NCBI GenBank assembly: GCA_018401955.1
Contig: JAGYJT010000012.1
Span: forward strand, 10,303 to 74,302
Origin: Chitinophagales bacterium
Lineage (GTDB): Bacteria; Bacteroidota; Bacteroidia; Chitinophagales; CAIOSU01
Length of the DNA: 64,000 nt
Direction of reading: 5' to 3'
The notes below the pieces were generated by a model. The model saw nothing but the letters and a program-made list of their open reading frames with translations. It had not been told where the DNA came from and searched no databases. Below are positions 1-64,000 of this stretch, piece after piece; position 1 is the stretch's first letter; the number at the start of each line of letters is the position of its first letter. The position numbers and the translations under genes were made by a program.

Positions 1-3000
1 CAGCTTCATAAACCCAGGTATTGTAGTTTTAATACCATCCATACCCTTAACAATAATCTCGGCAGGAATGTCACCAAATACGGTGCCGTCAGTATCAATT
101 TCCCACGCTTCGTCTTTACCATCAATCTTGGCGCGAATAATATTAGTTCCTGCTTTACCCGAACCAACTCGCTTGGCTATATCAAGACCTTGAAGCACAA
201 ATCCGACGTTGCGTGTCGCTAGGTTACGCAAAGCAAGATCCATAACCATGTTCGTGTTTTGTAAAGAGTTTACAAAAATACTTCTTATTTTTTGGTCGGA
301 ACCTAAAAGTTCTTTGAGGTGCGGCTGCTCAGTAAGGTCTCCCATCTTTACTATTTTTTCATCACCGATAAAAAGATTAACTGTTCCAGAAGCATCTGCT
401 CGGTAGAATGGAATGTAGTCTTTTCGAGATTTTATTTCAGCAGCTTTAGCTTTGCTTAAGTAGCCCGATTGCTCCAATAACGTAATCAAATCGCTGTTGT
501 ACTCGTTGTAAAGCTTACGAGCTTCTTGGATAGCTGAGTCTTTTCTGCCAGCGTCAAGTAAAGCTTTAACGTCTGCTGGCGTAGTGTTTGCGCCTAGTTT
601 ACTAAGACCAACAGCTTTTGATTGAGCACGTTCAGCCGCCATATATGCGGTCATAAAGTTTTCGTTAGCTTGAACGTCTCCAAACTTAGCTTTGGAAAGT
701 GCGAGAGCGACCCCTTTCATTGACGCAGCGTCTTTTTGAAGGTCCCTAGAAAGCATAAACTCGCCGGTCTTGGGGTCCTTCATTAACTGCACAACGCCAC
801 TAGTCATTGCTTCTGAAACAAAACTTGTGCGTTGCCCATACTTACGCGCAAAATACAGAAGATCAGTTGCTTTCAGGCTATCGAGCATAGGCTTTCCAAC
901 TTTGTCTAGCGTAGCCTGCCCAATGCGTTTAATGCGCTCAAGGGAATCGAGACGATCAACAAACTGTGTTCTAAAATTTAAACCGCTAAGGTTGGCTTTT
1001 AATTTCTCATAGGCAGGTGTATCCGGAGCTACAATTTTATCTACCGCGTTGACTACATTTTGGTTTACCGTTGGGTTAAACCTGGGCTTGGCGCTTCGCA
1101 AGGATATGGTGCCGTCGGTATTACGGTAAGTCTTGGCTTTGCCAGCATCAAAAGTTTTGTAGGCGCTCTTAATCAGGGAGAAAAGCTCGGGCGTGGAGAC
1201 GTCTTTGAACTCCTTAAACCCACTGGATGTCAACCATCGGCGGATGGCAAACAGGATTTCTTTGAAGAACTTCTTAACCGCGCCTTCTTTAGAAGCAGGC
1301 GCCTTGTCCATATAATTTTCTGTAGTATAGGCAAGCACTTCACGAAGCGCCTTCATGCGAGCAAGCTCTACTTGCTGCGCCTTGGTCATTTTGCCCTCGG
1401 CTACAAGAGCTTTTGTAGACTCAACAGACTCAAGCCACGCATCGCCAGCCTCACGTAAAACGCCAAGCTCTTTTGCCAGAGCAAACACCCCGGTCTCACC
1501 AGTCTTAGCATCGCCAGGGAAAGAGGTTTCTACACGCTTTAGAAGTCGGCGTATACCATCCTTGCCAAGCAGCCCTTCAAGGGTATAGTGGCCCACCAGC
1601 TCGTGCGCTGCTGTCTGCTCAAGGTCTTTCAGGTTGGCGTGGTGGCTGACAATAACAAACACTTCGCCGTCAGGCGCTACACCGCCCTTAATTTTGTCGG
1701 CGTAAATGCTCATGCCTTGATTAGCAAGCGCCTTAAGAATCTTCATGGGAACTTCAGTGAAGTCTTTGTACACTTTGAACTTAATGTTCTGGCTCTTAGC
1801 TTTGGCTTCTAACTCTTTAATAAACGGAGCAGCTTCAGATGCATCAACAGCCGTTTCAAAGTCCGTATCGCCAACACGCCAGTCGTAGTTTGCGTCTTTA
1901 CGGTAGCCAGACAGTGCGTCTTTAAGTTCTTTGTCAGCTTCTTCCAGGCTTAAGAAAACATTGTCGTCTGGATTGGCATTTGTTTTGTCAGACGCCAGGT
2001 CTTCCAATTTTAGCTGAAGCTCGTACCTCGCTACGGTTGCACGAGTAAGTGCTGTCTGAGCCGACTTTAGTTTAGCCTTAGCCACCATCTGCTCACGCTT
2101 GTCTTTGGCAGCGTTAAGTTCAGCCTGGGCAACTTTCATCTGGTCACGAGCAATGCCTTCGGCTTCTGTCATGACCTCTAATTCTGTTTTCCTAGTGACC
2201 TGGTTCTTTACATCTTCAAGCAGAATACGGCGCTGCTTTTCAGCCATCTCGCTAAAGTCTTCTGCCGTGCCATAAATTGTTTCTTTTGTACGCACAGGCA
2301 GCGCAACAGTCTGCATGGCTTTGAGCCGGTTGGCATTTTTTGTATTAGCTGCGAGCTTGCCGCCAATCGACTGGCGCTCTTTTGGCGTAGCAGTTTCTTT
2401 TTGTTTCTCAAGCTCAGCACGTTGTTTAGCTAATATCTCAAGCTCATCGGCAATAGCTTCAGGCCGCTTTTCAAACGCAACATCCTCAAGCTCACGGCGA
2501 ACTTTCGTAACAGGAAGCTCTTTGCCTTCAGGCGTTTTCATGCGTCCGATCTGAAGCGCAGCAGTCAGGTCTTCTTCAACTTTCTCGGCTGCTTTAAGGC
2601 GGTTTTGGGTCGCTGTAATGCGTTTCTTAAGTGCTTCAACCGCGCTGCGTCGGTCGGCTACAGAGATTGCGCCTCGTGTGTCACGTTGCTGCTGTGCCCA
2701 GTCACCGTCTTCTTCAATCTGGCGAAGAACAAATTCACCGTCTCGGTTAATCGAAGTGTCAACGCCCTGCTTCTTAAGAAGCTCAACCGTTTTTTTGTTT
2801 TCATTCTTTAAAATACCGGCTTCTTTACGAGCCGCAACCATTTGCTTTTCAAGTTCTTTAATACGAGCACGTGCCTCTGGATCTTTTTTACCTGCTACCT
2901 GCTTGCGCAAACGCGCAAGTTCTGATCCAGCCTTTTGCAATTGGGTGGTAATGCGTGCAAGTTTCTTCTGGTTGTTTGAAACCTCAACCACATTGTCGTT

Positions 3001-5889
3001 GATGACCTTGCGCTGTATTTCAATAAGCTCTTTATCTTCGGGCTTGACAGGGGGCTTTTTAGGAGGGGCAGGTGCACGCCGTCCTGTTTCAACAGGTAGC
3101 TCTTTCTCAACCGGAGCGCCCTTAGCTTCTTGAGTAACCTCATCAATATTACCGCGAAGCGCCTGCAGTGCAGGGCCAATACTGCGAATCCGACCTTCAG
3201 TTGTAGGCTTACTTACCCTATCAATAAAAGCTTGGAACGGTGCACGAAGTTTTAGTTCCGTGTCAGTGCGCTCTTCACCAGTCAAAGCAGGGCGTCGGGA
3301 TGTAAGCCGAGCTGCGTCAATTTCTTTCATAGCCTGCGTGATATAGGCATCGGCTGCTTGCGTAGCATCTCGTTGAAGTGTAGAAAATAACGACGTGCCC
3401 GCTTCTGGCGCACGGGTAAGCCCCGCTCGGAGTTGCTTTATTTCACCTTCAAGCTGCGTAAGTCGGCGTTGTAAATTAGCACTTGCTTGCGCATTACGTT
3501 GCACACCAGGCTGCGCCAAGCGGTCTTTAATCTGGTTGGCTTCTCTGGTAGCTAAAAATATCCGGTCTCGCAGCCCTTGATTGCGCTCGCGCTCTTCCGT
3601 TGCAAGTCTTTCAGGAACACCCTCACGATCACTAATAAACTGACCGCGCTGCAGGGGGTAAACAGCATCACGAAATGCTTCAAAAGCTGTATTTTTAAGC
3701 GGGGGTACGTCTTTGAACGCATCAATGGCGTCTTGTTCGGTAGGCGCGTCTTTTAACTCTCGTGTTTGCTGCTCTACCATACGACTAAACGGCTCTTGAC
3801 GCAGTTGTTCTTGTCGGTCAAGTTCTAGGGCTTGTTCAAACCTAGCCTGCGCATCCTCAGCGGCTCGTGCGTCTAACTTGGAAAGGCCAACCGTACGCAG
3901 ACGGTTAAGCTCCTGCATCTTGGCTTCATCGGCAACAGCCTGACGGCCTGCGTCGGTAAGCTCACCCTTTTCATCAAGTAGCTCGACCCGGTTATTAAGT
4001 ATGTCGTAGAAACGCCCCTGCCTCTGCTCGTTGAGCGAGCGCATTGCGTCTTCAATCTGGGGTAGGGCTTTGTCTGCAGTAGTACGCTTATCAACAGAAA
4101 TGCCAAGAAGCTCTGCCGTAGGGGGTAACACAATACCCCGGTTGATTTGCTCTTCAATCGCTTTACGGCGTGTGGCAGGAATACCCAGCGCAGACAAGCC
4201 CATATTCTCAAGGCCAAATTCAATGCGCTCAAGTGCTTTAGCCTGCGCCTCAGCCGCTTCTCTTTCTTGCTCTGTCTGCTGACGTGACTGTCGAATGATG
4301 CGCTTGGATACGTTGAATACGTTCTCACCACGCTGGATCTTGGCTTCTTCCTCAGCAACAAGCCGGTCTTGTTCCGCAAGCTGGGCTAGGTTTTCTTCAC
4401 CAAACAAAGAGGGTTGTGTCTGAGCCTGGGCGATTTCTGCTTCAAGAGCGTTTACTCTGCTTGCCAAACCCTCAATTTTGTCAAATTCACCAAGGTCACC
4501 AGCTTTTACAAGCGCCTTCTTAGCGGTATCCAGCTTTTTATTAAGCGCCGCAACAGGGTCCAGCCCACCTTCAACAGGCTTTACAAGCTTTACTTTATCT
4601 GCTTTTGCTTGTTCTTCAATCTGCTTGAGCATGCTTTGAAGGCGTTTACCTTCTTGAGATAGCTGTACAGCTTGGGCGCTATCGCCTGCCTGTGCAGCGG
4701 CAGCAGTGGGTTCTTTTAGTGCCTCAATCTGGGCTACGAGCTGCTGATATGTCGTTTGCAGTTCCTGCGCACGCTCAGCTTTGGCGGTTTCTTCTGCTTC
4801 AACTTCTTCTTGCCTTTGCCCAAGCATCGACACAGGACCTAACAGATCGCCCTGCATGGTGGCTTCTTCACCGGTTAGTAGGGGGGCACCTGCTTCTTCT
4901 GCAACCTTACGGGATTCTTCTTGGTCGGCAATTAGTTGTTGGCGGCGTTGCTCTTCAGCCGTAATCTCAGCTTCGCGCTTTTCAACAGCAGTCTGGATAC
5001 CACGACGCTCAAGGTAACGGCCCGGAGGGGCGAGCACGCCCCCAAGAACAGCGCCGCCAATAAAGCTTTCAAAGTATTCATCTCGGGCGTCTTCGTCGCT
5101 CATTGTTAGGCCAGCCTGTAAACGCTCAAGGGCCTGCTGCGCAGTTTCTGTCAACCCCTCCACGCCCATCGTGCGTCCCGTGGCTAAAGCGTAGTCAGCA
5201 GCGCCATCCTTTAGAGTCTTTTTGGCTACTTCAAGGGCCGCTTCTTCGGTGAGGTCTTTGCCAACCTGCCCAAAAATATTTCGGATAAACGGCAACATCC
5301 GCAAGCTAAGCGTATCGAGCGCCGCCTGGGGCACGGCTGCTAGGGCAGCGTTACCTAAATCCGTTTCGCCAATGCTTTTACCTGTCTCCATCTGACGGAG
5401 CAGGTTAGTACCCGTGAACTGAGCGCCTGAAGCAAGACCTGCCGCACCAAGACCAGCAACCGTAGCTGCCGTACCAGTAAGAGGTGCTAAAGCTGTGGCC
5501 CCAGCAGCGACAAGGGGCGCTGCCATATAGGGTAGAGACTGCCCAAGAAGTTCAGTAGTTTTAGTAAGGGGGGCTTCTAAAAAGCCTTCTTCGGTGGGGG
5601 CAAATGTACGGCGCTGGTAGGCTTGCTCTTCTTCAATGGCCTGTCGTGCAGCCTCCTCATCCATTAAACCCGTGCGCCCGAGGACGGCAAGACCAGCTTC
5701 TTTTACGCCAGAAACACCAGCTTTAAAGGCGGGGACAAATCCAGATTCGGGGGTTGCTTCGGGTTCTACAGGCGTAGGGGGTTGGAGCTGCGCCATTACG
5801 GCAGCTATGGCTTCTTCATCCGTTAACTCACGTCGTGAATTAACATCAAACGATCCCTGCCCAGGGATGTTTACTTTATAAAGGGGCAT
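1..5889 (-). CDS. Giant virion-associated protein, N-terminal 1,963+ aa (3' end outside window); possibly PLxRFG-type large internal protein
   Basis: ATG at 5889-5887. My manual translation of this frame reaches base 1 without a stop (5,889 nt = 1,963 codons). The ORF track shows only short out-of-frame ORFs here, and it appears to omit ORFs with no in-window stop. Begins MPLYKVNIPGQGSFDV, followed by long A/E/K/Q coiled-coil stretches. AAHELVGHYTLEGLLG lies near nt 1585-1612 and SRKDYIPFYR near nt 402-420. Confidence 0.75.
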   Translation of the reverse strand, partial: MPLYKVNIPGQGSFDVNSRRELTDEEAIAAVMAQLQPPTPVEPEATPESGFVPAFKAGVSGVKEAGLAVLGRTGLMDEEAARQAIEEEQAYQRRTFAPTEEGFLEAPLTKTTELLGQSLPYMAAPLVAAGATALAPLTGTAATVAGLGAAGLASGAQFTGTNLLRQMETGKSIGETDLGNAALAAVPQAALDTLSLRMLPFIRNIFGQVGKDLTEEAALEVAKKTLKDGAADYALATGRTMGVEGLTETAQQALERLQAGLTMSDEDARDEYFESFIGGAVLGGVLAPPGRYLERRGIQTAVEKREAEITAEEQRRQQLIADQEESRKVAEEAGAPLLTGEEATMQGDLLGPVSMLGQRQEEVEAEETAKAERAQELQTTYQQLVAQIEALKEPTAAAAQAGDSAQAVQLSQEGKRLQSMLKQIEEQAKADKVKLVKPVEGGLDPVAALNKKLDTAKKALVKAGDLGEFDKIEGLASRVNALEAEIAQAQTQPSLFGEENLAQLAEQDRLVAEEEAKIQRGENVFNVSKRIIRQSRQQTEQEREAAEAQAKALERIEFGLENMGLSALGIPATRRKAIEEQINRGIVLPPTAELLGISVDKRTTADKALPQIEDAMRSLNEQRQGRFYDILNNRVELLDEKGELTDAGRQAVADEAKMQELNRLRTVGLSKLDARAAEDAQARFEQALELDRQEQLRQEPFSRMVEQQTRELKDAPTEQDAIDAFKDVPPLKNTAFEAFRDAVYPLQRGQFISDREGVPERLATEERERNQGLRDRIFLATREANQIKDRLAQPGVQRNAQASANLQRRLTQLEGEIKQLRAGLTRAPEAGTSLFSTLQRDATQAADAYITQAMKEIDAARLTSRRPALTGEERTDTELKLRAPFQAFIDRVSKPTTEGRIRSIGPALQALRGNIDEVTQEAKGAPVEKELPVETGRRAPAPPKKPPVKPEDKELIEIQRKVINDNVVEVSNNQKKLARITTQLQKAGSELARLRKQVAGKKDPEARARIKELEKQMVAARKEAGILKNENKKTVELLKKQGVDTSINRDGEFVLRQIEEDGDWAQQQRDTRGAISVADRRSAVEALKKRITATQNRLKAAEKVEEDLTAALQIGRMKTPEGKELPVTKVRRELEDVAFEKRPEAIADELEILAKQRAELEKQKETATPKERQSIGGKLAANTKNANRLKAMQTVALPVRTKETIYGTAEDFSEMAEKQRRILLEDVKNQVTRKTELEVMTEAEGIARDQMKVAQAELNAAKDKREQMVAKAKLKSAQTALTRATVARYELQLKLEDLASDKTNANPDDNVFLSLEEADKELKDALSGYRKDANYDWRVGDTDFETAVDASEAAPFIKELEAKAKSQNIKFKVYKDFTEVPMKILKALANQGMSIYADKIKGGVAPDGEVFVIVSHHANLKDLEQTAAHELVGHYTLEGLLGKDGIRRLLKRVETSFPGDAKTGETGVFALAKELGVLREAGDAWLESVESTKALVAEGKMTKAQQVELARMKALREVLAYTTENYMDKAPASKEGAVKKFFKEILFAIRRWLTSSGFKEFKDVSTPELFSLIKSAYKTFDAGKAKTYRNTDGTISLRSAKPRFNPTVNQNVVNAVDKIVAPDTPAYEKLKANLSGLNFRTQFVDRLDSLERIKRIGQATLDKVGKPMLDSLKATDLLYFARKYGQRTSFVSEAMTSGVVQLMKDPKTGEFMLSRDLQKDAASMKGVALALSKAKFGDVQANENFMTAYMAAERAQSKAVGLSKLGANTTPADVKALLDAGRKDSAIQEARKLYNEYNSDLITLLEQSGYLSKAKAAEIKSRKDYIPFYRADASGTVNLFIGDEKIVKMGDLTEQPHLKELLGSDQKIRSIFVNSLQNTNMVMDLALRNLATRNVGFVLQGLDIAKRVGSGKAGTNIIRAKIDGKDEAWEIDTDGTVFGDIPAEIIVKGMDGIKTTIPGFMKL

Positions 5890-5899
5890 ACCCTAGCCT

Positions 5900-7393
5900 T
5901 TAATTTTTAGTAACCGTAGTACCTGCTGCTGATCGAGCGCGTAAAACCTGCTGGATAGCGTCATTTAGCATTGTATCTTTTTGATCTTGCGGTGCAAGAG
6001 CGTAGCGCGGATTGCCAGTAACCAACTTTGTTGCAGCGTCCACAATATTCTTAGTCTGGGTTTCACCCAACTGCTGCTTTAACCGAGCAATAGTGGCTTC
6101 GGTCGTCAGCTCAGTCGCTTTTAATGTAGTTTGAGACGCAAGCTGCTGACCGTAAATAGTGCCACCAATTCGTGCTGCGTTATCCTGAACAGCGTCACGT
6201 CGGGCTTCGACACGGTTCTTCTTAGCCTGAAGCTCGGCACGGGCTTTGTCTGTAACGTCTTTACGCATGCGGCTATCGAAGGCTGCAATCTCAGCGCTCA
6301 GTTTTTCATCCTCACGCTTAAGTTTGCGTAGGTCTTTAACAGACTCCATAACCCCAGGCATGATGTCTTTACCTGCTTTAGCGGCTGCAGCAAGTGTCGG
6401 GCCAGTATTTGACGCCCAATTAAACCCAAACTGAGCAAGTGCCATAAGGCCAGCTTCGTTTCTTTGCTTCTCGTACTCAGACTCCGCGCCAGATAAACGC
6501 TCTTTAATTTTTTTGTAGGGGTCCAGATCAACACCCATGTCTTTGTACAGCTTGAATTGGTCTTTTACAGCCGCTTCATCTGTTGTCGTAATTTTGTCAG
6601 GTAACGTGCCAGCAAACGATTTTGCAATACCCATAATCCCTGCTTTGTCTAGTGAGGGTAGTCCGGCAGAGGTCGTCTTCTTTTCAGGCTGGTCAACACG
6701 TGTAACCGTAGGTTTGTCTTCGGCTGCGGGTTGTAAAGGAACCACGCCTGCTTGTGCGGCTTGTTCAGCTTGGGCTGCTAGGGCAGCGGGGGGTACAAAT
6801 GCAACATCGGCAGGCCCTGAAGTGGTTTGAACACGCTCTCGTAGAGGTGTGCCTTGCGTAAAGAAATTAACAACAGGATTAATCAACGCCTCTTTGGTTG
6901 CCCCAAACACACCCAAACCTTTAAGCCGCGCCGCTTCAGCAAGCTCTTCTTCACTTAACTGTTGCCTCGGTACAGGCGCATACGGCATCGGACGACGGCC
7001 CTCACCAAACATTTGTTCCAGTACCGCGTCCACTGGGCTACCACCAGCATCAAACGCAACCATACCTCCCGTAGCAAATTCTTGTGCAGCACTAGGGGCA
7101 GGCAGTGCGGCTACACCACCTTCGGCAGGGGCTTGGGCCATTTGTTGTGGCATTTGTTGCTGGGGCATCGGAGGCATAGCGCCGCCTGTAATTAGTTCTG
7201 CAATAACGGGTGTCTTATTTCCTTGCCCCATAGCAGCTTTTTGGCGTGTGTTTTTACGTGCTTGGATTTCACCGGCGGCAAGGATGTACTCAGGGGTGCC
7301 AACAGCCCCAGTTTGCGTCATTTGAATAAGCATTTGGCGAAGCGCCTCATCAGGCACACCCTTCATGCGGTTTTCCATTTGCACAATGTTCAT
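5900..7393 (-). CDS. Internal virion/ejection-type protein (hypothetical, 497 aa)
   Basis: Long intact ORF. Q/P/A-rich N-half (PMPQQQMPQQMAQAP) and coiled-coil C-half. Contains FATGGMVAFDAGG. Sits between the giant ORF and other internal-protein-like genes. Confidence 0.5.
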   Translation of the reverse strand: MNIVQMENRMKGVPDEALRQMLIQMTQTGAVGTPEYILAAGEIQARKNTRQKAAMGQGNKTPVIAELITGGAMPPMPQQQMPQQMAQAPAEGGVAALPAPSAAQEFATGGMVAFDAGGSPVDAVLEQMFGEGRRPMPYAPVPRQQLSEEELAEAARLKGLGVFGATKEALINPVVNFFTQGTPLRERVQTTSGPADVAFVPPAALAAQAEQAAQAGVVPLQPAAEDKPTVTRVDQPEKKTTSAGLPSLDKAGIMGIAKSFAGTLPDKITTTDEAAVKDQFKLYKDMGVDLDPYKKIKERLSGAESEYEKQRNEAGLMALAQFGFNWASNTGPTLAAAAKAGKDIMPGVMESVKDLRKLKREDEKLSAEIAAFDSRMRKDVTDKARAELQAKKNRVEARRDAVQDNAARIGGTIYGQQLASQTTLKATELTTEATIARLKQQLGETQTKNIVDAATKLVTGNPRYALAPQDQKDTMLNDAIQQVLRARSAAGTTVTKN

Positions 7394-7395
7394 GC

Positions 7396-8511
7396 TTATT
7401 TTCCTAACATTTGAGACAGCGCAAGGAGTCCTAGACCACCACCAGCAACTTGTGAAACCGTGCTTGGCTGTGCCTGATACAGTGTTGAAGACGACCCAGG
7501 TAGTCCACGGAGAAGCCCAGACATAAACTCAATCTGCTGATAAGGGTAGCGCTGTTGGTTAAGAAAGTCTTGGTACGCAATGTCTCGCGCTTGTTGCTCG
7601 CGTTCTTGTCCGAGGCGACCAAATTCTTCTTGGGACTTAAGCCGGTCAAGCGTTGTAGCCTGTTCCATGCTCCCCAACTGACCCAAGGTAGCGGCTGCTT
7701 GCGTCGCGGCCTGCGCCCCCTGAAGACCAAGGCTGGAACCAAACTGACGAGACTGCTCCCGCAGTCGCTGGGCTTCAAGTTGCTGTTGTTGCGTCTGTAG
7801 CCCAGCCTGTAGACCACGACCTTGCTCTGCTTCAAAAGCACGTTGCGCTGCATCAAAAGCCGACTGAGACCCGGTGCCTTGAATATTAGAAAGCCGGTCA
7901 AGTAGACCGCGCTCACGTTCTGCTGTAGCTAAAGCCTGACGGGCACCACCATAAGTGCCCTGACGAGCCGAACCAAGCCTAGCTTGTTGATCTGCGATCT
8001 GTGCTTCTCTTACGGCGGCTTGTTTCTGAACGTCTACAACCTGCTGCATATAGGGCGACATGTACATGTTAGCTGCGCCGGGAGCAACAAAAGACCCCAT
8101 TCCACTTGTAATTTGACCGGGCGTAAACTGACCGGGGCCGTACTGCCCTGCTCGAAGCGCTTGTTGTCCGCCTGCTGTTGCAAGCCCTGTTGCCGGGGCA
8201 AATTGTTGGGGGCCACCATAAGCAGACATACCGGCTCGTGCTGCTTGTTGTTCACCAGTAATCCCGGCTAAGCGCTCCCCGCCGTACGTTTGATAGGGTG
8301 TGCCTTCACCAGCTTCAGGACCAATACCTGTAAGCGCACCTGCCTGCCCCGCCATCGACTCCGCATAAGGCTGCAGGTACTCAGGAATACTAATCTGGCT
8401 AGTTTGGGTAGGTTGCCCCCCACCTCCACCGCCTTCAAGCGTCATACCATAACGACCGTTCCGGGGTTGGAAAGCCTTTTCTGGCAGCATTGAAAAATGG
8501 TCGTATCTCAT
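7396..8511 (-). CDS. Gly/Gln-rich internal virion protein (hypothetical, 371 aa)
   Basis: Intact ORF with G/Q/A-rich low-complexity sequence plus a YMSPYMQQVVDVQKQ segment. C-terminal hydrophobic tail GGGLGLLALSQMLGK. Composition resembles podovirus core/ejection proteins (from memory). Confidence 0.5.
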   Translation of the reverse strand: MRYDHFSMLPEKAFQPRNGRYGMTLEGGGGGGQPTQTSQISIPEYLQPYAESMAGQAGALTGIGPEAGEGTPYQTYGGERLAGITGEQQAARAGMSAYGGPQQFAPATGLATAGGQQALRAGQYGPGQFTPGQITSGMGSFVAPGAANMYMSPYMQQVVDVQKQAAVREAQIADQQARLGSARQGTYGGARQALATAERERGLLDRLSNIQGTGSQSAFDAAQRAFEAEQGRGLQAGLQTQQQQLEAQRLREQSRQFGSSLGLQGAQAATQAAATLGQLGSMEQATTLDRLKSQEEFGRLGQEREQQARDIAYQDFLNQQRYPYQQIEFMSGLLRGLPGSSSTLYQAQPSTVSQVAGGGLGLLALSQMLGK

Positions 8512-8912
8512 ATCTTTGCCTCAAATAGCGTATAGCGCTCTTGAAAACCGTAACGACTCCATAGCCGCACGATTGCGTCTCTACCGACACCTTGAACTCT
8601 GTCGGCGCCAAAACTTTTTAAAATACCTTTGAACTGCTCAAATGTTTCGGTATTACTAATTAAGCGTCCGCCTATTGCAACCACAAACGCCACTCGATAA
8701 TTGGGCATGTTGTAGATGTTTACCACCGCTGCGCCACGTATACCGCTTTCATCGGACGCAATAACTAAAAGCCATTCACCACGTGCTATGTTAGCGCGTA
8801 CTTGCTCTGCTGTGTAATCGTCTCCTGCGTATTGCAATGCGTCAATTAAAAACTTCTCTGCATCAGGCCATACACGGTGTACTAACGATGTCGGTACGAC
8901 CTCAATAATCAT
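8508..8912 (-). CDS. Small GNAT-fold-like (acetyltransferase-like) protein, 134 aa
   Basis: ATGA-type overlaps with both neighbours. Pattern WLLVIASDESGIRGAAVV...VAIGGRL...GRDAIVRLWSRYGF resembles the GNAT beta-alpha core. Weak assignment, from motif memory only. Confidence 0.35.
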   Translation of the reverse strand: MIIEVVPTSLVHRVWPDAEKFLIDALQYAGDDYTAEQVRANIARGEWLLVIASDESGIRGAAVVNIYNMPNYRVAFVVAIGGRLISNTETFEQFKGILKSFGADRVQGVGRDAIVRLWSRYGFQERYTLFEAKI

Positions 8913-10177
8913 GCCCTGCGCTCGGCCTTTTTCATCAGGGCGTACATATTGGTTGTGCCGCCTGCTTTTTTAACGCCCTTCTTGGTGACATAGGCTTCTC
9001 CATGCGACACACGCGCAGGTATTTTACCTTCGATGGACGTTTTAATCTTGTCATCTTTGCCTGCCTTTGGCCCCCTACGGGCACCCGGACCCTTGAGCGC
9101 TATGGCGCCTAAGCCTTTTTTAAGCTCTTCCTGCCCCTTTTTGTTGCTCCCACCACCGAGACCATCCACGGCTTTCTTGGTCATAACAAAGCCGCCATCC
9201 TCTAACATAGGTACAGAACCGCCGTCCTTGGCTCGGTAAATTGGCATAGGGGCGTAACGGGGTCGGAAGTATTCTTGTTCAGCCGTGCTTTCTGTCGGTG
9301 CGCCTGTGCGGTATGCGACATCCTGACGGCCTGGGTCGTACTGGTAGGGCCGTATCATCTGGGGGGACCCCGCAGGAGCGCCTTCAGCGTCTGAAGATAA
9401 GAGAGGAAGGACTGCTGCACCGCCGTATTTAGCCAACCCGCCGTAGCCCCCAACGTTTTGCATAAACAACTCACGCCCAGGCCCCCCACCAAGCGCTTGA
9501 AAACCACCTTTTAGGTTAGTCAAGCCCCCTTGCTGCCCAGCCTGTTCGATTGCCGTCATGTCAAAACTAGGGGGGGTTGCTACCGGAGGTGTTACCGGGG
9601 GTGTCACATTTACGACAGGAGGCGTTGCGGCAAGAGTACTACCTTTGGTTTGCGCAATTGCCTGTTCTGGCGACATACCAGTATTTAGCAGTGATTGCGT
9701 TGCTGGGTTAGTTGACGTTGCCGTTACTGCCTGTGGCGCTAATACCGGTGTTGCCGTGGTCGGCATTGCCGCTGCCTGTTTTGCCGCTTCTGCCTGCATG
9801 GCTGTTTGTGAGCCTGTTGTTGCAAGTGAACCGCCCAGACCTGCGCCACCATAGGCACCGAGTCCGGCTGAAAAACCTCTCTCTACATCACCTGTAACAA
9901 CGGCTGTACCTCCGCCTACAATCATACTTGCTGTAAAAGGGTCAATCGCCCCGCCTGTGCCAATTGTTAACGCAGCGCCAGCAATCATAGGGAGAATGTT
10001 ATCAAGGAACCCTGCTTCGGGGAGCCCTGTCTGGGGGTTGATGGTTAATGAGCCACCGTTTGCCATAGCAAGGGCCTGCAGTCCACCCACCTCACGAGGT
10101 GTCATGTGGACAAGCATTGAGTCATTTCCTCGTCCTTGGGACTGGACGCTTTGGGCGAGTGCTGGGAGTCCGTTCAT
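8909..10177 (-). CDS. Internal virion/ejection-type protein (422 aa)
   Basis: The N-terminus GRGNDSMLVHMTPREVGGLQALAMANGGSLTINPQTGLPEAGF matches a conserved N-domain I recall from marine podovirus structural proteins. Gly/Ala/Thr/Pro-rich middle. C-terminal KDGGSVPMLEDGGFVMT and a basic tail. Confidence 0.5.
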   Translation of the reverse strand: MNGLPALAQSVQSQGRGNDSMLVHMTPREVGGLQALAMANGGSLTINPQTGLPEAGFLDNILPMIAGAALTIGTGGAIDPFTASMIVGGGTAVVTGDVERGFSAGLGAYGGAGLGGSLATTGSQTAMQAEAAKQAAAMPTTATPVLAPQAVTATSTNPATQSLLNTGMSPEQAIAQTKGSTLAATPPVVNVTPPVTPPVATPPSFDMTAIEQAGQQGGLTNLKGGFQALGGGPGRELFMQNVGGYGGLAKYGGAAVLPLLSSDAEGAPAGSPQMIRPYQYDPGRQDVAYRTGAPTESTAEQEYFRPRYAPMPIYRAKDGGSVPMLEDGGFVMTKKAVDGLGGGSNKKGQEELKKGLGAIALKGPGARRGPKAGKDDKIKTSIEGKIPARVSHGEAYVTKKGVKKAGGTTNMYALMKKAERRA

Positions 10178-10204
10178 ATCAGTATTTTAAAGAATTATCA
10201 AGGT

Positions 10205-10879
10205 TTAAGGAAGGGCCGACACCCAAACAATAGAGCCAATGACAGACGGTATGGCGGGTCTGGCAAAGGGAGATGCTTGGGCTGCATCGTGAAATAGCAA
10301 AATACCGTCGGCGGCAGGTGAAACGACATCTGCTTGGTCAGTTGCCCAGTAAAGCTCAACTTCATCACCGACATTCACACTAAAGGTTGCTTCAGAATAA
10401 GCACAAATAAACCCCGGTATGGAGGCGCTTTTTCTTGCCGGGACCGAAAAAGTAGTGGCTGAGTTGGCTACATCTGCCGAGTTTTTCTGAAGCCAAGCAG
10501 TCGCCGTATGCGCAGCGTTGTCAGTATTGGCAAACTGAATACTGTATCTGATCGTATACACCCCAGCAACAGCCGCTGTAGCAGACCCCGGTGAGTTAAG
10601 CGTCCAGCCAAACCCAGAGTCTAAAGTGTTGAAGTTAACTACCGTAGCAGTGTCGTCTGTGGTTCTTTGGTCGGTTGAGTCAGATGCCGCAATATGAGGA
10701 AGAGTTATGGTGTTCCCACCCAGGCCCCCGTTGAAAGCATCTAATACGGTATCTACAAGGAACCGATCCACCAAGTTAAAATATAAACGTAGGGCGTTAG
10801 AAAACTGATCTTGGTCCAGCCTGTTGTAATCATTCTTAAAAAGAGGCAGGTTGGGAGCAACGAATTTTTTACTAATCAT
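10205..10879 (-). CDS. Tail-associated protein with C1q/TNF-like jelly-roll C-terminus (224 aa)
   Basis: Intact ORF. The C-half (GVYTIRYSIQFANTD...WLQKNSADV...NVGDEVELYW) has the strand pattern typical of C1q-like receptor-binding heads. Overlaps the upstream gene by 4 nt. Confidence 0.4.
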   Translation of the reverse strand: MISKKFVAPNLPLFKNDYNRLDQDQFSNALRLYFNLVDRFLVDTVLDAFNGGLGGNTITLPHIAASDSTDQRTTDDTATVVNFNTLDSGFGWTLNSPGSATAAVAGVYTIRYSIQFANTDNAAHTATAWLQKNSADVANSATTFSVPARKSASIPGFICAYSEATFSVNVGDEVELYWATDQADVVSPAADGILLFHDAAQASPFARPAIPSVIGSIVWVSALP

Positions 10880-12836
10880 CGCTTACCATCCGGGCGTACA
10901 TCAAGCCTAGGCAAACCTAACTGCCACTGGACACCCAAATTCTCAGATTCAACCTTCAAAGCCATCTGCCTAGCTCTTGCACGAATATAAACTTGATTGG
11001 TGTACTGTCCTACCGACGTTTCAATTACCCGCTGGGTATCTGAAGGATCGCCTTGAAAGTTAGAGCCAGGCCAGTCTCGTGGGCGAATCGTGAGAGACAC
11101 TTCCGGATCGGTTGCTGTAGAGGTTGAGAAGTTGATGTCTGGGATCATTCTGCGGGTCAAAATAAACTGCTCACCATCACCAAGGTCAAAATCTGAGGAC
11201 TGGATAAAAGCCTCCATTCGGTAGTCCAGCGTCATCAATACCAGACTCATGCGTATACAAAATACCGGGGTCTTGATCCTCGTCGGTGTACATCGCTAAG
11301 GGTAATTGCCGTGATGCAACATCAAGCCATGCGGTTCGGCTCAGATTACCGTAGTACCAGACTTGATCTAAATGGTTATAAATGACGTAACGGTCTACCC
11401 AGTTTGAATTGCCGCTAGGGTAAAACCACCAGACTTCATTAAAGCCTTCGTTAGTGCCACTTATAACTTGATCTGCTTGAGAGTAGTTTAAATCTTTAAA
11501 CACATATTCACGCAACGAACAGGGTAGTGTTTGCACACGACCGTCGTACACATAGAACTTATCCAGCCCCATCCAGTAAGCAATGTTATTGGCTGTGATG
11601 ACCGCCCGTGGACTCATAATAGAAATATTGTCACCAGCCTTTGGAGGCCAAATACATCTGTCGTACCCAAAAACTGTAAGGAATACAGGGTCGTATCTGT
11701 AAAGGTCAAGATCTCTTGTCGTGTTGGTATGGCACGAATAATTCGTGAGCCACGAGAAACTCTTAAAAATCCAGCCGAGTTCGTAGTTGTGGGTTGCCAA
11801 ACATTAGGTTGATCTTGAGATGCCCAGCGAATTAACAGCGGGTCATAAGACGGCAATGGAGTTGGTGGGCTTGCAGGGTCGTAATAAGGTCTAGCCCCAA
11901 ACGCCAATAAATGTTTATCGTTTTGAGAAACAAGAATTTGACCAGCTTGATCTGGAACCGCTGATGCAGACACACCATTTAGGGTTAACCCAGATAACAA
12001 TACGGCATGAGTGTCGAGCGCTGTGGCAGGAGACACCGAAGTTCCACGCTCCCAATAGTAAATAGGACCACCAACAGCAACACCGCCCGCTTCGATATCT
12101 GCCCGAATATTCATTACCAAATCGTTGTCAAAATTGTCAAAAAACCAATCTCGTTGCGGCAAATAAACGGGCGTTGACGAAGATAAACCCCAGCCAAAAG
12201 AACCGCTCCAAGTACCAGTACCCCAGCCATAACCCTCAGTAACTAATGGAAAACCAGGGCTAATTTGGCACTCAATATCAATAGCCGTGCCTCCAGCACC
12301 GGGGGGAGTACTAACAGTTGAAGTAGCAGGGGTCGCAACTACAAACGTGAAAATATTAGCGTCTACTCTAGTAACAACATGTTCGGCATTGATCTCGGCA
12401 TCGGGTATACCACCGGGATCTCCAGAAACTCCAGAAATAGTTACATAGTCTCCGGTTGAACAACCATGCCCCGATATGTTTACAGAAACTGTGGTTGATC
12501 CATTTACTGTTGTTATACAGTCATCGGATGATGGGGTGGTAGAAGTAGTAAACGTTTCTCTAATTGGCGTAATGTCGTAAAAAATAGCTCCTACTTCAAT
12601 ATAGACTTTGACATTAGTGCCGACAGCCAGAAAATTATCTTGATACGACGTAATCCAATTCCACATCTGGCGGGATGTGCCGATAACCCGCTCAGACGTT
12701 GTTTCAACCCAACCACCAATTTTTTGTGGGTAGCCAGAAACCGAATTTTGTCGCACTCAAACCAACCACCCTCGTTAGCATAGTTAGTGGTATCTCGATT
12801 AATACCGGGGCGAAATTGAAGTTTGAGGAACGGCAT
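10876..12836 (-). pseudogene. Large tail/nozzle-like virion protein (~650 aa) split into four ORFs by at least 3 frameshifts
   Basis: ORFs 12591-12836, 11614-12756, 11186-11800 and 10876-11250 overlap in different frames and read through as one protein. Examples: ...GGWFECDKIRF|SGYPQKIGGWVETT at ~12,745 (one T missing from a T-run), ...TDVFGLQ|AGDNISIMSPRAV at ~11,640, and ...HESGIDD|LDYRMEAFIQ at ~11,230. Confidence 0.65.
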
Positions 12837-13232
12837 TTAGGCCACCAGTCCAGGGAGATAAACTGTTTTACCGTTTTGTTTCGTTGCGGTCAAGACCTGC
12901 TTTTTGTTGTCGGCAGGGTTGAAGCTCACGTGGACCCAGCCCGAGTCCGGGACACCTACTGTATAAAACTCTAGTATCAGTTGGCGGAACTCGCAGTTGT
13001 CTGCAATCCATTGGGCCAAGTCAGCATTAGCAATACCAGGAATCTCGATGTCGGCTGCAAACCCCTTGCAATGGTCCGATGTCGTACTGCCGCCCACCTT
13101 AGGAATTAACGAGGGGGTGCTCAGGCTATTGACCTTGACCCCCATGCCGTAATAGTCACGCACCTTTTGAAGCACGTTCTCGCACAGCAGGCGCATGTTC
13201 TCGATCTCGGTTTCGCTGGGGTCATTTGCCAT
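12837..13232 (-). CDS. Endolysin, peptidase M15 (zinc D-Ala-D-Ala carboxypeptidase-like) family
   Basis: GGSTTSDHCKGFAADIEIPG and GWVHVSF match the Sx-H-x-x-G-x-A-x-D ... H signature of Peptidase_M15_3-type phage lysins. 131 aa, adjacent to the holin. Confidence 0.75.
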   Translation of the reverse strand: MANDPSETEIENMRLLCENVLQKVRDYYGMGVKVNSLSTPSLIPKVGGSTTSDHCKGFAADIEIPGIANADLAQWIADNCEFRQLILEFYTVGVPDSGWVHVSFNPADNKKQVLTATKQNGKTVYLPGLVA

Positions 13233-13295
13233 GCCAAAGCGCAGGGCCGTCTCGCTCTTTGGTCATTTCAGACAAGGTGAAGTTCTGGGTCAGGT

Positions 13296-13734
13296 TCATT
13301 TCTTCTTTTCCATGATGTCATCAAGCTGGGCGCTCTTTTCTTTGCTGCCAGCCGAGGATCCAAAATAGTAGCCCAACACCATCGTAACCGCAGAGGTCAG
13401 CGCACCCAGTACATAGATGAGAATGTCCTTGGAATCGGCATCCACATCAACAAAGATAATCACGCCAAACAAGATAAAGGTTAACCCTACCGTGCCAAGC
13501 GCAAGCAAGGGGGTGACAATCTTGCTCAACATTGGAGCAAACTCGCTGGTAGCAATCTGCACTTTCGATCACGGGCAGACTGCATCTCTTTAACCTGGGC
13601 CTCTAGTTGAGCCAGTTCACCCCGCTGCGCCATCTCCATAAGACTAACCTGTGCTTTGGCTTTGGCCTCTGGGTCTGGCAGAACCTTATCCAGCACTTTT
13701 CACCAATGGATAGAATTGCGGCTAAGGGAATCAT
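13296..13734 (-). pseudogene. Holin, GTA-type 3-TM family, interrupted by 2 frameshifts
   Basis: ATG at 13734. Reads MIPLAAILSIGEK|VLDKVLPDPEAKAKAQVSLMEMAQRGELAQLEAQVKEMQSARDR|VQIATSEF...TM segments. The PDPEAKAK...coiled segment followed by TMs resembles PF11351-type holins. Frame changes at ~13,695 and ~13,565. Confidence 0.5.
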
Positions 13735-14138
13735 CTTGCAGTCTCCATTGTGTTGTCGCCCTTCTTAACTGTCACCTTGTCGCCGTCAACAGTTACAGAC
13801 ATGGGGTCACGGTCAGCCATCCGGTCAAGGCGGTCAATAAGCTGCTTCATCACCTCAAACTCTGGCTTTTCTTGCTTTGGTGTAGCCCCGGCGATGTTGT
13901 TGAGCATGGAGATCAGGCCGTGAGAGACGCACCAAGCAGCCCCATCACCGCAGCCATCTTGCCTTCTGCCAACTCAAGACTGGCAAGCACACCGATCACC
14001 AATAAGCGTAATGTAGAACAGGCCGTACCGACCAATGGATTTGCCTGCCACCTCTTTGGCGTTTTGCTGGGCATCCAACCGATTAAGTTCAGCCCGTATG
14101 TCAATCTTGGCCCGTTTAAGTTCTTTGTCATCAAACAT
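13731..14138 (-). pseudogene. Membrane protein of the lysis cassette (hypothetical), interrupted by 2 frameshifts
   Basis: ATG at 14138 after GGGGAAAG. Reads MFDDKELKRAKIDIRAELNRLDAQQNAKEV...GLFYITL|LVIGVLASLELAEGKMAAVMGLLGAS|SHGLISMLNN...KVTVKKGDNTMETAR only if the frame is changed at ~14,005 and ~13,925. Confidence 0.4.
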
Positions 14139-14150
14139 GACTTTCCCCTT

Positions 14151-14624
14151 TTACTTTGCGTACCTAAAAATAAAGTCTACTGCCATGTACAGTAACAAGC
14201 ACCCAACCACGACTACGGCTGAGACACCACCATAAAGAAACATGTCGTCCCAGAACTTCTTTTGCATCATCTCCTGCTCTTGCTTCATGCGGATACGGTC
14301 TGCCCTGATCTTACGACGCATCTCTAAAAACTTGCGGTACCCGTCCAGGCTCCCGTAGCCACCTTCAAGGTTACAAAATGCCCCATATAAAAATTCAAAC
14401 CGTATTTCCTTCTCTATAGACATTAACTTATGCTCGGCCTCGTTGAAGGCTTCCTGCGTGTCGTTACCAAAATCTAAATTACCAAACAGCTTGGGTTTCT
14501 GAGGCTTGTTCTTCGCATCGGTGATGTGCTGCTCAAGCTGGTCTGCATAACCGACGTATTTACTTAACTGTGACCAAACACCTTCAGCCTCCTGAGCAAA
14601 CTCGGAGGCTTTCTTTGATGCCAT
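14151..14624 (-). CDS. C-terminally membrane-anchored coiled-coil protein (lysis accessory/spanin-like?), 157 aa
   Basis: Intact ORF with a single C-terminal TM (GGVSAVVVVGCLLLYMAVDFIF). Lies immediately upstream of the holin/endolysin genes. Confidence 0.35.
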   Translation of the reverse strand: MASKKASEFAQEAEGVWSQLSKYVGYADQLEQHITDAKNKPQKPKLFGNLDFGNDTQEAFNEAEHKLMSIEKEIRFEFLYGAFCNLEGGYGSLDGYRKFLEMRRKIRADRIRMKQEQEMMQKKFWDDMFLYGGVSAVVVVGCLLLYMAVDFIFRYAK

Positions 14625-14678
14625 TCCATACCGCCGAGGCCGCTGCTAGAAGAGTGATTGGGTCCATTATTCATTTCA

Positions 14679-15131
14679 TTAAGGCCGTTCGGGCCACGTA
14701 ACATCCCACGGGAATCCTTCTTGTGCCGGTACATCACGCAATGCTTGACGGTAAATACCCCAAGATACTAAATCAACAGGTGAGTCTGCAACCTGCGTCC
14801 AGTCAGACTCCGTAAGTTTTTGGTTACGAGCGCCACGTATAAACTCAGCCTCAGCTTGTTCACGTTCGGCGTACTCTTCAGAGCTTAACGTAACAACGTT
14901 ATATTTTTGATACCACATACCGTCAATAAATTCAGGCACATCCTCAACAACACGTTTCGTTGGGTCAGTAACTGTTGGAGCTGTAACTGCTTGTACTATA
15001 ACAAGATTAAATTGATCTAGCACATCTTGAGTAATAATTTTAGGAAACGAACACTGTGGATTATCTTTCCTAAGTTGACTGATTGTGTAAGGATATTTCT
15101 CTATAACCCCATTGTTAAGTTTTGCGTACAT
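14679..15131 (-). CDS. Tail-fibre assembly/chaperone-like protein (DUF4376-like C-terminus)
   Basis: The C-terminus RNQKLTESDWTQVADSPVD...WGIYRQALRDVPAQEGFPWDVTWPERP matches the SDW...W..YRQ.LRD.P...P..WP motif of phage tail-fibre assembly proteins. Follows the fibre genes. Confidence 0.6.
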   Translation of the reverse strand: MYAKLNNGVIEKYPYTISQLRKDNPQCSFPKIITQDVLDQFNLVIVQAVTAPTVTDPTKRVVEDVPEFIDGMWYQKYNVVTLSSEEYAEREQAEAEFIRGARNQKLTESDWTQVADSPVDLVSWGIYRQALRDVPAQEGFPWDVTWPERP

Positions 15132-16162
15132 TACTCACTCCTTATTGCCATGTAAACATAGGTACCGCCGCTTGCATTAACATCGGCAGACGAGGATTTA
15201 ATTTGAAAGCCGGTAGTTAAAAAGTCAATACCCGGGGCACTATTGTTTACTGCATCGAAAGTATTTGCAGACAATGTTGCGGTACGTGTGTTACTTGGGT
15301 CTATTGATGCGCTATAAATAAGCCAAGGTCCGGTTGAATCAGCACGTTTAATCATTAACCATTGTGGTTCCCAACCAAGAGCCTCAATGGGACCAGTTGC
15401 AGATCCGTTGCCCGTGTATGAATCGCAGCTAATTAATCCACGGGTAGTAGTTTCATGCCCAAACAAAAATGCAAAAATATTAAACGCATTAGCGTTAACT
15501 AACGAGCTTGTACCAACAGAAAACACACTGCTAGTAGGTGCTGTATCGTTCCAAACTGTTGAATCAGTAGCCTCTGCGGCGGTTGAATTTAGTGTTAAGT
15601 ATTTTGTAGGACCCAGGCTGCGGTGAAACACACGCCAATCCCAAGAACCAAATGGCCCAGTTCGTTTTACCAACATCATTCCTGGCACTGCGTTTAGTGT
15701 ATGTGCAATAGTCCGGTTTGTGTCATTGCCAACAAACTTTACAAAACTAAAAAACTTTTCGGCTTCCCTGAAGCTCCAAGAAACAAAATTTGGAGTAGCA
15801 GGTGAACTAGGAGGAACATTAATAAGGCTACCGCTAGGAGCAGCATTCCACCCTGTTGCCGTAATTGGATTAGAGCTTGCCAAAAACCAACTCGAAGCTG
15901 CTATAGATAGATTTGGAAAAATAGAAGATCCAGAAGTTGAAGAACTATCTTGATAGGGTTGTATTACGTGATCAAAATTAACCGGGTTAGTGCCTTCCTC
16001 TAAATTTTTACACCAAATAAATCCCCCATTATTTAAAATATCAATATTGGTAATAACATTAAGAGTGGTGCCAGTACCACTGTATAGGCGTGAATTAAAT
16101 ACGTCTGCGATAGTATTGCCGCCTAGGCCAGCAGCGGCAGTTAGAATTATGCGAGAACTCAT
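15131..16162 (-). CDS. Fibre/structural protein with three internal repeats (343 aa from MSSRIIL)
   Basis: Start taken at ATG 16162, one nt after the stop of the upstream gene (the track ORF begins further upstream inside that gene). Three modules share a pattern: F/Y-x-G-x-G...hydrophobic-K-R/N... Confidence 0.5.
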   Translation of the reverse strand: MSSRIILTAAAGLGGNTIADVFNSRLYSGTGTTLNVITNIDILNNGGFIWCKNLEEGTNPVNFDHVIQPYQDSSSTSGSSIFPNLSIAASSWFLASSNPITATGWNAAPSGSLINVPPSSPATPNFVSWSFREAEKFFSFVKFVGNDTNRTIAHTLNAVPGMMLVKRTGPFGSWDWRVFHRSLGPTKYLTLNSTAAEATDSTVWNDTAPTSSVFSVGTSSLVNANAFNIFAFLFGHETTTRGLISCDSYTGNGSATGPIEALGWEPQWLMIKRADSTGPWLIYSASIDPSNTRTATLSANTFDAVNNSAPGIDFLTTGFQIKSSSADVNASGGTYVYMAIRSE

Positions 16163-16163
16163 A

Positions 16164-16925
16164 TTAAGCTGCCAACATATCGTAGCCAACCACAAAACCG
16201 TTCCATGTCGTACCTCCGTCATACGTGAAAAACGCCAAAACATCACGCCCAGAAGAAGTAAGCTCAGGGGTTTCCCCTCCAACCCATGTCAGGTTTGCGT
16301 ACCATGTAACCACAGCGCTGCCACCGTTAGTAATGTCAAGGATAAACGCTATTGCCGTACCGCTACTTGGTATATTGCTTACCGTAAACGTCGTAGCTGT
16401 CGTAACTGTGTGTGAAAAATAATTTCCAGAAGACAGGTTTATGTCGTTTGCCACCGTAGCAACTTTGACTTCTTTAGTAGCAACGATTGTTTTGTTACTA
16501 AGGGTTTGCGTACCTGCAAGAGTTACATCCCCCGCAATTCTAACAAAATCCGATCCGTTCCAAGCAACGACTGTGGCTACGTTTGTGGGTATTGTTACTC
16601 CCGTTGTAGCAGAACCTTTAATAACGATTGAAGAATCCGAAGTGTTAAATACGGCATAAACCTTACTAGCGCTTGGCGCTACAATATTTCGTGTCGTACC
16701 AGGGGTGCCTGTAGCAATTAATATCGCAGAACGTGATTGATCAGCAGCGCCATCCGTATCGGTCAGTGTGACATCTGCACTTGTAACGTTAACGCTAGTA
16801 GCCCCTGCAATTGCGCTATCAAGAAGCGAAGTAATTTCATTATTAACAACGTTTCCCCACGTACCAGCTAATTCGCCAGTAACAGGAAGCGCTAAACCAA
16901 GAAGGGTGGTATATGACGTAGGCAT
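16164..16925 (-). CDS. Tail fibre protein (253 aa)
   Basis: The N-terminus MPTSYTTLLGLALPVTGELAGTWGNVVNNEITSLLDSAIAG is a fibre N-terminal motif I recognise (L.LP..GE..G.WG...N). GGAG box upstream; T/S/V-rich beta-type sequence. Confidence 0.6.
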   Translation of the reverse strand: MPTSYTTLLGLALPVTGELAGTWGNVVNNEITSLLDSAIAGATSVNVTSADVTLTDTDGAADQSRSAILIATGTPGTTRNIVAPSASKVYAVFNTSDSSIVIKGSATTGVTIPTNVATVVAWNGSDFVRIAGDVTLAGTQTLSNKTIVATKEVKVATVANDINLSSGNYFSHTVTTATTFTVSNIPSSGTAIAFILDITNGGSAVVTWYANLTWVGGETPELTSSGRDVLAFFTYDGGTTWNGFVVGYDMLAA

Positions 16926-16928
16926 GGT

Positions 16929-16982
16929 TTACTCCGGTTGTATCCAAGATGTTGTTTCATTTAAAAATGCGTAATGTGTCAT
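16929..16982 (-). pseudogene. 17-codon relic (MTHYAFLNETTSWIQPE) of the 123-aa gene found intact at 18342-18713
   Basis: The first 8 codons match MAHYAFLDEN. The last codons match NEETTSWIGVQL of the full-length paralogue. The flanking DNA is part of a duplicated segment. Confidence 0.6.
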
Positions 16983-16990
16983 TTGTTTTC

Positions 16991-17866
16991 CTATGCGAAT
17001 GAGACGTTGCCTGTACCAGCAGTTACGGTAGTAACGCTAAAACCACCCGCCGTAGCAGTTGAAAGAGTAAGACCACCACCAGGGTTAGAGATAGTAAATG
17101 CACTTGAGTATTTAAGAATAACTACACCAGAGCCACCGGGTTGACCTGCACTATTAAAGCTTCCACCACCCGCCCCGCCGCCAGTATTTGCTGCGCCCGC
17201 AGTTGGGTTAGCGGTTGTAACTCCACCCGTATCCATACTTCCGCCGTCCCCACCACCACCTTGACCACCTGTGCCGCCAGTAAAGTCTTCAGCAAAAGCA
17301 CTTACAACCCCGCCGCCGCCGCCACCTCCTGCGTAGTAGACTGCGCTACCAGTAATAGAGGACTCAATACCAATCCCTCCATCGCCGCCTTCATAACCCA
17401 ATGTTACGGTACCTCCAACAGCGCCCATTCCACCGCCACCACCGCAGTTAAATGAAGCATTTGCATCCACCTTACCCGCACCACCGTTAAACCCTTGCGA
17501 TCCTGTACCACCTGCAAGGTCACCCTCAGCGCCACCACTCCCGCCGCAACCACCACCCAAACTAACACTAGTTCGACCCCCGCCACCACCACCACCGGTA
17601 GCAGTAAACGAACTAAAAACAGAATTAGAACCGTTACCGCCATTAGTTCCGTTAGAACTTGCTGCTCCCGCAGAACCGCCTCCACCTACAGTGACTGTGT
17701 ACGTTGTTCCGGGGACAAATACAAAGGCTGTGTCTTGAACAAGTCCACCAGCACCTCCGCCGCCACAAAATCCGCCTGTCCCCCCACCGCCAGCAACAAC
17801 TAAATAATCCAAAATCGGTGGTCCCCCAAAATTCATTCCCAAAAGGGCTAAATGGATTCCACTCAT
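16991..17866 (-). CDS. Glycine-rich fibre-associated protein (291 aa)
   Basis: DYLVVAGGGGTGGFCGGGGAGG followed by repeated GGxGG tracts. C-terminus GGSGVVILKYSSAFTISNPGGGLTLSTATAGGFSVTTVTAGTGNVSFA. Paralogue of 18722-19693. Confidence 0.6.
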   Translation of the reverse strand: MSGIHLALLGMNFGGPPILDYLVVAGGGGTGGFCGGGGAGGLVQDTAFVFVPGTTYTVTVGGGGSAGAASSNGTNGGNGSNSVFSSFTATGGGGGGGRTSVSLGGGCGGSGGAEGDLAGGTGSQGFNGGAGKVDANASFNCGGGGGMGAVGGTVTLGYEGGDGGIGIESSITGSAVYYAGGGGGGGVVSAFAEDFTGGTGGQGGGGDGGSMDTGGVTTANPTAGAANTGGGAGGGSFNSAGQPGGSGVVILKYSSAFTISNPGGGLTLSTATAGGFSVTTVTAGTGNVSFA

Positions 17867-18345
17867 GGTGCTACGTTCCCTGAAATAACACAGACTGTGC
17901 CGCTAATAAACAAAATCGTGCAAATGCCTCGGGTTGCCAAATCAACCGTTGCCTCATCGCTATCTGCACCCGCTATGTACGCCGTTGTAATTGTGCAAGT
18001 AATCGTAATGTCACCTGATGTGTTGTTAAAGATTGAAATAACATCGCCCGCCGAAAAAGTAGCGTCAGGGATTGTGATTGACCCGCTTGCCCCAACCTCA
18101 ATAAATTTGCCTACGTCGCCTGTTGCTAAAGTGTAAGAAGCAGTTTTAGCCGAACCTGACTGCGGGATATTTAAGAAACCAACGGAGGAAAAACTAAGCG
18201 CTCCCGACCCGTTTGTAACAACCGCTTGCCCGCTAGTACCATCCGTACCTGGCAATGTAAACGTAGTATCCGAGTTGGTGTTAGCTGTTTGCAGCGTGGT
18301 CGTTCCGGTCCCGCTTGCGTTACCTGAAATTTTTATATTGCTCAT
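17863..18345 (-). CDS. Fibre-like structural protein (160 aa from MSNIKISG)
   Basis: ATG 18345 overlaps the upstream stop (ATGA). The N-terminus MSNIKISGNASGTGTTTLQTANT...LPGTDGTSGQAVVTNGSGALSF is typical of short phage fibres. Confidence 0.5.
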   Translation of the reverse strand: MSNIKISGNASGTGTTTLQTANTNSDTTFTLPGTDGTSGQAVVTNGSGALSFSSVGFLNIPQSGSAKTASYTLATGDVGKFIEVGASGSITIPDATFSAGDVISIFNNTSGDITITCTITTAYIAGADSDEATVDLATRGICTILFISGTVCVISGNVAP

Positions 18346-18713
18346 AACTGCACCCCAATCCAAGATGTTGTTTCTTCGTTCCATTGATAATACTTACCAT
18401 CGTCTGGATAAGCTACTGGTGCTTCCCATAAACATGTTGTTTCATTCAGGTTCCACGATACATAAGGCTTAGGTGAAATAAATGCATCACGCTCAGAATC
18501 ATAGGTGTATCCAACCCCTGCGTAGTTCTTGCGGTACGGTGTGCCATCACTAAAATGAACGCCGCCTTGAGTGTTGTATGAGGTGCGCTTGCAAGTTTGA
18601 CCACGAAACGCACCATAGTGCTGTTCCCAGTCAATGCCGTCTTCACCCTCATCTTTGCCCACAATCACCTCGGTGACAATGTTGTTTTCATCTAAGAATG
18701 CGTAATGTGCCAT
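18342..18713 (-). CDS. Conserved phage protein MxHYAxLDENN family (123 aa), fibre-module associated
   Basis: Intact ORF with an AGGA box. The N-terminus MAHYAFLDENNIVTEVIV is a recurrent phage small-protein signature (from memory). Function unknown. Confidence 0.5.
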   Translation of the reverse strand: MAHYAFLDENNIVTEVIVGKDEGEDGIDWEQHYGAFRGQTCKRTSYNTQGGVHFSDGTPYRKNYAGVGYTYDSERDAFISPKPYVSWNLNETTCLWEAPVAYPDDGKYYQWNEETTSWIGVQL

Positions 18714-18721
18714 TTGTTTTC

Positions 18722-19693
18722 CTATGCGAATGAAACGTTGCCTGTACCAGCGGTTACTGTTGTTACCTTAAACCCACCAGCAGGTGCGGCAGTTGAAAGA
18801 GTAAGACCACCGCCAGGGTTAGAAATGGTAAGTGTGTCAGGGTATTTGAGAATTACTACACCAGAGCCGCCATTACCTCCTGCGCCTCGAATCGGAGAAA
18901 GTCTTTGGTCGTATCCGCCACCACCAGCACCGCCACCGGTGTTTGCAGACCTGTTTGCGCTTATTGGCTAAATTTCCAGCGCCACCACCGCCCGCCCTGC
19001 CAGCACCAGCCGCAGCCAAAAGACTACAGCACCTGCGCCGCCACCGCCACCACCAGCGTATGTCGTGGAAGAACCTGAAATAGATGACGCTGTGCCTGCA
19101 CCGCCAGCCCCGCTTTGAACCGACGCTGTATTACCACCAACGGCCCCAGCCCCTCCACCACCGGCTGCTGGATTGGTAAAACCAACAACAACATCACCGC
19201 CATTGTTGCCTTGAGAAGGTGCTGTTGAAGGAGTGTTACCAACGCCACCAGTTTGAGCACTACCACCCCCACCAGAAGCACCAGAACCAGAACCACCAGC
19301 ACGACCAGGTTTTGCACCACCCACCGCAACACCGCCACCGCCTCCAGCAGATGTAATGGTTGAAAAAACAGAATTAGCCCCGTCACTACCATCATTAACA
19401 CCATTGCTAGCACCGCCTGTCCCGCCCGCTCCAACAGTAACGGTATAGTTTGTTGCGGGAGTAATCGGAGTAAGAGTTCCGGTTCTATAACCGCCAGCGC
19501 CAGCACCTGAGCCTAATCCAGAACCACCCCCACCTCCACCAGCAACTACAAGGTATTCGACATCAACAGAAAAAAAGGGCCAATCGCCAGCCTCTATTGC
19601 TTTGAATTGCTCTTGCAGGCTCCAAATGCCAGACGCAACAGTATCTGTTGGGTTGTTTGCTACCCCAATTATTCCGCCATTACCGATAGGCAT
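18722..19693 (-). pseudogene. Glycine-rich fibre-associated protein paralogue, interrupted (in-frame TAG at 18968-18970 and local frame disturbance)
   Basis: ORF 18968-19693 stops at TAG. The same frame then continues ...ANTGGGAGGGGYDQ...GGSGVVILKYPDTLTISNPGGGLTLSTAAPAGGFKVTTVTAGTGNVSFA* to 18722, homologous to the C-terminus of 16991-17866. Between ~19,035 and ~18,965 a different frame gives the expected Gly-rich text (AAAGAGRAGGGGAGN). Confidence 0.6.
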
Positions 19694-20067
19694 TAGCTGA
19701 TCTCCTCGTAGCTACACACCACCTTTAGGTCACTTGCCGCCGAAGCCGTTGCACCAATAGACTTGTCTTCTTCCAAATAAATTGAGGTGTCTTTAGAAAT
19801 AACTACCAGAGAAGCATCAGCCGGGACAGATACAGTGCTTACAATTTCCGTAGCTGTTCCACCAATGTTGTCTTCTGAATAAATGCTGATCGTTATATCA
19901 GCCGCAGACGATCCGTCCACATTGGAGACAATTAACGAGTTGATTTTAAAAACTTTGCCACTTGCTGCTGTATTTTCTACAACCAAGGTTGCGTTAGTGG
20001 TGGACAGGTCCACAACAGCAGTCTTGCCACGAATGTCTGTAACGTTAACAATATTTGGGTTTGCCAT
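19693..20067 (-). CDS. Hypothetical virion protein (124 aa)
   Basis: Intact ORF with AAGGAG 6 nt upstream of the ATG. Beta-rich T/S/V composition. Lies in the fibre module. Confidence 0.4.
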   Translation of the reverse strand: MANPNIVNVTDIRGKTAVVDLSTTNATLVVENTAASGKVFKINSLIVSNVDGSSAADITISIYSEDNIGGTATEIVSTVSVPADASLVVISKDTSIYLEEDKSIGATASAASDLKVVCSYEEIS

Positions 20068-20077
20068 TTAAAACTCC

Positions 20078-20608
20078 TTATCCAAAAACTATTGACATGG
20101 CAATAGCCTTACCTACTGTAGCCACGTTTCCCGTACCGGGTGGTGTTGTTGACAAGATAAACCAAGAATTACTTCCTAAAAGTGTCACATCCACACCGGA
20201 CTCAATAGTGATAGGACCAACGGAAAATCCGTTGTAGTTAGCAAGGAAAGTAAAATCTTCACTTAATGTATTGCTGTTTGTAATGATTCCAGAACTAGCG
20301 CCACCAAACGCAGAACGGCTCGATGGATACGTTACAAACACATCCTTACTGCCAGCCCCCCAGCTAACAGCATTGCCTGAATTGGACGAACTAAGAATTG
20401 CGTCTCTATTTAAAGTTGTGCCTGATGATGTGAACGTACCAATCCCGACTTCCCAATCGGTGCCGTCGGTTGTTGTGTAGTACGTGGTATTTCCATCACC
20501 AATAGCACTAAAGTCTTGAAAGCCTGTGCTGGCTGAACCAAGCGTATAAGCCCCCGTGCCCGTTGTCGTGCTGGTAACCTTGACTCGATCTGCTACAACG
20601 AAAGCCAT
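20078..20608 (-). CDS. Fibre-like protein (176 aa)
   Basis: AAGGAG box. The N-terminus MAFVVADRVKVTSTTTGTGAYTLGSASTGFQDFSAIGDGNTTYYTTTDGTDWEVGIGTF matches a common phage fibre N-domain (V..T..TTGTG...L.G....F....dg....Y...dg..WEvG.G). Confidence 0.55.
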   Translation of the reverse strand: MAFVVADRVKVTSTTTGTGAYTLGSASTGFQDFSAIGDGNTTYYTTTDGTDWEVGIGTFTSSGTTLNRDAILSSSNSGNAVSWGAGSKDVFVTYPSSRSAFGGASSGIITNSNTLSEDFTFLANYNGFSVGPITIESGVDVTLLGSNSWFILSTTPPGTGNVATVGKAIAMSIVFG

Positions 20609-20618
20609 TTATTGCTCC

Positions 20619-21467
20619 TTAGGGCTGGGTAGGTATGGTGGTCCAGTCTGAAGTCTCGGACGTATTAATCGTGCCCCAAGACGTTGATTGACTGGAATCA
20701 ATATTACCCCAGACCACACTCTGAAAGTCGTTAATAATTTCCCACAGACGCCTTGCTGTTATAGAATCCGAGGCAAGAATTAGTTCTTGAATAGCGGCTA
20801 AAAAAATCGTGCTTGCAATAACGGAATCTGTAGCTGTAGCTGACTCTAAAACTGATACGGCATACTCAGGAAGAGAAGACGTTTCTCCAGAAACCAAAAT
20901 AGATTCTGTAATATCCCCATCAACAGAAAAAGTAGAAGATATTTCATCTGTAATGGTAGCGTTATTAATGACAAGCGAATTAAATGTTGGCGTCGTACTG
21001 GGTAAGTCAGTAATCTGACCTCCATCTGATATATCCGACTCAAAGACAACGCTGACGCTAACCTGCTCAGTTCCTGTTCCAGTTTCAGAAACGGAAGAAC
21101 TAAACGAAGTAGATGCCTCTATTGTGTCGTTTGCAGAAGCAGATTCATTGATAAGGCTATTAAAAGTTTCGCTTACTACAACTGTATCTGTGCCGGTAAC
21201 AGACTCTGCGATTGCTGACGCTATGCTAATTCCTGCGGCGACGGTATCTGTACCCGTTGCGTTTTCAATTACGCTTGATATAAAAGACCCGTTGGCTGCT
21301 ACTGAATCTGTTACTAAAGCAGAGCTTATAAACTCCGCTGCAAAAACCGCCTGAGCTACAAAAGTTACTGTGCCTGTTGCTGATTCACTAATTGAAACAT
21401 CGTAAACAACCCCTACTTCTGCAAGAGAAGCAAACGGGGCTTCAGCAAACGCAGCGTAACCAAACAC
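20619..21467 (-). CDS. Repeat-containing acidic Ser/Thr-rich virion protein (282 aa)
   Basis: About 11 imperfect repeats of ~19-20 aa of the form h-x-E-S/N-x-T-G/A-T-D-S/T-V (e.g. IENATGTDTVAAG, AESVTGTDTVVVS, LESATATDSVIAS). Confidence 0.5.
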   Translation of the reverse strand: MFGYAAFAEAPFASLAEVGVVYDVSISESATGTVTFVAQAVFAAEFISSALVTDSVAANGSFISSVIENATGTDTVAAGISIASAIAESVTGTDTVVVSETFNSLINESASANDTIEASTSFSSSVSETGTGTEQVSVSVVFESDISDGGQITDLPSTTPTFNSLVINNATITDEISSTFSVDGDITESILVSGETSSLPEYAVSVLESATATDSVIASTIFLAAIQELILASDSITARRLWEIINDFQSVVWGNIDSSQSTSWGTINTSETSDWTTIPTQP

Positions 21468-21468
21468 G

Positions 21469-21651
21469 TTACTCTACGGCTACGAGATCAGACTCTTTGA
21501 ACCAGCGTGACTGTTCTTTGCCATCCGCATCAGTCCAAACAAGCCAGCAATACACAATACCGTCTTCGTCCATACGAAATGATTGAACGGCACCTTGAGG
21601 GATAACAGCCCGTACTTTGACTTGCTGCCCCTTAGTAAATGTTGTTGCCAT
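21469..21651 (-). CDS. Small hypothetical protein (60 aa), SH3/KOW-like beta pattern
   Basis: Intact ORF with an AAGGAG box. Sequence MATTFTKGQQVKVRAVIPQGAV... Confidence 0.35.
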   Translation of the reverse strand: MATTFTKGQQVKVRAVIPQGAVQSFRMDEDGIVYCWLVWTDADGKEQSRWFKESDLVAVE

Positions 21652-21661
21652 TTGTTGCTCC

Positions 21662-22243
21662 TTAGGTCGCAGCTAAGCTGAAGGTGTAGGTCACGTTAAC
21701 AGTGTCACCGTTCACAACAGCACGGTCACCTGGCGCTTCAAAGTCTGCCGCCGAAAACAATGTGCCAGAAGTGCCACCCTTGGTGTCATCCGAGGTCAAG
21801 AAAGCGCCACCAACCGTCGTTGTGCCGTTGATCGAAAACACAGCTACTGAACCCGAGTTATCAATTACCGAAGGATCTGCGGTGGTTGCCGTTCCAAATG
21901 TAGCAGCGGGGCGGGTGGCTTGGCTATAAGCCGTTACTTCCGTCCAACCAGCGTGTGAAGACATCGTGTCACCAGCGGCGGGATCGTTAGAAGAGGCCGC
22001 ACCGTAAAGACCAATGTACCAAGCAGCCGTGTAGGTGGAGCCACTGAAGTACTTGGTGTTCATGTCCTGAAGGCCAACATTAACCACTAAATTAGGGGAC
22101 TTAGCTTCCCACTTTAGGTTGCCGTCCTTGTCAAAACACGTGACGGTAAATACGCCCCCACCACGAATACCTTCCGCAACACCCTTACTTTTTTGCACGG
22201 TGCTAGACACAAGGTCTGTGCTTTTTGCTTGTTCGTTAAACAT
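21662..22243 (-). CDS. Hypothetical virion protein (193 aa)
   Basis: TAGGAG box. Shares the ...GY.AGG...V...F...W motif architecture with the neighbouring 135-aa ORF (possible paralogues). Confidence 0.4.
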   Translation of the reverse strand: MFNEQAKSTDLVSSTVQKSKGVAEGIRGGGVFTVTCFDKDGNLKWEAKSPNLVVNVGLQDMNTKYFSGSTYTAAWYIGLYGAASSNDPAAGDTMSSHAGWTEVTAYSQATRPAATFGTATTADPSVIDNSGSVAVFSINGTTTVGGAFLTSDDTKGGTSGTLFSAADFEAPGDRAVVNGDTVNVTYTFSLAAT

Positions 22244-22252
22244 AACTAACTC

Positions 22253-22660
22253 CTATGAAAGTCTAATTAATGCATCCGTTGAGGAAGCTACTGGAAAGTC
22301 AACCGTAAAGGTTGTTGTAGAAGTCTTATCAGATCCAAAGTCTAATACACAGACTGCTGCACCACTATCTTTATAAATCAACGCACCACGAGCCGTAATA
22401 GCGGCAGACCACGAAGTATCTGTAAATGTAATAAACGCCGTACCGCCTGTGATGCCCTTGGAGACGGTTAGGGTATTCCCACCAGCCGTGTAGCCTGAAC
22501 CAACAACCTCGCCACTTGTTGTATATGCAGCAGTCTCTGCGTTAAGCGATGCGCTGTTTGTGTATAACGCAATCTTGAACGTGTCCGTATCAAAATCAAA
22601 GTCTCCGTCAATCAGCCCAGACTTGAACGAATTGCAGGTGAAGTTTCCAGTAAATGCCAT
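22253..22660 (-). CDS. Hypothetical virion protein (135 aa)
   Basis: Intact ORF abutting the upstream stop. Contains FKIALYTNSASLNAETAAYTTSGEVVGSGYTAGGNTL, a pattern seen in small phage neck/tail proteins. Confidence 0.4.
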   Translation of the reverse strand: MAFTGNFTCNSFKSGLIDGDFDFDTDTFKIALYTNSASLNAETAAYTTSGEVVGSGYTAGGNTLTVSKGITGGTAFITFTDTSWSAAITARGALIYKDSGAAVCVLDFGSDKTSTTTFTVDFPVASSTDALIRLS

Positions 22661-23380
22661 TTACATCACCGGGATCTTAATTTGACCATTACGATAAGCG
22701 TCGCCTCTTTCCATCCCATCACCAAGGCGTTTAGCTAACATCATTGCTTCATCGTAACGCTTCTGATACCCAGCAATGACATCAGGCTCGCCCTTCATAT
22801 AGGTGTAAGCCTCTAAGAGCGAACCGTATAGCAAGACGCTGTCAAAGTTATCTGCAAGCCAAGTCGTTGATGCAGTGACAATAGACTCAGGGTAGTAATA
22901 GTAGTGAAGTTCAATATTGTATGCAGCATCTGGTGTTGGACCAAGAATAAAGCTGTATTCATTTGTAATCACAGCAGGAACAGTGTTTGTCGTTGTTGGT
23001 CCAAAAATAGCGTAGTACTGAGGTTTGCCTGTAGCAGTAGGGCTTGGAAAAGATTGCCGTATAAAGTTGACATCTTTGTTGAGCAAAAACTCATACTCGC
23101 CGGTTACTAAATCAATAACCGCCATTGAATAAACAGCAAGGAAGTCAGACGGACTAGAGAGGTACTTATTGTTAGGTGTGACTGGGCCAGTGACGTTATT
23201 ACGAATAGCTGGGAACTGAACCGAGTTATAAATCCTTTGTTCAGCCTGTTGGATAAACGTATCGATCTGTTCTTTTGACGTAAATGTAACGTTTGCAGCG
23301 GTGGGATCACCGAACTGCGTGTTTGGGAAATCGTTTTCGCAATATCCCTTGATCGTCTCAAACAGAGTCGTATAGTTCAT
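22661..23380 (-). CDS. Neck/adaptor-region structural protein (239 aa)
   Basis: Intact ORF, similar in size to and adjacent to the 238-aa adaptor-like gene. No catalytic motif seen. Confidence 0.35.
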   Translation of the reverse strand: MNYTTLFETIKGYCENDFPNTQFGDPTAANVTFTSKEQIDTFIQQAEQRIYNSVQFPAIRNNVTGPVTPNNKYLSSPSDFLAVYSMAVIDLVTGEYEFLLNKDVNFIRQSFPSPTATGKPQYYAIFGPTTTNTVPAVITNEYSFILGPTPDAAYNIELHYYYYPESIVTASTTWLADNFDSVLLYGSLLEAYTYMKGEPDVIAGYQKRYDEAMMLAKRLGDGMERGDAYRNGQIKIPVM

Positions 23381-23523
23381 TTATCCAAGCTTCTTAGAAG
23401 AGTTTGTGCCCTTCGTTGCTGCGCCCGTACCACGAGTCTTAACAGTCTGCGTATTGGGAACATTATTAGGGTATCCACTAGTGTGAGGGACCGGCACGGG
23501 AGTTGGTTGGTTATGCGAAGACA

Positions 23524-23688
23524 TTATCGACCCCTTCCAGAAGAGCGCTGGTTCATAACCTTAGCCATGCCTCGACCGTACTTCTTCATGTCAAGGTTGG
23601 TTTTGCCACCTTTTTTTAAACCTTTGTGTGCTTTGCTTGCAGGTTTGTCTGCATGCTCTTTAAGCATTTCTTTCAATTTCTTTTCCAT
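23524..23688 (-). CDS. Small basic protein (54 aa; MEKKLKEMLKEHADKPASKAHKGLKKGGKTNLDMKKYGRGMAKVMNQRSSGRGR)
   Basis: Below the 60-aa track cut-off; found by hand. AGGAG box 6 nt upstream, and its TAA overlaps the next ATG (TAATG). A further 47-codon ORF (MSSHNQPTPVPVPH..., ~23381-23524) follows. Confidence 0.45.
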   Translation of the reverse strand: MEKKLKEMLKEHADKPASKAHKGLKKGGKTNLDMKKYGRGMAKVMNQRSSGRGR

Positions 23689-23697
23689 CTCAATCTC

Positions 23698-24090
23698 CTA
23701 AGTTACTGATACCGTTACCGTTCCAAGTGTTATACCCAACGCCAAGTTGTTTGGTGTAAGACTATCTGCATTAGCTCTGGCGCCGCCTACAGGAGCAAAG
23801 CCCCATTGAAAAATTCTACTGCCGCCCGACTCTGTTCCATCGGGGCCAAGTCCAGATGTGATGTAGCTGTTTGCATCTGGTCGTGGGTTTCTTACTGCTT
23901 GCGGGTCTTCCACCGGATACATGCCCAACTGCAACTGCGGCTGATCGGGTTCCCAACACTCCGGGCATACTAGAATATTAACGTTTTTTGTCTTAATAAT
24001 CAGCCTTTTTAGTTCTTTTAGGTCGTACCGAAAGTTGCAGCGGTCACACTGCGCAATCGCATACTTACCCGAAGAAAACCGATTACTCAC
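23698..24090 (-). CDS. Zinc-ribbon virion protein (130 aa)
   Basis: CDRC...(24 aa)...CPEC four-Cys ribbon near the N-terminus. Overlaps the upstream gene by 4 nt. Confidence 0.5.
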   Translation of the reverse strand: MSNRFSSGKYAIAQCDRCNFRYDLKELKRLIIKTKNVNILVCPECWEPDQPQLQLGMYPVEDPQAVRNPRPDANSYITSGLGPDGTESGGSRIFQWGFAPVGGARANADSLTPNNLALGITLGTVTVSVT

Positions 24091-24803
24091 GATATAAACA
24101 TCCTGCGCGGTACCAGACGATCAGGCGCTTTCTCACGGTCTTCCCCAGCCGCCAAGTCCCACGCCTCGTCATACATCTGTTTTAAAATAACCAGTCGTTC
24201 AGTCGCATCAGGAAGCTTTAAAGCTAAGTAGTACGACAGCCCTGCCACAAGACAAGGAAGAAAACGAAACGGGATGTCCTGGGTAGCAGTACCACCGCCA
24301 GCATCTTGAATACGGCGCATGCGCCAGTAAACGAACGTATACGCTTGGGAGCCATCAGGAGCAGGCCAAACATTGATTTGGGGTGCGTTCACCCCAGTAG
24401 GCTCTGTCGCCCCAGACTGCCTGTTAACCCAGACTTGAATGGGCCGTCCTTGTTGAATCTTGTTAGGGATCGTGGCGTAGGTAGAAACACTAATACGAGA
24501 GATTGTTAGGTCTGCCTGCGTTGCCGCACTACCCGCGCCCGTGCGAATAACATGTTCTAAAAGGTCTACGGTGTCAACCGGAAGGTCATAAGAAACCTGC
24601 CCCTGCACTAAAGGGAGAGAACCTTGCTCGATTGTCCAGAGGTTAATGCCTCGGTTGGCCCAGTCTGCAAACAAAAGGTTTAGGGAGCGCCTTGCTGTAC
24701 GAAAGTCGTAACCCGTGCGTAATTCTGCACCGCAGCGCTCAAAAGCCTCTTCGAGAATATCGTTGAGGTCTAAATTAAATGATGCGGTGCCAGAGGTTGT
24801 CAT
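24087..24803 (-). CDS. Putative head-tail adaptor/connector protein (238 aa)
   Basis: ARRSLNLLFADWANRGINLWTIEQGSLPLVQGQVSYDLP resembles the conserved N-region of podovirus adaptor proteins (from memory). Position is downstream of the head genes. Confidence 0.4.
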   Translation of the reverse strand: MTTSGTASFNLDLNDILEEAFERCGAELRTGYDFRTARRSLNLLFADWANRGINLWTIEQGSLPLVQGQVSYDLPVDTVDLLEHVIRTGAGSAATQADLTISRISVSTYATIPNKIQQGRPIQVWVNRQSGATEPTGVNAPQINVWPAPDGSQAYTFVYWRMRRIQDAGGGTATQDIPFRFLPCLVAGLSYYLALKLPDATERLVILKQMYDEAWDLAAGEDREKAPDRLVPRRMFIS

Positions 24804-24807
24804 ACTT

Positions 24808-25008
24808 TTAGCCCGTCGCCTTTAAATTTGCAGTCGTAATAAATTTTACCAATTTGCCGTATTCATTCATAATTTTTACAATTAAATCACTTTTGTGCTC
24901 AGTATAGGCTTCGCACTCATTTTTTGTCACAAAATTTGTCTGATCGTCAAACACGATGCCCGTGCAACCTTGCGTTAAGGTACAGAGAACAAATTCAGCT
25001 ATCCACAT
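24808..25008 (-). CDS. Small hypothetical protein (66 aa from MWIAEF)
   Basis: GGGGAGAGAG box upstream of ATG 25008. A second hand-found 49-codon ORF (MEISTHLITGMMVGIELVPGD..., 24992-25141) lies just upstream. Confidence 0.3.
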   Translation of the reverse strand: MWIAEFVLCTLTQGCTGIVFDDQTNFVTKNECEAYTEHKSDLIVKIMNEYGKLVKFITTANLKATG

Positions 25009-25155
25009 TGCTCTCTCCCCAATGAAACATGATTCGCACAATAAACAGGTCAATAACAAAACAATGTTGCCAATCACTATCTCCAGGGACAAGCTCAATC
25101 CCCACCATCATGCCAGTAATCAGGTGAGTGCTTATTTCCATTATTTTCTTTTCCA

Positions 25156-25359
25156 CTACAACTTTTCCGCCGCTTTGTATGCGGCGAGTAACGCTTTAAG
25201 CTCCGCAATTTCTGCGTCTCTTTCTGCTAGTTTTTTTAAGTAACTTTCATTCATGTCAACCCAAATCTTCATGCCATTCATGCGCTCTTTATGGTCGTCT
25301 GCCATCATTTGAAACAAACGCTCTGAAGCCTCGATCTGCTTTTGAATAAAGTCAATCAT
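25156..25359 (-). CDS. Small coiled-coil protein (67 aa from MIDFIQKQ)
   Basis: ATG 25359 overlaps the upstream TGA (ATGA). The upstream extension of the track ORF overlaps the preceding gene and is unlikely to be coding. Confidence 0.4.
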   Translation of the reverse strand: MIDFIQKQIEASERLFQMMADDHKERMNGMKIWVDMNESYLKKLAERDAEIAELKALLAAYKAAEKL

Positions 25360-25631
25360 TTCTTTTTCATGCCTTTTAGTGTTTGTGCAAGTCGGGCACG
25401 TTGGCCCATCTTTCCGGGGGCTTTGGCGGCTTTGGCTAATTTGGCGGCGGGGATTTTTTCGCCTTTTTTCACACCAAGCGATTTTCGTAAAGAGCCGGGT
25501 TTTTTGATGGCTGACTGAATCCATTTTGAAGTTGCGCCGCCCTTTTTCATAAAGCCCATTTTGTTACGGACATCTGTTGGAAGTTTTGCCAGACCCGGAT
25601 TTTCTTCTTTGTCTACAGGTTTAAGTGCCAT
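25356..25631 (-). CDS. Small Lys-rich basic protein (91 aa)
   Basis: MALKPVDKEENPGLAKLPTDVRNKMGFMKKGGATSKWIQSAIKKPGSLRKSLG...; TAATG overlap with the upstream gene. Confidence 0.5.
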   Translation of the reverse strand: MALKPVDKEENPGLAKLPTDVRNKMGFMKKGGATSKWIQSAIKKPGSLRKSLGVKKGEKIPAAKLAKAAKAPGKMGQRARLAQTLKGMKKK

Positions 25632-25882
25632 TATCGAAACCCCGCTGTCTTTCTAGCAATGCTCTTTGGTTGTTTAACAAACTGCTTACCCTTAGCTTTA
25701 CCTGCCCGTTTGGCCCTTGAAGTAGCTGCATACTCGGCGGGAGATAATGACTTAATGGCTGATTCTGGTAAATAGCGCTCACCAGTGGCCTTTGCCCCCT
25801 GAGTAGAAGGCTTTCCACTCTTAGTCCTCCATTTTTGCTGAGTCCAAGATTTCAGACTCTGCTGCGGCTTTTTCAATGGCAT
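25631..25882 (-). CDS. Small Lys-rich basic protein (83 aa) with W..QKWRTKSGK...GERYLP motif
   Basis: SLKSWTQQKWRTKSGKPSTQGAKATGERYLPESAIKSLSPAEYAATSRAKR resembles a small conserved phage/marine DUF family (name not certain). Confidence 0.5.
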   Translation of the reverse strand: MPLKKPQQSLKSWTQQKWRTKSGKPSTQGAKATGERYLPESAIKSLSPAEYAATSRAKRAGKAKGKQFVKQPKSIARKTAGFR

Positions 25883-25977
25883 GGCGTTCTATCCTTCTAA
25901 GCTCTCTTAGCGTTTGCGTGGAGTACAAGACCCATTCAAATACGTTACCGTCTGTCTTCGGCTCGTACGTCGGCATC

Positions 25978-26259
25978 TTAATCACGGTATCCGCCGCCTG
26001 CTTTTTTGTATTGCTGGGCAAGCATTTGGGCTTTTCTGGCAGACCACTGTCCTGGGGCACCACCCTTACCACCCGCTTTAATTCTTTCAAATATCTGCTT
26101 TCGGAGGGAAGGCTTGGTGTAGTTGCCAGCTTCGTTAACACGTGACTTACCTCCGGCTTTAAAAACCGTTACCTCGTTTGGATCATCCTTACGGGTAATC
26201 GTACGAGCTTTAGGCATTTTGGATGGGCGCATGTCGCCCATCCCTCGGCTCGGCATCAT
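25978..26259 (-). CDS. Small basic protein (93 aa) with GAPGQWSARKAQ...YKKAGGGY motif
   Basis: The C-terminus KAGGKGGAPGQWSARKAQMLAQQYKKAGGGYRD matches a DUF-type motif I recall from phage/viral small proteins. A possible 51-codon ORF (25821-25976) follows. Confidence 0.5.
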   Translation of the reverse strand: MMPSRGMGDMRPSKMPKARTITRKDDPNEVTVFKAGGKSRVNEAGNYTKPSLRKQIFERIKAGGKGGAPGQWSARKAQMLAQQYKKAGGGYRD

Positions 26260-26261
26260 GC

Positions 26262-26495
26262 TTAGACCTTACCGCCGCTCTTCATCATTTTGGACATGCC
26301 ACCGCTTGCCATCATTTTGGCTTTACCAACGCCACCACCCGCCATCATCTTAGTCATACCGCCACCGTACAACATTTTCCCTTTGGTCTTGCCCTTTACG
26401 GCAATACCGTCAGCACGCTTAGAAGCGCTGCCCATAGAAGGCTTTGCTGTTTTAACGGTGCCCATTTTAGAAGCGCCCATTTTTGCTTTCATCAT
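26262..26495 (-). CDS. Met/Lys/Gly-rich small basic protein (77 aa)
   Basis: By my count 14 Met, 16 Lys and 17 Gly of 77 residues, with GGxxxKMM repeats. Contains SASKRADGIAVKGKTKGKM, shared with 27160-27423. Confidence 0.5.
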   Translation of the reverse strand: MMKAKMGASKMGTVKTAKPSMGSASKRADGIAVKGKTKGKMLYGGGMTKMMAGGGVGKAKMMASGGMSKMMKSGGKV

Positions 26496-26500
26496 CTCAG

Positions 26501-27160
26501 TTACTCCTTGTACAAGTTATTAAAAGTCACCTCAGGGTCCATGTACGAGTCATCTTGTTCCGCACATTGAATCCATTGGCTCGGTCTAAAATCAGGCGCT
26601 CCTTCTCCGGTCTGCCAATAAGCAGGACTGGTAACTCGCACTCGATTGTTGGGTAAAGCCACTACATTTCCTGTCCATTTGCCTGCATCAGTAAGAATTA
26701 ACACATGGCTCTGTTTATGCTGGGAGGGGTCTTCAGAGACATCGCTCTCGGCGTAGTCCACCGTAAACAAGTACCTTCCAGTATGAAACTCGTTATCAAT
26801 CTTGCACAACCAAGGCGAAGGCTGTGCCCTGGCGATCTTAACAATCCCGTGGTTGTACGAGCTACAGTCCCAAGGCTGAGCCAGATGGGTCTGCATACGC
26901 TCAGGCCACTCTTGAAGGGGGATGTCACCCACAAGTGCAGTGATCGGCATACGCGCCCACATAGCCCCGCCATGAGGGTTAGGCTCTCCTTCAGCCTCAC
27001 AACCCGTGAAGATGATCTGAAAGCTAAGGCATCGGTCAGGTATTGTCGTGACAGCAACTGCCAAGCCGTGTATGTACTCTCCGTGGTAGTTGCTGTGCGC
27101 ATTAGTAAATTCTTTCCTGACCCAACACTTGAAATACGGAATGTTGCTTGTTAGGTACAT
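26501..27160 (-). CDS. Hypothetical protein (219 aa), Trp/His/Cys-containing globular
   Basis: Longest ORF at this locus; two overlapping alternative-frame ORFs are shorter. No motif recognised. Embedded among the basic small proteins. Confidence 0.45.
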   Translation of the reverse strand: MYLTSNIPYFKCWVRKEFTNAHSNYHGEYIHGLAVAVTTIPDRCLSFQIIFTGCEAEGEPNPHGGAMWARMPITALVGDIPLQEWPERMQTHLAQPWDCSSYNHGIVKIARAQPSPWLCKIDNEFHTGRYLFTVDYAESDVSEDPSQHKQSHVLILTDAGKWTGNVVALPNNRVRVTSPAYWQTGEGAPDFRPSQWIQCAEQDDSYMDPEVTFNNLYKE

Positions 27161-27423
27161 CAGATCATCTTTCCTCGGGTTTTGCCTTTCATGGCAATAC
27201 CATCCGCCCGTTTAGAGGCGGAAGACTTAATTGAACCACCCTTCTTCTTTCCAATTGCAGTTTTTTTTAGCTTTCTTTGGGCTGCTCGTTCTTTTGCACG
27301 TTTAGCAAAATCATCCATATCTTTCTCAACTTCAGATTGAGGAGTGTCCATTTTTTTAGCTGCCGCTTCGTACTGCTCTTTAGTAACAGGGCGACCTAAA
27401 ATTTCGTATACCTCTTTAGCCAT
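27160..27423 (-). CDS. Small basic protein (87 aa) with C-terminal SASKRADGIAMKGKTRGKMI
   Basis: Acidic/helical N-half and Lys-rich C-half. The C-terminal 19 aa are nearly identical to an internal segment of 26262-26495. Confidence 0.5.
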   Translation of the reverse strand: MAKEVYEILGRPVTKEQYEAAAKKMDTPQSEVEKDMDDFAKRAKERAAQRKLKKTAIGKKKGGSIKSSASKRADGIAMKGKTRGKMI

Positions 27424-27425
27424 GG

Positions 27426-27668
27426 TTATTTACCTGTTAAATAATGTAGTAGAAACCCTAATGTGCCACTTACTGCGGCGGCTAGTCCTGCGACAGCCAT
27501 CATTGTTTTCCAGCCGCCTTTGGCTTCTGAAAGGGTGCGGTTTATCTCTGCCAGAGAGCGCTTGATCTCATCAATATCCTTCATCATCCGGTCCATGTCG
27601 TCCTGGATGTGCTTGATTTCAACGCCGTGTTCGGCTAGTTCACGTTCGACGCTCATCAGCACTTCCAC
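27426..27668 (-). CDS. XhlA-like coiled-coil protein with C-terminal TM (80 aa)
   Basis: VERELAEHGVEIKHIQDDMDRMMKDIDEIKRSLAEINRTL followed by the TM segment WKTMMAVAGLAAAVSGTLGFLLHYL. This architecture matches XhlA-type phage membrane proteins. Confidence 0.4.
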   Translation of the reverse strand: MEVLMSVERELAEHGVEIKHIQDDMDRMMKDIDEIKRSLAEINRTLSEAKGGWKTMMAVAGLAAAVSGTLGFLLHYLTGK

Positions 27669-27949
27669 CTTTTTAATGATTGGTTAATTCGGCTGTTGGG
27701 GTCTTTGCGTGTCTCGGGCTTAGCTAACTTCTTCATGCCTTTCATTCGAGCACAAAACGATTTACGCCGCGCTGCGCGCTTGCCTGTAGGGCTATCTTCT
27801 GTAACGGCAGTCTTAAGCTTAGAGCCAGGGTTGGCCTTACGGTAGGCTTTTACACCTTTCTCCGTCATGCCAGCACCCTGTTTTGTTTGTCGGAAGTTAC
27901 CGCTTTTTACCGACGTTTTAATACCCATGCCCTTAGCCATGCTAGCCAC
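27656..27949 (-). CDS. Small basic protein (97 aa), GLT..G.KAYRKANPGSKLK...RRKSFCARMKGM motif
   Basis: MTEKGVKAYRKANPGSKLKTAVTEDSPTGKRAARRKSFCARMKGM resembles a small phage DUF family (recalled as DUF6321-like; unverified). Confidence 0.5.
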   Translation of the reverse strand: MASMAKGMGIKTSVKSGNFRQTKQGAGMTEKGVKAYRKANPGSKLKTAVTEDSPTGKRAARRKSFCARMKGMKKLAKPETRKDPNSRINQSLKRWKC

Positions 27950-28544
27950 ACAGAAGAGTAAACGAAGTTACGTTTGTAACCGTTACCGTTGCGAAGTCGT
28001 CCCGTGCATCACCACCTACTAAAATACCTTCAGCAGGCATAAACAGGCTGTCAGCAAAGCTAGCGCCGTTGGTTGGGGTAACAATCTTGTACAAAGGCGC
28101 TGTCACGTTGGCTGAAGTAATAACAATGCTGCCTGCGCTTCCGCTACCTACGTAGTACAAACCCTTAATTCGCGTGCGCGGGAGGGCTAAATCAGCGGTG
28201 TACCCAACGCTTACGTCGTTGGATGATGTTGCGCTTGCTACGACGCTTGTGACAGAAGAGAAGTACTTGGTTGAAGAAACGGTATTAGTATTAACACCTG
28301 TGATTGTTTCTGTGCCAATACCGCCATCGGTTGTCTGCCCGACGATTGTTCCTGTGATCGTAAACACCGTGGTCGCATCGTCACCGTCTGAAGTAACCGA
28401 AACTTTAAACCCATAGCCATTGCGGCCTGGGATTGTTTTAAGTAACGTTAAAGGCCCCGCAGCAGCAATAGTAGCAGCCGCTCGGTAAAAATCGACATCG
28501 GCCTCTGGTGTTACTGACCAAATATCATACTGTTGACTTGCCAT
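27942..28544 (-). CDS. Hypothetical virion protein (200 aa)
   Basis: GGAG box. T/S/V/G-rich beta-type sequence in the head-proximal module. A hand-found 58-codon ORF (MAALDKEYLLGLRNQALEQRQKYLDL..., 28525-28701) bridges it to the upstream gene with TAATG coupling. Confidence 0.4.
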   Translation of the reverse strand: MASQQYDIWSVTPEADVDFYRAAATIAAAGPLTLLKTIPGRNGYGFKVSVTSDGDDATTVFTITGTIVGQTTDGGIGTETITGVNTNTVSSTKYFSSVTSVVASATSSNDVSVGYTADLALPRTRIKGLYYVGSGSAGSIVITSANVTAPLYKIVTPTNGASFADSLFMPAEGILVGGDARDDFATVTVTNVTSFTLLCG

Positions 28545-28700
28545 CTTGGTTCTCCGGTTCTTCTCGGTCGAGTTCTGTTAACAAAACATCCACCATTGCG
28601 ATTGCGCCGTTAGCCTGTTGGATAAGGTCCAGGTACTTTTGCCGTTGCTCCAGCGCCTGATTCCTTAAACCCAACAGGTACTCTTTATCTAACGCAGCCA

Positions 28701-29297
28701 TTAATTATCTTGGTAGTCAGCAGCGGCAACCAAAGGAATATAAAACAGACTTGCGCCAACCTTGACCTTGATACCAATGCCACCCTCAATATCAGCAGCA
28801 GCAAAGTTACCGCCGGGGGCTGTCACCATATCGGTATCACCAGCCGAACCAGCCGTCATACCAACGAGGTTTAACAGCACACCATTAGCGTTAACAACAG
28901 AGTCTGCACCCGTGCCGTTAACTGAAGCGTGGATAAGGGAGGTCAAAGTACCGGTTGAAGCTGTTGAAGCGGCATTAAGCTCAATCTCAACAGGCGCGTA
29001 AGTACCGGCAGAAGTGCCAGCAGACAGGGTCATCTCAGCAACAAAGGCTGAACCCAGGCCAGAAGTAGAACCAGAAGCGCCGTAAACAACCTCAGCCTTA
29101 AGAGCATTGGTGAACGAACCAAGCGCGGCATCGGCATTAAGTTTGAAAAGAGTACGTCCACCCGTGCCGCCAGCACCGGTCATCGTGACTTCGGTAGTAC
29201 TAACGTTGAATGTGGCGGAACCTGTGGAAGTGTCTGTAACGGTGCTTTGAAAACCGTTTTGAGAGACTACTGGCCCAGAAAAAGTAGTTGTTGCCAT
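28701..29297 (-). CDS. Ala/Gly/Thr/Ser-rich abundant structural protein (198 aa from MATTTF)
   Basis: AAGGAG 6 nt upstream of ATG 29297. Own transcription context immediately after the capsid-gene terminator. Possible decoration/head-fibre protein. Confidence 0.45.
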   Translation of the reverse strand: MATTTFSGPVVSQNGFQSTVTDTSTGSATFNVSTTEVTMTGAGGTGGRTLFKLNADAALGSFTNALKAEVVYGASGSTSGLGSAFVAEMTLSAGTSAGTYAPVEIELNAASTASTGTLTSLIHASVNGTGADSVVNANGVLLNLVGMTAGSAGDTDMVTAPGGNFAAADIEGGIGIKVKVGASLFYIPLVAAADYQDN

Positions 29298-29395
29298 TGA
29301 AAACTCCTTGTGTAGTAGCACATCCCCGTACCGTCTCTACTATGTCTGCTAGGTCAGTCTGTACGGGTAATAAATCCTAGACTTAATGAAATAAT

Positions 29396-29428
29396 AAAAC
29401 AAAAAAGGGGGCTTGTCGCCCCCTTTTT
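29396..29428 (-). terminator. Rho-independent terminator downstream of the major capsid gene
   Basis: On the minus strand: GGGGGC-GACAA-GCCCCC followed by TTTTTTGTTTT. Begins 9 nt after the capsid stop. Confidence 0.8.
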
Positions 29429-29436
29429 CTTGCTAC

Positions 29437-30348
29437 TTAAGCTGCGCCAGGAGATCCGAAGATACCTCTTGCATCGCTGAAGCCAAACGAATACCTCTCG
29501 CGCGCCTTGTACCTAACGTTCCCGGTGTCAAAATCACCATCCATGGAGTTCTGCAGCGGCGTACGAATAAAGTGCTTCATGCCGTTAGGAACGTCCGTGG
29601 TAAGGAACCAAGCATCGGTGTCGGTTAAGTAGTGGTTAATGGTGTAACCCTCGGGAATCGAGCCGTTATTCTTCAACGCATTGATGTCGTTGTCAGCCGT
29701 AGCCACGCGGAGTTCAGTATCCAAGAGGCGTGTTGCAACGAACTGCAATGCAGGGGGAATAACGAGCTTGCGGGGGCGAGCTGCGATTAACAGGCCACGC
29801 TCATCTGTCCATGCAGCGATCTGAATAACAGCGGCTTCAAGAGAAGTCTCATTCAGGTCAGCAGGAGTAGTGGGGACGTTGCTGTTAACACCACCCGAAA
29901 CCAAGGGGTGCGAAGCGGAAAACAAAGGCACTCCATCGCCACCGGGGAAATTGGTGTCGAAGCCATTGTTAAGAACCGCAGCAGCCTTAGTCTGCTTGGT
30001 GTAAGCCATAGCACGAGCGAGAGCCTTGGTGTATCGGCTGGAGAGCGAGTCATAGAGGTTGTCCTCAATTGCCTCTTCCGTCAGCGAGAAACCAAGAGCG
30101 ATTGTCTCGTGTGTATAGCGGGCTGTGAAAGTTTCCTGTGCGTTGTCATAGGCGATGGCAGAACCCTCGTTTTTGACAGGAGCGGCGGAGAAACCAGACA
30201 GCTTGGTTTCTTCTTCGAACGAACGCTCGGAAGTTTCGGTTTCAAAAATCTCCTTATGCTCTTCGCCGTAACGAGCATACTCAAGACCAAACAAAGCATT
30301 AAGTCCTGGGAGCAGTTCTTTAAGTAGTTGTGCGCGTGAAATAGCCAT
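29437..30348 (-). CDS. Major capsid protein (303 aa)
   Basis: AAGGAG box and position after the scaffold. ...ETSERSFEEETKLSGFSAAPVKNEGSAIAYDNAQETFTARYTHETIALGFSLTEEAIEDNLY resembles capsid-family N-regions I recall. Followed by a strong terminator. Confidence 0.7.
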   Translation of the reverse strand: MAISRAQLLKELLPGLNALFGLEYARYGEEHKEIFETETSERSFEEETKLSGFSAAPVKNEGSAIAYDNAQETFTARYTHETIALGFSLTEEAIEDNLYDSLSSRYTKALARAMAYTKQTKAAAVLNNGFDTNFPGGDGVPLFSASHPLVSGGVNSNVPTTPADLNETSLEAAVIQIAAWTDERGLLIAARPRKLVIPPALQFVATRLLDTELRVATADNDINALKNNGSIPEGYTINHYLTDTDAWFLTTDVPNGMKHFIRTPLQNSMDGDFDTGNVRYKARERYSFGFSDARGIFGSPGAA

Positions 30349-30359
30349 TTATCTGCTCC

Positions 30360-30980
30360 TTAAACGCCAACGGCGGTGTCATAAGCATGCATACCGAAGT
30401 TGAACTTAACAATCACTTCGGGAAACAAGATGTTGCCGCCTGAAACGTAGGCGGTGTCCGGCACAACATCAACAATCCGAATTGGGAAAGTATCTGTCGT
30501 AGCAGTTGTTTCAAGCAACGCAACTTGTGAGTTGCCAGCAGCAGTAATGCCTGTGTTGTTTACGATCTCAGCGTTGTTACCAACAGATGTAAATTGAACA
30601 CCGGTTATAACAGTGGTGCCAGAAACTACCGTGACTTGAAACAGCGTATCGGGGTCATCACAGACATAAGCCGTAATAAAACCAGATGTTACTGTTGTAT
30701 CAGCCACAAAGTTTTGCTGGAACTGCACTTGCCCTGTGCTTGAGTTGACAAATTCGCAACCAAGAAAAACGCCAGCGAAACCGCCAGTTGGTTTTGCATC
30801 AGTTGCTGCTGAACGGGCAACAGTACCGTCGTTAACACGAATAAGCAGATCGCCAAAACCAATTGAAGTGTCATAGCCACTAGCAATTCGCATTTTACGT
30901 GTAGCGCCGGCAAATACCTGCCCGCCGATCAAATTGATCGGCCTGAAGCCATAAGGCTTGCTAACAGTAGGATAAGCCAT
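30360..30980 (-). CDS. Capsid-associated (decoration-like) protein (206 aa)
   Basis: TAGGAG box. Lies between the scaffold-region genes and the capsid gene; beta-rich. Confidence 0.4.
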   Translation of the reverse strand: MAYPTVSKPYGFRPINLIGGQVFAGATRKMRIASGYDTSIGFGDLLIRVNDGTVARSAATDAKPTGGFAGVFLGCEFVNSSTGQVQFQQNFVADTTVTSGFITAYVCDDPDTLFQVTVVSGTTVITGVQFTSVGNNAEIVNNTGITAAGNSQVALLETTATTDTFPIRIVDVVPDTAYVSGGNILFPEVIVKFNFGMHAYDTAVGV

Positions 30981-30997
30981 TTTAAACTCCTAAAAAA

Positions 30998-31474
30998 TTA
31001 TTTAGAACCATTTCCAAATCCGACGCCTCTGGTTGTGGAAGTTTTCTTCTCACTGAACAGCGGCATACGGGGGTCACTTTGACGCATGAAGTTGTTATCC
31101 ACAGACTCCATTTGGGCTGCGTTTTGTTTACGGTAAAAGCTATTGCGCGAATCTACCAATTCTTCTGGCATCTTGCACAGTAATAGACCGCCTAACTCAA
31201 CGTTCCCGTTTTTATCGCCTGCGAGCATAAGCTCGGGGTGGTCAAGAGCTTTGACCGGTTCCCAGCCTTCACGGGTTTTTTTGGAAACATTCTGCGGAAG
31301 TGCCGCACCTAAAAGGGCAGTAGCAATCCATCGAAATTTCCAACCCGGTTGAGGGGTGGGGTCAGGAAGAGTGCTCGGTGGACTGTATTCCATGCTACGA
31401 GCAGAACTCTCACGTGTTTGAAGGTTTCTGGGCGTGCGCTCTTGCGCGCCGTCACGGCTAATTCGTTCAGACAT
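30998..31474 (-). CDS. Head-module hypothetical protein (158 aa from MSERISRD)
   Basis: GGAG box. ATG 31474 lies 1 nt downstream of the scaffold TAA (TAAAATG). Motif PQPGWKFRWI...REGWEPV. Confidence 0.4.
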   Translation of the reverse strand: MSERISRDGAQERTPRNLQTRESSARSMEYSPPSTLPDPTPQPGWKFRWIATALLGAALPQNVSKKTREGWEPVKALDHPELMLAGDKNGNVELGGLLLCKMPEELVDSRNSFYRKQNAAQMESVDNNFMRQSDPRMPLFSEKKTSTTRGVGFGNGSK

Positions 31475-31475
31475 T

Positions 31476-32420
31476 TTAGGACTCCGATGTAAGTTTAAGG
31501 ACTTCTCTAGCGTACTGCTCATTGGTCAAGTTAAATTTTCTTGCCAGGGCTTCCTGGGTTTTAGTTAATTTAACTTTTGTTTTTCCATTGGCAGATCGTG
31601 TTACAGCGGCTACTACGTTAGCCGGACGTTTACTCGGTTGTTCCTTCTTTGTCTCTCCAAAATAGTCGGGAAACACCTCACGCATGCGAGCGTCTACTCG
31701 CTCGTAATATTCAGCCGATCCCGCAGGAACTCCGGCATTGACCAGTTTTTTGTGCACAGCGTAAGCAAGATTGGTCATTTCATCATCTGCCCCAAACCAA
31801 GAGTTCTTGGTTTGCCACTGAACATCGCGTTCAGTAGGCTGCGGAACCGATTGCTGCTGCGTAGGTTGAATATATACATCATCTTCTTTGGATTGTAAAG
31901 CGGGGGGCTGATAATTTTTTGCAGCTTCAGAACGATATTTAGCTGCCGCAAATTCTTCTTGGGCGTCAATAATCGCATCCGTGTCATAGCTCTCCTGCGC
32001 TGATTTTAATTTCTGCCGAGCCATTTGAAGCTCCATATCCGCCTTGGACTGGAGAACTTCCCCGTAATGAGTGGCCCCTTTACTGAACTGGTCACGCAGT
32101 TTTTTGTTTTCTTCAAAAAGTTGTTGCGCAACCCGGACTGCTTCTTCCCGTTCACGTGCAGCCGCTTCTTTAGCCCGACGTTCATCATGACGAGCGTGCG
32201 TAAGCTCCTTCATCCGTTTCTGGACTTTTTCGCTGTACTCTGCGACCTCTTCATCCGTTGGGTCATTAACTTCACGGTCAAGAGGCTTACGCCCACGGTC
32301 TTGCTCTGGCGTATCGTCAACTACTTCTAGCTCAATATCGCTTTCGTCGGACTCCGTTTCAATTTCTAAATCCTTGTCTTCCACTTCTATTTCATCAGGA
32401 AACTTGTAGTTCTCTGCCAT
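31476..32420 (-). CDS. Scaffolding protein (314 aa)
   Basis: Very acidic N-terminus (EIEVEDKDLEIETESDESDIELEVVDD), charged coiled-coil centre. Position is between the portal and capsid genes. Confidence 0.55.
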   Translation of the reverse strand: MAENYKFPDEIEVEDKDLEIETESDESDIELEVVDDTPEQDRGRKPLDREVNDPTDEEVAEYSEKVQKRMKELTHARHDERRAKEAAAREREEAVRVAQQLFEENKKLRDQFSKGATHYGEVLQSKADMELQMARQKLKSAQESYDTDAIIDAQEEFAAAKYRSEAAKNYQPPALQSKEDDVYIQPTQQQSVPQPTERDVQWQTKNSWFGADDEMTNLAYAVHKKLVNAGVPAGSAEYYERVDARMREVFPDYFGETKKEQPSKRPANVVAAVTRSANGKTKVKLTKTQEALARKFNLTNEQYAREVLKLTSES

Positions 32421-32432
32421 GATTAGCTCCTA

Positions 32433-32789
32433 TTAAGCGCGGGTATACCCACGAGGGTCTTCAACAACGGCTTCAACCTGATCGTCGTTAAGCAGGCGGA
32501 ACTCTCTGCCGTGAATTTTAAAACGAGTTCCTGAGTAAGCACGAACTAACACAAAATCACCTTCTTTACACCAAGGGCCTTGTGGAAACTTACTTTCGTC
32601 TTTGTACGCATCTGGACCTACTTTGACGACAAACAAGACGGTTGTGCTGTGCTCTTCGATCTTTGCCATTGAATCGGGCTTGAGTAGATCGGTGCCGGAA
32701 AACTTATCCTCAACTTCAGGAATAGCACACAGTAATTTCCAGCCGGTTGGGTTTGGCAACTGGGTTGCCTGTTGGGTTTCTTCAGTCAT
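32433..32789 (-). CDS. GroES/Cpn10-like co-chaperonin fold protein (118 aa)
   Basis: By eye it aligns to the GroES pattern: P.G.K/R-L-L...E.K..G..L.P.S...VV.VG......V..GD.VL....G......G.E...L...D..A.VE. Confidence 0.45.
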   Translation of the reverse strand: MTEETQQATQLPNPTGWKLLCAIPEVEDKFSGTDLLKPDSMAKIEEHSTTVLFVVKVGPDAYKDESKFPQGPWCKEGDFVLVRAYSGTRFKIHGREFRLLNDDQVEAVVEDPRGYTRA

Positions 32790-32976
32790 CTATTTCCTCA
32801 GCTTTCTGTGCAAGGTCAAGTAAGTAAGCCTCTGCCATTGCCAGACCTTGAATGACACCGCAGAGTTTTTGATACTGCTCAAAATTTTGACAAGCGCCGC
32901 CTGCAATATCGTCGGCGTAGTTATTCAAATCTTCTCGTATTTTTTTGCGTAGAACCTCTACGAAGTTTTCAATCAC
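32782..32976 (-). CDS. Small hypothetical protein (64 aa)
   Basis: Intact ORF overlapping both neighbours by a few nt; helical, acidic C-terminus. Confidence 0.35.
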   Translation of the reverse strand: MIENFVEVLRKKIREDLNNYADDIAGGACQNFEQYQKLCGVIQGLAMAEAYLLDLAQKAEEIDD

Positions 32977-35441
32977 CGGGTTTTACCTCCTCGTTGTCTG
33001 GATTCCCCAACAGATATGCCGAGTTTCATTCCCTCAAGCTGCTGCTTAATCTTCAGTTCGTCGGCGTCTTTTGCTGCTTTTACTAACAATTCTTGCTCTC
33101 GTAACTTCAATTCGTCAGCTTTTGCTGCCGCATCCACCGCCAGTTCCTTCTCTTTTATAGCGAGTTCAGCCTGTTTAATCTGAATGTCGAGTTGGTCTTT
33201 CTGCGTTTTGCGCTGCTGCTCGGCCTGCTTGAGCATGAGTTCTTGCTGCTGCATCTGTACGATGGGGTCTTGCGCTTGTTGCTGCGCCTGCTTCTGGGCA
33301 ACTTCGGATTGGCTATTTGCCAATACCCGCTTACTTGCTTCTGCTGCCAGACGCGAAACCTGAATTTCAAGCTCCTCGGGCATCTCTGTATCGGGTGCAG
33401 GTAACGGCATCCCAAGCTGCTCTTCAAGCCTACGGCGGTAGGCAAACCCAACGTGCTCAGCGATATGCGCCTGCATCGCCGCCACAAGCTGGTTGGCTCT
33501 TGGATTTTGCCCAATAAGCTGCGTAACAAGTGGATCCTGCATTGCGTTCATGTGTACCTGAATATGTGCCTCATGGTCTTGATAAATAAAGGCTTTTACG
33601 GGCTTGCCCTTGAGCACATCCATGTTCTCAGACACGGGGTCCACCGGCTTCTCATCATCCTCTGTAGGTATAAGCTTGGCGGCGTTCTTAATGCCAAGGG
33701 TTTCAAGCATTTGCCTGTGAAGCTGTGGGAGGTTGTAAATCTGAGGCGCCGTCTGGGAAAGCTGGATAACTGCCTGATACTGCACAATCCTCTGAGACAT
33801 CGTTGCCGCATTGGGGTCCGAGACAGGAATAACCTCCACCATGTCGTAGTCGGCCTGTTTGGCCCGCCTTGACCCCTCAATCGGATCGTAGTCGTAATCA
33901 TCGTCGGTGTAATCCCTAATGATTGCAGACAAAAGCTTTAACTCATGTTTAAAGGCGTAGTGCACCCGAGCTTGAACCGCAGACATCACCTTGAGCATGC
34001 GCTCCAACAACGCCAGCGTTGTACCCACAGGGGCCTGTGCCGACATGTCCGAAATCTTCATGTCTGATGTTGCGGCAAAACGACGCCCTTCTTCAACAAT
34101 CGTCCCTAACAACTGGTACAGCGTCGCACTGGGTTCTTTATAGGGTAGTGGCAGAATGTTATCCCGCAGAGCGCCAGAGCCAATGTCCACATCTCTAAAC
34201 TCCCCCGGTGCAATCGGTGTGTCGTCCCCCTTGATGCGTAGTCCTCTGGATTTCAGTCCCCCCGGCAGGTTGGATAACGTACCGGCATCCACAAGCTGCC
34301 TCATGATCGACGTTGCCGACTTGGCAAACCCACCAATTAGGTGAAACAGCCCGAAGCCGTAGAACCCAAAGCCAGGGATGTAAACGTAGTGCACGAAATG
34401 GTCGCGTCTTTTTTGCGTTACATCGTCTTCGTAATAGTTACGCCTAACTGCCAGTACTTCACCTGTGCCCTCTACCACTGTGACCACGTATGGTATGGCA
34501 ATGCCTGTAGGCTCCCCGTCTTCTAGGTCTTCATAGCCCGGTAGGTCAAGGTTGACGTGTACTTCATACAACACATAGCGGTCGTCATTAATTGACGACA
34601 TTCCGCTTTCTTTGTCCTTTTTCTCCTGCAACTCATTTTTTAGCCTGGAGGGCTCACCCAGTTCAATATCACGGTAAAAGCCTGCTACCTGAAGCTTGCG
34701 TATCTCATTGCTGGTTTTGTACATACGATGTGTTACACGCTCAGCACTCTCCAACCCCACCGCGCCGTAGGACACGATAATGTCTTCTGCTGGAACGAAA
34801 ACCGATGTCTGGCGCTGGAGGTTGGGGTCGAAGTAGACTTTCTTAAATGCGGAACCAGTGGCTGGCAAGTTCCACAACATCCTTTCGTGCTCCATGCGGA
34901 ACTCAGGCATGCGCTCGGTCAACTCGTAGTTCATGTCCTCCTTGACTCGGGCTGCAGCGTCTTCTTTCTCGCGTGTGTCTTTACCAATAATTTTTGTACG
35001 TACAGGCCCTTGAGCAGGAAATGTCTCCATGATTGTTTCGGACTGAAAACGAACGACCGCTTCTGTAATCATGGGGTGGAACACACCACAGGCGCCGTCC
35101 CACGGCTCAGTACGCTCTTCGTATTTCAAGCCAAGCAGCACAAGCCCTTCTTTATACGATTTCTCCCAGTCTTTTCGGGAATCAAGGTCGTCTTTAATAT
35201 TTTGTAAAAGCTCGTTACCAAGGCTCTGCAGTTCAGCTTCGTCTATTTCTTCTGCAAGGTTGGCATAAAAATCAGGCCCGCCTTCGCCTTCGGTAATTTC
35301 AAGAATTTCTTCCCCACCCACGCTAACGCGTACAGCTTCTGGGTCCTCAATCTCAATTTCAAGATCCGGTTCACCCATCAGCGCTTGAGCGTCTTCCTCA
35401 ATGCCTTGGGGTGCTTGGTACAGTGCTTTATCAATAGCCAT
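32973..35441 (-). CDS. Portal protein (822 aa) with long Q/K/E coiled-coil C-terminal extension
   Basis: Largest head-module ORF, one gene downstream of the terminase, with AAGAGG box. C-terminal ~150 aa are Q/E/K-rich (QKQAQQQAQDPIVQMQQQELMLKQAEQQRK...). Confidence 0.7.
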   Translation of the reverse strand: MAIDKALYQAPQGIEEDAQALMGEPDLEIEIEDPEAVRVSVGGEEILEITEGEGGPDFYANLAEEIDEAELQSLGNELLQNIKDDLDSRKDWEKSYKEGLVLLGLKYEERTEPWDGACGVFHPMITEAVVRFQSETIMETFPAQGPVRTKIIGKDTREKEDAAARVKEDMNYELTERMPEFRMEHERMLWNLPATGSAFKKVYFDPNLQRQTSVFVPAEDIIVSYGAVGLESAERVTHRMYKTSNEIRKLQVAGFYRDIELGEPSRLKNELQEKKDKESGMSSINDDRYVLYEVHVNLDLPGYEDLEDGEPTGIAIPYVVTVVEGTGEVLAVRRNYYEDDVTQKRRDHFVHYVYIPGFGFYGFGLFHLIGGFAKSATSIMRQLVDAGTLSNLPGGLKSRGLRIKGDDTPIAPGEFRDVDIGSGALRDNILPLPYKEPSATLYQLLGTIVEEGRRFAATSDMKISDMSAQAPVGTTLALLERMLKVMSAVQARVHYAFKHELKLLSAIIRDYTDDDYDYDPIEGSRRAKQADYDMVEVIPVSDPNAATMSQRIVQYQAVIQLSQTAPQIYNLPQLHRQMLETLGIKNAAKLIPTEDDEKPVDPVSENMDVLKGKPVKAFIYQDHEAHIQVHMNAMQDPLVTQLIGQNPRANQLVAAMQAHIAEHVGFAYRRRLEEQLGMPLPAPDTEMPEELEIQVSRLAAEASKRVLANSQSEVAQKQAQQQAQDPIVQMQQQELMLKQAEQQRKTQKDQLDIQIKQAELAIKEKELAVDAAAKADELKLREQELLVKAAKDADELKIKQQLEGMKLGISVGESRQRGGKTR

Positions 35442-35450
35442 AATGACCTC

Positions 35451-36308
35451 TTAAATTAATTTCTTGTTGCCCGCGTTTTCAACGTAGCCGCCCTCAGCAA
35501 ACCCAATCATTCGTTTAAATTTGTCAATGGTGCCTGTGGTTGGCTCTTCAACCCGAGTCATAGGTTCTATATCATGCCTGTCTAACCGGGTCATGCGAAG
35601 TCCTGTTAGGGCGTTATAAGTTTCCCGCACATCTCGATCTTTAAACAGCGTTTTACGAAGCACTGGATCCTTAGTTAAATCCACGCCTTGTGTATCTTCA
35701 ATGGATGCAAGGGTGGCAAGCTGTTCATATAAAAGGTTCGGAAGTTTTCCAGCCTTTGCTTGAAATTCAAGCATCTTTGGGTCCAAGTATGCCGACTCAA
35801 TACCGTACTTTTCTTTGAGGTATGGATACGCTTCAGAGGCGGCTCTTACAAAATCAGTCCTCTTTCTCCCTAAATACTTCTTTTCTTCTTCTCCGGCTTT
35901 GTTTTTTCTAGTTGTAAAATCACCAAGTAACTCATCAAACTTTTGGTTAATGTTTGCAGCAGCCCCCAATTGTTTCCTAGCCAGTATGTGGTTGGCTTCA
36001 TGCGAAGCTGTTTGTGCAGGATTTTTGTTCTCTGGGTTCATCCACATTTCATCAGGAATACCCATATTTGCATAGTTATCCCTCAAGTACGGGCTTTCCA
36101 TTACATACCCGCCAGTGCTTGATCCTTCAAGCGCATAATCTCTACGCACCTGTGGATTTACCAAGCCCTGATAGGTAGAAGAACTTCCTTCTGTACCCTT
36201 TAAAAGCGCGGGTAGCCCACCGGGCACTGCTTCTGTAAAGCGTCGTTGACGATTTACCCTTTGTTGCACTTCTGGGTGCAGCTCTTCGTAGGATCGGTCT
36301 TTAGCCAT
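35451..36308 (-). CDS. HExxH-motif protein (putative zinc metallopeptidase), 285 aa
   Basis: TASHEANHILARKQLG contains HEANH. C-terminus IGFAEGGYVENAGNKKLI. Lies between the terminase and the portal. Confidence 0.4.
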   Translation of the reverse strand: MAKDRSYEELHPEVQQRVNRQRRFTEAVPGGLPALLKGTEGSSSTYQGLVNPQVRRDYALEGSSTGGYVMESPYLRDNYANMGIPDEMWMNPENKNPAQTASHEANHILARKQLGAAANINQKFDELLGDFTTRKNKAGEEEKKYLGRKRTDFVRAASEAYPYLKEKYGIESAYLDPKMLEFQAKAGKLPNLLYEQLATLASIEDTQGVDLTKDPVLRKTLFKDRDVRETYNALTGLRMTRLDRHDIEPMTRVEEPTTGTIDKFKRMIGFAEGGYVENAGNKKLI

Positions 36309-36316
36309 GCTGGCTC

Positions 36317-37831
36317 CTAGTAATATGCCGCCTTGCGGCTACGGAAGTACATTGGTTCATCGGCTTCATCGCTTGGTAGCGTAATAAACCCCCCATTTCT
36401 AAAGCGTAACAGCGCCTGGGTCATAGTGTCCACGTAGTCGTCATGCTCTCCAACTGGAAACGCCACAATCTCTTCAATCACATCCCGCGCCCATCGTGTA
36501 TCGGGCGCCCAAACGCACCCACTGGCAAATAAATCTGAAACAGCATTGACACGGGTAATCTTATCGTTGCCTCGACTGGGGGTAAATTCGTCAACAGGTA
36601 TACCCATGCGGCGTAATTCTTGAATTAGCGGGGCGCCAGCAGCTTTTTTTTCTACTAAAAACGCATCAGGCTCCCACTCTTTCCATTGCTTGTAAGCAAC
36701 CTCTTTAAGTTCGGGAAATTCCATTCTATCTTTAAATGCGTCCAAAAGTATAATACTGGGTCGGCTGCCCTCTTCTTCGTTATACCAAATACCCCAGGTT
36801 GTGCACGCCGTGTAGTCGGCTGTGGTCTTGGCTTCGTGCGCCGTGTCCCAAGACTGATAATAAATTCGCACTGCGGCGGGTCTTCTGGCTCCCAAATACG
36901 CCAGTGACTTCTCTTAATAAACGCTGCAGAATCAAGTGTTGGCTGCTGCATGTACTGGGCGTTCCAATACCGGGGGTCCATCGCCATTTTCTTTTGCTGT
37001 AGCTGCTCCAGGGGCCACTGCTCAGGCCAAAGGCTCTTTTCTTTCTCAGTATCCTCAAAAAGGATAGCCGGAAGTTCCACAATTTCCCAAGGATCTGCGT
37101 CTGGATTACGCGCTTGAAAGCTAAGAAGCCGCCCTGTTAAGTCCACCAGGCTCCATCGTGTCATTACCACGATAATTCGGCCCCCTGGCATCAACCGCTG
37201 TAGCGGTCCGGTCTGAAACCACGACCAGGCATTGTCAAATGTGGCTCTGCTATTGGCTTTTATATCCTGTTCGGAATGTGGGTCATCAATAACAAACAAA
37301 TCGGCACCGCGTCCTGCAAGTGCACCACCCACACCCACCGCGTAATATTGACCGCCCTCGTTTGTTGACCATTTACCGGCAGCTTTTTGGTCGTCTGCGA
37401 CTTTCGTTCCTGGAAAAACTTGAGCATAGTCCTCTCCTTCAATGAGGTTACGCACTCTTCGGCCAAAATCTTCCGACAATCCGGCGGTGTGGGTCGCCAT
37501 AATGATCTTTGTCTCGGGGTACTGCCCTAAAAACCACGCTGGAAACAAGTAAGAGGCAAACTCTGACTTACCCATACGGGGGGCGATGTTAATAATCACC
37601 CTCTTTTTCTTACCAGAAGCCACGTCCGCAAAAATCTTCGCCAGTTTCCTGTGGTGCGCACCCTCTTTAAACCCAGGATACACCTCCTTTGCAAAGGAAA
37701 TCATGTCCCCTGGCATTACGCAGCCGTAGGCGGCGCTCTTGTTCGTCCAGTTCTTCAAGAAATTCAAGCTTTTGCTGCGGTGACATGCTTTTAAGCAGCA
37801 CCTGCAGCTCTGGGTCAGTCATTCTCTTCAT
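36317..37831 (-). pseudogene. Terminase large subunit, interrupted by 2 frameshifts
   Basis: Walker A-like IAPRMGKSE and Walker B DLFVIDDPHSEQD. Nuclease half YYQSWDTAHEAKTTADYTACTTWGIW...GEHDDYVDTMTQAL. ORFs 37667-37969, 36655-37767 and 36317-36895 overlap in different frames (shifts ~37,700-37,770 and ~36,860-36,890). Confidence 0.85.
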
Positions 37832-38400
37832 CTTCGACGGTCTCAACCTCTTGGGCTTCAACTTCAATCGTTTTGTGCAAGGCATCAAGCTTTTGTTTAA
37901 TGCGCTCGTCCAGCTCCACATCGCTAAGATCGGATTTCTTAATCTCAATGCGCTCAGTAAACAGCCCAACCTCGGTAACTTTACCCAGCATCTCCAAAGC
38001 CTTTAAGCGTATTCGGGCATCAGGGTGCTCGGTCTCTTCCAATATCTTTGCCACCGCCATTCCACGTATATGCTGCGCCTGCTCCACAAACTGCCAGTCG
38101 TATGCCGTTAACATCCCCACCAAGCGCTGCACTGCAACAGGCGTCTTGATCTGAGTCAGGCTGGTTTTTGCCTTCTCGTGATCCACTAATGAATCTTTAA
38201 ACGCCTCCGTGACCTGCTTATGCTCCATTTCCGTCAGAATCTCGTCCTCGGTTTTGGCGCCCAGCTCCGTTAACCAGTCGCTGGTGTTGATCTGCGCTTC
38301 AAGGATTTGTTCGCGTTTGCTTTTTTCATAGGCAAAAAGGTTTCCAGGGGTACGCTAAGTACCTCCGGTGGGGGCGCGGATTCTTGTAGGTGTTCGAGCA
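37815..38400 (-). pseudogene. Terminase small-subunit candidate, interrupted by 1 frameshift
   Basis: ATG 38400 follows AGAGGAATTACAAT. That frame stops after 37 codons, while the adjacent frame is open from ~38,355 and runs into MEHKQVTEAF...(ORF 37815-38228). The shift lies in the T5/A6 runs at ~38,320-38,345. Position is immediately upstream of TerL. Confidence 0.45.
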
Positions 38401-38487
38401 TATTGTAATTCCTCTAATTTAGTTTATACTTATCATGCGCTTGTGTGCAACACAAGCGTTTCTCCTTTCTGTATTCTCCTCCTTATG

Positions 38488-38520
38488 CCCCCGTTCACAG
38501 GCGGGGGCTTTTTGTTTTGC
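38488..38520 (+). terminator. Plus-strand intrinsic-terminator-like hairpin in the phage terminal region
   Basis: GCCCCCG-ttcacagg-CGGGGGC followed by TTTTTGTTTTG. A second 9-bp perfect hairpin (CGCTTGTGT-gca-ACACAAGCG) lies at 38438-38458. Confidence 0.5.
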
Positions 38521-38582
38521 CGTTGTCTATTTTTTGACAATGGTTATGCGGATTTTTGTAGAAAATTTAAGCAGGTGTGAAA

Positions 38583-38645
38583 GGGGGTAAGCACAAATCT
38601 ATGCGCGTTAAAGTGGGGGATAAGCACAAATCTATGCGCATTAAA
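38583..38645. repeat. Two tandem ~31-bp direct repeats
   Basis: GGGGGTAAGCACAAATCTATGCGCGTTAAA (38583-38612) and GGGGGATAAGCACAAATCTATGCGCATTAAA (38615-38645), followed by a third GGGGGG start. Confidence 0.85.
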
Positions 38646-38831
38646 ATGTAGGGGGGTCCGATACCAGTCCCTTTCCCTTGGCTCGGCGTTCCTTTGGCTG
38701 CATAAGGAGGTGTCATAACCAAAATCTACGAGCTATTTTAGGTCGCTGCGTAGCTGACCCGGCCTCCCCAGCAAATATACAAAAGTTGGGCGAGTTTATG
38801 CTGACGGCGTAACTTCTTGAAGATGGGGCGT

Positions 38832-41021
38832 TTAATCTTTTATAGAAAATTTTGACAGTTGCGGCCGTGCAGCTGCGAAACACTGCTCCTTGTGCGGTCT
38901 GCCAAGGCCTAGTAGCATTGGGGGATGTAAAGCTCTCTTGTGGGGTCTGATATTCCAAAAAAGGCCAGTCAAACCAGCCAGACCTAAATACCTAATAAGT
39001 GTTATAATGTAAGTAAGCCAATTGGGTAGGCCATTTGACGGCAAGCCGAACGCCCGATGTTTCCAGAATATTGTGGGTACTTCAGTGCAAAGTAGCACAC
39101 AGAGGGTGCCTGTAAACAAAAAGCTCTTGCCATCCAGTTTGTTGTTGGCTGGGGTAACTTCCTCGTGCTGTGTTTCGATGTTTACACCCAGTTCTTGTAG
39201 TTTTTTTAGTAGCTGAATATTGGCTTCGGTATGGAAGAACTCATACACGCTTTCGGCTACTTTGGGGCCAACGTCTTCTAGTTGGGTCAGTTTTTCTTGG
39301 TCCCAGTCAATATAGTCAAGTGCTGATTTTACCTGTTTGGCCAATACTTTGGCAGTAGTATTGCCAATATGCCTTATGCCCAAGGCGGTAATCAATCGCC
39401 AAAGTGGTTGGGTCTTGCTGTTTTCAATGCCGGTTTTTAGGTTGGCCACACTCTTTTCTTTCCAGCCTTCCAAAGCCAAAATGCGGGCATAATCCAATTG
39501 GTAAACATCTTCTAGCTGATTGATGATGCCTTCAGCCATAAAACGCTTTACTATATCTTTACCCAAGCCATCAATATCCATAGCACCTTTGCTCACAAAA
39601 TGAATGATGCGTTCTTCTTGCTGCACCGGGCATTCAATATTTACGCAGCGCCAAATAGCCTCCCCCTCGGGCTTTACCAAGGTAGAGCTACACGATGGGC
39701 ATTCGCGCGGGAAATCGATAGCAGTTTCGTTGCCGGTGCGCAAAGTAGTTACCACTCCCGCAATGTATGGTATTACTTCCCCAGCACGCTCCACTACCAC
39801 GGTATCGCCAATCTTAATATCTTTTTCCAGTATAAAATCCTCGTTGTGCAACGATATGGAGCTGATAGTAACACCAGCCAACGGCACTGGCGTTATTTTA
39901 GCAACTGGCGTTATCGCTCCCGTGCGGCCTACCTGAAACTCCACCCGCTCCAAGGTGCTTTGCGCTTGGCGGGCTTTAAATTTGAAAGCTATGGCCCAGC
40001 GCGGGTGGTGAGAGGTGCTACCGGTTTCTTGTTGTTTTTGGTAGTCGTTCAGTTTTATCACCATCCCATCAATCTCGATAGGGAACACGTTGCGTTTTTC
40101 TTCCCACTCGCCTACATGGGCTACTACTTGTGGTATAGTAGGGTATAGGCCAATCTCTTTTACCGGGGCATTAAAACCTAGTTTGTACAAGGTTTCAATA
40201 CTCTCATAGTGGGTTTTAATACCCATGCCCAATACATTGTTGCCATCCTTATCAATGGCATATCCTATTTGGTATATTACCGCCTCCAAGCCACGGCGGG
40301 CCACTTCGGCGCTATCCTTTAATCGCAACGCACCTGATGCCGTGTTGCGGGAGTTTTGAAACGTTTTTAGCCCCTGTTCGCGACGCTTTTCGTTCATTGC
40401 CTCAAACACATCATTGCGAATAACCACTTCGCCACGCACTTCAGCCTTCACTATGCCGTATTTGCTAAACTCGGCCCTAAGGGGTATTGATTTTATTACC
40501 TTGGCATTGTTGGTAATATCTTCGCCCATTACACCATCGCCACGGGTGGCGGCGCGCACCATAATATCGTTTTCATAAAGAATGGCAATGCTAGAGCCAT
40601 CAAATTTGGGCTCCACACAGTATTCAATACCTTCGTTGCCCACTATTTTGCGCAAGCGGTTGTCAAACTCCGTAAGGTCTTCTTCGTTATAACTATTGTC
40701 CAACGATAGCATGGGCAAGTTATGCTCAACCGGCACAAACGCCTCGGTTAGCCCCATGGCCACCCTTTGGGTTGGCGACTCGGGTGATTGTAGCGAAGGG
40801 TAATTTGCCTCAATATCTTTAAGGCGCTTGAAAAGCTGGTCGTAGTCAAAATCAGTAATTACCGCTTCAGAGCGCACATAATATCTCCAGTCGTGGTACT
40901 TAATGGTATCCCTTAAATCTTTTACTTCTTTATCAGCAGCCTCTAGGCTTTGCGGTGCAGGGTTTGCCAGTATTTGTTGGCTTAGTTCCAGGTATTCACG
41001 TTCTTGCGCTGCGGTGTACAT
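38832..41021 (-). pseudogene. ligA: NAD+-dependent DNA ligase LigA, truncated in the BRCT domain at ~39,100 and fused to ~89 unrelated codons
   Basis: Adenylation motif CVEPKFDGSS, Zn finger CPSCSSTLVKPEGEAIWRCVNIECP, HhH region, and BRCT start DGKSFLFTGTL. After GTL (nt ~39,102) the text becomes CVLLCTEVPTIFWKHRAFG..., with no BRCT similarity. Confidence 0.85.
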
Positions 41022-41133
41022 TGTGATTGCGGGTTATAGGTGGCGAGTTCAGATTCGCCTTCGTTCATCTGATGTTACAAATGTACCACCGAACCAACTA
41101 AAACTAGCAATTTAACCTGTACAAAGTATCCAC

Positions 41134-41943
41134 CTATTTTCTACATACTATTATGGGTTCTCTGGGGTCAACGGCATATTTGGTATAATCTTGGTTTGGG
41201 CTGAGTTTGTTCAGCCTTAAGAGTTTTACATCGAAACCCACATAAGCAAGTCGCTCTAAATAATCGGTTCCGTACTGCCTTACATGGTCTTTTTGCCCAA
41301 AATACTTTTCGCGTAATTCATCACTTTCCAAAAAAGCGTCTTCTTGGGTATGTTTTAGTTTTTCATCCAAAGGCACTTGAAATATGCCCCACCCGCCTAT
41401 TTTCATTACTCTAAAAAACTCACTCATTACCCGTAAATCATCTTGTACGTGTTCTAGTAAGTGGTTGGCAATCACCACATCAAAAGTCTCATCTTTAAAA
41501 GGTATGGCATGAGCATCAAAATGATATTGTGCCCACGGGCTACACAGGTCGGCGGTGATGTAATCTAAATTATTTTGCTTTTGCAGCGCCCTTCTTAGGC
41601 ACACCTCTGGCGCTATGTGCAAAACCTTTAACGGCTCACGAAGCAGGTTGGTGTGCTCTTTGAGGTATAGAAACAAAAGACGATGCCGCTCTAGCGATAA
41701 AGAACCGGGCGCCAGTGCATTGGGGCGTGGGTTTACATACCCGTAGGGTAACAAGCTACGGTAGCCTCTGTTGTCAATGGGGTCAATGTAATTTTTTCCC
41801 CTCAGGTAAAGGGCTATCAATGGTGAGGCGAGTTCTGCAAAGCGTTGCAGCTGGTTTCGCCCAAACCCATTAAGTGCCCATTTTATCATCATTGGTAAAA
41901 ACATAGCAAATGGCGTTGATTGATACGAAAGTACTGGCATCAT
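41134..41943 (-). CDS. Class I SAM-dependent methyltransferase
   Basis: FDVVIANHLLEHVQDDLRVMSEFFRVMKIGGWGIFQVP is a typical Methyltransf_11 post-I/II region. The start codon is uncertain. Confidence 0.65.
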   Translation of the reverse strand: MMPVLSYQSTPFAMFLPMMIKWALNGFGRNQLQRFAELASPLIALYLRGKNYIDPIDNRGYRSLLPYGYVNPRPNALAPGSLSLERHRLLFLYLKEHTNLLREPLKVLHIAPEVCLRRALQKQNNLDYITADLCSPWAQYHFDAHAIPFKDETFDVVIANHLLEHVQDDLRVMSEFFRVMKIGGWGIFQVPLDEKLKHTQEDAFLESDELREKYFGQKDHVRQYGTDYLERLAYVGFDVKLLRLNKLSPNQDYTKYAVDPREPIIVCRK

Positions 41944-42121
41944 TTGCTTTGGACAATTACAAAATTTCGCTGTTATCGGGCAGTTGCATCACTGTAATTG
42001 GTTTGGTTGTATTTTTATTACCATAAATTGAGGATGCTAAAACCGCTGAATATTAGGATGATAACAGCACTATTGGAGCTGAACAGAATTGAAGCCTTAT
42101 CAACGAGAAGATTATTTATAC

Positions 42122-43138
42122 CTACGTGGCTTTTTCTTTTCCTCCCCAAGCTTTTCGAAAAATGTTCCAATAACTGGTTTCTACACAAGCATTATCAAGC
42201 AAGCCACGTTTTTTGAGCATTTGGTGCATAGTTCTCAGGTTATACGGTGCTACAGCGGGCATAAGGTGGTGCTCAAGGTGATAGTTTACATGGTGTGGTG
42301 CAAACAGCAAGCGTTCGTACCACCTGGCATAGGTAGTACGGGTATTATTCAATGGGTCGGTGGTATCTGGTGTAATGGCGTGCTCGGCTATGGAGCGTAC
42401 CCTGGCAAACAGCATGGCAGTGGTGAGCATACTGCCTATCCAAATAAGGTATAGCCATGGTTGGCCAAAAGCTAGCATTGTAATAAAAATGATAGTGTTG
42501 ATGATAATGGGGCCCGCTAAATTACCAGCACCGTATCGTAATCGTTCATAGTATTTTTTGCCGGTATTATCTATGCGCTCTACTAAGCCGCCCAATTGGT
42601 ATTTGAAGTTTCCAAGGTGCATCATTACAATCCCAAAGTGGGCCTTAATGCCACTAACACCGCTTATATCTCTACCTATTTTTCGGGCAAAGCTTTTTGG
42701 GGAGGTTGGATAGCCCGCCTTAAGGTGCAAATCGGGGTCGTTAACTGTACCGGTGTGTTGGTGATGGCTTAGGTGATAGGTTCGGTATGCTTCCATATCG
42801 TGCCAAATTGGCGCACCGCATAGCCATTTACCTACCAATTGGTTTTGCTTTTTTGTTTTGAAAAGGGCATTGTGAGAAGTATCGTGCATTAATATAGCTA
42901 GTGCAAGTTGCCTACCACCTATAATTACAAATGCAGCAGCAACGGTAAATGCATTGGGCCATAAACCTACCAATACAAACGTGGCAATAATAAGGCCCCA
43001 CGTGAACATAACTTCCCAAGCTGCTTTCCAGTTGTTGCGTTGCATTAGTTGGCGCACTTCGTCTTTTGAGAAGATTTTTAAAACGTTCATTATCCTAAAG
43101 TTATCATTTAAAGATATGGCAACCCAGTATGTTGACAT
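42122..43138 (-). CDS. Membrane fatty-acid desaturase
   Basis: Three His boxes (HDTSHN, HLSHHQH, HHVNYHLEHH) plus TM segments. The start may be the internal MNVLKIF (43090). Confidence 0.85.
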   Translation of the reverse strand: MSTYWVAISLNDNFRIMNVLKIFSKDEVRQLMQRNNWKAAWEVMFTWGLIIATFVLVGLWPNAFTVAAAFVIIGGRQLALAILMHDTSHNALFKTKKQNQLVGKWLCGAPIWHDMEAYRTYHLSHHQHTGTVNDPDLHLKAGYPTSPKSFARKIGRDISGVSGIKAHFGIVMMHLGNFKYQLGGLVERIDNTGKKYYERLRYGAGNLAGPIIINTIIFITMLAFGQPWLYLIWIGSMLTTAMLFARVRSIAEHAITPDTTDPLNNTRTTYARWYERLLFAPHHVNYHLEHHLMPAVAPYNLRTMHQMLKKRGLLDNACVETSYWNIFRKAWGGKEKAT

Positions 43139-43190
43139 AAAAAAAGGGGCACCAACTAGGCGCCCCTTAAATTAGCTTTACCAAATGCAG

Positions 43191-45578
43191 TTAACGATTG
43201 AGCACCAAACGACGAATGCCTGAAGCACCATCGGCTGTTACTTTTACAATGTATATACCATTAGCTTCGGCGCTAAGGTCAAGTGTGTGGCTAACTTGAG
43301 CCAAACCGTTTAGGTTGGTTTCACTAACCAAAGCACCTAGGGTGTTGAATATTTGGATGGTAACATTAGTATTGTTGGCCAAATCAGCTTTTACAGTAAC
43401 ATTGCCACTAGTTGGGTTAGGGAATACATCAAAGTTGATGCTGCTTACCACATTAGCAATACCAACAACATCGGCAATACGCAGGTTTTGTACTGTAGAG
43501 CATCCGTTGTTATCAATTACGGTAATTTCATAAACGCCAGTTGCCAAACCAGTTTGATTTGCACTTGATGAACCATTGCTCCAACCAATAGTATAAGGAG
43601 CCTGTCCACCTTTAATATCAAGTGTTACATCGCCCGTTCCGTTGTTAATTGTTACAGTGGGGTTAAGCATAACTGGGCCATAAACCGTGAAGGTTTGGGT
43701 AACATTAATACCACTGTTGTTTTCCATAGTTACAGTGTAGTTGCCAGGTGCAAGGCTAAAAGCAACTGCACCCGTTTGGCCATTGCTCCAAGTAAAAGTA
43801 CAATCAGTGCAACCTACTGCGCTTACCGTAATTTCTCCCTCTTTGCCGCCTCCACAAGCACTGTGGGTAATGCTTGCCAGGTCAACAGCTGCAACGTTTT
43901 GAGCGATATCAACACTGGTTACTTCACTTTCGTTAAGTTCAAACTCCAAGGCATTTAATATTTCACGATCTCTAGAGGAAGAACCAAATTTTTGCACAAC
44001 AGCCACCAAATGAACTTGGTTAACATCCCAACCTGCCGGCAAGGTGTAGGTAAATGTATGACTGTATGGCGTAAGGGCAACTATGTTATTTGGTATTACA
44101 CTTGCTTGGCCCCAAGCACCACCCATAAAGTGACGCGCCACATCGCGATGCACAAAACCTACAATAGGGTTGCCAGCTTGGTAGTAAGGGTGTCCAGTCA
44201 CATTGTTGTATGCGTTTACCTGGTTATAACCGGTACCGGTGCCTACCACGCTATCTTCTACTATAAACACATTTAGTCGATAATCGCCAGTAAGGTCGGT
44301 CATAAACTCGGCTGAAACATTTACCGTTAATTCGCGACTGCTTGAATTATAAGTGTTATCGGCATTGATAGAGACAATACTAGTCTCTGTCAAACGGGTT
44401 TCTGCATAATTGGTCCACTTGGTTCTGCTTGTCGCAATATTCGATTCACCATCGTATAAAACCCTGTCAATAGTTCCAGACGGGAAACTACCGCCTGTAA
44501 CCAGGTTTCCAACAGTGTTACCATCAGGAAAATCCATAGCGTCAGCATTATGCACACCTACTCCTATTGCATTAGGGTTGCGGTCAAGTATATCGTATAG
44601 TACCACGGTTCCATCAGGGCAAAACTGGCACCAAGCGCCAGTATGGTCCTCTATCACAACAAATTTTTCAACGTTACCCAACAACACATTAACTGTGGCA
44701 TAACCAACATTGTTGGCCGACAAGTCATTTTGACCGTTTGGTAAGCTAAGGTCAACATCAATGGTTAGTTCAGCACTAGTAAGGCTAATGATATTGGTGT
44801 TGTGCGTAACAGTTTTTGTAGCACCTGGGGCCAAACCAAGGGCATTTACCGTTTCGGTGTGGTTCGTAGTGCCGCCATCTGTAGTCCAATTAAAAACAAA
44901 AGAGTTAAGGGTTGCAGTGCCGTAGTTTTTTACGGTAATGGTTACCGGCACGGTGCCAACTATAGACGAACTCGGAACATCTACTGATATTAGCTGCACA
45001 TCATTAGGCGTTGGTTGAAAAACTTTCACATCATCAACAGCAACACCATCGGCCCAATCTCCACCATCGTTGTGCACAAAGGCAAATTTTACATTGCTTT
45101 GGTTCAAGTAAGCGCTTAGGTCTATGTTCAAATCTTGCCAATCAGCCGATGTACCTATGGTTTGCATTACGCTCCAGCTCGACCCTCCATCGGTGCTTAT
45201 CTCCAAGGTTGCTGTTGAGCCGTATGCACCTGTGTGATATGCTGAAAACGCCAATATACCTGTGGTCATTGTAGTAAGGTTCAAGGTAGGGGTAATCAAC
45301 ATATCCCTATCGGCTAAATTTTGTGTTGCCGCCTGGTTGTCGTATTTGTCATCGTTGCTGGCAGCAAATTTAGTATGAGCAGGTGGTGTAAAATAACCAC
45401 TACCCAGCGAAGTGTTGGTGCCAAACTCCCATCCTCGTGATGGGGTATTTTGTACACGGCTCCAGCCTGATGGTAACGAACCCGACTCAAAATCTTGATC
45501 CAGTAATATTATCTGTGAAAATGCGGTAGAGGTTGCAAGCAACGCAAAGGAAAAAATGAGGAAGTAGATTTTTTTCAT
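43191..45578 (-). CDS. T9SS-sorted secreted multidomain protein (Omp28-like/thioredoxin-like CxxC region, SprB-type repeats, Por_Secre_tail)
   Basis: Signal peptide MKKIYFLIFSFALLATSTAFSQ. HTGAWCQFCPDG. Repeats ...TFTWSNGQTG / YTIGWSNGSS. C-terminus FPNPTSGNVTV...GIYIVKVTADGASGIRRLVLNR is typical of the T9SS C-terminal sorting domain. Confidence 0.7.
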   Translation of the reverse strand: MKKIYFLIFSFALLATSTAFSQIILLDQDFESGSLPSGWSRVQNTPSRGWEFGTNTSLGSGYFTPPAHTKFAASNDDKYDNQAATQNLADRDMLITPTLNLTTMTTGILAFSAYHTGAYGSTATLEISTDGGSSWSVMQTIGTSADWQDLNIDLSAYLNQSNVKFAFVHNDGGDWADGVAVDDVKVFQPTPNDVQLISVDVPSSSIVGTVPVTITVKNYGTATLNSFVFNWTTDGGTTNHTETVNALGLAPGATKTVTHNTNIISLTSAELTIDVDLSLPNGQNDLSANNVGYATVNVLLGNVEKFVVIEDHTGAWCQFCPDGTVVLYDILDRNPNAIGVGVHNADAMDFPDGNTVGNLVTGGSFPSGTIDRVLYDGESNIATSRTKWTNYAETRLTETSIVSINADNTYNSSSRELTVNVSAEFMTDLTGDYRLNVFIVEDSVVGTGTGYNQVNAYNNVTGHPYYQAGNPIVGFVHRDVARHFMGGAWGQASVIPNNIVALTPYSHTFTYTLPAGWDVNQVHLVAVVQKFGSSSRDREILNALEFELNESEVTSVDIAQNVAAVDLASITHSACGGGKEGEITVSAVGCTDCTFTWSNGQTGAVAFSLAPGNYTVTMENNSGINVTQTFTVYGPVMLNPTVTINNGTGDVTLDIKGGQAPYTIGWSNGSSSANQTGLATGVYEITVIDNNGCSTVQNLRIADVVGIANVVSSINFDVFPNPTSGNVTVKADLANNTNVTIQIFNTLGALVSETNLNGLAQVSHTLDLSAEANGIYIVKVTADGASGIRRLVLNR

Positions 45579-45806
45579 GGAAAGTAGTTGATTGTTAGGA
45601 CGGTACATTATGATAACAGTACCGCAATATAACTAATCTCTTAACTTTTTTTTAATGAAGAGTTAATTTTTTTCGTGCTCGCATAAATCAGGTAAACAAA
45701 CCTGGGCAATAGTCAAACTCTTTGTGAATGCTAAAACATGGGTGAAAATATTTGCGATGTAATTAATTTTGAAGTATCTTAGTGTTATTGTGTAAAAACC
45801 TTACTG

Positions 45807-46526
45807 ATGCAAAAAATACTTGCTGTAATTATTATTGCTACATTTTTGAGTTTCGGAACTATTTCAGCTCAAAACTTTTCAATTAGTAGCGACTCTTTGT
45901 TTGGCACTGCTGATGCAAATAGGGCAGAGTATGTGTTGGATATTGATATTGTTAATTTAGGTGCTACTAAGCCAATTTCGCTTAAGTGGCATCGCTACCA
46001 AAATGTATATGACAATAATTGGTTAGGTAATCAGATTTGTGTTTACGGCTCTTGTTACTATTACACCGTAGATACAGGTACCATAGAAGTTGGAGCGGGC
46101 AGTTCTGAAGAGTTTTCTGCGCATTTCGGTAACAATAACTTTCCAGGAGATGGAGTACAGCGCGTAAGTTTTTACGAAGAAAGTGATAGTGCCGGTACTG
46201 TACAAACTACTTATTTTGGTACTAATCTTACTCCGTTTACCTCTGTAGCTACTCCTATGAGCAATAGCTATGCACCTTCTGACATACAAATTTACCCTAA
46301 CCCAGCGAAAGAGTTTGTTATTGTAAAACGTCCTGAACTACTCAACATTAGCCGAATAGAGGTTTACAATATGTTGGGTCTTAAAGTTGTTACCCAAAAA
46401 GTAGACCCTGACAATACTAACAATCGTGTTGATTTGCTTGATTTGGCCAAAGGCGTATATATGCTGCGTATTTTCGACAACAACAATAATGTAATTCTTA
46501 CCAAATCTATTTCGAAGATTAGGTAA
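45807..46526 (+). CDS. T9SS C-terminal-domain secreted protein (239 aa)
   Basis: Signal peptide. C-terminus IYPNPAKEFVIV...VYNMLGLKV...LAKGVYMLRIFD...KSISKIR matches the Por_Secre_tail pattern. Confidence 0.7.
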   Translation: MQKILAVIIIATFLSFGTISAQNFSISSDSLFGTADANRAEYVLDIDIVNLGATKPISLKWHRYQNVYDNNWLGNQICVYGSCYYYTVDTGTIEVGAGSSEEFSAHFGNNNFPGDGVQRVSFYEESDSAGTVQTTYFGTNLTPFTSVATPMSNSYAPSDIQIYPNPAKEFVIVKRPELLNISRIEVYNMLGLKVVTQKVDPDNTNNRVDLLDLAKGVYMLRIFDNNNNVILTKSISKIR

Positions 46527-46594
46527 TATAAACTTTTCGCAAGAGGGGATTTTAATCCTTATCCATACAATAGGCTACCAGCAAAGGTGGCCTA

Positions 46595-47812
46595 TTGTGT
46601 TTTAATGCAACTAAACCTTTAGATTTAAACACAAATCCACTTGCCATGATAGCATTTATTGAGAGCGTTGTTAACCAATTTGGTGGTAGGTTAGCGGGTA
46701 GCAGCGCCGAGAAAGCGGCACAGCAATATGTTCGAGATTGTTTTGAAACAATAGGTGCCAGTGCCGAGATACAGCCATTTACGGCTGCCCTTACTGCCAA
46801 GTTTGTAGCACTTAAGCTGTTTACAGTGGTTTATTTTATTAGTCTTGGCTTGTATTGGCTCTCGGTACCTGGGGCGGCCATTTTGGCTTTAGTAAACGGT
46901 ATATTATTTGTCGGTCACTTTTTAACCTATCGTAATTGGCTCGATTTTTTGTTTCCTCAAATGGAGTCATCAAACGTAGAGGCTACTTTGGAACCTCAGG
47001 GCGAAGTAATACGAACGATATTAGTAGCTGGCCATATTGATAGCGTGCGGGAGTTTCAATGGTGGTATCATCTAAAAAATTTTGGCGGTATACTTACCAT
47101 TGTAGCTGGGGCACTGTTTGTGTTACAAGGCATTGTTTTATTGTTGGTTTGGCTTATAGGCTCGGCATGGGGCGATATTGCCTGGTTGGTGCTGGCAGTG
47201 CTTTCGCCTGCCACCTTTACCATGTACGCTATGCATGGCAAACAGGTAGTTGATGGTGCTATGGATAACCTTACCGGTGTGGCTGTAGCGGTAGAAATGG
47301 CCAAAGTGTTTGCTGATGAAACCCAACCAGGAAAAAGCAAGCTTAAACATACCCGTTTGCGTTTGGTAAGTTTTGGTAGCGAAGAGTGTGGGTTGCGTGG
47401 CTCAAACGCATACGCAATGCGCAATAAAGAGCAGTTGTTGCGCGAAAATGCTCTACTGGTAAATATTGATACGATAAAGGATGCTGAGCATCTTACTATA
47501 TTAAAGAGTGAGATAAATACCCGTGTAAAGTATGATAAAGCATTAGTTGCAGCCATCAACCAAGCTTTTGTAGATTGTGGTGTGCCTGTTAAGCAAGTTA
47601 ACTTAAGCGTGGGGGCTACCGATGGTAGTGCTTTTGGCATACATAAGCTGCCGGCAATATCAATAATTGGGATGAATGCCAGCGCGTTTGACCCTTGCTA
47701 CCATACTCGGCTTGATAAACTCGAAAACCTTAACCCACAAGCATTGGAAACATTTAAAGGGGTGCTGATAAATTTTATTGAAGGGTGGGATAGTGGTAAG
47801 TATAAGGCGTAA
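46595..47812 (+). CDS. M28-family membrane-associated aminopeptidase
   Basis: VAGHIDSV, DNLTGVAVAVEMAKVF, FGSEECGLRGSNAY, GATDGSAF and YHTRLD are M28 metal-ligand/catalytic motifs, with internal TM segments. The start codon is uncertain. Confidence 0.75.
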   Translation: MCFNATKPLDLNTNPLAMIAFIESVVNQFGGRLAGSSAEKAAQQYVRDCFETIGASAEIQPFTAALTAKFVALKLFTVVYFISLGLYWLSVPGAAILALVNGILFVGHFLTYRNWLDFLFPQMESSNVEATLEPQGEVIRTILVAGHIDSVREFQWWYHLKNFGGILTIVAGALFVLQGIVLLLVWLIGSAWGDIAWLVLAVLSPATFTMYAMHGKQVVDGAMDNLTGVAVAVEMAKVFADETQPGKSKLKHTRLRLVSFGSEECGLRGSNAYAMRNKEQLLRENALLVNIDTIKDAEHLTILKSEINTRVKYDKALVAAINQAFVDCGVPVKQVNLSVGATDGSAFGIHKLPAISIIGMNASAFDPCYHTRLDKLENLNPQALETFKGVLINFIEGWDSGKYKA

Positions 47813-47818
47813 GGTTTG

Positions 47819-48976
47819 TTAAAATGCTTCGCCTATGGCTAAGTAAAAACCCCGTGAGCCATCTTGCCCAAAGCCAGCATCAAATCGAATATTGATGCGC
47901 TCTTTGGCATCAATAGTAAAGCGCAAACCACCACCACCGGCAAATTTTAGGTTGTTGAAGCCTGCGCTGCTGTATGGTCCCATGGTGTTTCCCATAGAAG
48001 CAAAGGCCACCCCTATGAATTTCCAAAAAAGCGGAAAACGGTATTCACCCGTTAGGGCGTACATGTGCTGGTCTCTGTTACGGCCAAAAAAATAACCTCT
48101 CATTAGTTCGCTGCCACCAAATGTCGCCATCATTTTAAAAGGTGGCATCGCGCTATTTGCCTGCGCTACACCTTGCAAGGCTACAATGTGACTGCCTTTG
48201 CCGGGGTTAAAATATTTGCGTACATCTAAGCGCACACTGGTTAAATCTGTATTGCCGCCAAAGTACCTTGAGTATTGGTGGTGCGAGAAAATCATGTACC
48301 AGCCTTTAAAAGGGAAAAGGTTGTGATCCCTAGTGTCGTAAATAATGGCTAGCCCCAACCCAGATGCCGTGTACCCACCTTCGCCAGGAATGTCGTTGGT
48401 GTCAAAAAGCCCGTTTTCTTCAGTCTTCATTCCATACATATACTCAAAGCGGTACTGGGCACCAAGCTGAAAATGTGGTGCAAACTGCTTGGTAAAACGG
48501 TTGCGCACCAATACATAGTCTGACGAGAAACGCTCTTGATCTTGCTCTTTGGTTTCGTTTCCGAGCCCAAAAAACGAATCGGGATAACGTTGCCAAAGGA
48601 CTGCACCAGTTAGTCGGTAGCGGTCTTTTTTCCAGAAAATATCCCAATTGGGGTTAACAATGAACTGTTTGTTAAGCGTGAATATAAAAGCAAACCCTGT
48701 GGTTGATAGATTACCGGTACTATCTGTTGATGGTGTTCTGAACAACACTTGCGTACCCAAGCCAAATCCCCATCTGGTTTCGGGGCTATAATTTATCAGT
48801 GGTACTGGTATTACTCTTACCTTGTAGGGATTACCCGATGGGCCGAAGTATTTTTTTAGCTTACTTACTTTAGAAGGCATTTGGCCTTGTGCATACAATG
48901 GCGCATAGCTAAAACATAGCAATAGCAACCATAAAAATATGGCAGGTGCGCGCAAAAGTGTTAATAATGAAAGCAT
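47819..48976 (-). CDS. Omp85/BamA-family (bacterial surface antigen) outer-membrane beta-barrel protein
   Basis: Signal peptide. C-terminal barrel signature ...GGSELMRGYFFGRNRD...GGGGLRFTI...RFDAGFG...YLAIGEAF ending in Phe. Confidence 0.55.
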   Translation of the reverse strand: MLSLLTLLRAPAIFLWLLLLCFSYAPLYAQGQMPSKVSKLKKYFGPSGNPYKVRVIPVPLINYSPETRWGFGLGTQVLFRTPSTDSTGNLSTTGFAFIFTLNKQFIVNPNWDIFWKKDRYRLTGAVLWQRYPDSFFGLGNETKEQDQERFSSDYVLVRNRFTKQFAPHFQLGAQYRFEYMYGMKTEENGLFDTNDIPGEGGYTASGLGLAIIYDTRDHNLFPFKGWYMIFSHHQYSRYFGGNTDLTSVRLDVRKYFNPGKGSHIVALQGVAQANSAMPPFKMMATFGGSELMRGYFFGRNRDQHMYALTGEYRFPLFWKFIGVAFASMGNTMGPYSSAGFNNLKFAGGGGLRFTIDAKERINIRFDAGFGQDGSRGFYLAIGEAF

Positions 48977-49048
48977 AGTGGCTATAAATACAATAGGCTA
49001 TTCCTGATTAAAGGAACAGCCTACTATGTGCTATCAATTTCCGCCGAA

Positions 49049-49420
49049 TTAGTGCTTCGGGGTAATAGTTGTATTTGGCTTAACTACCGGTTGAGTTCTG
49101 GGTGCAGCATTTCTGCCATCTACATTTATAGTGTTATCTGGCGATAGCACGCGAGTAGATGGGGTAGTGTTAGTGCCCCTTGTTGCTGCTGGTGCCGCAT
49201 CAGTTGATCCTGCCGGAGCATTTTCAGCACTTCTAGTAGAAGTTGATGGAGTTGTAGTTGGCGAATTAGTGCTAAGATTATCGGTACGTACATCGCCACC
49301 TGATGGTCTTGGGGCTTCAGTAATTTGAGTTGATTTTTTTGGAGTGGTAGCGCTGCTTTGAGCTTGTGCAAACATGGTTACTCCAAATACAAATGCACCT
49401 ATGGCGAATAATTTTTTCAT
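49049..49420 (-). CDS. Secreted low-complexity Thr/Ser/Pro/Ala-rich protein (123 aa)
   Basis: Signal peptide MKKLFAIGAFVFGVTMFAQA followed by disordered T/S/P/A-rich sequence. Confidence 0.45.
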   Translation of the reverse strand: MKKLFAIGAFVFGVTMFAQAQSSATTPKKSTQITEAPRPSGGDVRTDNLSTNSPTTTPSTSTRSAENAPAGSTDAAPAATRGTNTTPSTRVLSPDNTINVDGRNAAPRTQPVVKPNTTITPKH

Positions 49421-49469
49421 GGTATGTTGAGTTTACTATTTCAATGTTATTAGCTAAAGTTACACTTTT

Positions 49470-50138
49470 TTAGTCTTGTGGCATACGGGCAATGATTGTT
49501 TTGCCGCCGCGCACCTTTTCTTTTAAGTTCACTTCTATTTTTGCGTCAAGGGGTAAATACAGGTCAATGCGCGAGCCAAATTTGATAAACCCAAACTCGG
49601 CACCTTGAAAAACTTGTTGACCTTCTTCTACATAATGCACAATTCTGCGGGCCAACACACCAGCTACTTGGCGCACCAATACTTCTACTCCTTCATCTTC
49701 TATCACTAGCGTGTTGCGCTCATTGTGCGTAGATGATTTGGGGTTGTAGGCTACCAGGTATTTGCCCGGGTGGTATTTTACATACTTTACTATGCCACTT
49801 ATAGGGTTCCAGTTGATGTGCACATTGCTGGGCGACATAAATATGGATACCAATAAGCGCTTTTCGTTAAAATACTCTACCTCATGGGTTTCTTCAATGG
49901 TTACAATTTTACCATCACAAGGTGCTACAATGCACTGTGCATCGGTAATCATGGCCCTTCGCGGTTTGCGAAAGAAGTATGCTACAAAAAGGAAAAACGC
50001 TACACTAATGCCCGTAAGCAAATAGAGCCCATTATATGGTAGTAAGTTGGCATAATGGAAGGTAACGTTAAACGCCGCTAGCACCAAAAAGGTTACCAGT
50101 ATTATTTTATATCCCTCCTTGTGTATCGAAACTGCCAT
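49470..50138 (-). CDS. psd: Phosphatidylserine decarboxylase proenzyme
   Basis: N-terminal TMs, FMSPSNVHINWNPISG and C-terminal FIKFGSRIDLYLP (self-cleavage G-S site region). Size typical of Bacteroidota Psd. Confidence 0.85.
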   Translation of the reverse strand: MAVSIHKEGYKIILVTFLVLAAFNVTFHYANLLPYNGLYLLTGISVAFFLFVAYFFRKPRRAMITDAQCIVAPCDGKIVTIEETHEVEYFNEKRLLVSIFMSPSNVHINWNPISGIVKYVKYHPGKYLVAYNPKSSTHNERNTLVIEDEGVEVLVRQVAGVLARRIVHYVEEGQQVFQGAEFGFIKFGSRIDLYLPLDAKIEVNLKEKVRGGKTIIARMPQD

Positions 50139-50316
50139 GCAATCAGATTAGCTTTGCTAAATATTGTAAAAGTAAAAGCCCACAAAAATAGTTCTTTTAC
50201 CGCATAATCAATTAACAATCTTTAAGCAGTAATAGTTAATTAAGGTACGAAAATTGCACAACATTATGCTATTAACTGCTTTTTTGCAGCTAATTAATTT
50301 TAAAAACTATTGTAAC

Positions 50317-50547
50317 ATGTGGACAGAAACTAATAACCAGTTGCACCGAAATTATAAGTTTAAAGACTTTTCTGAGGCATTTGCCTTTATGACCCGTGTG
50401 GCCATCCTTGCTGAGAAGCATAACCATCATCCTACTTGGACCAATACCTACAACACCTTGGATATATACCTATCCACGCACGATGCAGGAAACAAGGTTA
50501 CAGATAAAGACCATAAGCTGGCCAAGGCTATTGATGGGCTGTTGTAG
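50317..50547 (+). CDS. phhB: 4a-hydroxytetrahydrobiopterin (pterin-4a-carbinolamine) dehydratase
   Basis: [58 protein letters not shown] carries the HNHHP...TH signature of PCD/DCoH. Start set at the internal ATG 50317. Confidence 0.85.
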
Positions 50548-50687
50548 CACTTGTAAAGTACCTGATTATCAATGCGCTTGCGTGCTTTGTTTACTTATTT
50601 TGCATTATCCCGTAACCTTTACTTTGGCATTGCCGTAAAAGAGGGTGTGAAGAGTGATAGAGTGTTAAACTATTAACATTAGACGGG

Positions 50688-51251
50688 ATGAGAGTTGAGA
50701 AGAAAGAAAACGGACTGCGCGAGCGCCGCTCCAAAACGGTACGTGCATATCTACTAGAATATACGGCAAAGCATGCCGTGAGCGAACAGGATACCTTGGG
50801 CTTAGCTTTGGCGGCACAAAATGGAGACCTTAGCGCATTAAATACCCTGGTAAACGCCCACCTTAGTTTGGTGAAGACCGTTGCAAGAAAGTATCAAAAC
50901 CAAGGATTATCGTTTCAAGAACTTTGTTATACTGGCAACATCGGCCTCATTAAAGCCTGCAATAGGTTTGATGTGAGCAAGGGCGTAAGTTTTCGTACCT
51001 ACGCTATCTGGTGGATTCGCCAGTCGGTTTCTAAAGCATTACAAGAGCATTTGCGCATTGATGAGGTAAAAGGTGTAAGCCTTACCGACCTATGGGTGAT
51101 ACCAGAGAGCTTTAGTTCATGGGAGGCCATGGACGATGCCGAGCCTTCGCGCAAGCAAATGCATGCCTTTTTAAATACCAAGGTATACGAAATAGCCAAA
51201 TTGAACCCAAAGGCTCACCCTGAGTGCTTTGCTTGGCTGCCCCGTGCATAG
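50688..51251 (+). CDS. Sigma-70-family paralogue containing region 2 only (no recognisable region 4 HTH)
   Basis: LVKTVARKYQNQGLSFQELCYTGNIGLIKACNRFDVSKGVSFRTYAIWWIRQSVSKAL corresponds to region 2.1-2.4. The remaining ~70 aa show no region 3/4 pattern. Confidence 0.6.
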   Translation: MRVEKKENGLRERRSKTVRAYLLEYTAKHAVSEQDTLGLALAAQNGDLSALNTLVNAHLSLVKTVARKYQNQGLSFQELCYTGNIGLIKACNRFDVSKGVSFRTYAIWWIRQSVSKALQEHLRIDEVKGVSLTDLWVIPESFSSWEAMDDAEPSRKQMHAFLNTKVYEIAKLNPKAHPECFAWLPRA

Positions 51252-51412
51252 GCACTAATAAAACCCAACCATTTTTTTGAAAAGAGCATAAGGCAAGCTA
51301 TTTAGCAGGCAACTACCTCCGCATGCCCAAGCGGAAGCCTGTAAGCAATAGCTGCCACGAATGAAGTAACTGTGCGAGCAGGGTTTTAATAAAAAACTTG
51401 AGGAATAAGGAT

Positions 51413-52282
51413 ATGAGGCAGTTGAGAATCAATCAAAGGTTTACCACGCGTGATTCAATAGCGCTTGAGAAATATTTTAGGGATGTATCCAAAGAAACGG
51501 GCATTACCGCTGACGAGGAGGCTATGCTGGCTAAACGTATACGCATGGGCGACATACAATCGCTTGAAACGCTGGTAAAGGCAAACCTCAGGTTTGTAAT
51601 ATCGGTTGCGAAACAATACGAAGGCTTTGGTATGCACCTAGAAGACTTGATAAGCGAAGGGAACATAGGCTTGATGAAAGCTGCCCGGCGCTTTGACGAG
51701 AGCCGCGGATATAAATTTATCAGCTATGCGGTATTTTGGATTAGGCAATGTATACTTAAATCGCTGAACGAAAATGCCCGCATTATAAGGATGCCGAGCA
51801 ATCAGCTTGCACAAATGCAAAAGCTACATGCCACCTTTGGCCGGCTAGAGCAAATGTTTGGCCGTGAACCTTCGGCAGAAGAGCTGGCGCTTGAGCTGGA
51901 TCTTACCCCGGCGGAGGTGAACAAAGTGCTAATGCAATCGCAGGGCGCATCGGCTATATCCATTGATAGGCCAATAGGCAGCAACGAAGATGACGTGACC
52001 TTGCTTGAGCGAATAAAAAACGAGGCTGAGGCTGCGCCAGATGAGGGTTTGATGACTGCATCGGTATCTCAAGAGCTATCAAGGTGCCTGAATAGGCTAA
52101 ATGCACGAGAGGCAGAAGTGATAAGGCTTCACTTTGGTTTGGATGGACGCACGCCGATGAAGTTTGAAGAAATAGCAGATACTATGGGCTTAGGTAAAGA
52201 GCGCGTGCGGCAGCTTAAAGTGCAAGGTATACGCAAACTGCAAAAGCTTACCCAACGTAGCGGATTATTGACTAAAATATAA
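51413..52282 (+). CDS. RNA polymerase sigma-70 factor, Bacteroidota short primary-like (RpoD/SigA-type)
   Basis: MRQLRINQRFTTRDSIALEKYFRDV...ANLRFVISVAKQY...EGNIGLMKAARRFDESRGYKFISYAVFWIRQ...region 4 EVIRLHFGLDGRTPMKFEEIADTMGLGKERVRQLKVQGIRKL. Start set at the internal ATG 51413. Confidence 0.8.
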   Translation: MRQLRINQRFTTRDSIALEKYFRDVSKETGITADEEAMLAKRIRMGDIQSLETLVKANLRFVISVAKQYEGFGMHLEDLISEGNIGLMKAARRFDESRGYKFISYAVFWIRQCILKSLNENARIIRMPSNQLAQMQKLHATFGRLEQMFGREPSAEELALELDLTPAEVNKVLMQSQGASAISIDRPIGSNEDDVTLLERIKNEAEAAPDEGLMTASVSQELSRCLNRLNAREAEVIRLHFGLDGRTPMKFEEIADTMGLGKERVRQLKVQGIRKLQKLTQRSGLLTKI

Positions 52283-52299
52283 CAAAGAGCATCTTTTCA

Positions 52300-53047
52300 T
52301 TGGTTTTGAGACCTAGAGGTACAATGTGGGACTGTCCGCCTGCCACACAAGTGGTCAGTCCCTACCTTTGGGGTTTGGTTATCGGTTAACTGGTTATTAG
52401 TTGATTGGTGCCAAAACCGAAAAAAAGAAAAAAATGCCCAGCTGCAAGCTGAGCCAAAAGTATAAAGGGTACTATTTACCAGTTAACCACTAACAAGTAA
52501 CCAGTAACCAAAAAAATGAGGTTGGTTTTGAGACTTAAGGAAAAGGGCTGCTGCGGCAGACTGCAAACTACCGCAGCGGCCTCCTTAAAGTAGTTACTAG
52601 TTGATCGGTTATAGGTTGATTGGTTTCAAAACCAAAATAATGTGAGAACAAAATGCCCAGCTGCTAGCTGAGCCAAAAGATATAATGAGTAACGTTTACG
52701 AGTAATGGTTAACCAATAACCAATATACCGGTTACAAATAACCAAATAAAGAGAACACCCTTGCTCGCTCTCCACACACCGAGGTAAGGTTGGTTTTGAG
52801 ACTTAGAGGAAACGAGGGTTGCATTGCGGGCCCATTGCAGTGCAACCCTACCTTTAAGGAAGTGTGGGTTTAGTTATCGGGTAATGATAACAACAAAATG
52901 AACAATGGCTGAGTGTGTAAACGAAGTAAAGGGATTTAACGAGTACAATTTACCAGTTAACCAATAAACTAGTAACTGGTAACCAAAGATAGAGGTTGGT
53001 TTTTGAGACAGTAAAATTTCGGCTCCTAGCAATAGGGGCCTTTACTG
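52300..53047. repeat. Four tandem units: conserved box (G)GTTGGTTTT(T)GAGAC plus long hairpin with unit-specific stem, interleaved with AACCA/GGTTA word-repeat arms
   Basis: Box copies at 52300, 52520, 52788 and 52995. Hairpins: GGGACTGTCC/GGTCAGTCCC (52328-52362), GGCTGCTGCGG/CCGCAGCGGCC (52546-52581), GGGTTGCATTGC/(T)TGCAGTGCAACCC (52816-52848), and GGCTCCTA/TAGGGGCC (~53021-53040). In units 1-3 these are enclosed by an outer stem (TAGAGG.../...CCTTTA). Confidence 0.8.
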
Positions 53048-53067
53048 TTTTAAGGGTAACTATGGTG

Positions 53068-54108
53068 TTACAATTGCGGGCAAGGAATGCTTAGCCTGCG
53101 TTTACCTACTGAAGTAAATACGCCAGAGTATACCAGCGAAAGCTCATATGCGCCCCGGGAATTACTTACCGTGTTAAGATTAGAAATATTTACATCGTAA
53201 GATAGCCCTAAAATAAAGCGGATAAACTCTAAGCGAGCGCCTATAATTACCGCATCGGGAGTAATATTGCTTATGCGGCCCCAGGCACCAATGGCAAAAG
53301 CTACATCGCCATCATCTCGGTACTCCATAATAAACTTAAGGTAGGTACCTGCGTTAATTTGCCTTGCGGTACCTTGTTGCGCGTACATTACACTTGGTAA
53401 AAAATAGATGGTGCGGTTTGCTTGAAAAGAACCCCCGGCATGAAACGTATATTTAGGCTCTAAGCGGTAAGTAGCGTTTGATATTAATGATATAGTAGGT
53501 TGCAGTATATGCGAGTATGCCGCCCCAAAATATACATTGGCATATTTGTTAGGCATTATTTGATAAAGCAAGCCAACACTTGCATCAGGCTTAAGGCCCG
53601 AGCCGCTAGCTACACTTTCGCCTGATAGCAAATCAGGGTCTACTTCTATACCATTGTATTGGTTGTCAAAAATCAACTCTTCCGTGTCAATGCTCTGGCC
53701 AATCATGTTAAACTGTGCACCGATGCCCAAAGTATGCTTCACTTTACGGCCAAGTTGTTTGCGGTATCCAAATGATAGGGTAAGCTGGTTAGTGCCAAAG
53801 GCAGCGGTACCAGCAGCATCATTATAAAAATGCATACCTATCGCAAAGTTATCATCCTTCAACCTTCCCTTAAACATCGATATTTCGGCTGAGGCGGCTG
53901 CTGTGCGATAAGTATTGGTAAAACTGCCCCATTGGCTACGGTAGTTGGCTATCAATCTATAATCGCCATCAAAAAAACCGGTAAGTGCAGGGTTGAGAAA
54001 CAAGGGGTTGGCGTTGAATTGAGAGAATTGAGGGTCTTGTGCCTTGAGCACCGATGCCCAAACCAAACAAGTGGTAATCAAAACCAATTTTATACTTCCA
54101 ATCCTCAT
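53068..54108 (-). CDS. PorP/SprF-family type IX secretion system membrane protein
   Basis: AQDPQFSQFNANPLFLNPALTGFFDGDYRLIANYRSQWGSF is the canonical PorP/SprF N-terminal signature. Overlaps the upstream cargo gene by 4 nt. Confidence 0.85.
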   Translation of the reverse strand: MRIGSIKLVLITTCLVWASVLKAQDPQFSQFNANPLFLNPALTGFFDGDYRLIANYRSQWGSFTNTYRTAAASAEISMFKGRLKDDNFAIGMHFYNDAAGTAAFGTNQLTLSFGYRKQLGRKVKHTLGIGAQFNMIGQSIDTEELIFDNQYNGIEVDPDLLSGESVASGSGLKPDASVGLLYQIMPNKYANVYFGAAYSHILQPTISLISNATYRLEPKYTFHAGGSFQANRTIYFLPSVMYAQQGTARQINAGTYLKFIMEYRDDGDVAFAIGAWGRISNITPDAVIIGARLEFIRFILGLSYDVNISNLNTVSNSRGAYELSLVYSGVFTSVGKRRLSIPCPQL

Positions 54109-55589
54109 CTCAGCAGGGTTACATTACCTTTTATGGTGCGCTCTTTACCGTTGGCAAATTCAAGTACGCCATAGTAAACATATACACCCACATTGGCAGG
54201 TTTTCCATTTTTATTGTTGCCATCCCAACCAATACCTTGGTCGGTAGTAAAAAACATCTCTTGCCCCCATCTATCATACACTCGAAACTCCAATCCAACT
54301 AGCCTAGGGCTTCGCACAAATAAGAAATCATTGTCCCCATCCCCGTTTGGCGAAAAAGCTGTGGGCACAAACGTTGAGTTTTCGTCTTTAATAACCGTGA
54401 TGATAATATTAGTGTCGGCTATGCAACCATCAACATCTTCAACCTGCAGGGTATATACAGTAGTAACCCTAGGCTCGGCCCTAGGGTTTGGGCAGCTGCC
54501 ACAAGACAAACCCGTAATTGGCTCCCAGAAATAGTTAACTATCGGGTTAGGGCTTATTACCTCCAATGGCAATTGGTCGCCATTAAATATAGTTGCCTCT
54601 CCCGGATCAATGCTTAGCACTACTGGTTCGCCAATGTTAGGCAATAGGCTATCGATAATAAACTTGCACCCTTCATCATCAGTAATGGTTAGGCTGTATG
54701 GTCCTTCAACTAAATTCTCCAGTTCAGGGTCACGTATATCGTTGTTCCAAATGTACTCGTAGGGGCCGGTTCCTCCAGTGGTTAACACCGATAAAAAGCC
54801 GTCCATGGCGCGGCAGCGCTCAGGTGCAACCGAATCAAATACGGCCAACAAATCAGTGCCTGGCGCACATGGGCCATTGCAGGCACCAAGGCTGGGGTTT
54901 CCGCCTGTTTGCCAATTGCCTGTCCCGTCCAATGTGCGGTAAATGGTTAGGTCGGCAGCAGGAAAACGGCCAGCATAATTTATCTCAAGGCCAGCACTCA
55001 TTTGGTCTGATGCTTTAAAGCTTGCTGGGAAGGTGCAATCGGCACTACCCGGCGCACAAGGGTTGTCATCGTAAGCAGCCTGATTGTTGCGTGCATTGGG
55101 TTCACCTGCATTCAACGTCCAAAACACGGCATCGCTTACGGTACCATCTTCTAGGTATATAGCCATCCATCCATAGCCATTATCCATGTTCCAGTTGCCA
55201 GAGGTGCAAAGGTTGCCGGTGCCACAAAAAGCAGCAAGGTCAATATCGGCACCCGATACGTTTGGCCCTCCGATAACTAAATGTTGCAGTGGGTCAAGTA
55301 TAGTGCCTGCCGGAAACGTAAACGAACCAAAGTTGTTGGCACCTGTATGCGAAGCCAGTACCATGCAACCCAAATCAATGGTATCGCAACGGGAGCTGTT
55401 GTATATCTCAACCCATTCGTAGCCAAAGTTGGCATTGCCACAATCTACCAGCGATTGATAAAGCGGGGCGGTTGGGTCTTGAGCTGGGTTAATGAACAGC
55501 TCATTAAGTACAATTTGTGCTGATAGGGTGCCGTTGGCCATCCACATCATCAACACTATAAACCCAAATCTTTTAAGAGAATACATCAT
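54105..55589 (-). CDS. T9SS type-B (gliding-motility-associated C-terminal domain) cargo protein with lamin-tail-like N-domain
   Basis: N-terminus LNELFINPAQDP...EWVEIYNSS (LTD-like). C-terminus FVPTAFSPNGDGDNDFLFV...VYDRWGQEMF...GWDGNNKNGKPANVGVYVYY...GNVTLLR is the CHU_C/type-B sorting domain. Confidence 0.8.
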   Translation of the reverse strand: MMYSLKRFGFIVLMMWMANGTLSAQIVLNELFINPAQDPTAPLYQSLVDCGNANFGYEWVEIYNSSRCDTIDLGCMVLASHTGANNFGSFTFPAGTILDPLQHLVIGGPNVSGADIDLAAFCGTGNLCTSGNWNMDNGYGWMAIYLEDGTVSDAVFWTLNAGEPNARNNQAAYDDNPCAPGSADCTFPASFKASDQMSAGLEINYAGRFPAADLTIYRTLDGTGNWQTGGNPSLGACNGPCAPGTDLLAVFDSVAPERCRAMDGFLSVLTTGGTGPYEYIWNNDIRDPELENLVEGPYSLTITDDEGCKFIIDSLLPNIGEPVVLSIDPGEATIFNGDQLPLEVISPNPIVNYFWEPITGLSCGSCPNPRAEPRVTTVYTLQVEDVDGCIADTNIIITVIKDENSTFVPTAFSPNGDGDNDFLFVRSPRLVGLEFRVYDRWGQEMFFTTDQGIGWDGNNKNGKPANVGVYVYYGVLEFANGKERTIKGNVTLLR

Positions 55590-55798
55590 ACTAGAACGGC
55601 AAAATTAATAAAACTGTATCAACCCGTGCAGCATTATACTGCTAATGCTGCAAAAACATATTTTATCGGGATTTAACGGCTCCATTGCAAATATCCATAC
55701 AGTGTGGATTTCTTATAAAACGCTTAAAAAATGCTTAGAGTATATTGCACTTCAATATGGTAATAATTAGCCTATTATAAACTATTCAAACTGCACAA

Positions 55799-56584
55799 TT
55801 GGCCATGGAGTATGGTATTTGCGACCTTAGTGTAGCGCCCGTAAGGGCTGAGCCCTCTGATAAAAGCGAGATGGTAACGCAACTGCTTTTTGGCGAAACG
55901 CTTACCGTTATCCAGCGCGAGAAAAGTTGGGTGAAGATTGAAGCTGCCTATGATCATTATGAGGGTTGGGTTGATGAAAAACAGTTTATGCCGCTTACCA
56001 AAGAGCAGTTTGTGCAAATGAACAACAAATTTATGCCCGTGGCATTGGATGTGGTTCAATCGGCGGTGAGCTCTGAGCGGCACATACCTATACTTATTGG
56101 TAGTAGCCTGCCCGGGTTTGATGGGATGAATTTCCGTATCGGTAAAGAGAAGTTTGTTTACAACGGCCAAGCCATACAGCCCGACCACGACCGCATGCAG
56201 GTTGATAAATTTATTGAAAAGGTAGCCCTTCGATTTATGAACGCCCCTTACCTATGGGGTGGTCGCAGCTTGTTTGGTATCGATTGCAGCGGGTTTACGC
56301 AAGTGGTGTATAAGCTACTGTGCATTCCAGTTCCTCGCGATGCTTACCAACAGGCCGAAGGTGGACAGCTGATTGATTTTGTATCGCAGGCACAAGAGGG
56401 CGACTTGGCGTTTTTTGAGAACGATGAAGGCCGTATAATGCATGTAGGTATAGTATTAAACGAAGGCAGAATAATACATGCAGCTGGCAGGGTAAGAATT
56501 GATATGCTCGACCATTATGGCATCTACAACAAAGAAAAAAAGAAATACACCCATCGGTTGAAGTTGGTAAAACGGTTTTTTTGA
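55799..56584 (+). CDS. NlpC/P60 (C40) peptidoglycan endopeptidase with N-terminal SH3-like domain
   Basis: YGICDLSVAPVRAEPSDKSEMVTQLLFGE (SH3b-like). WGGRSLFGIDCSGFTQVVYK (catalytic Cys) and MHVGIV (His). Confidence 0.85.
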   Translation: MAMEYGICDLSVAPVRAEPSDKSEMVTQLLFGETLTVIQREKSWVKIEAAYDHYEGWVDEKQFMPLTKEQFVQMNNKFMPVALDVVQSAVSSERHIPILIGSSLPGFDGMNFRIGKEKFVYNGQAIQPDHDRMQVDKFIEKVALRFMNAPYLWGGRSLFGIDCSGFTQVVYKLLCIPVPRDAYQQAEGGQLIDFVSQAQEGDLAFFENDEGRIMHVGIVLNEGRIIHAAGRVRIDMLDHYGIYNKEKKKYTHRLKLVKRFF

Positions 56585-56654
56585 TGCTTACCAAAGGTCG
56601 TTAAGCGGCATTAGTGTATTGTAGATAGTTGTTAACATTGTAATATAGCCAACG

Positions 56655-58199
56655 TTATTGCCTTTTCTTTAATTGGGCTTTGGCCCAATCCATGTTGTTT
56701 CTTGCAATCTCATCGGTTGGGTCAAGCTCCATGGCTTTGGTACATGCCTCAATGGCTTTTTCATACTCTTGCAACTGGTTGTATGCAGCGCAAATATTGT
56801 TCCACGCATCAAAGCTTTTAGGGTTTAGCTCTAGTATTTTTTGATTGGCCCTTATGCAGCCCATATAGTCGCCCTCGTTATATTTTTTTATACCGATTTT
56901 GAAAAGGTCTTGTGGGGTGGGGGCAATGGTGTCAATTATCACCAACTCATCCGATTTCTTAAAGGTATCCAATGCAAAATTTGGTAGCACATCGGCTGCA
57001 TGTAGTAGTTTATAAGTTATCGGGTCATACATGCCATAGTCAATAAATATCCGTTTAAATTGGCTCAAATTATAGCCAGCTATTAACACTACCGCGAAAA
57101 TACCCGCGTATTTGGCTAGTTTTCTTTTTTGCAACAGCTCATTAATTAATGCCGGTAGGGCAATTGCAGCCATAAACAGTAGTATCCATTCAAGGTAATT
57201 GATGTACCTGAGGTTAAGGGTTGCAAAGGTAACGGCAGCGGCATTTAGCACAAATAGGGTTACTACAATCAAAACATCGGCTTGCCAAAGCTTTTTACTA
57301 CCGAAATAATAACCTATACCCAACAAGCCGATGAGCAGTAGTACGGGCGAAAGGAGCGTATAGTCCAATAAAATGCGATACCAATGGCCTTGCTGATATA
57401 AATAATGGTAGCTGTTGTATTGGTTATAAGCAATGCCTTCGTCAATTAATGCAAATATCGACATAAAATTGTCCCAGCCTAAGAAAATGGCATAGCATGA
57501 TAAAAGCAATGTGGGTACGCAAACTGCCACTAACAAACCATCAGTAAACCGATATTTGCCTTTGTATTTAAAGTAATAAAATAGCCACACCAGCGCAATG
57601 CCCGGCAATAGCATTGCACTTGGTTCTTTCTCTAATACAAGCAGTGTTTGCATTACTATAAAGTATACAAGCCATTGGTAAGTTGGTGTTTTAAGATACC
57701 TGATGAACACCAAAGTGGTACCCAATACAAACAAGTAGTTGCTGCTATCCATCAGTGCCCTGCGTGCAATGCCCAAGCCTAGCGGGGCGGTAACCAGCAA
57801 TAAGCAAAACAAAAGTGCGGGCAAGCCCCCATAGCGCTCTTTAACAAACCTAAACGATAAGAAAACAATTAACGCATACGAGAGCGTAGACATCCAGCTT
57901 AGGGCTGCCATGCCATCAAAGATGTTAACAAACACCCACGCTTGAAACAAGTGTACAATGCGCAATGGCGATGGCCAAACATACTTATCGGGTCTATCGG
58001 CGTGGTATTTGGCTAGGTGTTTCATGCCGTCCAAGAAGCCATCGGCCTTAAGCGTAAGGGCATAGTTCATGTAATTTCCCTCATCGGCATTAAGCTTATA
58101 TTGCCCTTCATTAGGAAAACTAAGTGACAGGCCAACCACCATGCCTATGATAAACAACAGACAGGCTAGCTCATATTTATACTGGGATAGCTTCATCAT
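56655..58199 (-). CDS. GT-C/GT39-like membrane glycosyltransferase fused to C-terminal TPR repeats
   Basis: About 10 TM segments with an early loop motif NADEGNYMNYAL (DE-type GT-C motif). C-terminal TPR units (YMGCIRANQKILELNPKSFDAWNNICAAYNQLQEYEKAIEACTKAMELDP). Confidence 0.55.
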   Translation of the reverse strand: MMKLSQYKYELACLLFIIGMVVGLSLSFPNEGQYKLNADEGNYMNYALTLKADGFLDGMKHLAKYHADRPDKYVWPSPLRIVHLFQAWVFVNIFDGMAALSWMSTLSYALIVFLSFRFVKERYGGLPALLFCLLLVTAPLGLGIARRALMDSSNYLFVLGTTLVFIRYLKTPTYQWLVYFIVMQTLLVLEKEPSAMLLPGIALVWLFYYFKYKGKYRFTDGLLVAVCVPTLLLSCYAIFLGWDNFMSIFALIDEGIAYNQYNSYHYLYQQGHWYRILLDYTLLSPVLLLIGLLGIGYYFGSKKLWQADVLIVVTLFVLNAAAVTFATLNLRYINYLEWILLFMAAIALPALINELLQKRKLAKYAGIFAVVLIAGYNLSQFKRIFIDYGMYDPITYKLLHAADVLPNFALDTFKKSDELVIIDTIAPTPQDLFKIGIKKYNEGDYMGCIRANQKILELNPKSFDAWNNICAAYNQLQEYEKAIEACTKAMELDPTDEIARNNMDWAKAQLKKRQ

Positions 58200-58464
58200 G
58201 GAGATGCTAAAATAGATAATGTATCGGTTTTGTCGCTGTTAAACTGGAAAAGTATGTATGCCAAAGGTATTGGCGTATGGTTTTTATCCAATAAATATCG
58301 GTTTCCCACACCATATTGTTATTATCTACTAAATAAAATAGCTGACGGGGTGTTATCTTTGTTATTGGAATAGTATCAAGTAGTGAGTATCAAGTATCAA
58401 GTAGCGATGATTAAATTGCATTTGATACATTGTACTTCGTACCTCGTACATTGTACATCAAACC

Positions 58465-61431
58465 ATGAGTGAAGAGTTAGAAGAGGATTTACCGGCAGAA
58501 GAACAACCGAACGAAGACCAAGAGCTTTTATCGGGCTCGGTGCCCGTAAGTGGCATGTACAAAGATTGGTTTTTGGATTACGCTTCGTATGTAATCCTTG
58601 AGCGTGCTGTGCCTGCCATTGAAGATGGCTTAAAGCCTGTTCAGCGCCGCATACTTCACTCCATGAAGGTTATTGATGATGGCCGATTTAATAAAGTAGC
58701 CAACATCATTGGGCAAACCATGCAGTACCACCCCCACGGTGATGCGGCCATTGGCGATGCCATGGTAAACTTGGGGCAAAAGGATTTATTGATTGAAACC
58801 CAAGGTAACTGGGGCGATATACGCACCGGTGATGGCTCGGCTGCCCCACGTTATATTGAGGCACGACTGAGCAAATTTGCGCTAGAGGTAGCCTTTAATG
58901 ATGATACCACCGAGTGGCAAATGAGCTACGATGGCCGTAAACGCGAGCCGGTATCATTGTCAATGAAGTTTCCGTTGCTTTTGGCGCAAGGCGTAGAAGG
59001 TATTGCGGTAGGGCTTTCAACCAAAGTATTGCCGCATAACTTTATTGAGCTTATTGATGGTTCAATTGCAATATTAAAGGGAGAGGATGTTGTTATCTAC
59101 CCCGATTTTCTTACGGGTGGCTCGGTTGATGTAACCGAGTACAATGGCGGCGCTAGAGGCGGACGTGTAAAAGTGCGTGCTAAAATTGAAAGCCCCGATA
59201 AAAAGACCCTACTCATAAAGGAAATACCTTTTGGCACCACCACCACCAGTATTATTGATAGCATTATTAAGGCCAATGATAAGGGTAAGATAAAAATCAA
59301 AAAGGTAGTGGATAACACTGCTGCCGATGTAGAAATTGCCGTTGAGTTGGCCCCGGGCATTTCGCCTGATGTAACTATTGATGCCTTGTATGCTTTTACC
59401 GAGTGTGAGGTGAGCATTTCGCCGAATGCTTGTGTCATCATCAAAGATAAGCCGCACTTTCTTAACGTAAATGAGATATTGAGGCTTTGCACGTTCCAAA
59501 CCAAGGAGCTGTTGCGCCAAGAGTTGGAGATTGAAAAGCGTGCCCTTGAAGAGAAGTGGCACTTTGCATCGTTGGAGAAAATCTTTATCGAGAACCGTAT
59601 TTACCGTGATATTGAGGAAGAGGAAACTTGGGAAGGGGTAATATCGGCCATTGATAAAGGCTTGGAGCCGCATAAGGCTATTTTCCATAGAGAGATTACC
59701 GAGGAGGATATTGTAAAGCTTACCGAAATAAGGATTAAACGTATCTCTAAGTTTGATAAGTTTAAGGCTGATGAGCAAATAAAGAAACTTGAGGACGACC
59801 TTAAGCAGGTTAAGCACCACCTAAGGCACCTTACCGATTATGCCATTGCCTACTACCAACGCCTAAAAGATAAGTATAGTAAGGGCCGCGAGCGCAAAAC
59901 CGAGATTCGCTTATTTGATAGCATCCAAGCATCGCAAGTAGCCGTGGCCAACCAAAAGCTATATGTAAACCGTGAAGAAGGGTTTATTGGTTATGGCATG
60001 AAAAAGGATGAGTACATTGGCGATTGCTCTGATATTGACGACATCATTGTTTTCCTTGCCGATGGCCGATACCAAGTGATAAGGGTTAGCGAGAAAGCCT
60101 TTGTAGGCAAAGACATAATACATGCCGGGGTATGGAAACGCGGCGATGAGCGAATGGTGTATAACGCTGCATATTGGGATACCAAGAGCAAGCGTGCTTT
60201 TGTAAAACGTTTTGCAGTGCCGGGCGTTACCCGCGAGAAGGAGTATGATGTAACCCAAGGGGCCAAGAGCAGCAAGGTGCTTTACTTTAGTGCCAACCCT
60301 AATGGCGAAGCAGAGGTAGTAAGCGTATTGCTTACCCCAGGCAGCACCGCAAGGGTGAAGAAGTTTGAGTTTGATTTCTCAACACTTGAGATAAAAGGAC
60401 GGACCAGTAAGGGCAACACGCTTACCAAATACCCGGTAAAGAAAATAGAAAAGATATCATCAGGCTCTTCTACGCTTGGGGGTATTGATGTGTGGTTGGA
60501 TGACTCGGTGGGTAGATTGAATATGGAGGAGCGTGGCCGATACCTGGGCAAGTTTGAAGGCGATGATAAGATATTGGTGATATACAAAGACGGGCACTAT
60601 GAAATAACCGGCTTTGAAATGACCAACCGTTATGAGCTGGCCGAGATACTGGTGATAAAACAGCTGGACATTGAAGAGGTGGTTACTGCCGTACACTTCG
60701 ATGGCGAGAAGCAGAACTATTTTATAAAACGCTTCTATATTGAGCTAACCAAACCAGGGCAGAAGTACCTGTTTATTAGCGAAGCCAAGGATAGCAAGCT
60801 TACCTTCCTTTCGTTGGATAACCGCCCGAATGTAGAGGTGAAAGTTACCAAGGGCAAAGCCAAAACCCCAGATACGGAGATAGTGTCTTTGGCCGACTTT
60901 ATTGACATAAAAGGTTGGAAAGCACTGGGCAATAGGTTGAGCCTAAACGATGTGGTAAAAGTGACCAAACTGGACAGTGACCCTGACCCAGAGCCTGATA
61001 CCATGCCAGACGGCGGCGATGACGACGATGATGGTGACGATACACTAAATGACAATACCACTGGCAGCGAGGATGCAGATGCTGAAGATACACCTGTGGA
61101 AGATGCGGATAACGATACGGAGGAAAGTGCCACTCCTGAGGCAGTGAAAGAGGCAACGCCAGCAGACAAGCCCATAGAAAAGCCAACGCCTGAGCCTAAA
61201 GTTGAGGCAACACCTCAGCCAAAAATAGCACCAACCCCTGAAGCAAAACCAGCTGCAACCCCAACTGCTAAGCCAGAACCTGAATCAGCCGAACCTAAGA
61301 AAGAGGAGCCTAAGCCAACTGTAGACGATACAAAGCTAAACACCGGCAGCGAGGTAGAGTGGGACATTCAAAAGAAGACCAAAACTACCAAGCTACCACC
61401 GCCCGATACCAGCCAAGGTAGTTTGTTTTAA
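58465..61431 (+). CDS. parC: DNA topoisomerase IV subunit A (GyrA-family) with ~170-aa acidic then Pro/Glu/Lys/Ala/Thr-rich C-terminal tail
   Basis: GMYKDWFLDYASYVILERAVPAIEDGLKPVQRRILHSM, QYHPHGDAAIGDAMVNLGQ and AAPRYIEARL (catalytic Tyr region) are typical of Bacteroidota ParC. Confidence 0.8.
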   Translation: MSEELEEDLPAEEQPNEDQELLSGSVPVSGMYKDWFLDYASYVILERAVPAIEDGLKPVQRRILHSMKVIDDGRFNKVANIIGQTMQYHPHGDAAIGDAMVNLGQKDLLIETQGNWGDIRTGDGSAAPRYIEARLSKFALEVAFNDDTTEWQMSYDGRKREPVSLSMKFPLLLAQGVEGIAVGLSTKVLPHNFIELIDGSIAILKGEDVVIYPDFLTGGSVDVTEYNGGARGGRVKVRAKIESPDKKTLLIKEIPFGTTTTSIIDSIIKANDKGKIKIKKVVDNTAADVEIAVELAPGISPDVTIDALYAFTECEVSISPNACVIIKDKPHFLNVNEILRLCTFQTKELLRQELEIEKRALEEKWHFASLEKIFIENRIYRDIEEEETWEGVISAIDKGLEPHKAIFHREITEEDIVKLTEIRIKRISKFDKFKADEQIKKLEDDLKQVKHHLRHLTDYAIAYYQRLKDKYSKGRERKTEIRLFDSIQASQVAVANQKLYVNREEGFIGYGMKKDEYIGDCSDIDDIIVFLADGRYQVIRVSEKAFVGKDIIHAGVWKRGDERMVYNAAYWDTKSKRAFVKRFAVPGVTREKEYDVTQGAKSSKVLYFSANPNGEAEVVSVLLTPGSTARVKKFEFDFSTLEIKGRTSKGNTLTKYPVKKIEKISSGSSTLGGIDVWLDDSVGRLNMEERGRYLGKFEGDDKILVIYKDGHYEITGFEMTNRYELAEILVIKQLDIEEVVTAVHFDGEKQNYFIKRFYIELTKPGQKYLFISEAKDSKLTFLSLDNRPNVEVKVTKGKAKTPDTEIVSLADFIDIKGWKALGNRLSLNDVVKVTKLDSDPDPEPDTMPDGGDDDDDGDDTLNDNTTGSEDADAEDTPVEDADNDTEESATPEAVKEATPADKPIEKPTPEPKVEATPQPKIAPTPEAKPAATPTAKPEPESAEPKKEEPKPTVDDTKLNTGSEVEWDIQKKTKTTKLPPPDTSQGSLF

Positions 61432-61505
61432 TAGGCATACAATTCCAGAAGCCTAACGCCGTTTAATATTAACCCATAATGGGTATCTTCGTAAAAAGGC
61501 TCACC

Positions 61506-61931
61506 ATGAAAAATTGGTTTTTGTTCCTAATGATGTTTTGCGGCGGTGTTAGTCTTAAGGCTCAACAAACGTGCGAATGCGTTGCCGAAATATTTGATGA
61601 AACCGGAAACTTGGTACTCACTATAGACCCATCGGGGGCTTGGCTATTTCCAAAGTCTGCAGAAGGGGAGTATAACGTACAAGACTTATGTTTTACCGGG
61701 CCAGCATTGAATGAGGTAAAACAATTAGTGCTGCATGGTGGCCGTTTAGAATCTCCTAAGTTGCTGGGTATTAAATGCTGCAACGTGAAGTACTTGGCAT
61801 CATTTGCTGGTATCTCAACTGAGTTACCCATTAAGCTTAACACCACCACCCCCTACGTGCTCTTTGGTGAAGATAGGCGCATTGTCCTCACCAATGATTG
61901 CATGCATTTGTATAATGTAAAGTTTGAGTAG
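61506..61931 (+). CDS. Secreted hypothetical protein
   Basis: Signal peptide MKNWFLFLMMFCGGVSLKAQ. No recognisable motif. Confidence 0.4.
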   Translation: MKNWFLFLMMFCGGVSLKAQQTCECVAEIFDETGNLVLTIDPSGAWLFPKSAEGEYNVQDLCFTGPALNEVKQLVLHGGRLESPKLLGIKCCNVKYLASFAGISTELPIKLNTTTPYVLFGEDRRIVLTNDCMHLYNVKFE

Positions 61932-61965
61932 CAAGAGATAGTTACCTAAGGGTGTTTATGCTTGC

Positions 61966-62259
61966 ATGAGACTATTTATACTGTTCCTTTTATTGGCACC
62001 TTTTGTAGCGTTTTCACAAAACGTGCCTGAAGTTGATAGGCAGGAATTGGATACCCTTTCAATAGAAGTTGTTGGTCATAAAGTAACTGAGTTGCCTCAA
62101 GTAATAAAAGACTGCTTTGAAATTGGCTGTTACAACTGCGGAGGTTGCACAGTAAATAAGGTAAGTTACATCGAGGAAGAATCATTAGGTCAATTTAATC
62201 TAATAAATAAACCTAGAGAATTCTGGTTCTTTTGGAATCTAATAGTGGTAAGGGATTAA
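61966..62259 (+). CDS. Secreted hypothetical protein (97 aa)
   Basis: Signal peptide MRLFILFLLLAPFVAFSQ. Cys cluster CFEIGCYNCGGC. Confidence 0.4.
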   Translation: MRLFILFLLLAPFVAFSQNVPEVDRQELDTLSIEVVGHKVTELPQVIKDCFEIGCYNCGGCTVNKVSYIEEESLGQFNLINKPREFWFFWNLIVVRD

Positions 62260-62310
62260 ACCTGTAACGTAAAACCAATCAACCAATAACTAATAACCTA
62301 TAACTAAACC

Positions 62311-63102
62311 TTACGCCTTCCCCTTCAGCTGCATTACCTCGCGCTGAAGTTCAAGCATCATGCCCATCATACGCTCGATGCTCATGTCTTGCTCGGCTGG
62401 TGCATGGCTGATGAAAAGTTTGGCTTTCCATACTTCCACTACGTCTTCCAGTGGCATTTCGTAAGGGGTGTAGCTAGGGTTGTCGGAGCGCAATAATAGC
62501 TTTTGCGTTTCCGGTAGTTGATTGAATAGGCGCTTATACACAATACCATCGTTGCGGGAAACCACTACGTAGGTTAGGCCATCTTTAATGCCGGTCCAGT
62601 CTTGCACATACTCGCCCACTACCACCGAGCCAGGCTGCAATGGCAACATGCTATCACCACTAATCTCAAAGGCACGGTAAGTACCTTCACTTAAAAACGG
62701 CAAGCGGAAACGCGGTAGCTCTTCAATATATTCTGGGTCGGCATAGCCGTTTAAGTAGCCGGCAGCGGCCTTGGCAGGCACTAGCTCTACAAATTCGCGG
62801 TTCTCCTCATCCACAGTAATGGTAAGCACACGCAGCTTGCGGCCTTCGGCATCGTTGGCACCGGGTTCTTCTTTAAACAGGTTTTTGGCGGCAATTTTGC
62901 TCAAGTTGCGGCTCAACAGTTGGTCGAGCGACAGGTTGAACATTTTTGCCAATGCACGCTGCACGTCCAAATTTGGCTTGGCCCTACCTTCTTCGTACGC
63001 GCCAAGGGTGGCACGTTTGATTTTTAAAAGGTCGGCAAACTCTTGTTGGGTAATACCTTTCTGCTTGCGCAGGAAGCGAATATTTACGTTGATTATGTCC
63101 AT
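62311..63102 (-). CDS. LexA-like repressor: XRE-type HTH fused to S24 peptidase domain
   Basis: N-terminus IRFLRKQKGITQQEFADLLKIKRATLGAYEEGRAKP (HTH_3). C-terminus FEISGDSMLPLQPGSVVVGEYV...GIVYKRL (Ser/Lys dyad pattern). Divergent from dinB. Confidence 0.8.
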   Translation of the reverse strand: MDIINVNIRFLRKQKGITQQEFADLLKIKRATLGAYEEGRAKPNLDVQRALAKMFNLSLDQLLSRNLSKIAAKNLFKEEPGANDAEGRKLRVLTITVDEENREFVELVPAKAAAGYLNGYADPEYIEELPRFRLPFLSEGTYRAFEISGDSMLPLQPGSVVVGEYVQDWTGIKDGLTYVVVSRNDGIVYKRLFNQLPETQKLLLRSDNPSYTPYEMPLEDVVEVWKAKLFISHAPAEQDMSIERMMGMMLELQREVMQLKGKA

Positions 63103-63141
63103 GACAGCTCTTGCGGTTATCTAAAGAAATTAGTACCTTTG

Positions 63142-63206
63142 GCTAAAGATATTACAAATATACTAACAATTATTCCATATTTGCAAATTAGGTCAATATC
63201 TTTAGC
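63142..63206. promoter_or_regulatory. Perfect 12-bp inverted repeat in the LexA-like/dinB divergent promoter region (candidate operator)
   Basis: GCTAAAGATATT (63142-63153) and AATATCTTTAGC (63195-63206), 41 bp apart. A related half-site ATCTAAAGAAATT lies at ~63118-63130. Confidence 0.5.
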
Positions 63207-63217
63207 AATTTTCCCCG

Positions 63218-64000
63218 ATGGCCGCCGACAATGAACGCACCATATTGCACATGGACCTAGACAGTTTCTTTGTCTCGGTAGAGCGCCTCAAAAACCCTGA
63301 GCTGGTTGGCAAGCCTGTAATAGTAGGTGGCAGCAGTAAGCGTGGGGTAGTGGCGGCGTGTAGCTACGAAACCCGGAAGTTTGGTGTGCACAGCGCCATG
63401 CCCATGATGCAGGCGCTGAAGCTATGCCCCAATGCCATAGTAATTAGCGGCAGCCATGGTGAGTATAGTCTATACAGCAGGCAAGTAACCAATATTATAA
63501 GGGAAGAGGCGCCGCTGTTTGAGAAATCGAGCATTGATGAGTTTTATATTGACCTCACGGGCATGGAGAAGTACTTTGGTTGCTACCAGTGGGCTACCAA
63601 GCTGCGCCAGCGCATAATGACCGAGACCAACCTGCCCATTTCCTTTGGCCTATCTATAAATAAGATGATGGCCAAGATTGCCACAGGCGAGGCCAAGCCC
63701 AACGGGCAACTTATGATACCCCGCGGAACCGAGGCGGAGTTTTTAGCCCCCATGAAAGTGGGCAAAATCCCTTTTATTGGCGAAAAGACCGAAGAAACGC
63801 TGAATAAACTAGGTATACGTACCGTTGGGCAGCTGGCCAACTACAACCTAGGGCACTTGGAGCAGTTTATCGGCAGCCATGCCAGCACGTTGCAACTGCG
63901 GGCTCGTGGCATCGACCATAGCCCTGTTACACCATTCCACGAAGCGAAATCGGTAAGCACGGAGCGTACCTTTTATGAAGATACTATGGATGTAAACTAC
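63218..64000 (+). CDS. dinB: DNA polymerase IV (Y-family), N-terminal part; continues past window end
   Basis: Hand translation from ATG 63218: MAADNERTILHMDLDSFFVSVERLKNPELVGKPVIVGG...SIDEFYIDLTG...SFGLSINKMMAKIATGEAKPNG. These are canonical DinB motifs. No stop occurs before the window end, which is why it is absent from the ORF track. Confidence 0.9.
   Translation, partial: MAADNERTILHMDLDSFFVSVERLKNPELVGKPVIVGGSSKRGVVAACSYETRKFGVHSAMPMMQALKLCPNAIVISGSHGEYSLYSRQVTNIIREEAPLFEKSSIDEFYIDLTGMEKYFGCYQWATKLRQRIMTETNLPISFGLSINKMMAKIATGEAKPNGQLMIPRGTEAEFLAPMKVGKIPFIGEKTEETLNKLGIRTVGQLANYNLGHLEQFIGSHASTLQLRARGIDHSPVTPFHEAKSVSTERTFYEDTMDVNY

Follow-up and report, generated by a model that had tools for sequence, protein, structure and literature searches.

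In a contig assigned to a Chitinophagales bacterium, a block of phage genes directly abuts a gene for the DNA ligase LigA that breaks off inside its BRCT domain. The locus raises the question of whether a phage has inserted into an essential replication gene and left the cell with a truncated ligase, or whether the contig joins DNA of two unrelated replicons. The original prediction had put forward both readings, insertion and chimera, without ranking them. The analysis of the window (the whole stretch of DNA under study, 64,000 nucleotides) favours the chimera and leaves the insertion a lesser weight: we infer that the join at 39101/39102 is probably that of a chimeric contig, an artefact of assembly or library preparation.

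The truncated ligA gene

The ligA ORF extends over 38832..41021 on the minus strand and encodes 729 aa. Its Pfam matches (PF01653, PF03120, PF03119 and PF12826) comprise the Ia/adenylation, OB, zinc-finger and HhH domains, and the adenylation motif KxDG is present in the translation as EPKFDG; the BRCT domain, PF00533, was not found in the ORF by Pfam scan. The protein has the core domain set of a LigA and lacks the C-terminal BRCT domain of the class. All of its nearest LigA homologues, proteins of 702 aa from Chitinophagales, have this domain. The best homologue (P0001) aligns to the ORF with 91% aa identity over residues 1-641 only; its BRCT domain comprises residues 626-685, of which the ligA of the window keeps only 626-640. 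The cut is located after Leu640, ~15 residues into the BRCT domain. Codons 1-640 of the host gene, comprising the Ia, adenylation, OB, zinc-finger and HhH domains and the first ~15 BRCT residues, occupy 39102..41021 (minus strand).

At the DNA level, the homology of the window to the ligA loci of five relatives ends at 39102/39103, with 79-81% nt identity to L001, L005 and L086. The last of these, the best match among the GTDB matches listed, belongs to a different species (79.5% nt identity) and has an intact ligA. The P0001 alignment and the DNA of the relatives both place the end of LigA homology where the original prediction had put it, at ~39,102 and the start of the BRCT domain. Also borne out is its description of the following ~89 codons as unrelated: this read-through extension of the ORF (38832..39101, minus strand) has no match to LigA and is homologous to the phage intergenic DNA of L253, L027 and L251, and a six-frame view of the segment reveals no plausible coding. 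Judged by this homology, the tail is phage non-coding DNA that is open in the ligA frame by chance, and not a gene end.

Six-frame translation, together with tblastn using the BRCT segment of the relatives, detected no BRCT-like coding in any frame of 38640..39110. A search for the missing BRCT fragment had been proposed as a check for the sequence beyond the left end of the phage block; tblastn within the window did not find the 62-aa piece, returning chance matches only across the entire 64 kb (best E = 0.26).

Downstream of ligA, the relatives have a convergent FtsX/MacB-type permease gene and an aconitase gene, neither of which was found in the window by blastn or tblastx. On the other side of ligA, a methyltransferase and a fatty-acid desaturase gene (41134..43138, minus strand; assigned by Pfam) form an insertion relative to the otherwise syntenic relatives. 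Synteny with L005 and L001 extends over 43140..52570, and ligA together with 13 kb is collinear with the Chitinophagales relatives. Exact look-ups of three proteins of the window (the ligA product, a 497-aa phage protein and the desaturase) retrieved no record.

The phage block and its affiliation

The window is phage throughout 1..39101, with structural, lysis and packaging genes filling 1..38401; the functions recognized are a DNA ejection protein, an endolysin, tail fibres, the major head protein, a GroES-like Cpn10, the portal and the large terminase. At the left edge, a giant ORF (1..5892, minus strand; at least 1964 aa) runs off the window; its homologues have at least 1969 aa in L167 and L169, in both of which they run off the end of the locus, and a complete 2036 aa in L188. 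Since this ORF leaves the left edge, the phage block continues past the window. A structural gene encoding 629-714 aa in relatives is spread over four frames at 10879..12836 (minus strand; tblastn with the ORFs of L192, L193, L188, L167 and L169), and a gene of ~152 aa over two frames at 13284..13699 (minus strand), with the break at ~13557.

The packaging region lies at the right end of the block. The GroES-like Cpn10 (118 aa, 32433..32789) is followed by the portal gene (822 aa, 32973..35441, minus strand) and by an extra gene of 285 aa (35451..36308, minus strand) in the interval between portal and terL, which is absent in L027, L019 and L251-L253 and has no Pfam or PHROG match. The large terminase gene terL (36317..37882, minus strand; Pfam Terminase_6N/6C) is distributed over three frames, and its counterpart in L027 is an intact gene of 517 aa. 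The outermost gene, of 195 aa (37815..38401, minus strand), is intact in L027 and L019 and carries a 1-nt deletion at ~38313 in the window. It holds the small-terminase position; no similarity to the TerS of CRP-901 was detectable, and the assignment is one of position only. The distance of ~700 bp at which the original prediction had placed the terminase genes corresponds to the start of this gene at 38401, 700 nt left of the junction; the start of terL is ~1.2 kb away on the same side.

By tblastn, the portal has 38-46% aa identity to those of HTVC023P/027P, CRP-901/902 and Pag-Yong1 and 35% to that of Caulobacter phage RW, and 304 relatives are present in IMG/VR. The phage part of the window can be followed collinearly in two of the environmental relatives, L027 and L019, with 77-93% nt identity. 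Judged by its portal, terL, GroES-like gene and syntenic structural module, the phage is an HTVC023P-type podovirus. It shares with this group (Pelagibacter phages HTVC023P/027P, Roseobacter phages CRP-901/902, Planktothrix phage Pag-Yong1 and Caulobacter phage RW; genomes of 50-65 kb) a terL adjoining the portal, the Cpn10, and a long single-strand structural module with a divergent early region. In contrast to the named isolates, it falls into an uncultured branch consisting only of environmental contigs from IMG/VR and JGI metagenomes, and it differs further by the 285-aa gene and by a 284-nt intergenic insert. The window covers the structural arm; the early/replication arm lies outside it.

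No integrase was reported for HTVC023P/027P and 443 related environmental sequences, and the group was described as strictly lytic (bioRxiv 10.1101/2019.12.14.876532); no lysogeny genes were found in CRP-901/902 either (PMC10149686). Homologues of the group were reported in single-cell genomes of Bacteroidetes and Verrucomicrobia (bioRxiv 10.1101/2019.12.14.876532), so that the group as a whole may include phages with a Bacteroidota host.

Anatomy of the junction

Between the 195-aa gene and the junction lies a phage intergenic region whose elements can be assigned by comparison with the relatives; the segments 38355-38662 and 38838-38888 match L027. Two terminator-like hairpins with T-runs (38437..38521, plus strand) are followed by a variable insert of 284 nt (38554..38861, plus strand), whose borders are formed by the two copies, 38554-38577 and 38838-38861, of a 24-nt direct repeat. 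The insert holds two 33-nt tandem repeats (38583-38648), and is missing in L251-L253 and partial in L027. The early-promoter and 5'UTR region (38838..39101, plus strand) contains a conserved TTTATAGAAAATTTGACAGTTG box and an extended -10 element (TGTTATAAT) at 39000-39008; the DNA of the 89-codon tail, which includes this element, also carries a hairpin. The segment 38838..39061 has 76% identity to L253, and a four-way alignment was also made. In L027, L251 and L253, the homologous divergent intergenic region is followed by the RBS and ATG of the first early gene, which is on the other strand. In the window, the early-promoter region points to the right, toward a first early gene that is absent. 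A search with a gapped pattern of the promoter box returned only L027 again.

The junction itself (39099..39105) consists of phage sequence ending in ...GTAGCACACA, followed by GAG at 39102-39104. Side by side, the final phage bases of the window, ...GTAGCACACAGAG, correspond to ...CCAGCACACAGAGAGGAAACTGCTATG in the relatives: the break in the phage falls at the RBS belonging to the first early gene, and host ligA resumes with GAG, the codon of Leu640 on the other strand. This GAG is common to ligA and the phage RBS region (CACACAGAGAGGAAACTGCTATG in the relatives) and constitutes a microhomology of 3 nt; no long repeat is shared by phage and host at the join. Illegitimate recombination in vivo typically shows a microhomology of this length, which speaks against a chimera. 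The sequence across the junction is contiguous and contains no N's.

The original prediction had noted neither integrase, tRNA, direct repeat nor reconstituted 3' gene end at this edge, and this description holds. ARAGORN found no tRNA in the 64-kb window, the junction sequence is not repeated elsewhere in the window and has no flanking direct repeat, and no integrase, recombinase or excision family was found among the 24 largest phage ORFs scanned, in a phage block that extends past the window. Matches to Rfam at the edge were all below threshold. Exact 20-42-mers from 38950-39120 gave no matches, or chance 20-mer matches, in IMG/VR and the JGI metagenomes.

The contigs of the relatives tend to end in the same zone. 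The start of the 195-aa gene is present in 48 contigs of relatives, and 20 of these stop within the 800 nt that lie upstream; the hazard of contig termination there is 0.19-0.28 per 400 nt, vs 0.02-0.12 further out. The junction of the window, 700 nt upstream of the 195-aa gene, is located inside this zone of frequent ends. In L251, L252 and the 48.8-kb L253, the contig reaches 115-150 nt into the first early gene and stops there; an exact coincidence of the relatives' contig ends with the junction was rejected, the ends of L251-L253 being close but not identical. The CRP-901 record begins inside a gene and is uninformative on termini. The zone may be a hypervariable region, or it may contain a physical terminus or the boundary of a terminal repeat. 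The 'phage genome end' of the original prediction is upheld in part: on a circular map, the break falls in the interval that separates the early promoter/5'UTR from the first early gene, and contig ends are unusually frequent in this zone, where a physical terminus is no more than a possibility.

Translation signals and composition

The two sides of the junction differ in their translation signals. A Shine-Dalgarno (SD) core, counted at -16..-4 relative to the first start codon, for which the first ATG was taken if there was one, precedes 22 of 42 phage ORFs vs 1 of 20 host ORFs (Fisher p = 2e-4); AGGAG or GGAGG precedes 11 of the 42 phage ORFs, including that of the major head protein, vs none of the 20 host ORFs (Fisher p = 0.012). 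Bacteroidetes ribosomes do not recognize SD sequences (PMC7797042), and Cellulophaga phages have no SD signal (bioRxiv 10.1101/2021.04.21.440840). Raw counts of the Bacteroidota -7 motif (TAnnTTTG) fail to separate the two sides.

The comparison of GC and k-mer profiles that had been suggested for the two sides also reveals a difference. The GC content is 0.47-0.50 on the phage side vs 0.43-0.45 on the host side, ~5 points higher for the phage, and the correlation of tetranucleotide content is 0.93 within the host and 0.79-0.91 within the phage vs 0.59-0.77 across the junction. The direction of the GC difference is opposite to that in the cultured relative CRP-901, whose GC content is slightly below that of its host (PMC10149686). 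By its SD signals, GC and tetranucleotides, the phage does not fit this host well, whereas a prophage adapted to it would.

Frameshifts and sequence quality

Judged against the intact genes of relatives, the phage part carries at least seven frameshifts in 39 kb. Besides the breaks in the 195-aa and 152-aa genes, these comprise two deletions in terL, of 2 nt at ~37712 and of 1 nt at ~36858, and frame breaks at ~12750, ~11635 and ~11218 in the structural gene of 629-714 aa. Three of the frameshifts were mapped by DNA alignment and are deletions in the window, in contexts of dinucleotide scale; the remaining four are mostly consistent with 1-nt deletions, by arithmetic from the frames. There are no premature in-frame stops in the phage genes, and the alignments to homologues are unbroken up to each frame break. 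A clustering of frameshifts beside the junction was considered and rejected, four more being located at 11.2-13.6 kb.

All ten host genes compared with L005 are full length and in a single frame, and the other host ORFs look intact. If the rate of the phage part applied to the host DNA, its 24.9 kb should contain ~4.5 frameshifts; the Poisson probability of none is ~0.01. Relatives from two JGI assemblies have occasional frameshifts too, at other positions, which fits an error-prone consensus for such contigs. The change in error profile is compatible with a different read depth or consensus quality on each side, for which a chimera would account but a prophage in single copy would not, or with real pseudogenes in the phage. 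Frameshifts confined to the phage would also be expected of a decaying trapped prophage, which counts against a chimera.

Origin of the join

Composition and quality profile are both discontinuous exactly at the join, which has no recombination signature. These features could have arisen in the following manner: a chimeric read or molecule formed during library preparation, or the assembler, would have joined two unrelated fragments. One would be the structural arm of a lytic HTVC023P-type podovirus, ending in the early-promoter/5'UTR region, and the other a piece of Chitinophagales chromosome ending by chance inside ligA. The organism would then have a normal ligA, and the phage would infect another host. 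Such an origin is favoured by the combination of a lytic group without integrase, the mismatch to the host, the shift in composition and indel profile and the missing insertion signature; it would also explain why an essential gene is cut at an arbitrary codon and why the cut coincides with the hot spot of contig ends. Chimeric contigs from metagenomes, MAGs and single cells, which arise through chimeric long reads, MDA chimeras or false scaffold links, have the same abrupt change of replicon at an arbitrary host codon. The usual k-mer-mediated misjoin has a shared repeat, whereas the join of the window has none; since only GAG is shared, a misjoin in a de Bruijn graph is unlikely, and a chimeric read or molecule must be assumed. 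With a well-covered host genome, an assembler can normally be expected to extend ligA into its true continuation, a consideration that weighs against a chimera.

The alternatives differ in the event that they place in the cell. A real accidental insertion, in which a circularized or linear genome of a lytic-type phage recombined illegitimately into ligA via the 3-nt microhomology, is unlikely. It would have left a trapped prophage, incapable of expression and decaying by frameshifts, and a ligase without most of its BRCT domain and with a nonsense tail of 89 residues. The contiguous sequence across the junction, with neither N's nor a repeat, and the GAG at the join are in keeping with such an event, as is the confinement of the frameshifts to the phage (two in terL, three in the 629-714-aa structural/tail gene and one each in the 195-aa and 152-aa genes), with the checked host genes intact. 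BRCT-deleted LigA retains partial activity in E. coli, and the LigB of E. coli naturally has no BRCT domain; with the partial activity of BRCT-less ligases, a cell could survive the truncation. The window protein resembles E. coli LigB in its domain set, Ia-adenylation-OB-Zn-HhH without a functional BRCT, but the loss is an abrupt cut in a LigA orthologue that is 91% identical to its full-length relatives, and not the state of an evolved lineage. Against the insertion stands the lifestyle of the phage group, which is described as strictly lytic and without integrase; the SD-rich genes and higher GC content of the phage in the window argue against its replication in Bacteroidota, and selection should act strongly against at least 39 kb of foreign DNA within an essential gene of replication. 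Frameshifts aside, the phage genes are intact and syntenic with those of free relatives, the central part of TerL having 97.9% aa identity, and the alignments to phage homologues contain neither a premature stop nor a large deletion.

A temperate prophage at an attB site in the 3' part of ligA, with its integrase and second att site beyond the left edge, is very improbable. Many prophages target the 3' ends of genes, and the phage block does run off the window, so that its far end is out of view; but no integrase is known in the phage group, no att-like repeat is present at the visible edge, and the 3' end of ligA is not reconstituted, its place being taken by a tail of unrelated phage non-coding DNA. 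In the relatives, this point simply falls in the 5'UTR of an early gene, and no recombinase is close by. Interruption of a host gene by a prophage is seen with phi10403S of Listeria in comK and SpyCIM1 in mutL, examples of 'active lysogeny'. The arrangement in the window, where phage DNA adjoins a truncated gene of host DNA metabolism, is reminiscent of these; however, phi10403S and SpyCIM1 have integrases, att sites and a precise excision that restores the gene, none of which is visible in the window, and the phage group of the window is lytic. A transposable, Mu-like phage was rejected: the edge has packaging genes and an early promoter but no transposase, and the corresponding point is internal and contiguous in the relatives. 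Virtually no credence can be given to an intact ligA whose truncation is only apparent, produced by a sequencing frameshift or a local rearrangement near 39100; although the phage part does carry indel errors or mutations, no frame of the interval searched at the junction encodes a BRCT domain, and the homology is replaced abruptly by phage intergenic DNA.

Implications

If the join were real, the locus would represent an unusual case of lytic-phage trapping in an essential replication gene, and a BRCT-truncated LigA would be tolerated in nature. That a lytic podovirus apparently adapted to a host outside Bacteroidota was captured across phyla by microhomology inside ligA, leaving a viable BRCT-truncated ligase and an accidental prophage in the first stages of decay, is a rather doubtful proposition. 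If the join is artificial, which we consider the likely case, the locus would provide neither a host assignment for an abundant uncultured lineage of freshwater phages nor evidence for an essential ligase without BRCT domain. The phage part would be contamination of the bin, and the DNA to the left of 39101 would belong to the virus of another organism instead of a prophage of this Chitinophagales genome.

Frameshifts in the phage genes

At least seven frameshifts break phage genes of the window (10879-12836, 13284-13699 and 36317-38401) whose copies in relatives are whole: two lie in terL, the large terminase gene, one in the 195-aa gene at the small-terminase position, three in a structural gene of 629-714 aa and one in a 152-aa gene. 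The three that could be placed by DNA alignment are 1-2-nt deletions. In-frame stop codons were not seen in the frameshifted phage genes, and none of the ten host-side genes that were checked carries a frameshift.

Further proteins of the phage arm

The left edge is occupied by a giant ORF, at least 1964 aa long (1-5892, reverse strand), which continues past the window edge and has no PHROG match. In relatives the corresponding position holds ORFs of roughly 2000 aa or longer: a complete ORF of 2036 aa in one (L188) and ORFs of 1969+ and 2173+ aa, both cut by the locus end, in two others (L169 and L167, respectively). The giant ORF probably encodes an ejected internal virion protein.

Flanked by the portal gene and terL is a 285-aa ORF (35451-36308, reverse strand), which the close relatives L027, L019 and L251-L253 lack and for which neither Pfam nor PHROG gives a match; its C-terminal 'AEGGYV' resembles Gly-Gly motifs of two putative internal virion proteins, one of 422 aa and one of 497 aa. 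A GroES-like co-chaperonin, a hallmark of HTVC023P-type phages, is present in the phage of the window (32433-32789, reverse strand; Pfam Cpn10, E = 1.7e-5), as is a 219-aa protein (26501-27160, reverse strand) matching a PHROG labelled ferredoxin, in the moron/auxiliary metabolic gene category. The tail-fibre region also encodes two proteins that are very rich in glycine and contain long GGxGG runs (16991-17866 and 18968-19693, reverse strand); the C-terminal tail of the latter is odd, which might be a sign of one more frameshift.

Host-side island

Genes for a SAM-methyltransferase and a fatty-acid desaturase (41026-43197) separate ligA from the Omp28/Por-secretion-tail gene. Since ligA and the Omp28/Por-secretion-tail gene directly adjoin each other in three relatives (L001, L005 and L086), the segment constitutes a small host-side island.

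The intergenic region and contig ends

Near the junction, the phage intergenic region contains a 284-nt insert (38554-38861) with a 24-nt direct repeat (TTTTRTAGAAAATTT..) at its bounds and two tandem 33-mers inside (38583-38648). The insert, which is absent in L251-L253 and found in part in L027, could represent iterons or pac-type sites, or else a small mobile insert. Inside the 89-codon extension of the ligA ORF, ~125 nt beyond the junction, lies a terminator-like hairpin with a T-run (38963-38979, reverse strand), overlapping in part with phage intergenic sequence conserved in L253.

Across many metagenomes, contigs of this phage group (L006-L085, L251-L253) end preferentially in the 800-nt zone upstream of the 195-aa gene, where 20 of 48 stop; this preference suggests that the site is a genome terminus or a terminal repeat, or that the early region is hypervariable there.

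Follow-up and report, generated by a model that had tools for sequence, protein, structure and literature searches.

The region in which a sigma-70-family gene and a PorP gene converge raises the question of what a short box, repeated four times and each time set before a hairpin, contributes there and to which gene it belongs. In the window, the whole 64-kb stretch of DNA analysed here, the neighbouring genes encode sigma, PorP, CHU_C, NlpC/P60 and similar proteins. The four copies of box plus hairpin reported by the initial annotation are present: the core TTGGTTTTGAGAC occurs four times in 52298-53009, at 52300-52312, 52522-52534 and 52790-52802 and, with one extra T, at 52996-53009, and is followed each time by a two-tier hairpin. 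The 15-mer ascribed to all four units, GGTTGGTTTTGAGAC, is exact only in box 2 (52520-52534) and box 3 (52788-52802), whereas box 1 (CATTGGTTTTGAGAC, 52298-52312), which starts CATTGG, has two mismatches to it but an intact core, and box 4 is GGTTGGTTTTTGAGAC (52994-53009), with the extra T. All lie on the + strand, and their measured spacings of 222, 268 and 206-207 nt agree with the 207-268 bp first given. The repeat is, however, the whole 206-268 nt rather than box plus hairpin: a full unit is made up of the box, a hairpin (HP1) and a spacer that is usually a long hairpin with GGTTA and TAACC arms (HP2). The fourth unit, previously counted as one of four structured units, does have a hairpin but is truncated, consisting of the box and a predicted intrinsic terminator only. 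With up to three mismatches allowed, the 15-mer has 12 matches in the window versus 2.2 expected, a number reached in none of 100 shuffles, and the four in the array region are the only real ones among the 12. A second site, at 23505 and 23595, was rejected as an unrelated, coding-like stretch.

All four hairpins fold (MFE) with the stems originally quoted and, as claimed, differ in sequence while pairing is kept. HP1 is 55-65 nt long, with an outer stem rich in A/U, an A-rich internal loop of 4-6 nt, a GC-rich inner stem and the head GGTTGGTTTTGAGA; in the window, the four copies occupy 52312-52372, 52534-52590, 52802-52858 and 53009-53047 of the + strand. HP1 of unit 1 (loop ...UGCCACA...) has G.U pairs in its 10-bp outer stem, which is followed by a 6-nt internal loop and then by the inner stem, and is recovered both by folding and by the covariance model (CM; 52292-52375, 29.5 bits). 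It belongs to class A, which provides the first unit of every array. Unit 2 is of class B (loop GACUGCAAACUA; CM match 52514-52592, 88.1 bits), with a near-identical hairpin in locus L099, and unit 3 of class D (loop GGGCCCAUUGC; CM match 52782-52861, 66.1 bits), with unit 4 of locus L174 as its counterpart. The HP1 loops read UGYGCCAC, CUGCAAAC, CUCCACC and CCCAUUGC, and the loop classes, A, B, C, D, E and T, keep their order across genomes.

The spacers are 87-220 nt long, non-coding, structured and mutually homologous between units, and are of heterogeneous types (HP2, HP3 or degenerate). HP2 of unit 1 (52374-52512, + strand; MFE -40.4, z -6.1) is a long imperfect hairpin with a GGTTA-rich arm at 52374-52410 and a TAACC-rich arm at 52471-52512. 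The unit 2 spacer (52591-52787, +) carries GGTTA/TAACC arms and, at 52750-52773, a remnant (...CTCGCTCTCCACAC) of the HP3 module present in L067, L149, L180 and L184; that of unit 3 (52859-52994, +; z -0.7) has degenerate arms and lacks the GCCCAGCTGC hairpin. A reading of the ORFs ATGCCCAGCTGC... and ATGAGGTTGG... as small peptides was rejected, given a stop codon in unit 2, frame shifts with T-run length and compensatory changes. Units 1 and 2 share the 35-mer AGAA(A/C)AAAATGCCCAGCTGC(A/T)AGCTGAGCCAAAAG, as first noted, at 52426-52460 and 52645-52679. The minus-strand hairpin and T-run in the apical region of HP2 of unit 1 (52436-52454, second copy at 52655-52673) scores as terminator-like in the window, as had been proposed, but has no equivalent in the arrays of other genomes. 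The minus-strand -7 box, annotated as part of the same element, is likewise missing from those arrays, and TACTTTTG is confined to unit 1. Both features are therefore placed outside the conserved element.

The array ends in a hairpin and T-run (53009-53051, + strand; called by the terminator scan as 53021-53040 followed by TTTACTGTTT), with an outer stem CAGTAAA/TTTACTG and an inner stem GGCTCCTA/TAGGGGCC. It is thus a GC-rich hairpin directly before a T-run on the transcribed strand, and is the sole canonical + strand terminator detected by the scan. An equivalent terminal unit closes the array in L067, L099, L149, L174, L180, L183 and L184, and we predict that this hairpin is the intrinsic terminator of a transcript that spans the sigma gene and the array. 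That the last unit is a terminator had been overlooked by the initial annotation. The terminal unit is 17 nt from the PorP stop codon (53068, minus strand), and the terminator may therefore act bidirectionally.

The partner of the element is the sigma gene and not PorP, a connection previously missed. The sigma gene (51413-52282, + strand) encodes a four-region sigma-70 protein (regions 1.2, 2, 3 and 4), nearest to SigA, RpoD and RpoS by Pfam, NCBIfam and PDB matches, and is paired with a short sigma-like ORF at 50891 (187 aa, region 2 only). The first array unit starts 17 nt past the sigma stop codon (TAA, 52280-52282), the same distance as in L149, L182 and L184. Arrays of 3-9 units lie directly 3' of orthologous sigma genes (80-96% amino acid identity) in at least nine other contigs; L067, L099, L149, L174, L180, L181, L182, L183, L184 and the window are the ten loci used here. 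The downstream gene differs among these loci and is always convergent. More distant sigma orthologues (59-67%) have no array and instead a plain hairpin and T-run 10-50 nt past the stop codon. Recent unit duplications (units 2/3 in L149, L184 and L099, units 3-5 in L183) imply copy-number turnover, as in sibling-sRNA arrays.

Searches beyond the window for the 15-mer, as originally suggested, found array copies next to hairpins at sigma orthologues. At least four Bacteroidota MAG loci from an 18-mer scan of genome contigs are real and the other matches listed are mostly chance; a conserved Streptococcus site is among the matches listed. A 22-nt pattern matched two metagenome contigs, both at the sigma array locus. 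In viral contigs, 57 of 58 with the 15-mer have a single copy, as chance predicts, and the remaining candidate, L017, with three copies in a different repeat, was set aside as the covariance model does not recognise it. Single-box matches elsewhere, among those listed, are chance occurrences in coding DNA. All true copies among the matches listed are at one locus (4/4 genome, 2/2 metagenome and 3/3 loci fetched by sigma orthologue), and the covariance model (R1) detects no further copy in the rest of the window or across 213 kb of the loci. Rfam 15, with 6S, 6S-Flavo, Bacteroidota motifs, HEARO/omega RNA and CRISPR direct repeats among the models searched, gives no match in the 64-kb window at gathering thresholds, in line with the earlier statement that no known family could be assigned. 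At E values up to 10, there are only chance matches, such as those to mir-84 (25.8 versus 60 bits) and to NsiR1 (19.6 versus a threshold of 39 bits, on the minus strand). The array is a previously undescribed set of hairpin modules, conserved at the RNA level, and belongs to a few uncultured bacteria that are Chitinophagales-like. The MAG assemblies concerned include JAIXOI01, JAIXUD01, CAMDKI01, CAYYZT01 and GCA_965610255; the MAGs were recovered from pond and soil samples.

The earlier proposal that a conserved flank with variable but pairing stems reflects selection on structure is upheld by 31 units from the ten loci. Aligned from a 14-sequence seed with a hand-given structure and then realigned by covariance model, these have 93.1% paired cells and double changes at 18 of 23 pairs. 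As this alignment was fitted to the model, and as the units are paralogues and orthologues of one another, the cells do not count as independent events. The observed covariation score of 0.507 compares with 0.220 in shuffles, was reached in 0 of 500 shuffles, and is at most 0.193 in slid controls. A MAFFT alignment of the units was discarded as structurally wrong, RNAalifold finding only five pairs in it. Folding that does not depend on an alignment (MFE) gives the two-tier hairpin in 36 of 36 extracted units, with a mean HP1 z-score of -5.3 versus shuffles across the ten loci, and three further terminal units, outside the 36, fold in the same way. G.U cells outnumber A.C cells (75 versus 22), the + strand is the more stable in 34 of 36 HP1 hairpins (-29.0 versus -22.9 kcal/mol), and the same is true of most HP2 hairpins. 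These observations point to an element that is RNA-like, strand-specific and carried on the sigma-sense strand. The 16-nt box, the stretch (GA)GGUUGGUUUUGAGA directly 5' of each two-tier hairpin, is invariant in 29-30 of 30 distinct units. The sigma coding sequences of array genomes have fourfold-site identities of 0.36-0.61, that is, near saturation, so that the invariance of the box is presumably due to selection.

Based on these features, we propose that the array is a lineage-specific set of structured RNA modules that forms a 3' extension of the sigma-factor mRNA, a reading to which we assign a probability of about one half. Transcription from the sigma gene would continue straight into the array, as the terminator scan detects no terminator between the two and there is no room for a promoter ahead of unit 1, and would end at the last module, where hairpin and U-run would act as terminator. 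Each module would display the invariant box 5' of its hairpin, with the HP2 arms setting the modules apart. Most likely, sibling small RNAs would then be released from the precursor, through cleavage of the HP2 duplexes by RNase III, through cleavage of the U-rich region of the box by an enzyme of the RNase E/G type, or through both. Uniform processing by RNase III is not guaranteed, as the spacers are heterogeneous. The box contains GG|UUUU, a match to the preference of enterobacterial RNase E. Alternatively, an uncut precursor could act as a multivalent RNA. In either form, the shared box could serve as a recognition element, as a seed or as a protein-binding site, the class-specific loops could add specificity, and the output of RNA would be coupled to sigma-factor expression. 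Of the three candidates originally offered, a tandem sRNA family comes closest to this. The arrays scanned have no conserved canonical promoter on either strand.

How the box might be recognised was considered further. Since the TAACC arms are available to it as pairing partners, no clear single-strandedness is predicted: in global partition-function folding, its unpaired probability of 0.33-0.44 is about that of the rest of the array. A site complementary to the box, in the short sigma-like ORF (50891), was rejected as a seed target: it varies between genomes at synonymous positions and is therefore under no extra constraint. No conserved target site for the box as a seed was found in the array loci searched, and inspection of the folded units revealed no consistent complementarity across classes for a pseudoknot between box and HP1 loop.

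The array could instead act in cis only, as a 3'-UTR series of hairpins derived from a terminator that would guard the sigma mRNA against 3' exonucleases and/or keep read-through and colliding transcription away from the convergent genes, with no trans-acting product. This we consider unlikely. The genes on either side of the array always converge, a single terminator occupies the corresponding place in relatives without an array, and the internal HP1 hairpins share the plan of the terminal terminator, in which an A-tract/U-tract outer stem encloses an inner stem rich in GC, from which it follows that the units probably arose by duplication of a terminator module. A roadblock, however, needs structure only, and would leave unexplained both the invariant 16-nt, putatively unpaired box and the class-wise conservation of loops between genomes with saturated neutral sites. 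Relatives manage, moreover, with one terminator, and the internal hairpins have no U-run and are not called as terminators by the scan.

A promoter in front of each hairpin would make the units independent tandem sRNA genes, with the box or its flank as a promoter element for the adjacent or another sigma factor. AAAGAWWGAGG-TTGGTTTTGAGAC is indeed placed just 5' of each hairpin, at promoter position, and by inspection its core, TGGTTTTG, is one mismatch from TAnnTTTG, the Bacteroidota -7 consensus. An exact TAnnTTTG is, however, conserved on neither strand of any array in the promoter scan, and there is no second conserved element at -33/-35, the next motif, GTACTAG, being ~50 nt upstream. 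With unit 1 abutting the sigma stop codon, internal units that have no terminator and a terminal "gene" that is nothing but a terminator hairpin, such an organization appears improbable. A promoter read by some other, uncharacterised sigma factor may lie inside the units.

It is very unlikely, in our estimate, that the array is a decoy or sensor in which the sigma factor, the short sigma-like protein or the RNA polymerase holoenzyme binds the box by the hairpin, leading to autoregulation through titration, as by 6S RNA, or through sigma-dependent pausing. At every array locus, the array is found strictly together with the sigma gene pair, TGGTTTTG resembles a non-template -7 element, repetition of an identical site, here 3-9 times, is typical of titration RNAs, and among the CcsR RNAs there is a precedent for an upstream-encoded protein that binds the downstream RNAs (PMC8034643). 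Against this, the 6S and 6S-Flavo models give no match, the likeness to the -7 element is weak (within a 15-mer rich in T, 5 of the 6 specified positions agree), and the sigma gene pair occurs without an array in relatives. Marginally less credible still is the specific form in which UGGUUUUG, one mismatch from TAnnTTTG and single-stranded by the hairpin, would furnish the sigma mRNA with 3-9 sites at which its own product binds, so that the 3' UTR would work as a titration device like 6S RNA or as an array of sigma-dependent pauses.

A DNA-level element (REP/BIME with RAYT, attC, a MITE cluster or a guide-RNA array of the dCas12f-sigmaE or TnpB type) is the least probable reading, for although hairpins with a conserved 5' flank are intergenic here, strand asymmetry is also compatible with single-stranded DNA and sigma-linked tandem guide RNAs exist in Bacteroidota (PMC13472631), all true copies among the matches listed are at one locus with none else in 213 kb by the covariance model, no ORF cassettes lie between units, no integrase, RAYT, Y1 or other transposase, or Cas12f/TnpB gene is present within ~10 kb, the sigma factor is a four-region sigma-70 and not an ECF sigmaE, and the invariant part is a short box and the variable part base-paired, the opposite of scaffold plus guide.

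If the 3' extension proposed above is correct, the array is a covariation-supported, multi-copy structured RNA physically coupled to a Bacteroidota sigma gene, with an unusually clean design: an invariant 16-mer, hairpins diversified under structural constraint and rapid change in copy number. To our knowledge, Bacteroidota have no Hfq, ProQ or CsrA, and there are few regulatory RNAs in the phylum whose action is understood. The array provides a ready seed for a new RNA family and a tractable test case for 3'-UTR RNA arrays that arise from a duplicated terminator, with a reach limited to a narrow, uncultured lineage.

Several known systems have features in common with the array. Internal HP1 hairpins have the A-tract/GC-stem/U-tract layout of intrinsic terminators but only ~3 U, paired in the outer stem, and neither an invariant 16-nt box nor class-specific loops are features of intrinsic terminators. 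REP elements, 20-40 nt long and with a head of the GTAG type, are scattered in tens to hundreds of copies, and REP/BIME can stabilise an upstream mRNA. The array resembles REP/BIME in its imperfect palindromes, conserved 5' flank and 3' intergenic location between convergent genes, but the two-tier hairpins of 55-65 nt, the different 16-nt head and the confinement to one locus, in genome and metagenome scans and among the matches listed, do not fit the REP-like element once suggested. As in attC arrays, hairpin structure is kept more than sequence and folding is strand-specific; the attC-like sites also suggested can nevertheless be discarded, there being no cassette ORFs between the units, no intI or other integrase gene nearby and no R''/L''-L'/R' boxes, and spacers that are homologous and structured. 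Homologous, structured "spacers" of 140-255 nt and the absence of cas genes nearby also separate the array from CRISPR. NsiR1 of Nostoc, a set of tandem sibling sRNAs with their own promoters, shares with it head-to-tail repeats of ~100-250 nt with a conserved hairpin each at a single locus, but scans of the arrays found no promoter or terminator per unit.

Tandem structured RNAs at a sigma-linked locus in the same phylum are documented for dCas12f-sigmaE, whose guide RNAs are ~100 nt long (PMC13472631). Here, there is no dcas12f gene or ECF-type rpoE in 42-64 kb of the window, and no conserved scaffold with a 14-16-nt variable 3' guide, as judged by description. The remaining system is that of CcsR1-4, a tandem set of four hairpin sRNAs that RNase E releases from the ccaF1 3' UTR, which belong to the "cuckoo" RNAs of Rhodobacter and other Alphaproteobacteria and vary in copy number between species (PMC8034643). 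The array differs from these in having no sequence or Rfam relationship to them, in its shared motif, a 16-nt stretch 5' of the hairpin rather than a CCUCCUCCC loop, in its upstream gene, which encodes a sigma-70 factor and not a DUF1127 protein, and in its phylum, Bacteroidota being without Hfq; CcsR maturation involves RNase E, whereas processing of the array is a prediction. In both, however, tandem homologous hairpins lie right downstream of a protein gene on the same strand, a short motif is common to all copies, copy number varies between species and, if our reading is correct, the RNAs of the array would likewise be made from the upstream gene's 3' UTR.

The convergent sigma-70-family (+) and PorP/SprF (-) genes are separated by an intergenic region (52283-53067, with stop codons at 52280-52282, TAA, + strand, and at 53068, - strand) that carries a tandem array of structured units. 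The four boxes, each followed by a hairpin, are present as described in the initial annotation, with small corrections to coordinates and to boxes 1 and 4. The box core, TTGGTTTTGAGAC, is at 52300, 52522 and 52790 in units 1 to 3, and a copy with one extra T is at 52996 in unit 4. The full 15-mer is matched exactly in units 2 and 3 only and, of its 12 matches in the window with three or fewer mismatches (2.2 expected), only the four array boxes are meaningful; those at 23505 and 23595 are unrelated to the array. The true repeat is the entire unit of 206-268 nt. A semi-conserved AAAGAWWGAGG or CUGAAAUGAGG precedes the box, and directly after it comes a two-tier hairpin, HP1, with an outer stem of 8-10 bp (CUURAAGG/CCUUUAAG) starting at the final box base, an A-rich internal loop of 4-6 nt, a GC-rich inner stem of 9-15 bp and an apical loop. 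The spacer that follows usually forms HP2, a long imperfect hairpin with a GGTTA-rich and a TAACC-rich arm, each with a periodicity of ~7 nt. Unit 4 has only box, hairpin and T-run, and a terminator scan scored it as an intrinsic + strand terminator. The region as a whole folds far better than shuffled sequences on both strands (z of -12.6 for the + strand and -9.8 for the other).

A covariance model of box and HP1, R1, built on 14 units for which the structure was supplied by hand, recovers all units of all arrays and finds nothing beyond weak box-only matches elsewhere in the 64-kb window and 213 kb of loci. The variable stems with preserved pairing noted initially are borne out by covariation statistics for the 31 best units, evaluated against 500 shuffles and a slid-partner control. 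Standard pairs occupy 93.1% of cells (76.1% in shuffles), 18 of 23 pairs are changed on both sides (12.5 in shuffles) and the covariation score is 0.507, versus 0.220 in shuffles and at most 0.193 with slid partners; no shuffle (0/500) reached any observed measure. This alignment was fitted to R1, a bias in the model's favour that is addressed by minimum free energy folds independent of the alignment, in which all 36 extracted units, and three terminal units outside this set, form the same two-tier hairpin (mean HP1 z-score of -5.3). The stems of orthologous units differ through compensatory changes. The paired cells contain 75 G.U versus 22 A.C, so that pairing would fall from 93.1% to 84.7% on the opposite strand. 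Stability favours the + strand for 34 of 36 HP1 hairpins (mean of -29.0 versus -22.9 kcal/mol) and for most HP2 hairpins (for example, -42.1 versus -27.6 in unit 2 of contig L174). These biases mark the sense strand of the sigma gene as the functional one and point to RNA.

An 18-nt degenerate box pattern, scanned on one genome per species, returned matches of which those listed are mostly due to chance and include four multi-box contigs from Bacteroidota MAGs (L067, L099, L149, L174); a 22-nt pattern matched two contigs, L180 and L181, in JGI metagenomes. In all five of these contigs that extend far enough upstream (L067, L099, L149, L174, L181), the array lies directly 3′ of a sigma orthologue (80-89% amino acid identity). 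L180 starts within its array, and its PorP and CHU_C genes show that it comes from the same locus. Three further arrays (L182, L183, L184) were found through contigs encoding sigma homologues (87-91% identity). The number of units per array ranges from 3 to about 9, and the gene 3′ of the array varies by locus (PorP, present there in only some of the pattern-scan contigs, a peptidase or others). Three loci with sigma orthologues of 59-67% identity (L185-L187) have a plain hairpin and T-run after the stop codon and no array, and single-box matches in other Bacteroidota contigs are all within coding sequences, without hairpin or arms. The array is confined to a narrow uncultured lineage, labelled by submitters as Sphingobacteriales, Chitinophaga or Chitinophagales. 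The exact 15-mer, GGTTGGTTTTGAGAC, also occurs three times (at 52, 933 and 970) in positions 1-1140 of an IMG/VR contig (IMGVR_UViG_3300035501_001600), embedded in a different intergenic repeat (GGGGGTTGGTTTTGAGACTACTAGTTGGTTG..., hairpin CCTTCCCTAATTAGGGAAGG) that scores only 16-19 bits under R1. Two contigs with the window's PorP end within the array, at about window positions 52593 and 52564, and L182 ends within its array, 241 nt past the sigma stop. With short-read contigs ending in this way, the repeat breaks assemblies, and metagenome data sets of assembled contigs probably under-report arrays of this type.

The sigma factor of the window has all four sigma-70 regions and is most similar to SigA, RpoD and RpoS. 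In a protein database searched with the product of 51413-52282, identity falls sharply from 85-96% within the clade that carries the array to 59-68%, and is about 50% for generic Bacteroidota primary sigma factors; the protein may be a lineage-specific RpoD paralogue rather than the housekeeping sigma factor. Directly upstream is a 174-187-aa ORF (50688-51251, +) with sigma-70 region 2 only and about 35% identity to the full sigma factor. It is found upstream of sigma in every orthologous locus (also L182-L187), including the distant array-less loci; it is unusual for a sigma factor to have a truncated sigma-like partner of this kind.

Between array genomes, the sigma coding sequence is near saturation at fourfold-degenerate sites (36-61% identity), and despite this 29-30 of 30 distinct units carry the box, GGTTGG(T)TTTTGAGA, unchanged. 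HP1 loop classes keep their order across genomes: class A (UGYGCCAC) is always in the first unit, followed by B (CUGCAAAC), then C (CUCCACC), D (CCCAUUGC) and E, with the terminal unit last. Spacers evolve fast. In some arrays HP2 is swapped for a module, HP3 (...CTCGCTCTCCACAC...; AGUGGAUUG...GCA..CGCACUCC...CUCGCUCUCCACACU), conserved in four arrays (L067 1230-1330, L149 660-735, L180 and L184 5150-5225), of which the window (52750-52773) has only a remnant. In L183 (4861-4975 and about 5650-5800) the arms of some inter-unit hairpins are rich in AGGAAT/ATTCCT, not GGTTA/TAACC, with pairing kept despite replacement of the whole arms. Adjacent near-identical units indicate recent duplications.

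Unit 1 begins 17 nt past the sigma stop codon, no terminator intervenes and the only canonical terminator is the last unit itself, an arrangement from which the array is most likely co-transcribed with the sigma gene as a 3′ extension of its mRNA. As the internal hairpins share the layout of the terminal terminator, a box-plus-terminator module was probably duplicated to build up the array, and its copies would then have lost their free U-run.

The array could instead act in cis between convergent genes, as a stabiliser or an insulator, and the downstream gene is convergent in every locus where the contig reaches one (L181 and L182 end before). The invariant box and class-specific loops argue for sequence-specific recognition, beyond a structural roadblock, and we consider this alternative unlikely. 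Independent sRNA genes with non-canonical promoters are more doubtful still; the TAnnTTTG box is conserved in no array on either strand. Two well-scoring minus-strand terminator-like hairpins with T-runs (52436-52454 and 52655-52673; GCTCAGCT(T/A)GCAGCTGGGC ATTTT...) are apical spacer parts of units 1 and 2 and have no counterpart in the arrays of other genomes; they and the TACTTTTG box, both noted initially, are window-specific. A role as decoy or sensor of RNAP or of the neighbouring sigma factor would suit an array tied to a sigma-factor gene and is improbable. A DNA-level element or guide array has very little probability, with no integrase, transposase/RAYT, Cas12f/TnpB or cas genes within about 10 kb, which together with the lack of ORF cassettes between units and of other true R1 matches in the window and the 213 kb of loci disposes of the attC-like and REP-like readings suggested at first. 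The dCas12f-sigmaE guide arrays of Bacteroidota do not apply, as the window sigma factor is not of the ECF type. Rfam 15, searched with the whole window at gathering scores, gave no match, sub-threshold matches being noise, in keeping with the initial failure to assign a family. The region thus holds a real, conserved, covarying array of structured RNA that is tied to the sigma-factor gene and absent from Rfam.

By analogy with CcsR1-4, we propose that the array in the 3′ part of the sigma mRNA would be a precursor processed into sibling small RNAs; RNase III could plausibly cut the long HP2 duplexes, and RNase E/G the U-rich box. The box common to these siblings might then be a seed, for which no conserved target was found in the DNA searched, or a protein-binding site; folding does not clearly predict it to be unpaired. 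In the closest functional precedent, CcsR1-4 ("cuckoo"), RNase E releases four hairpin sRNAs, arranged in tandem, from the ccaF1 3′ UTR, and the protein encoded upstream binds to them (PMC8034643). Tandem 3′-UTR RNA arrays are already known as a kind, of which the sigma-linked array is a previously undescribed variant.
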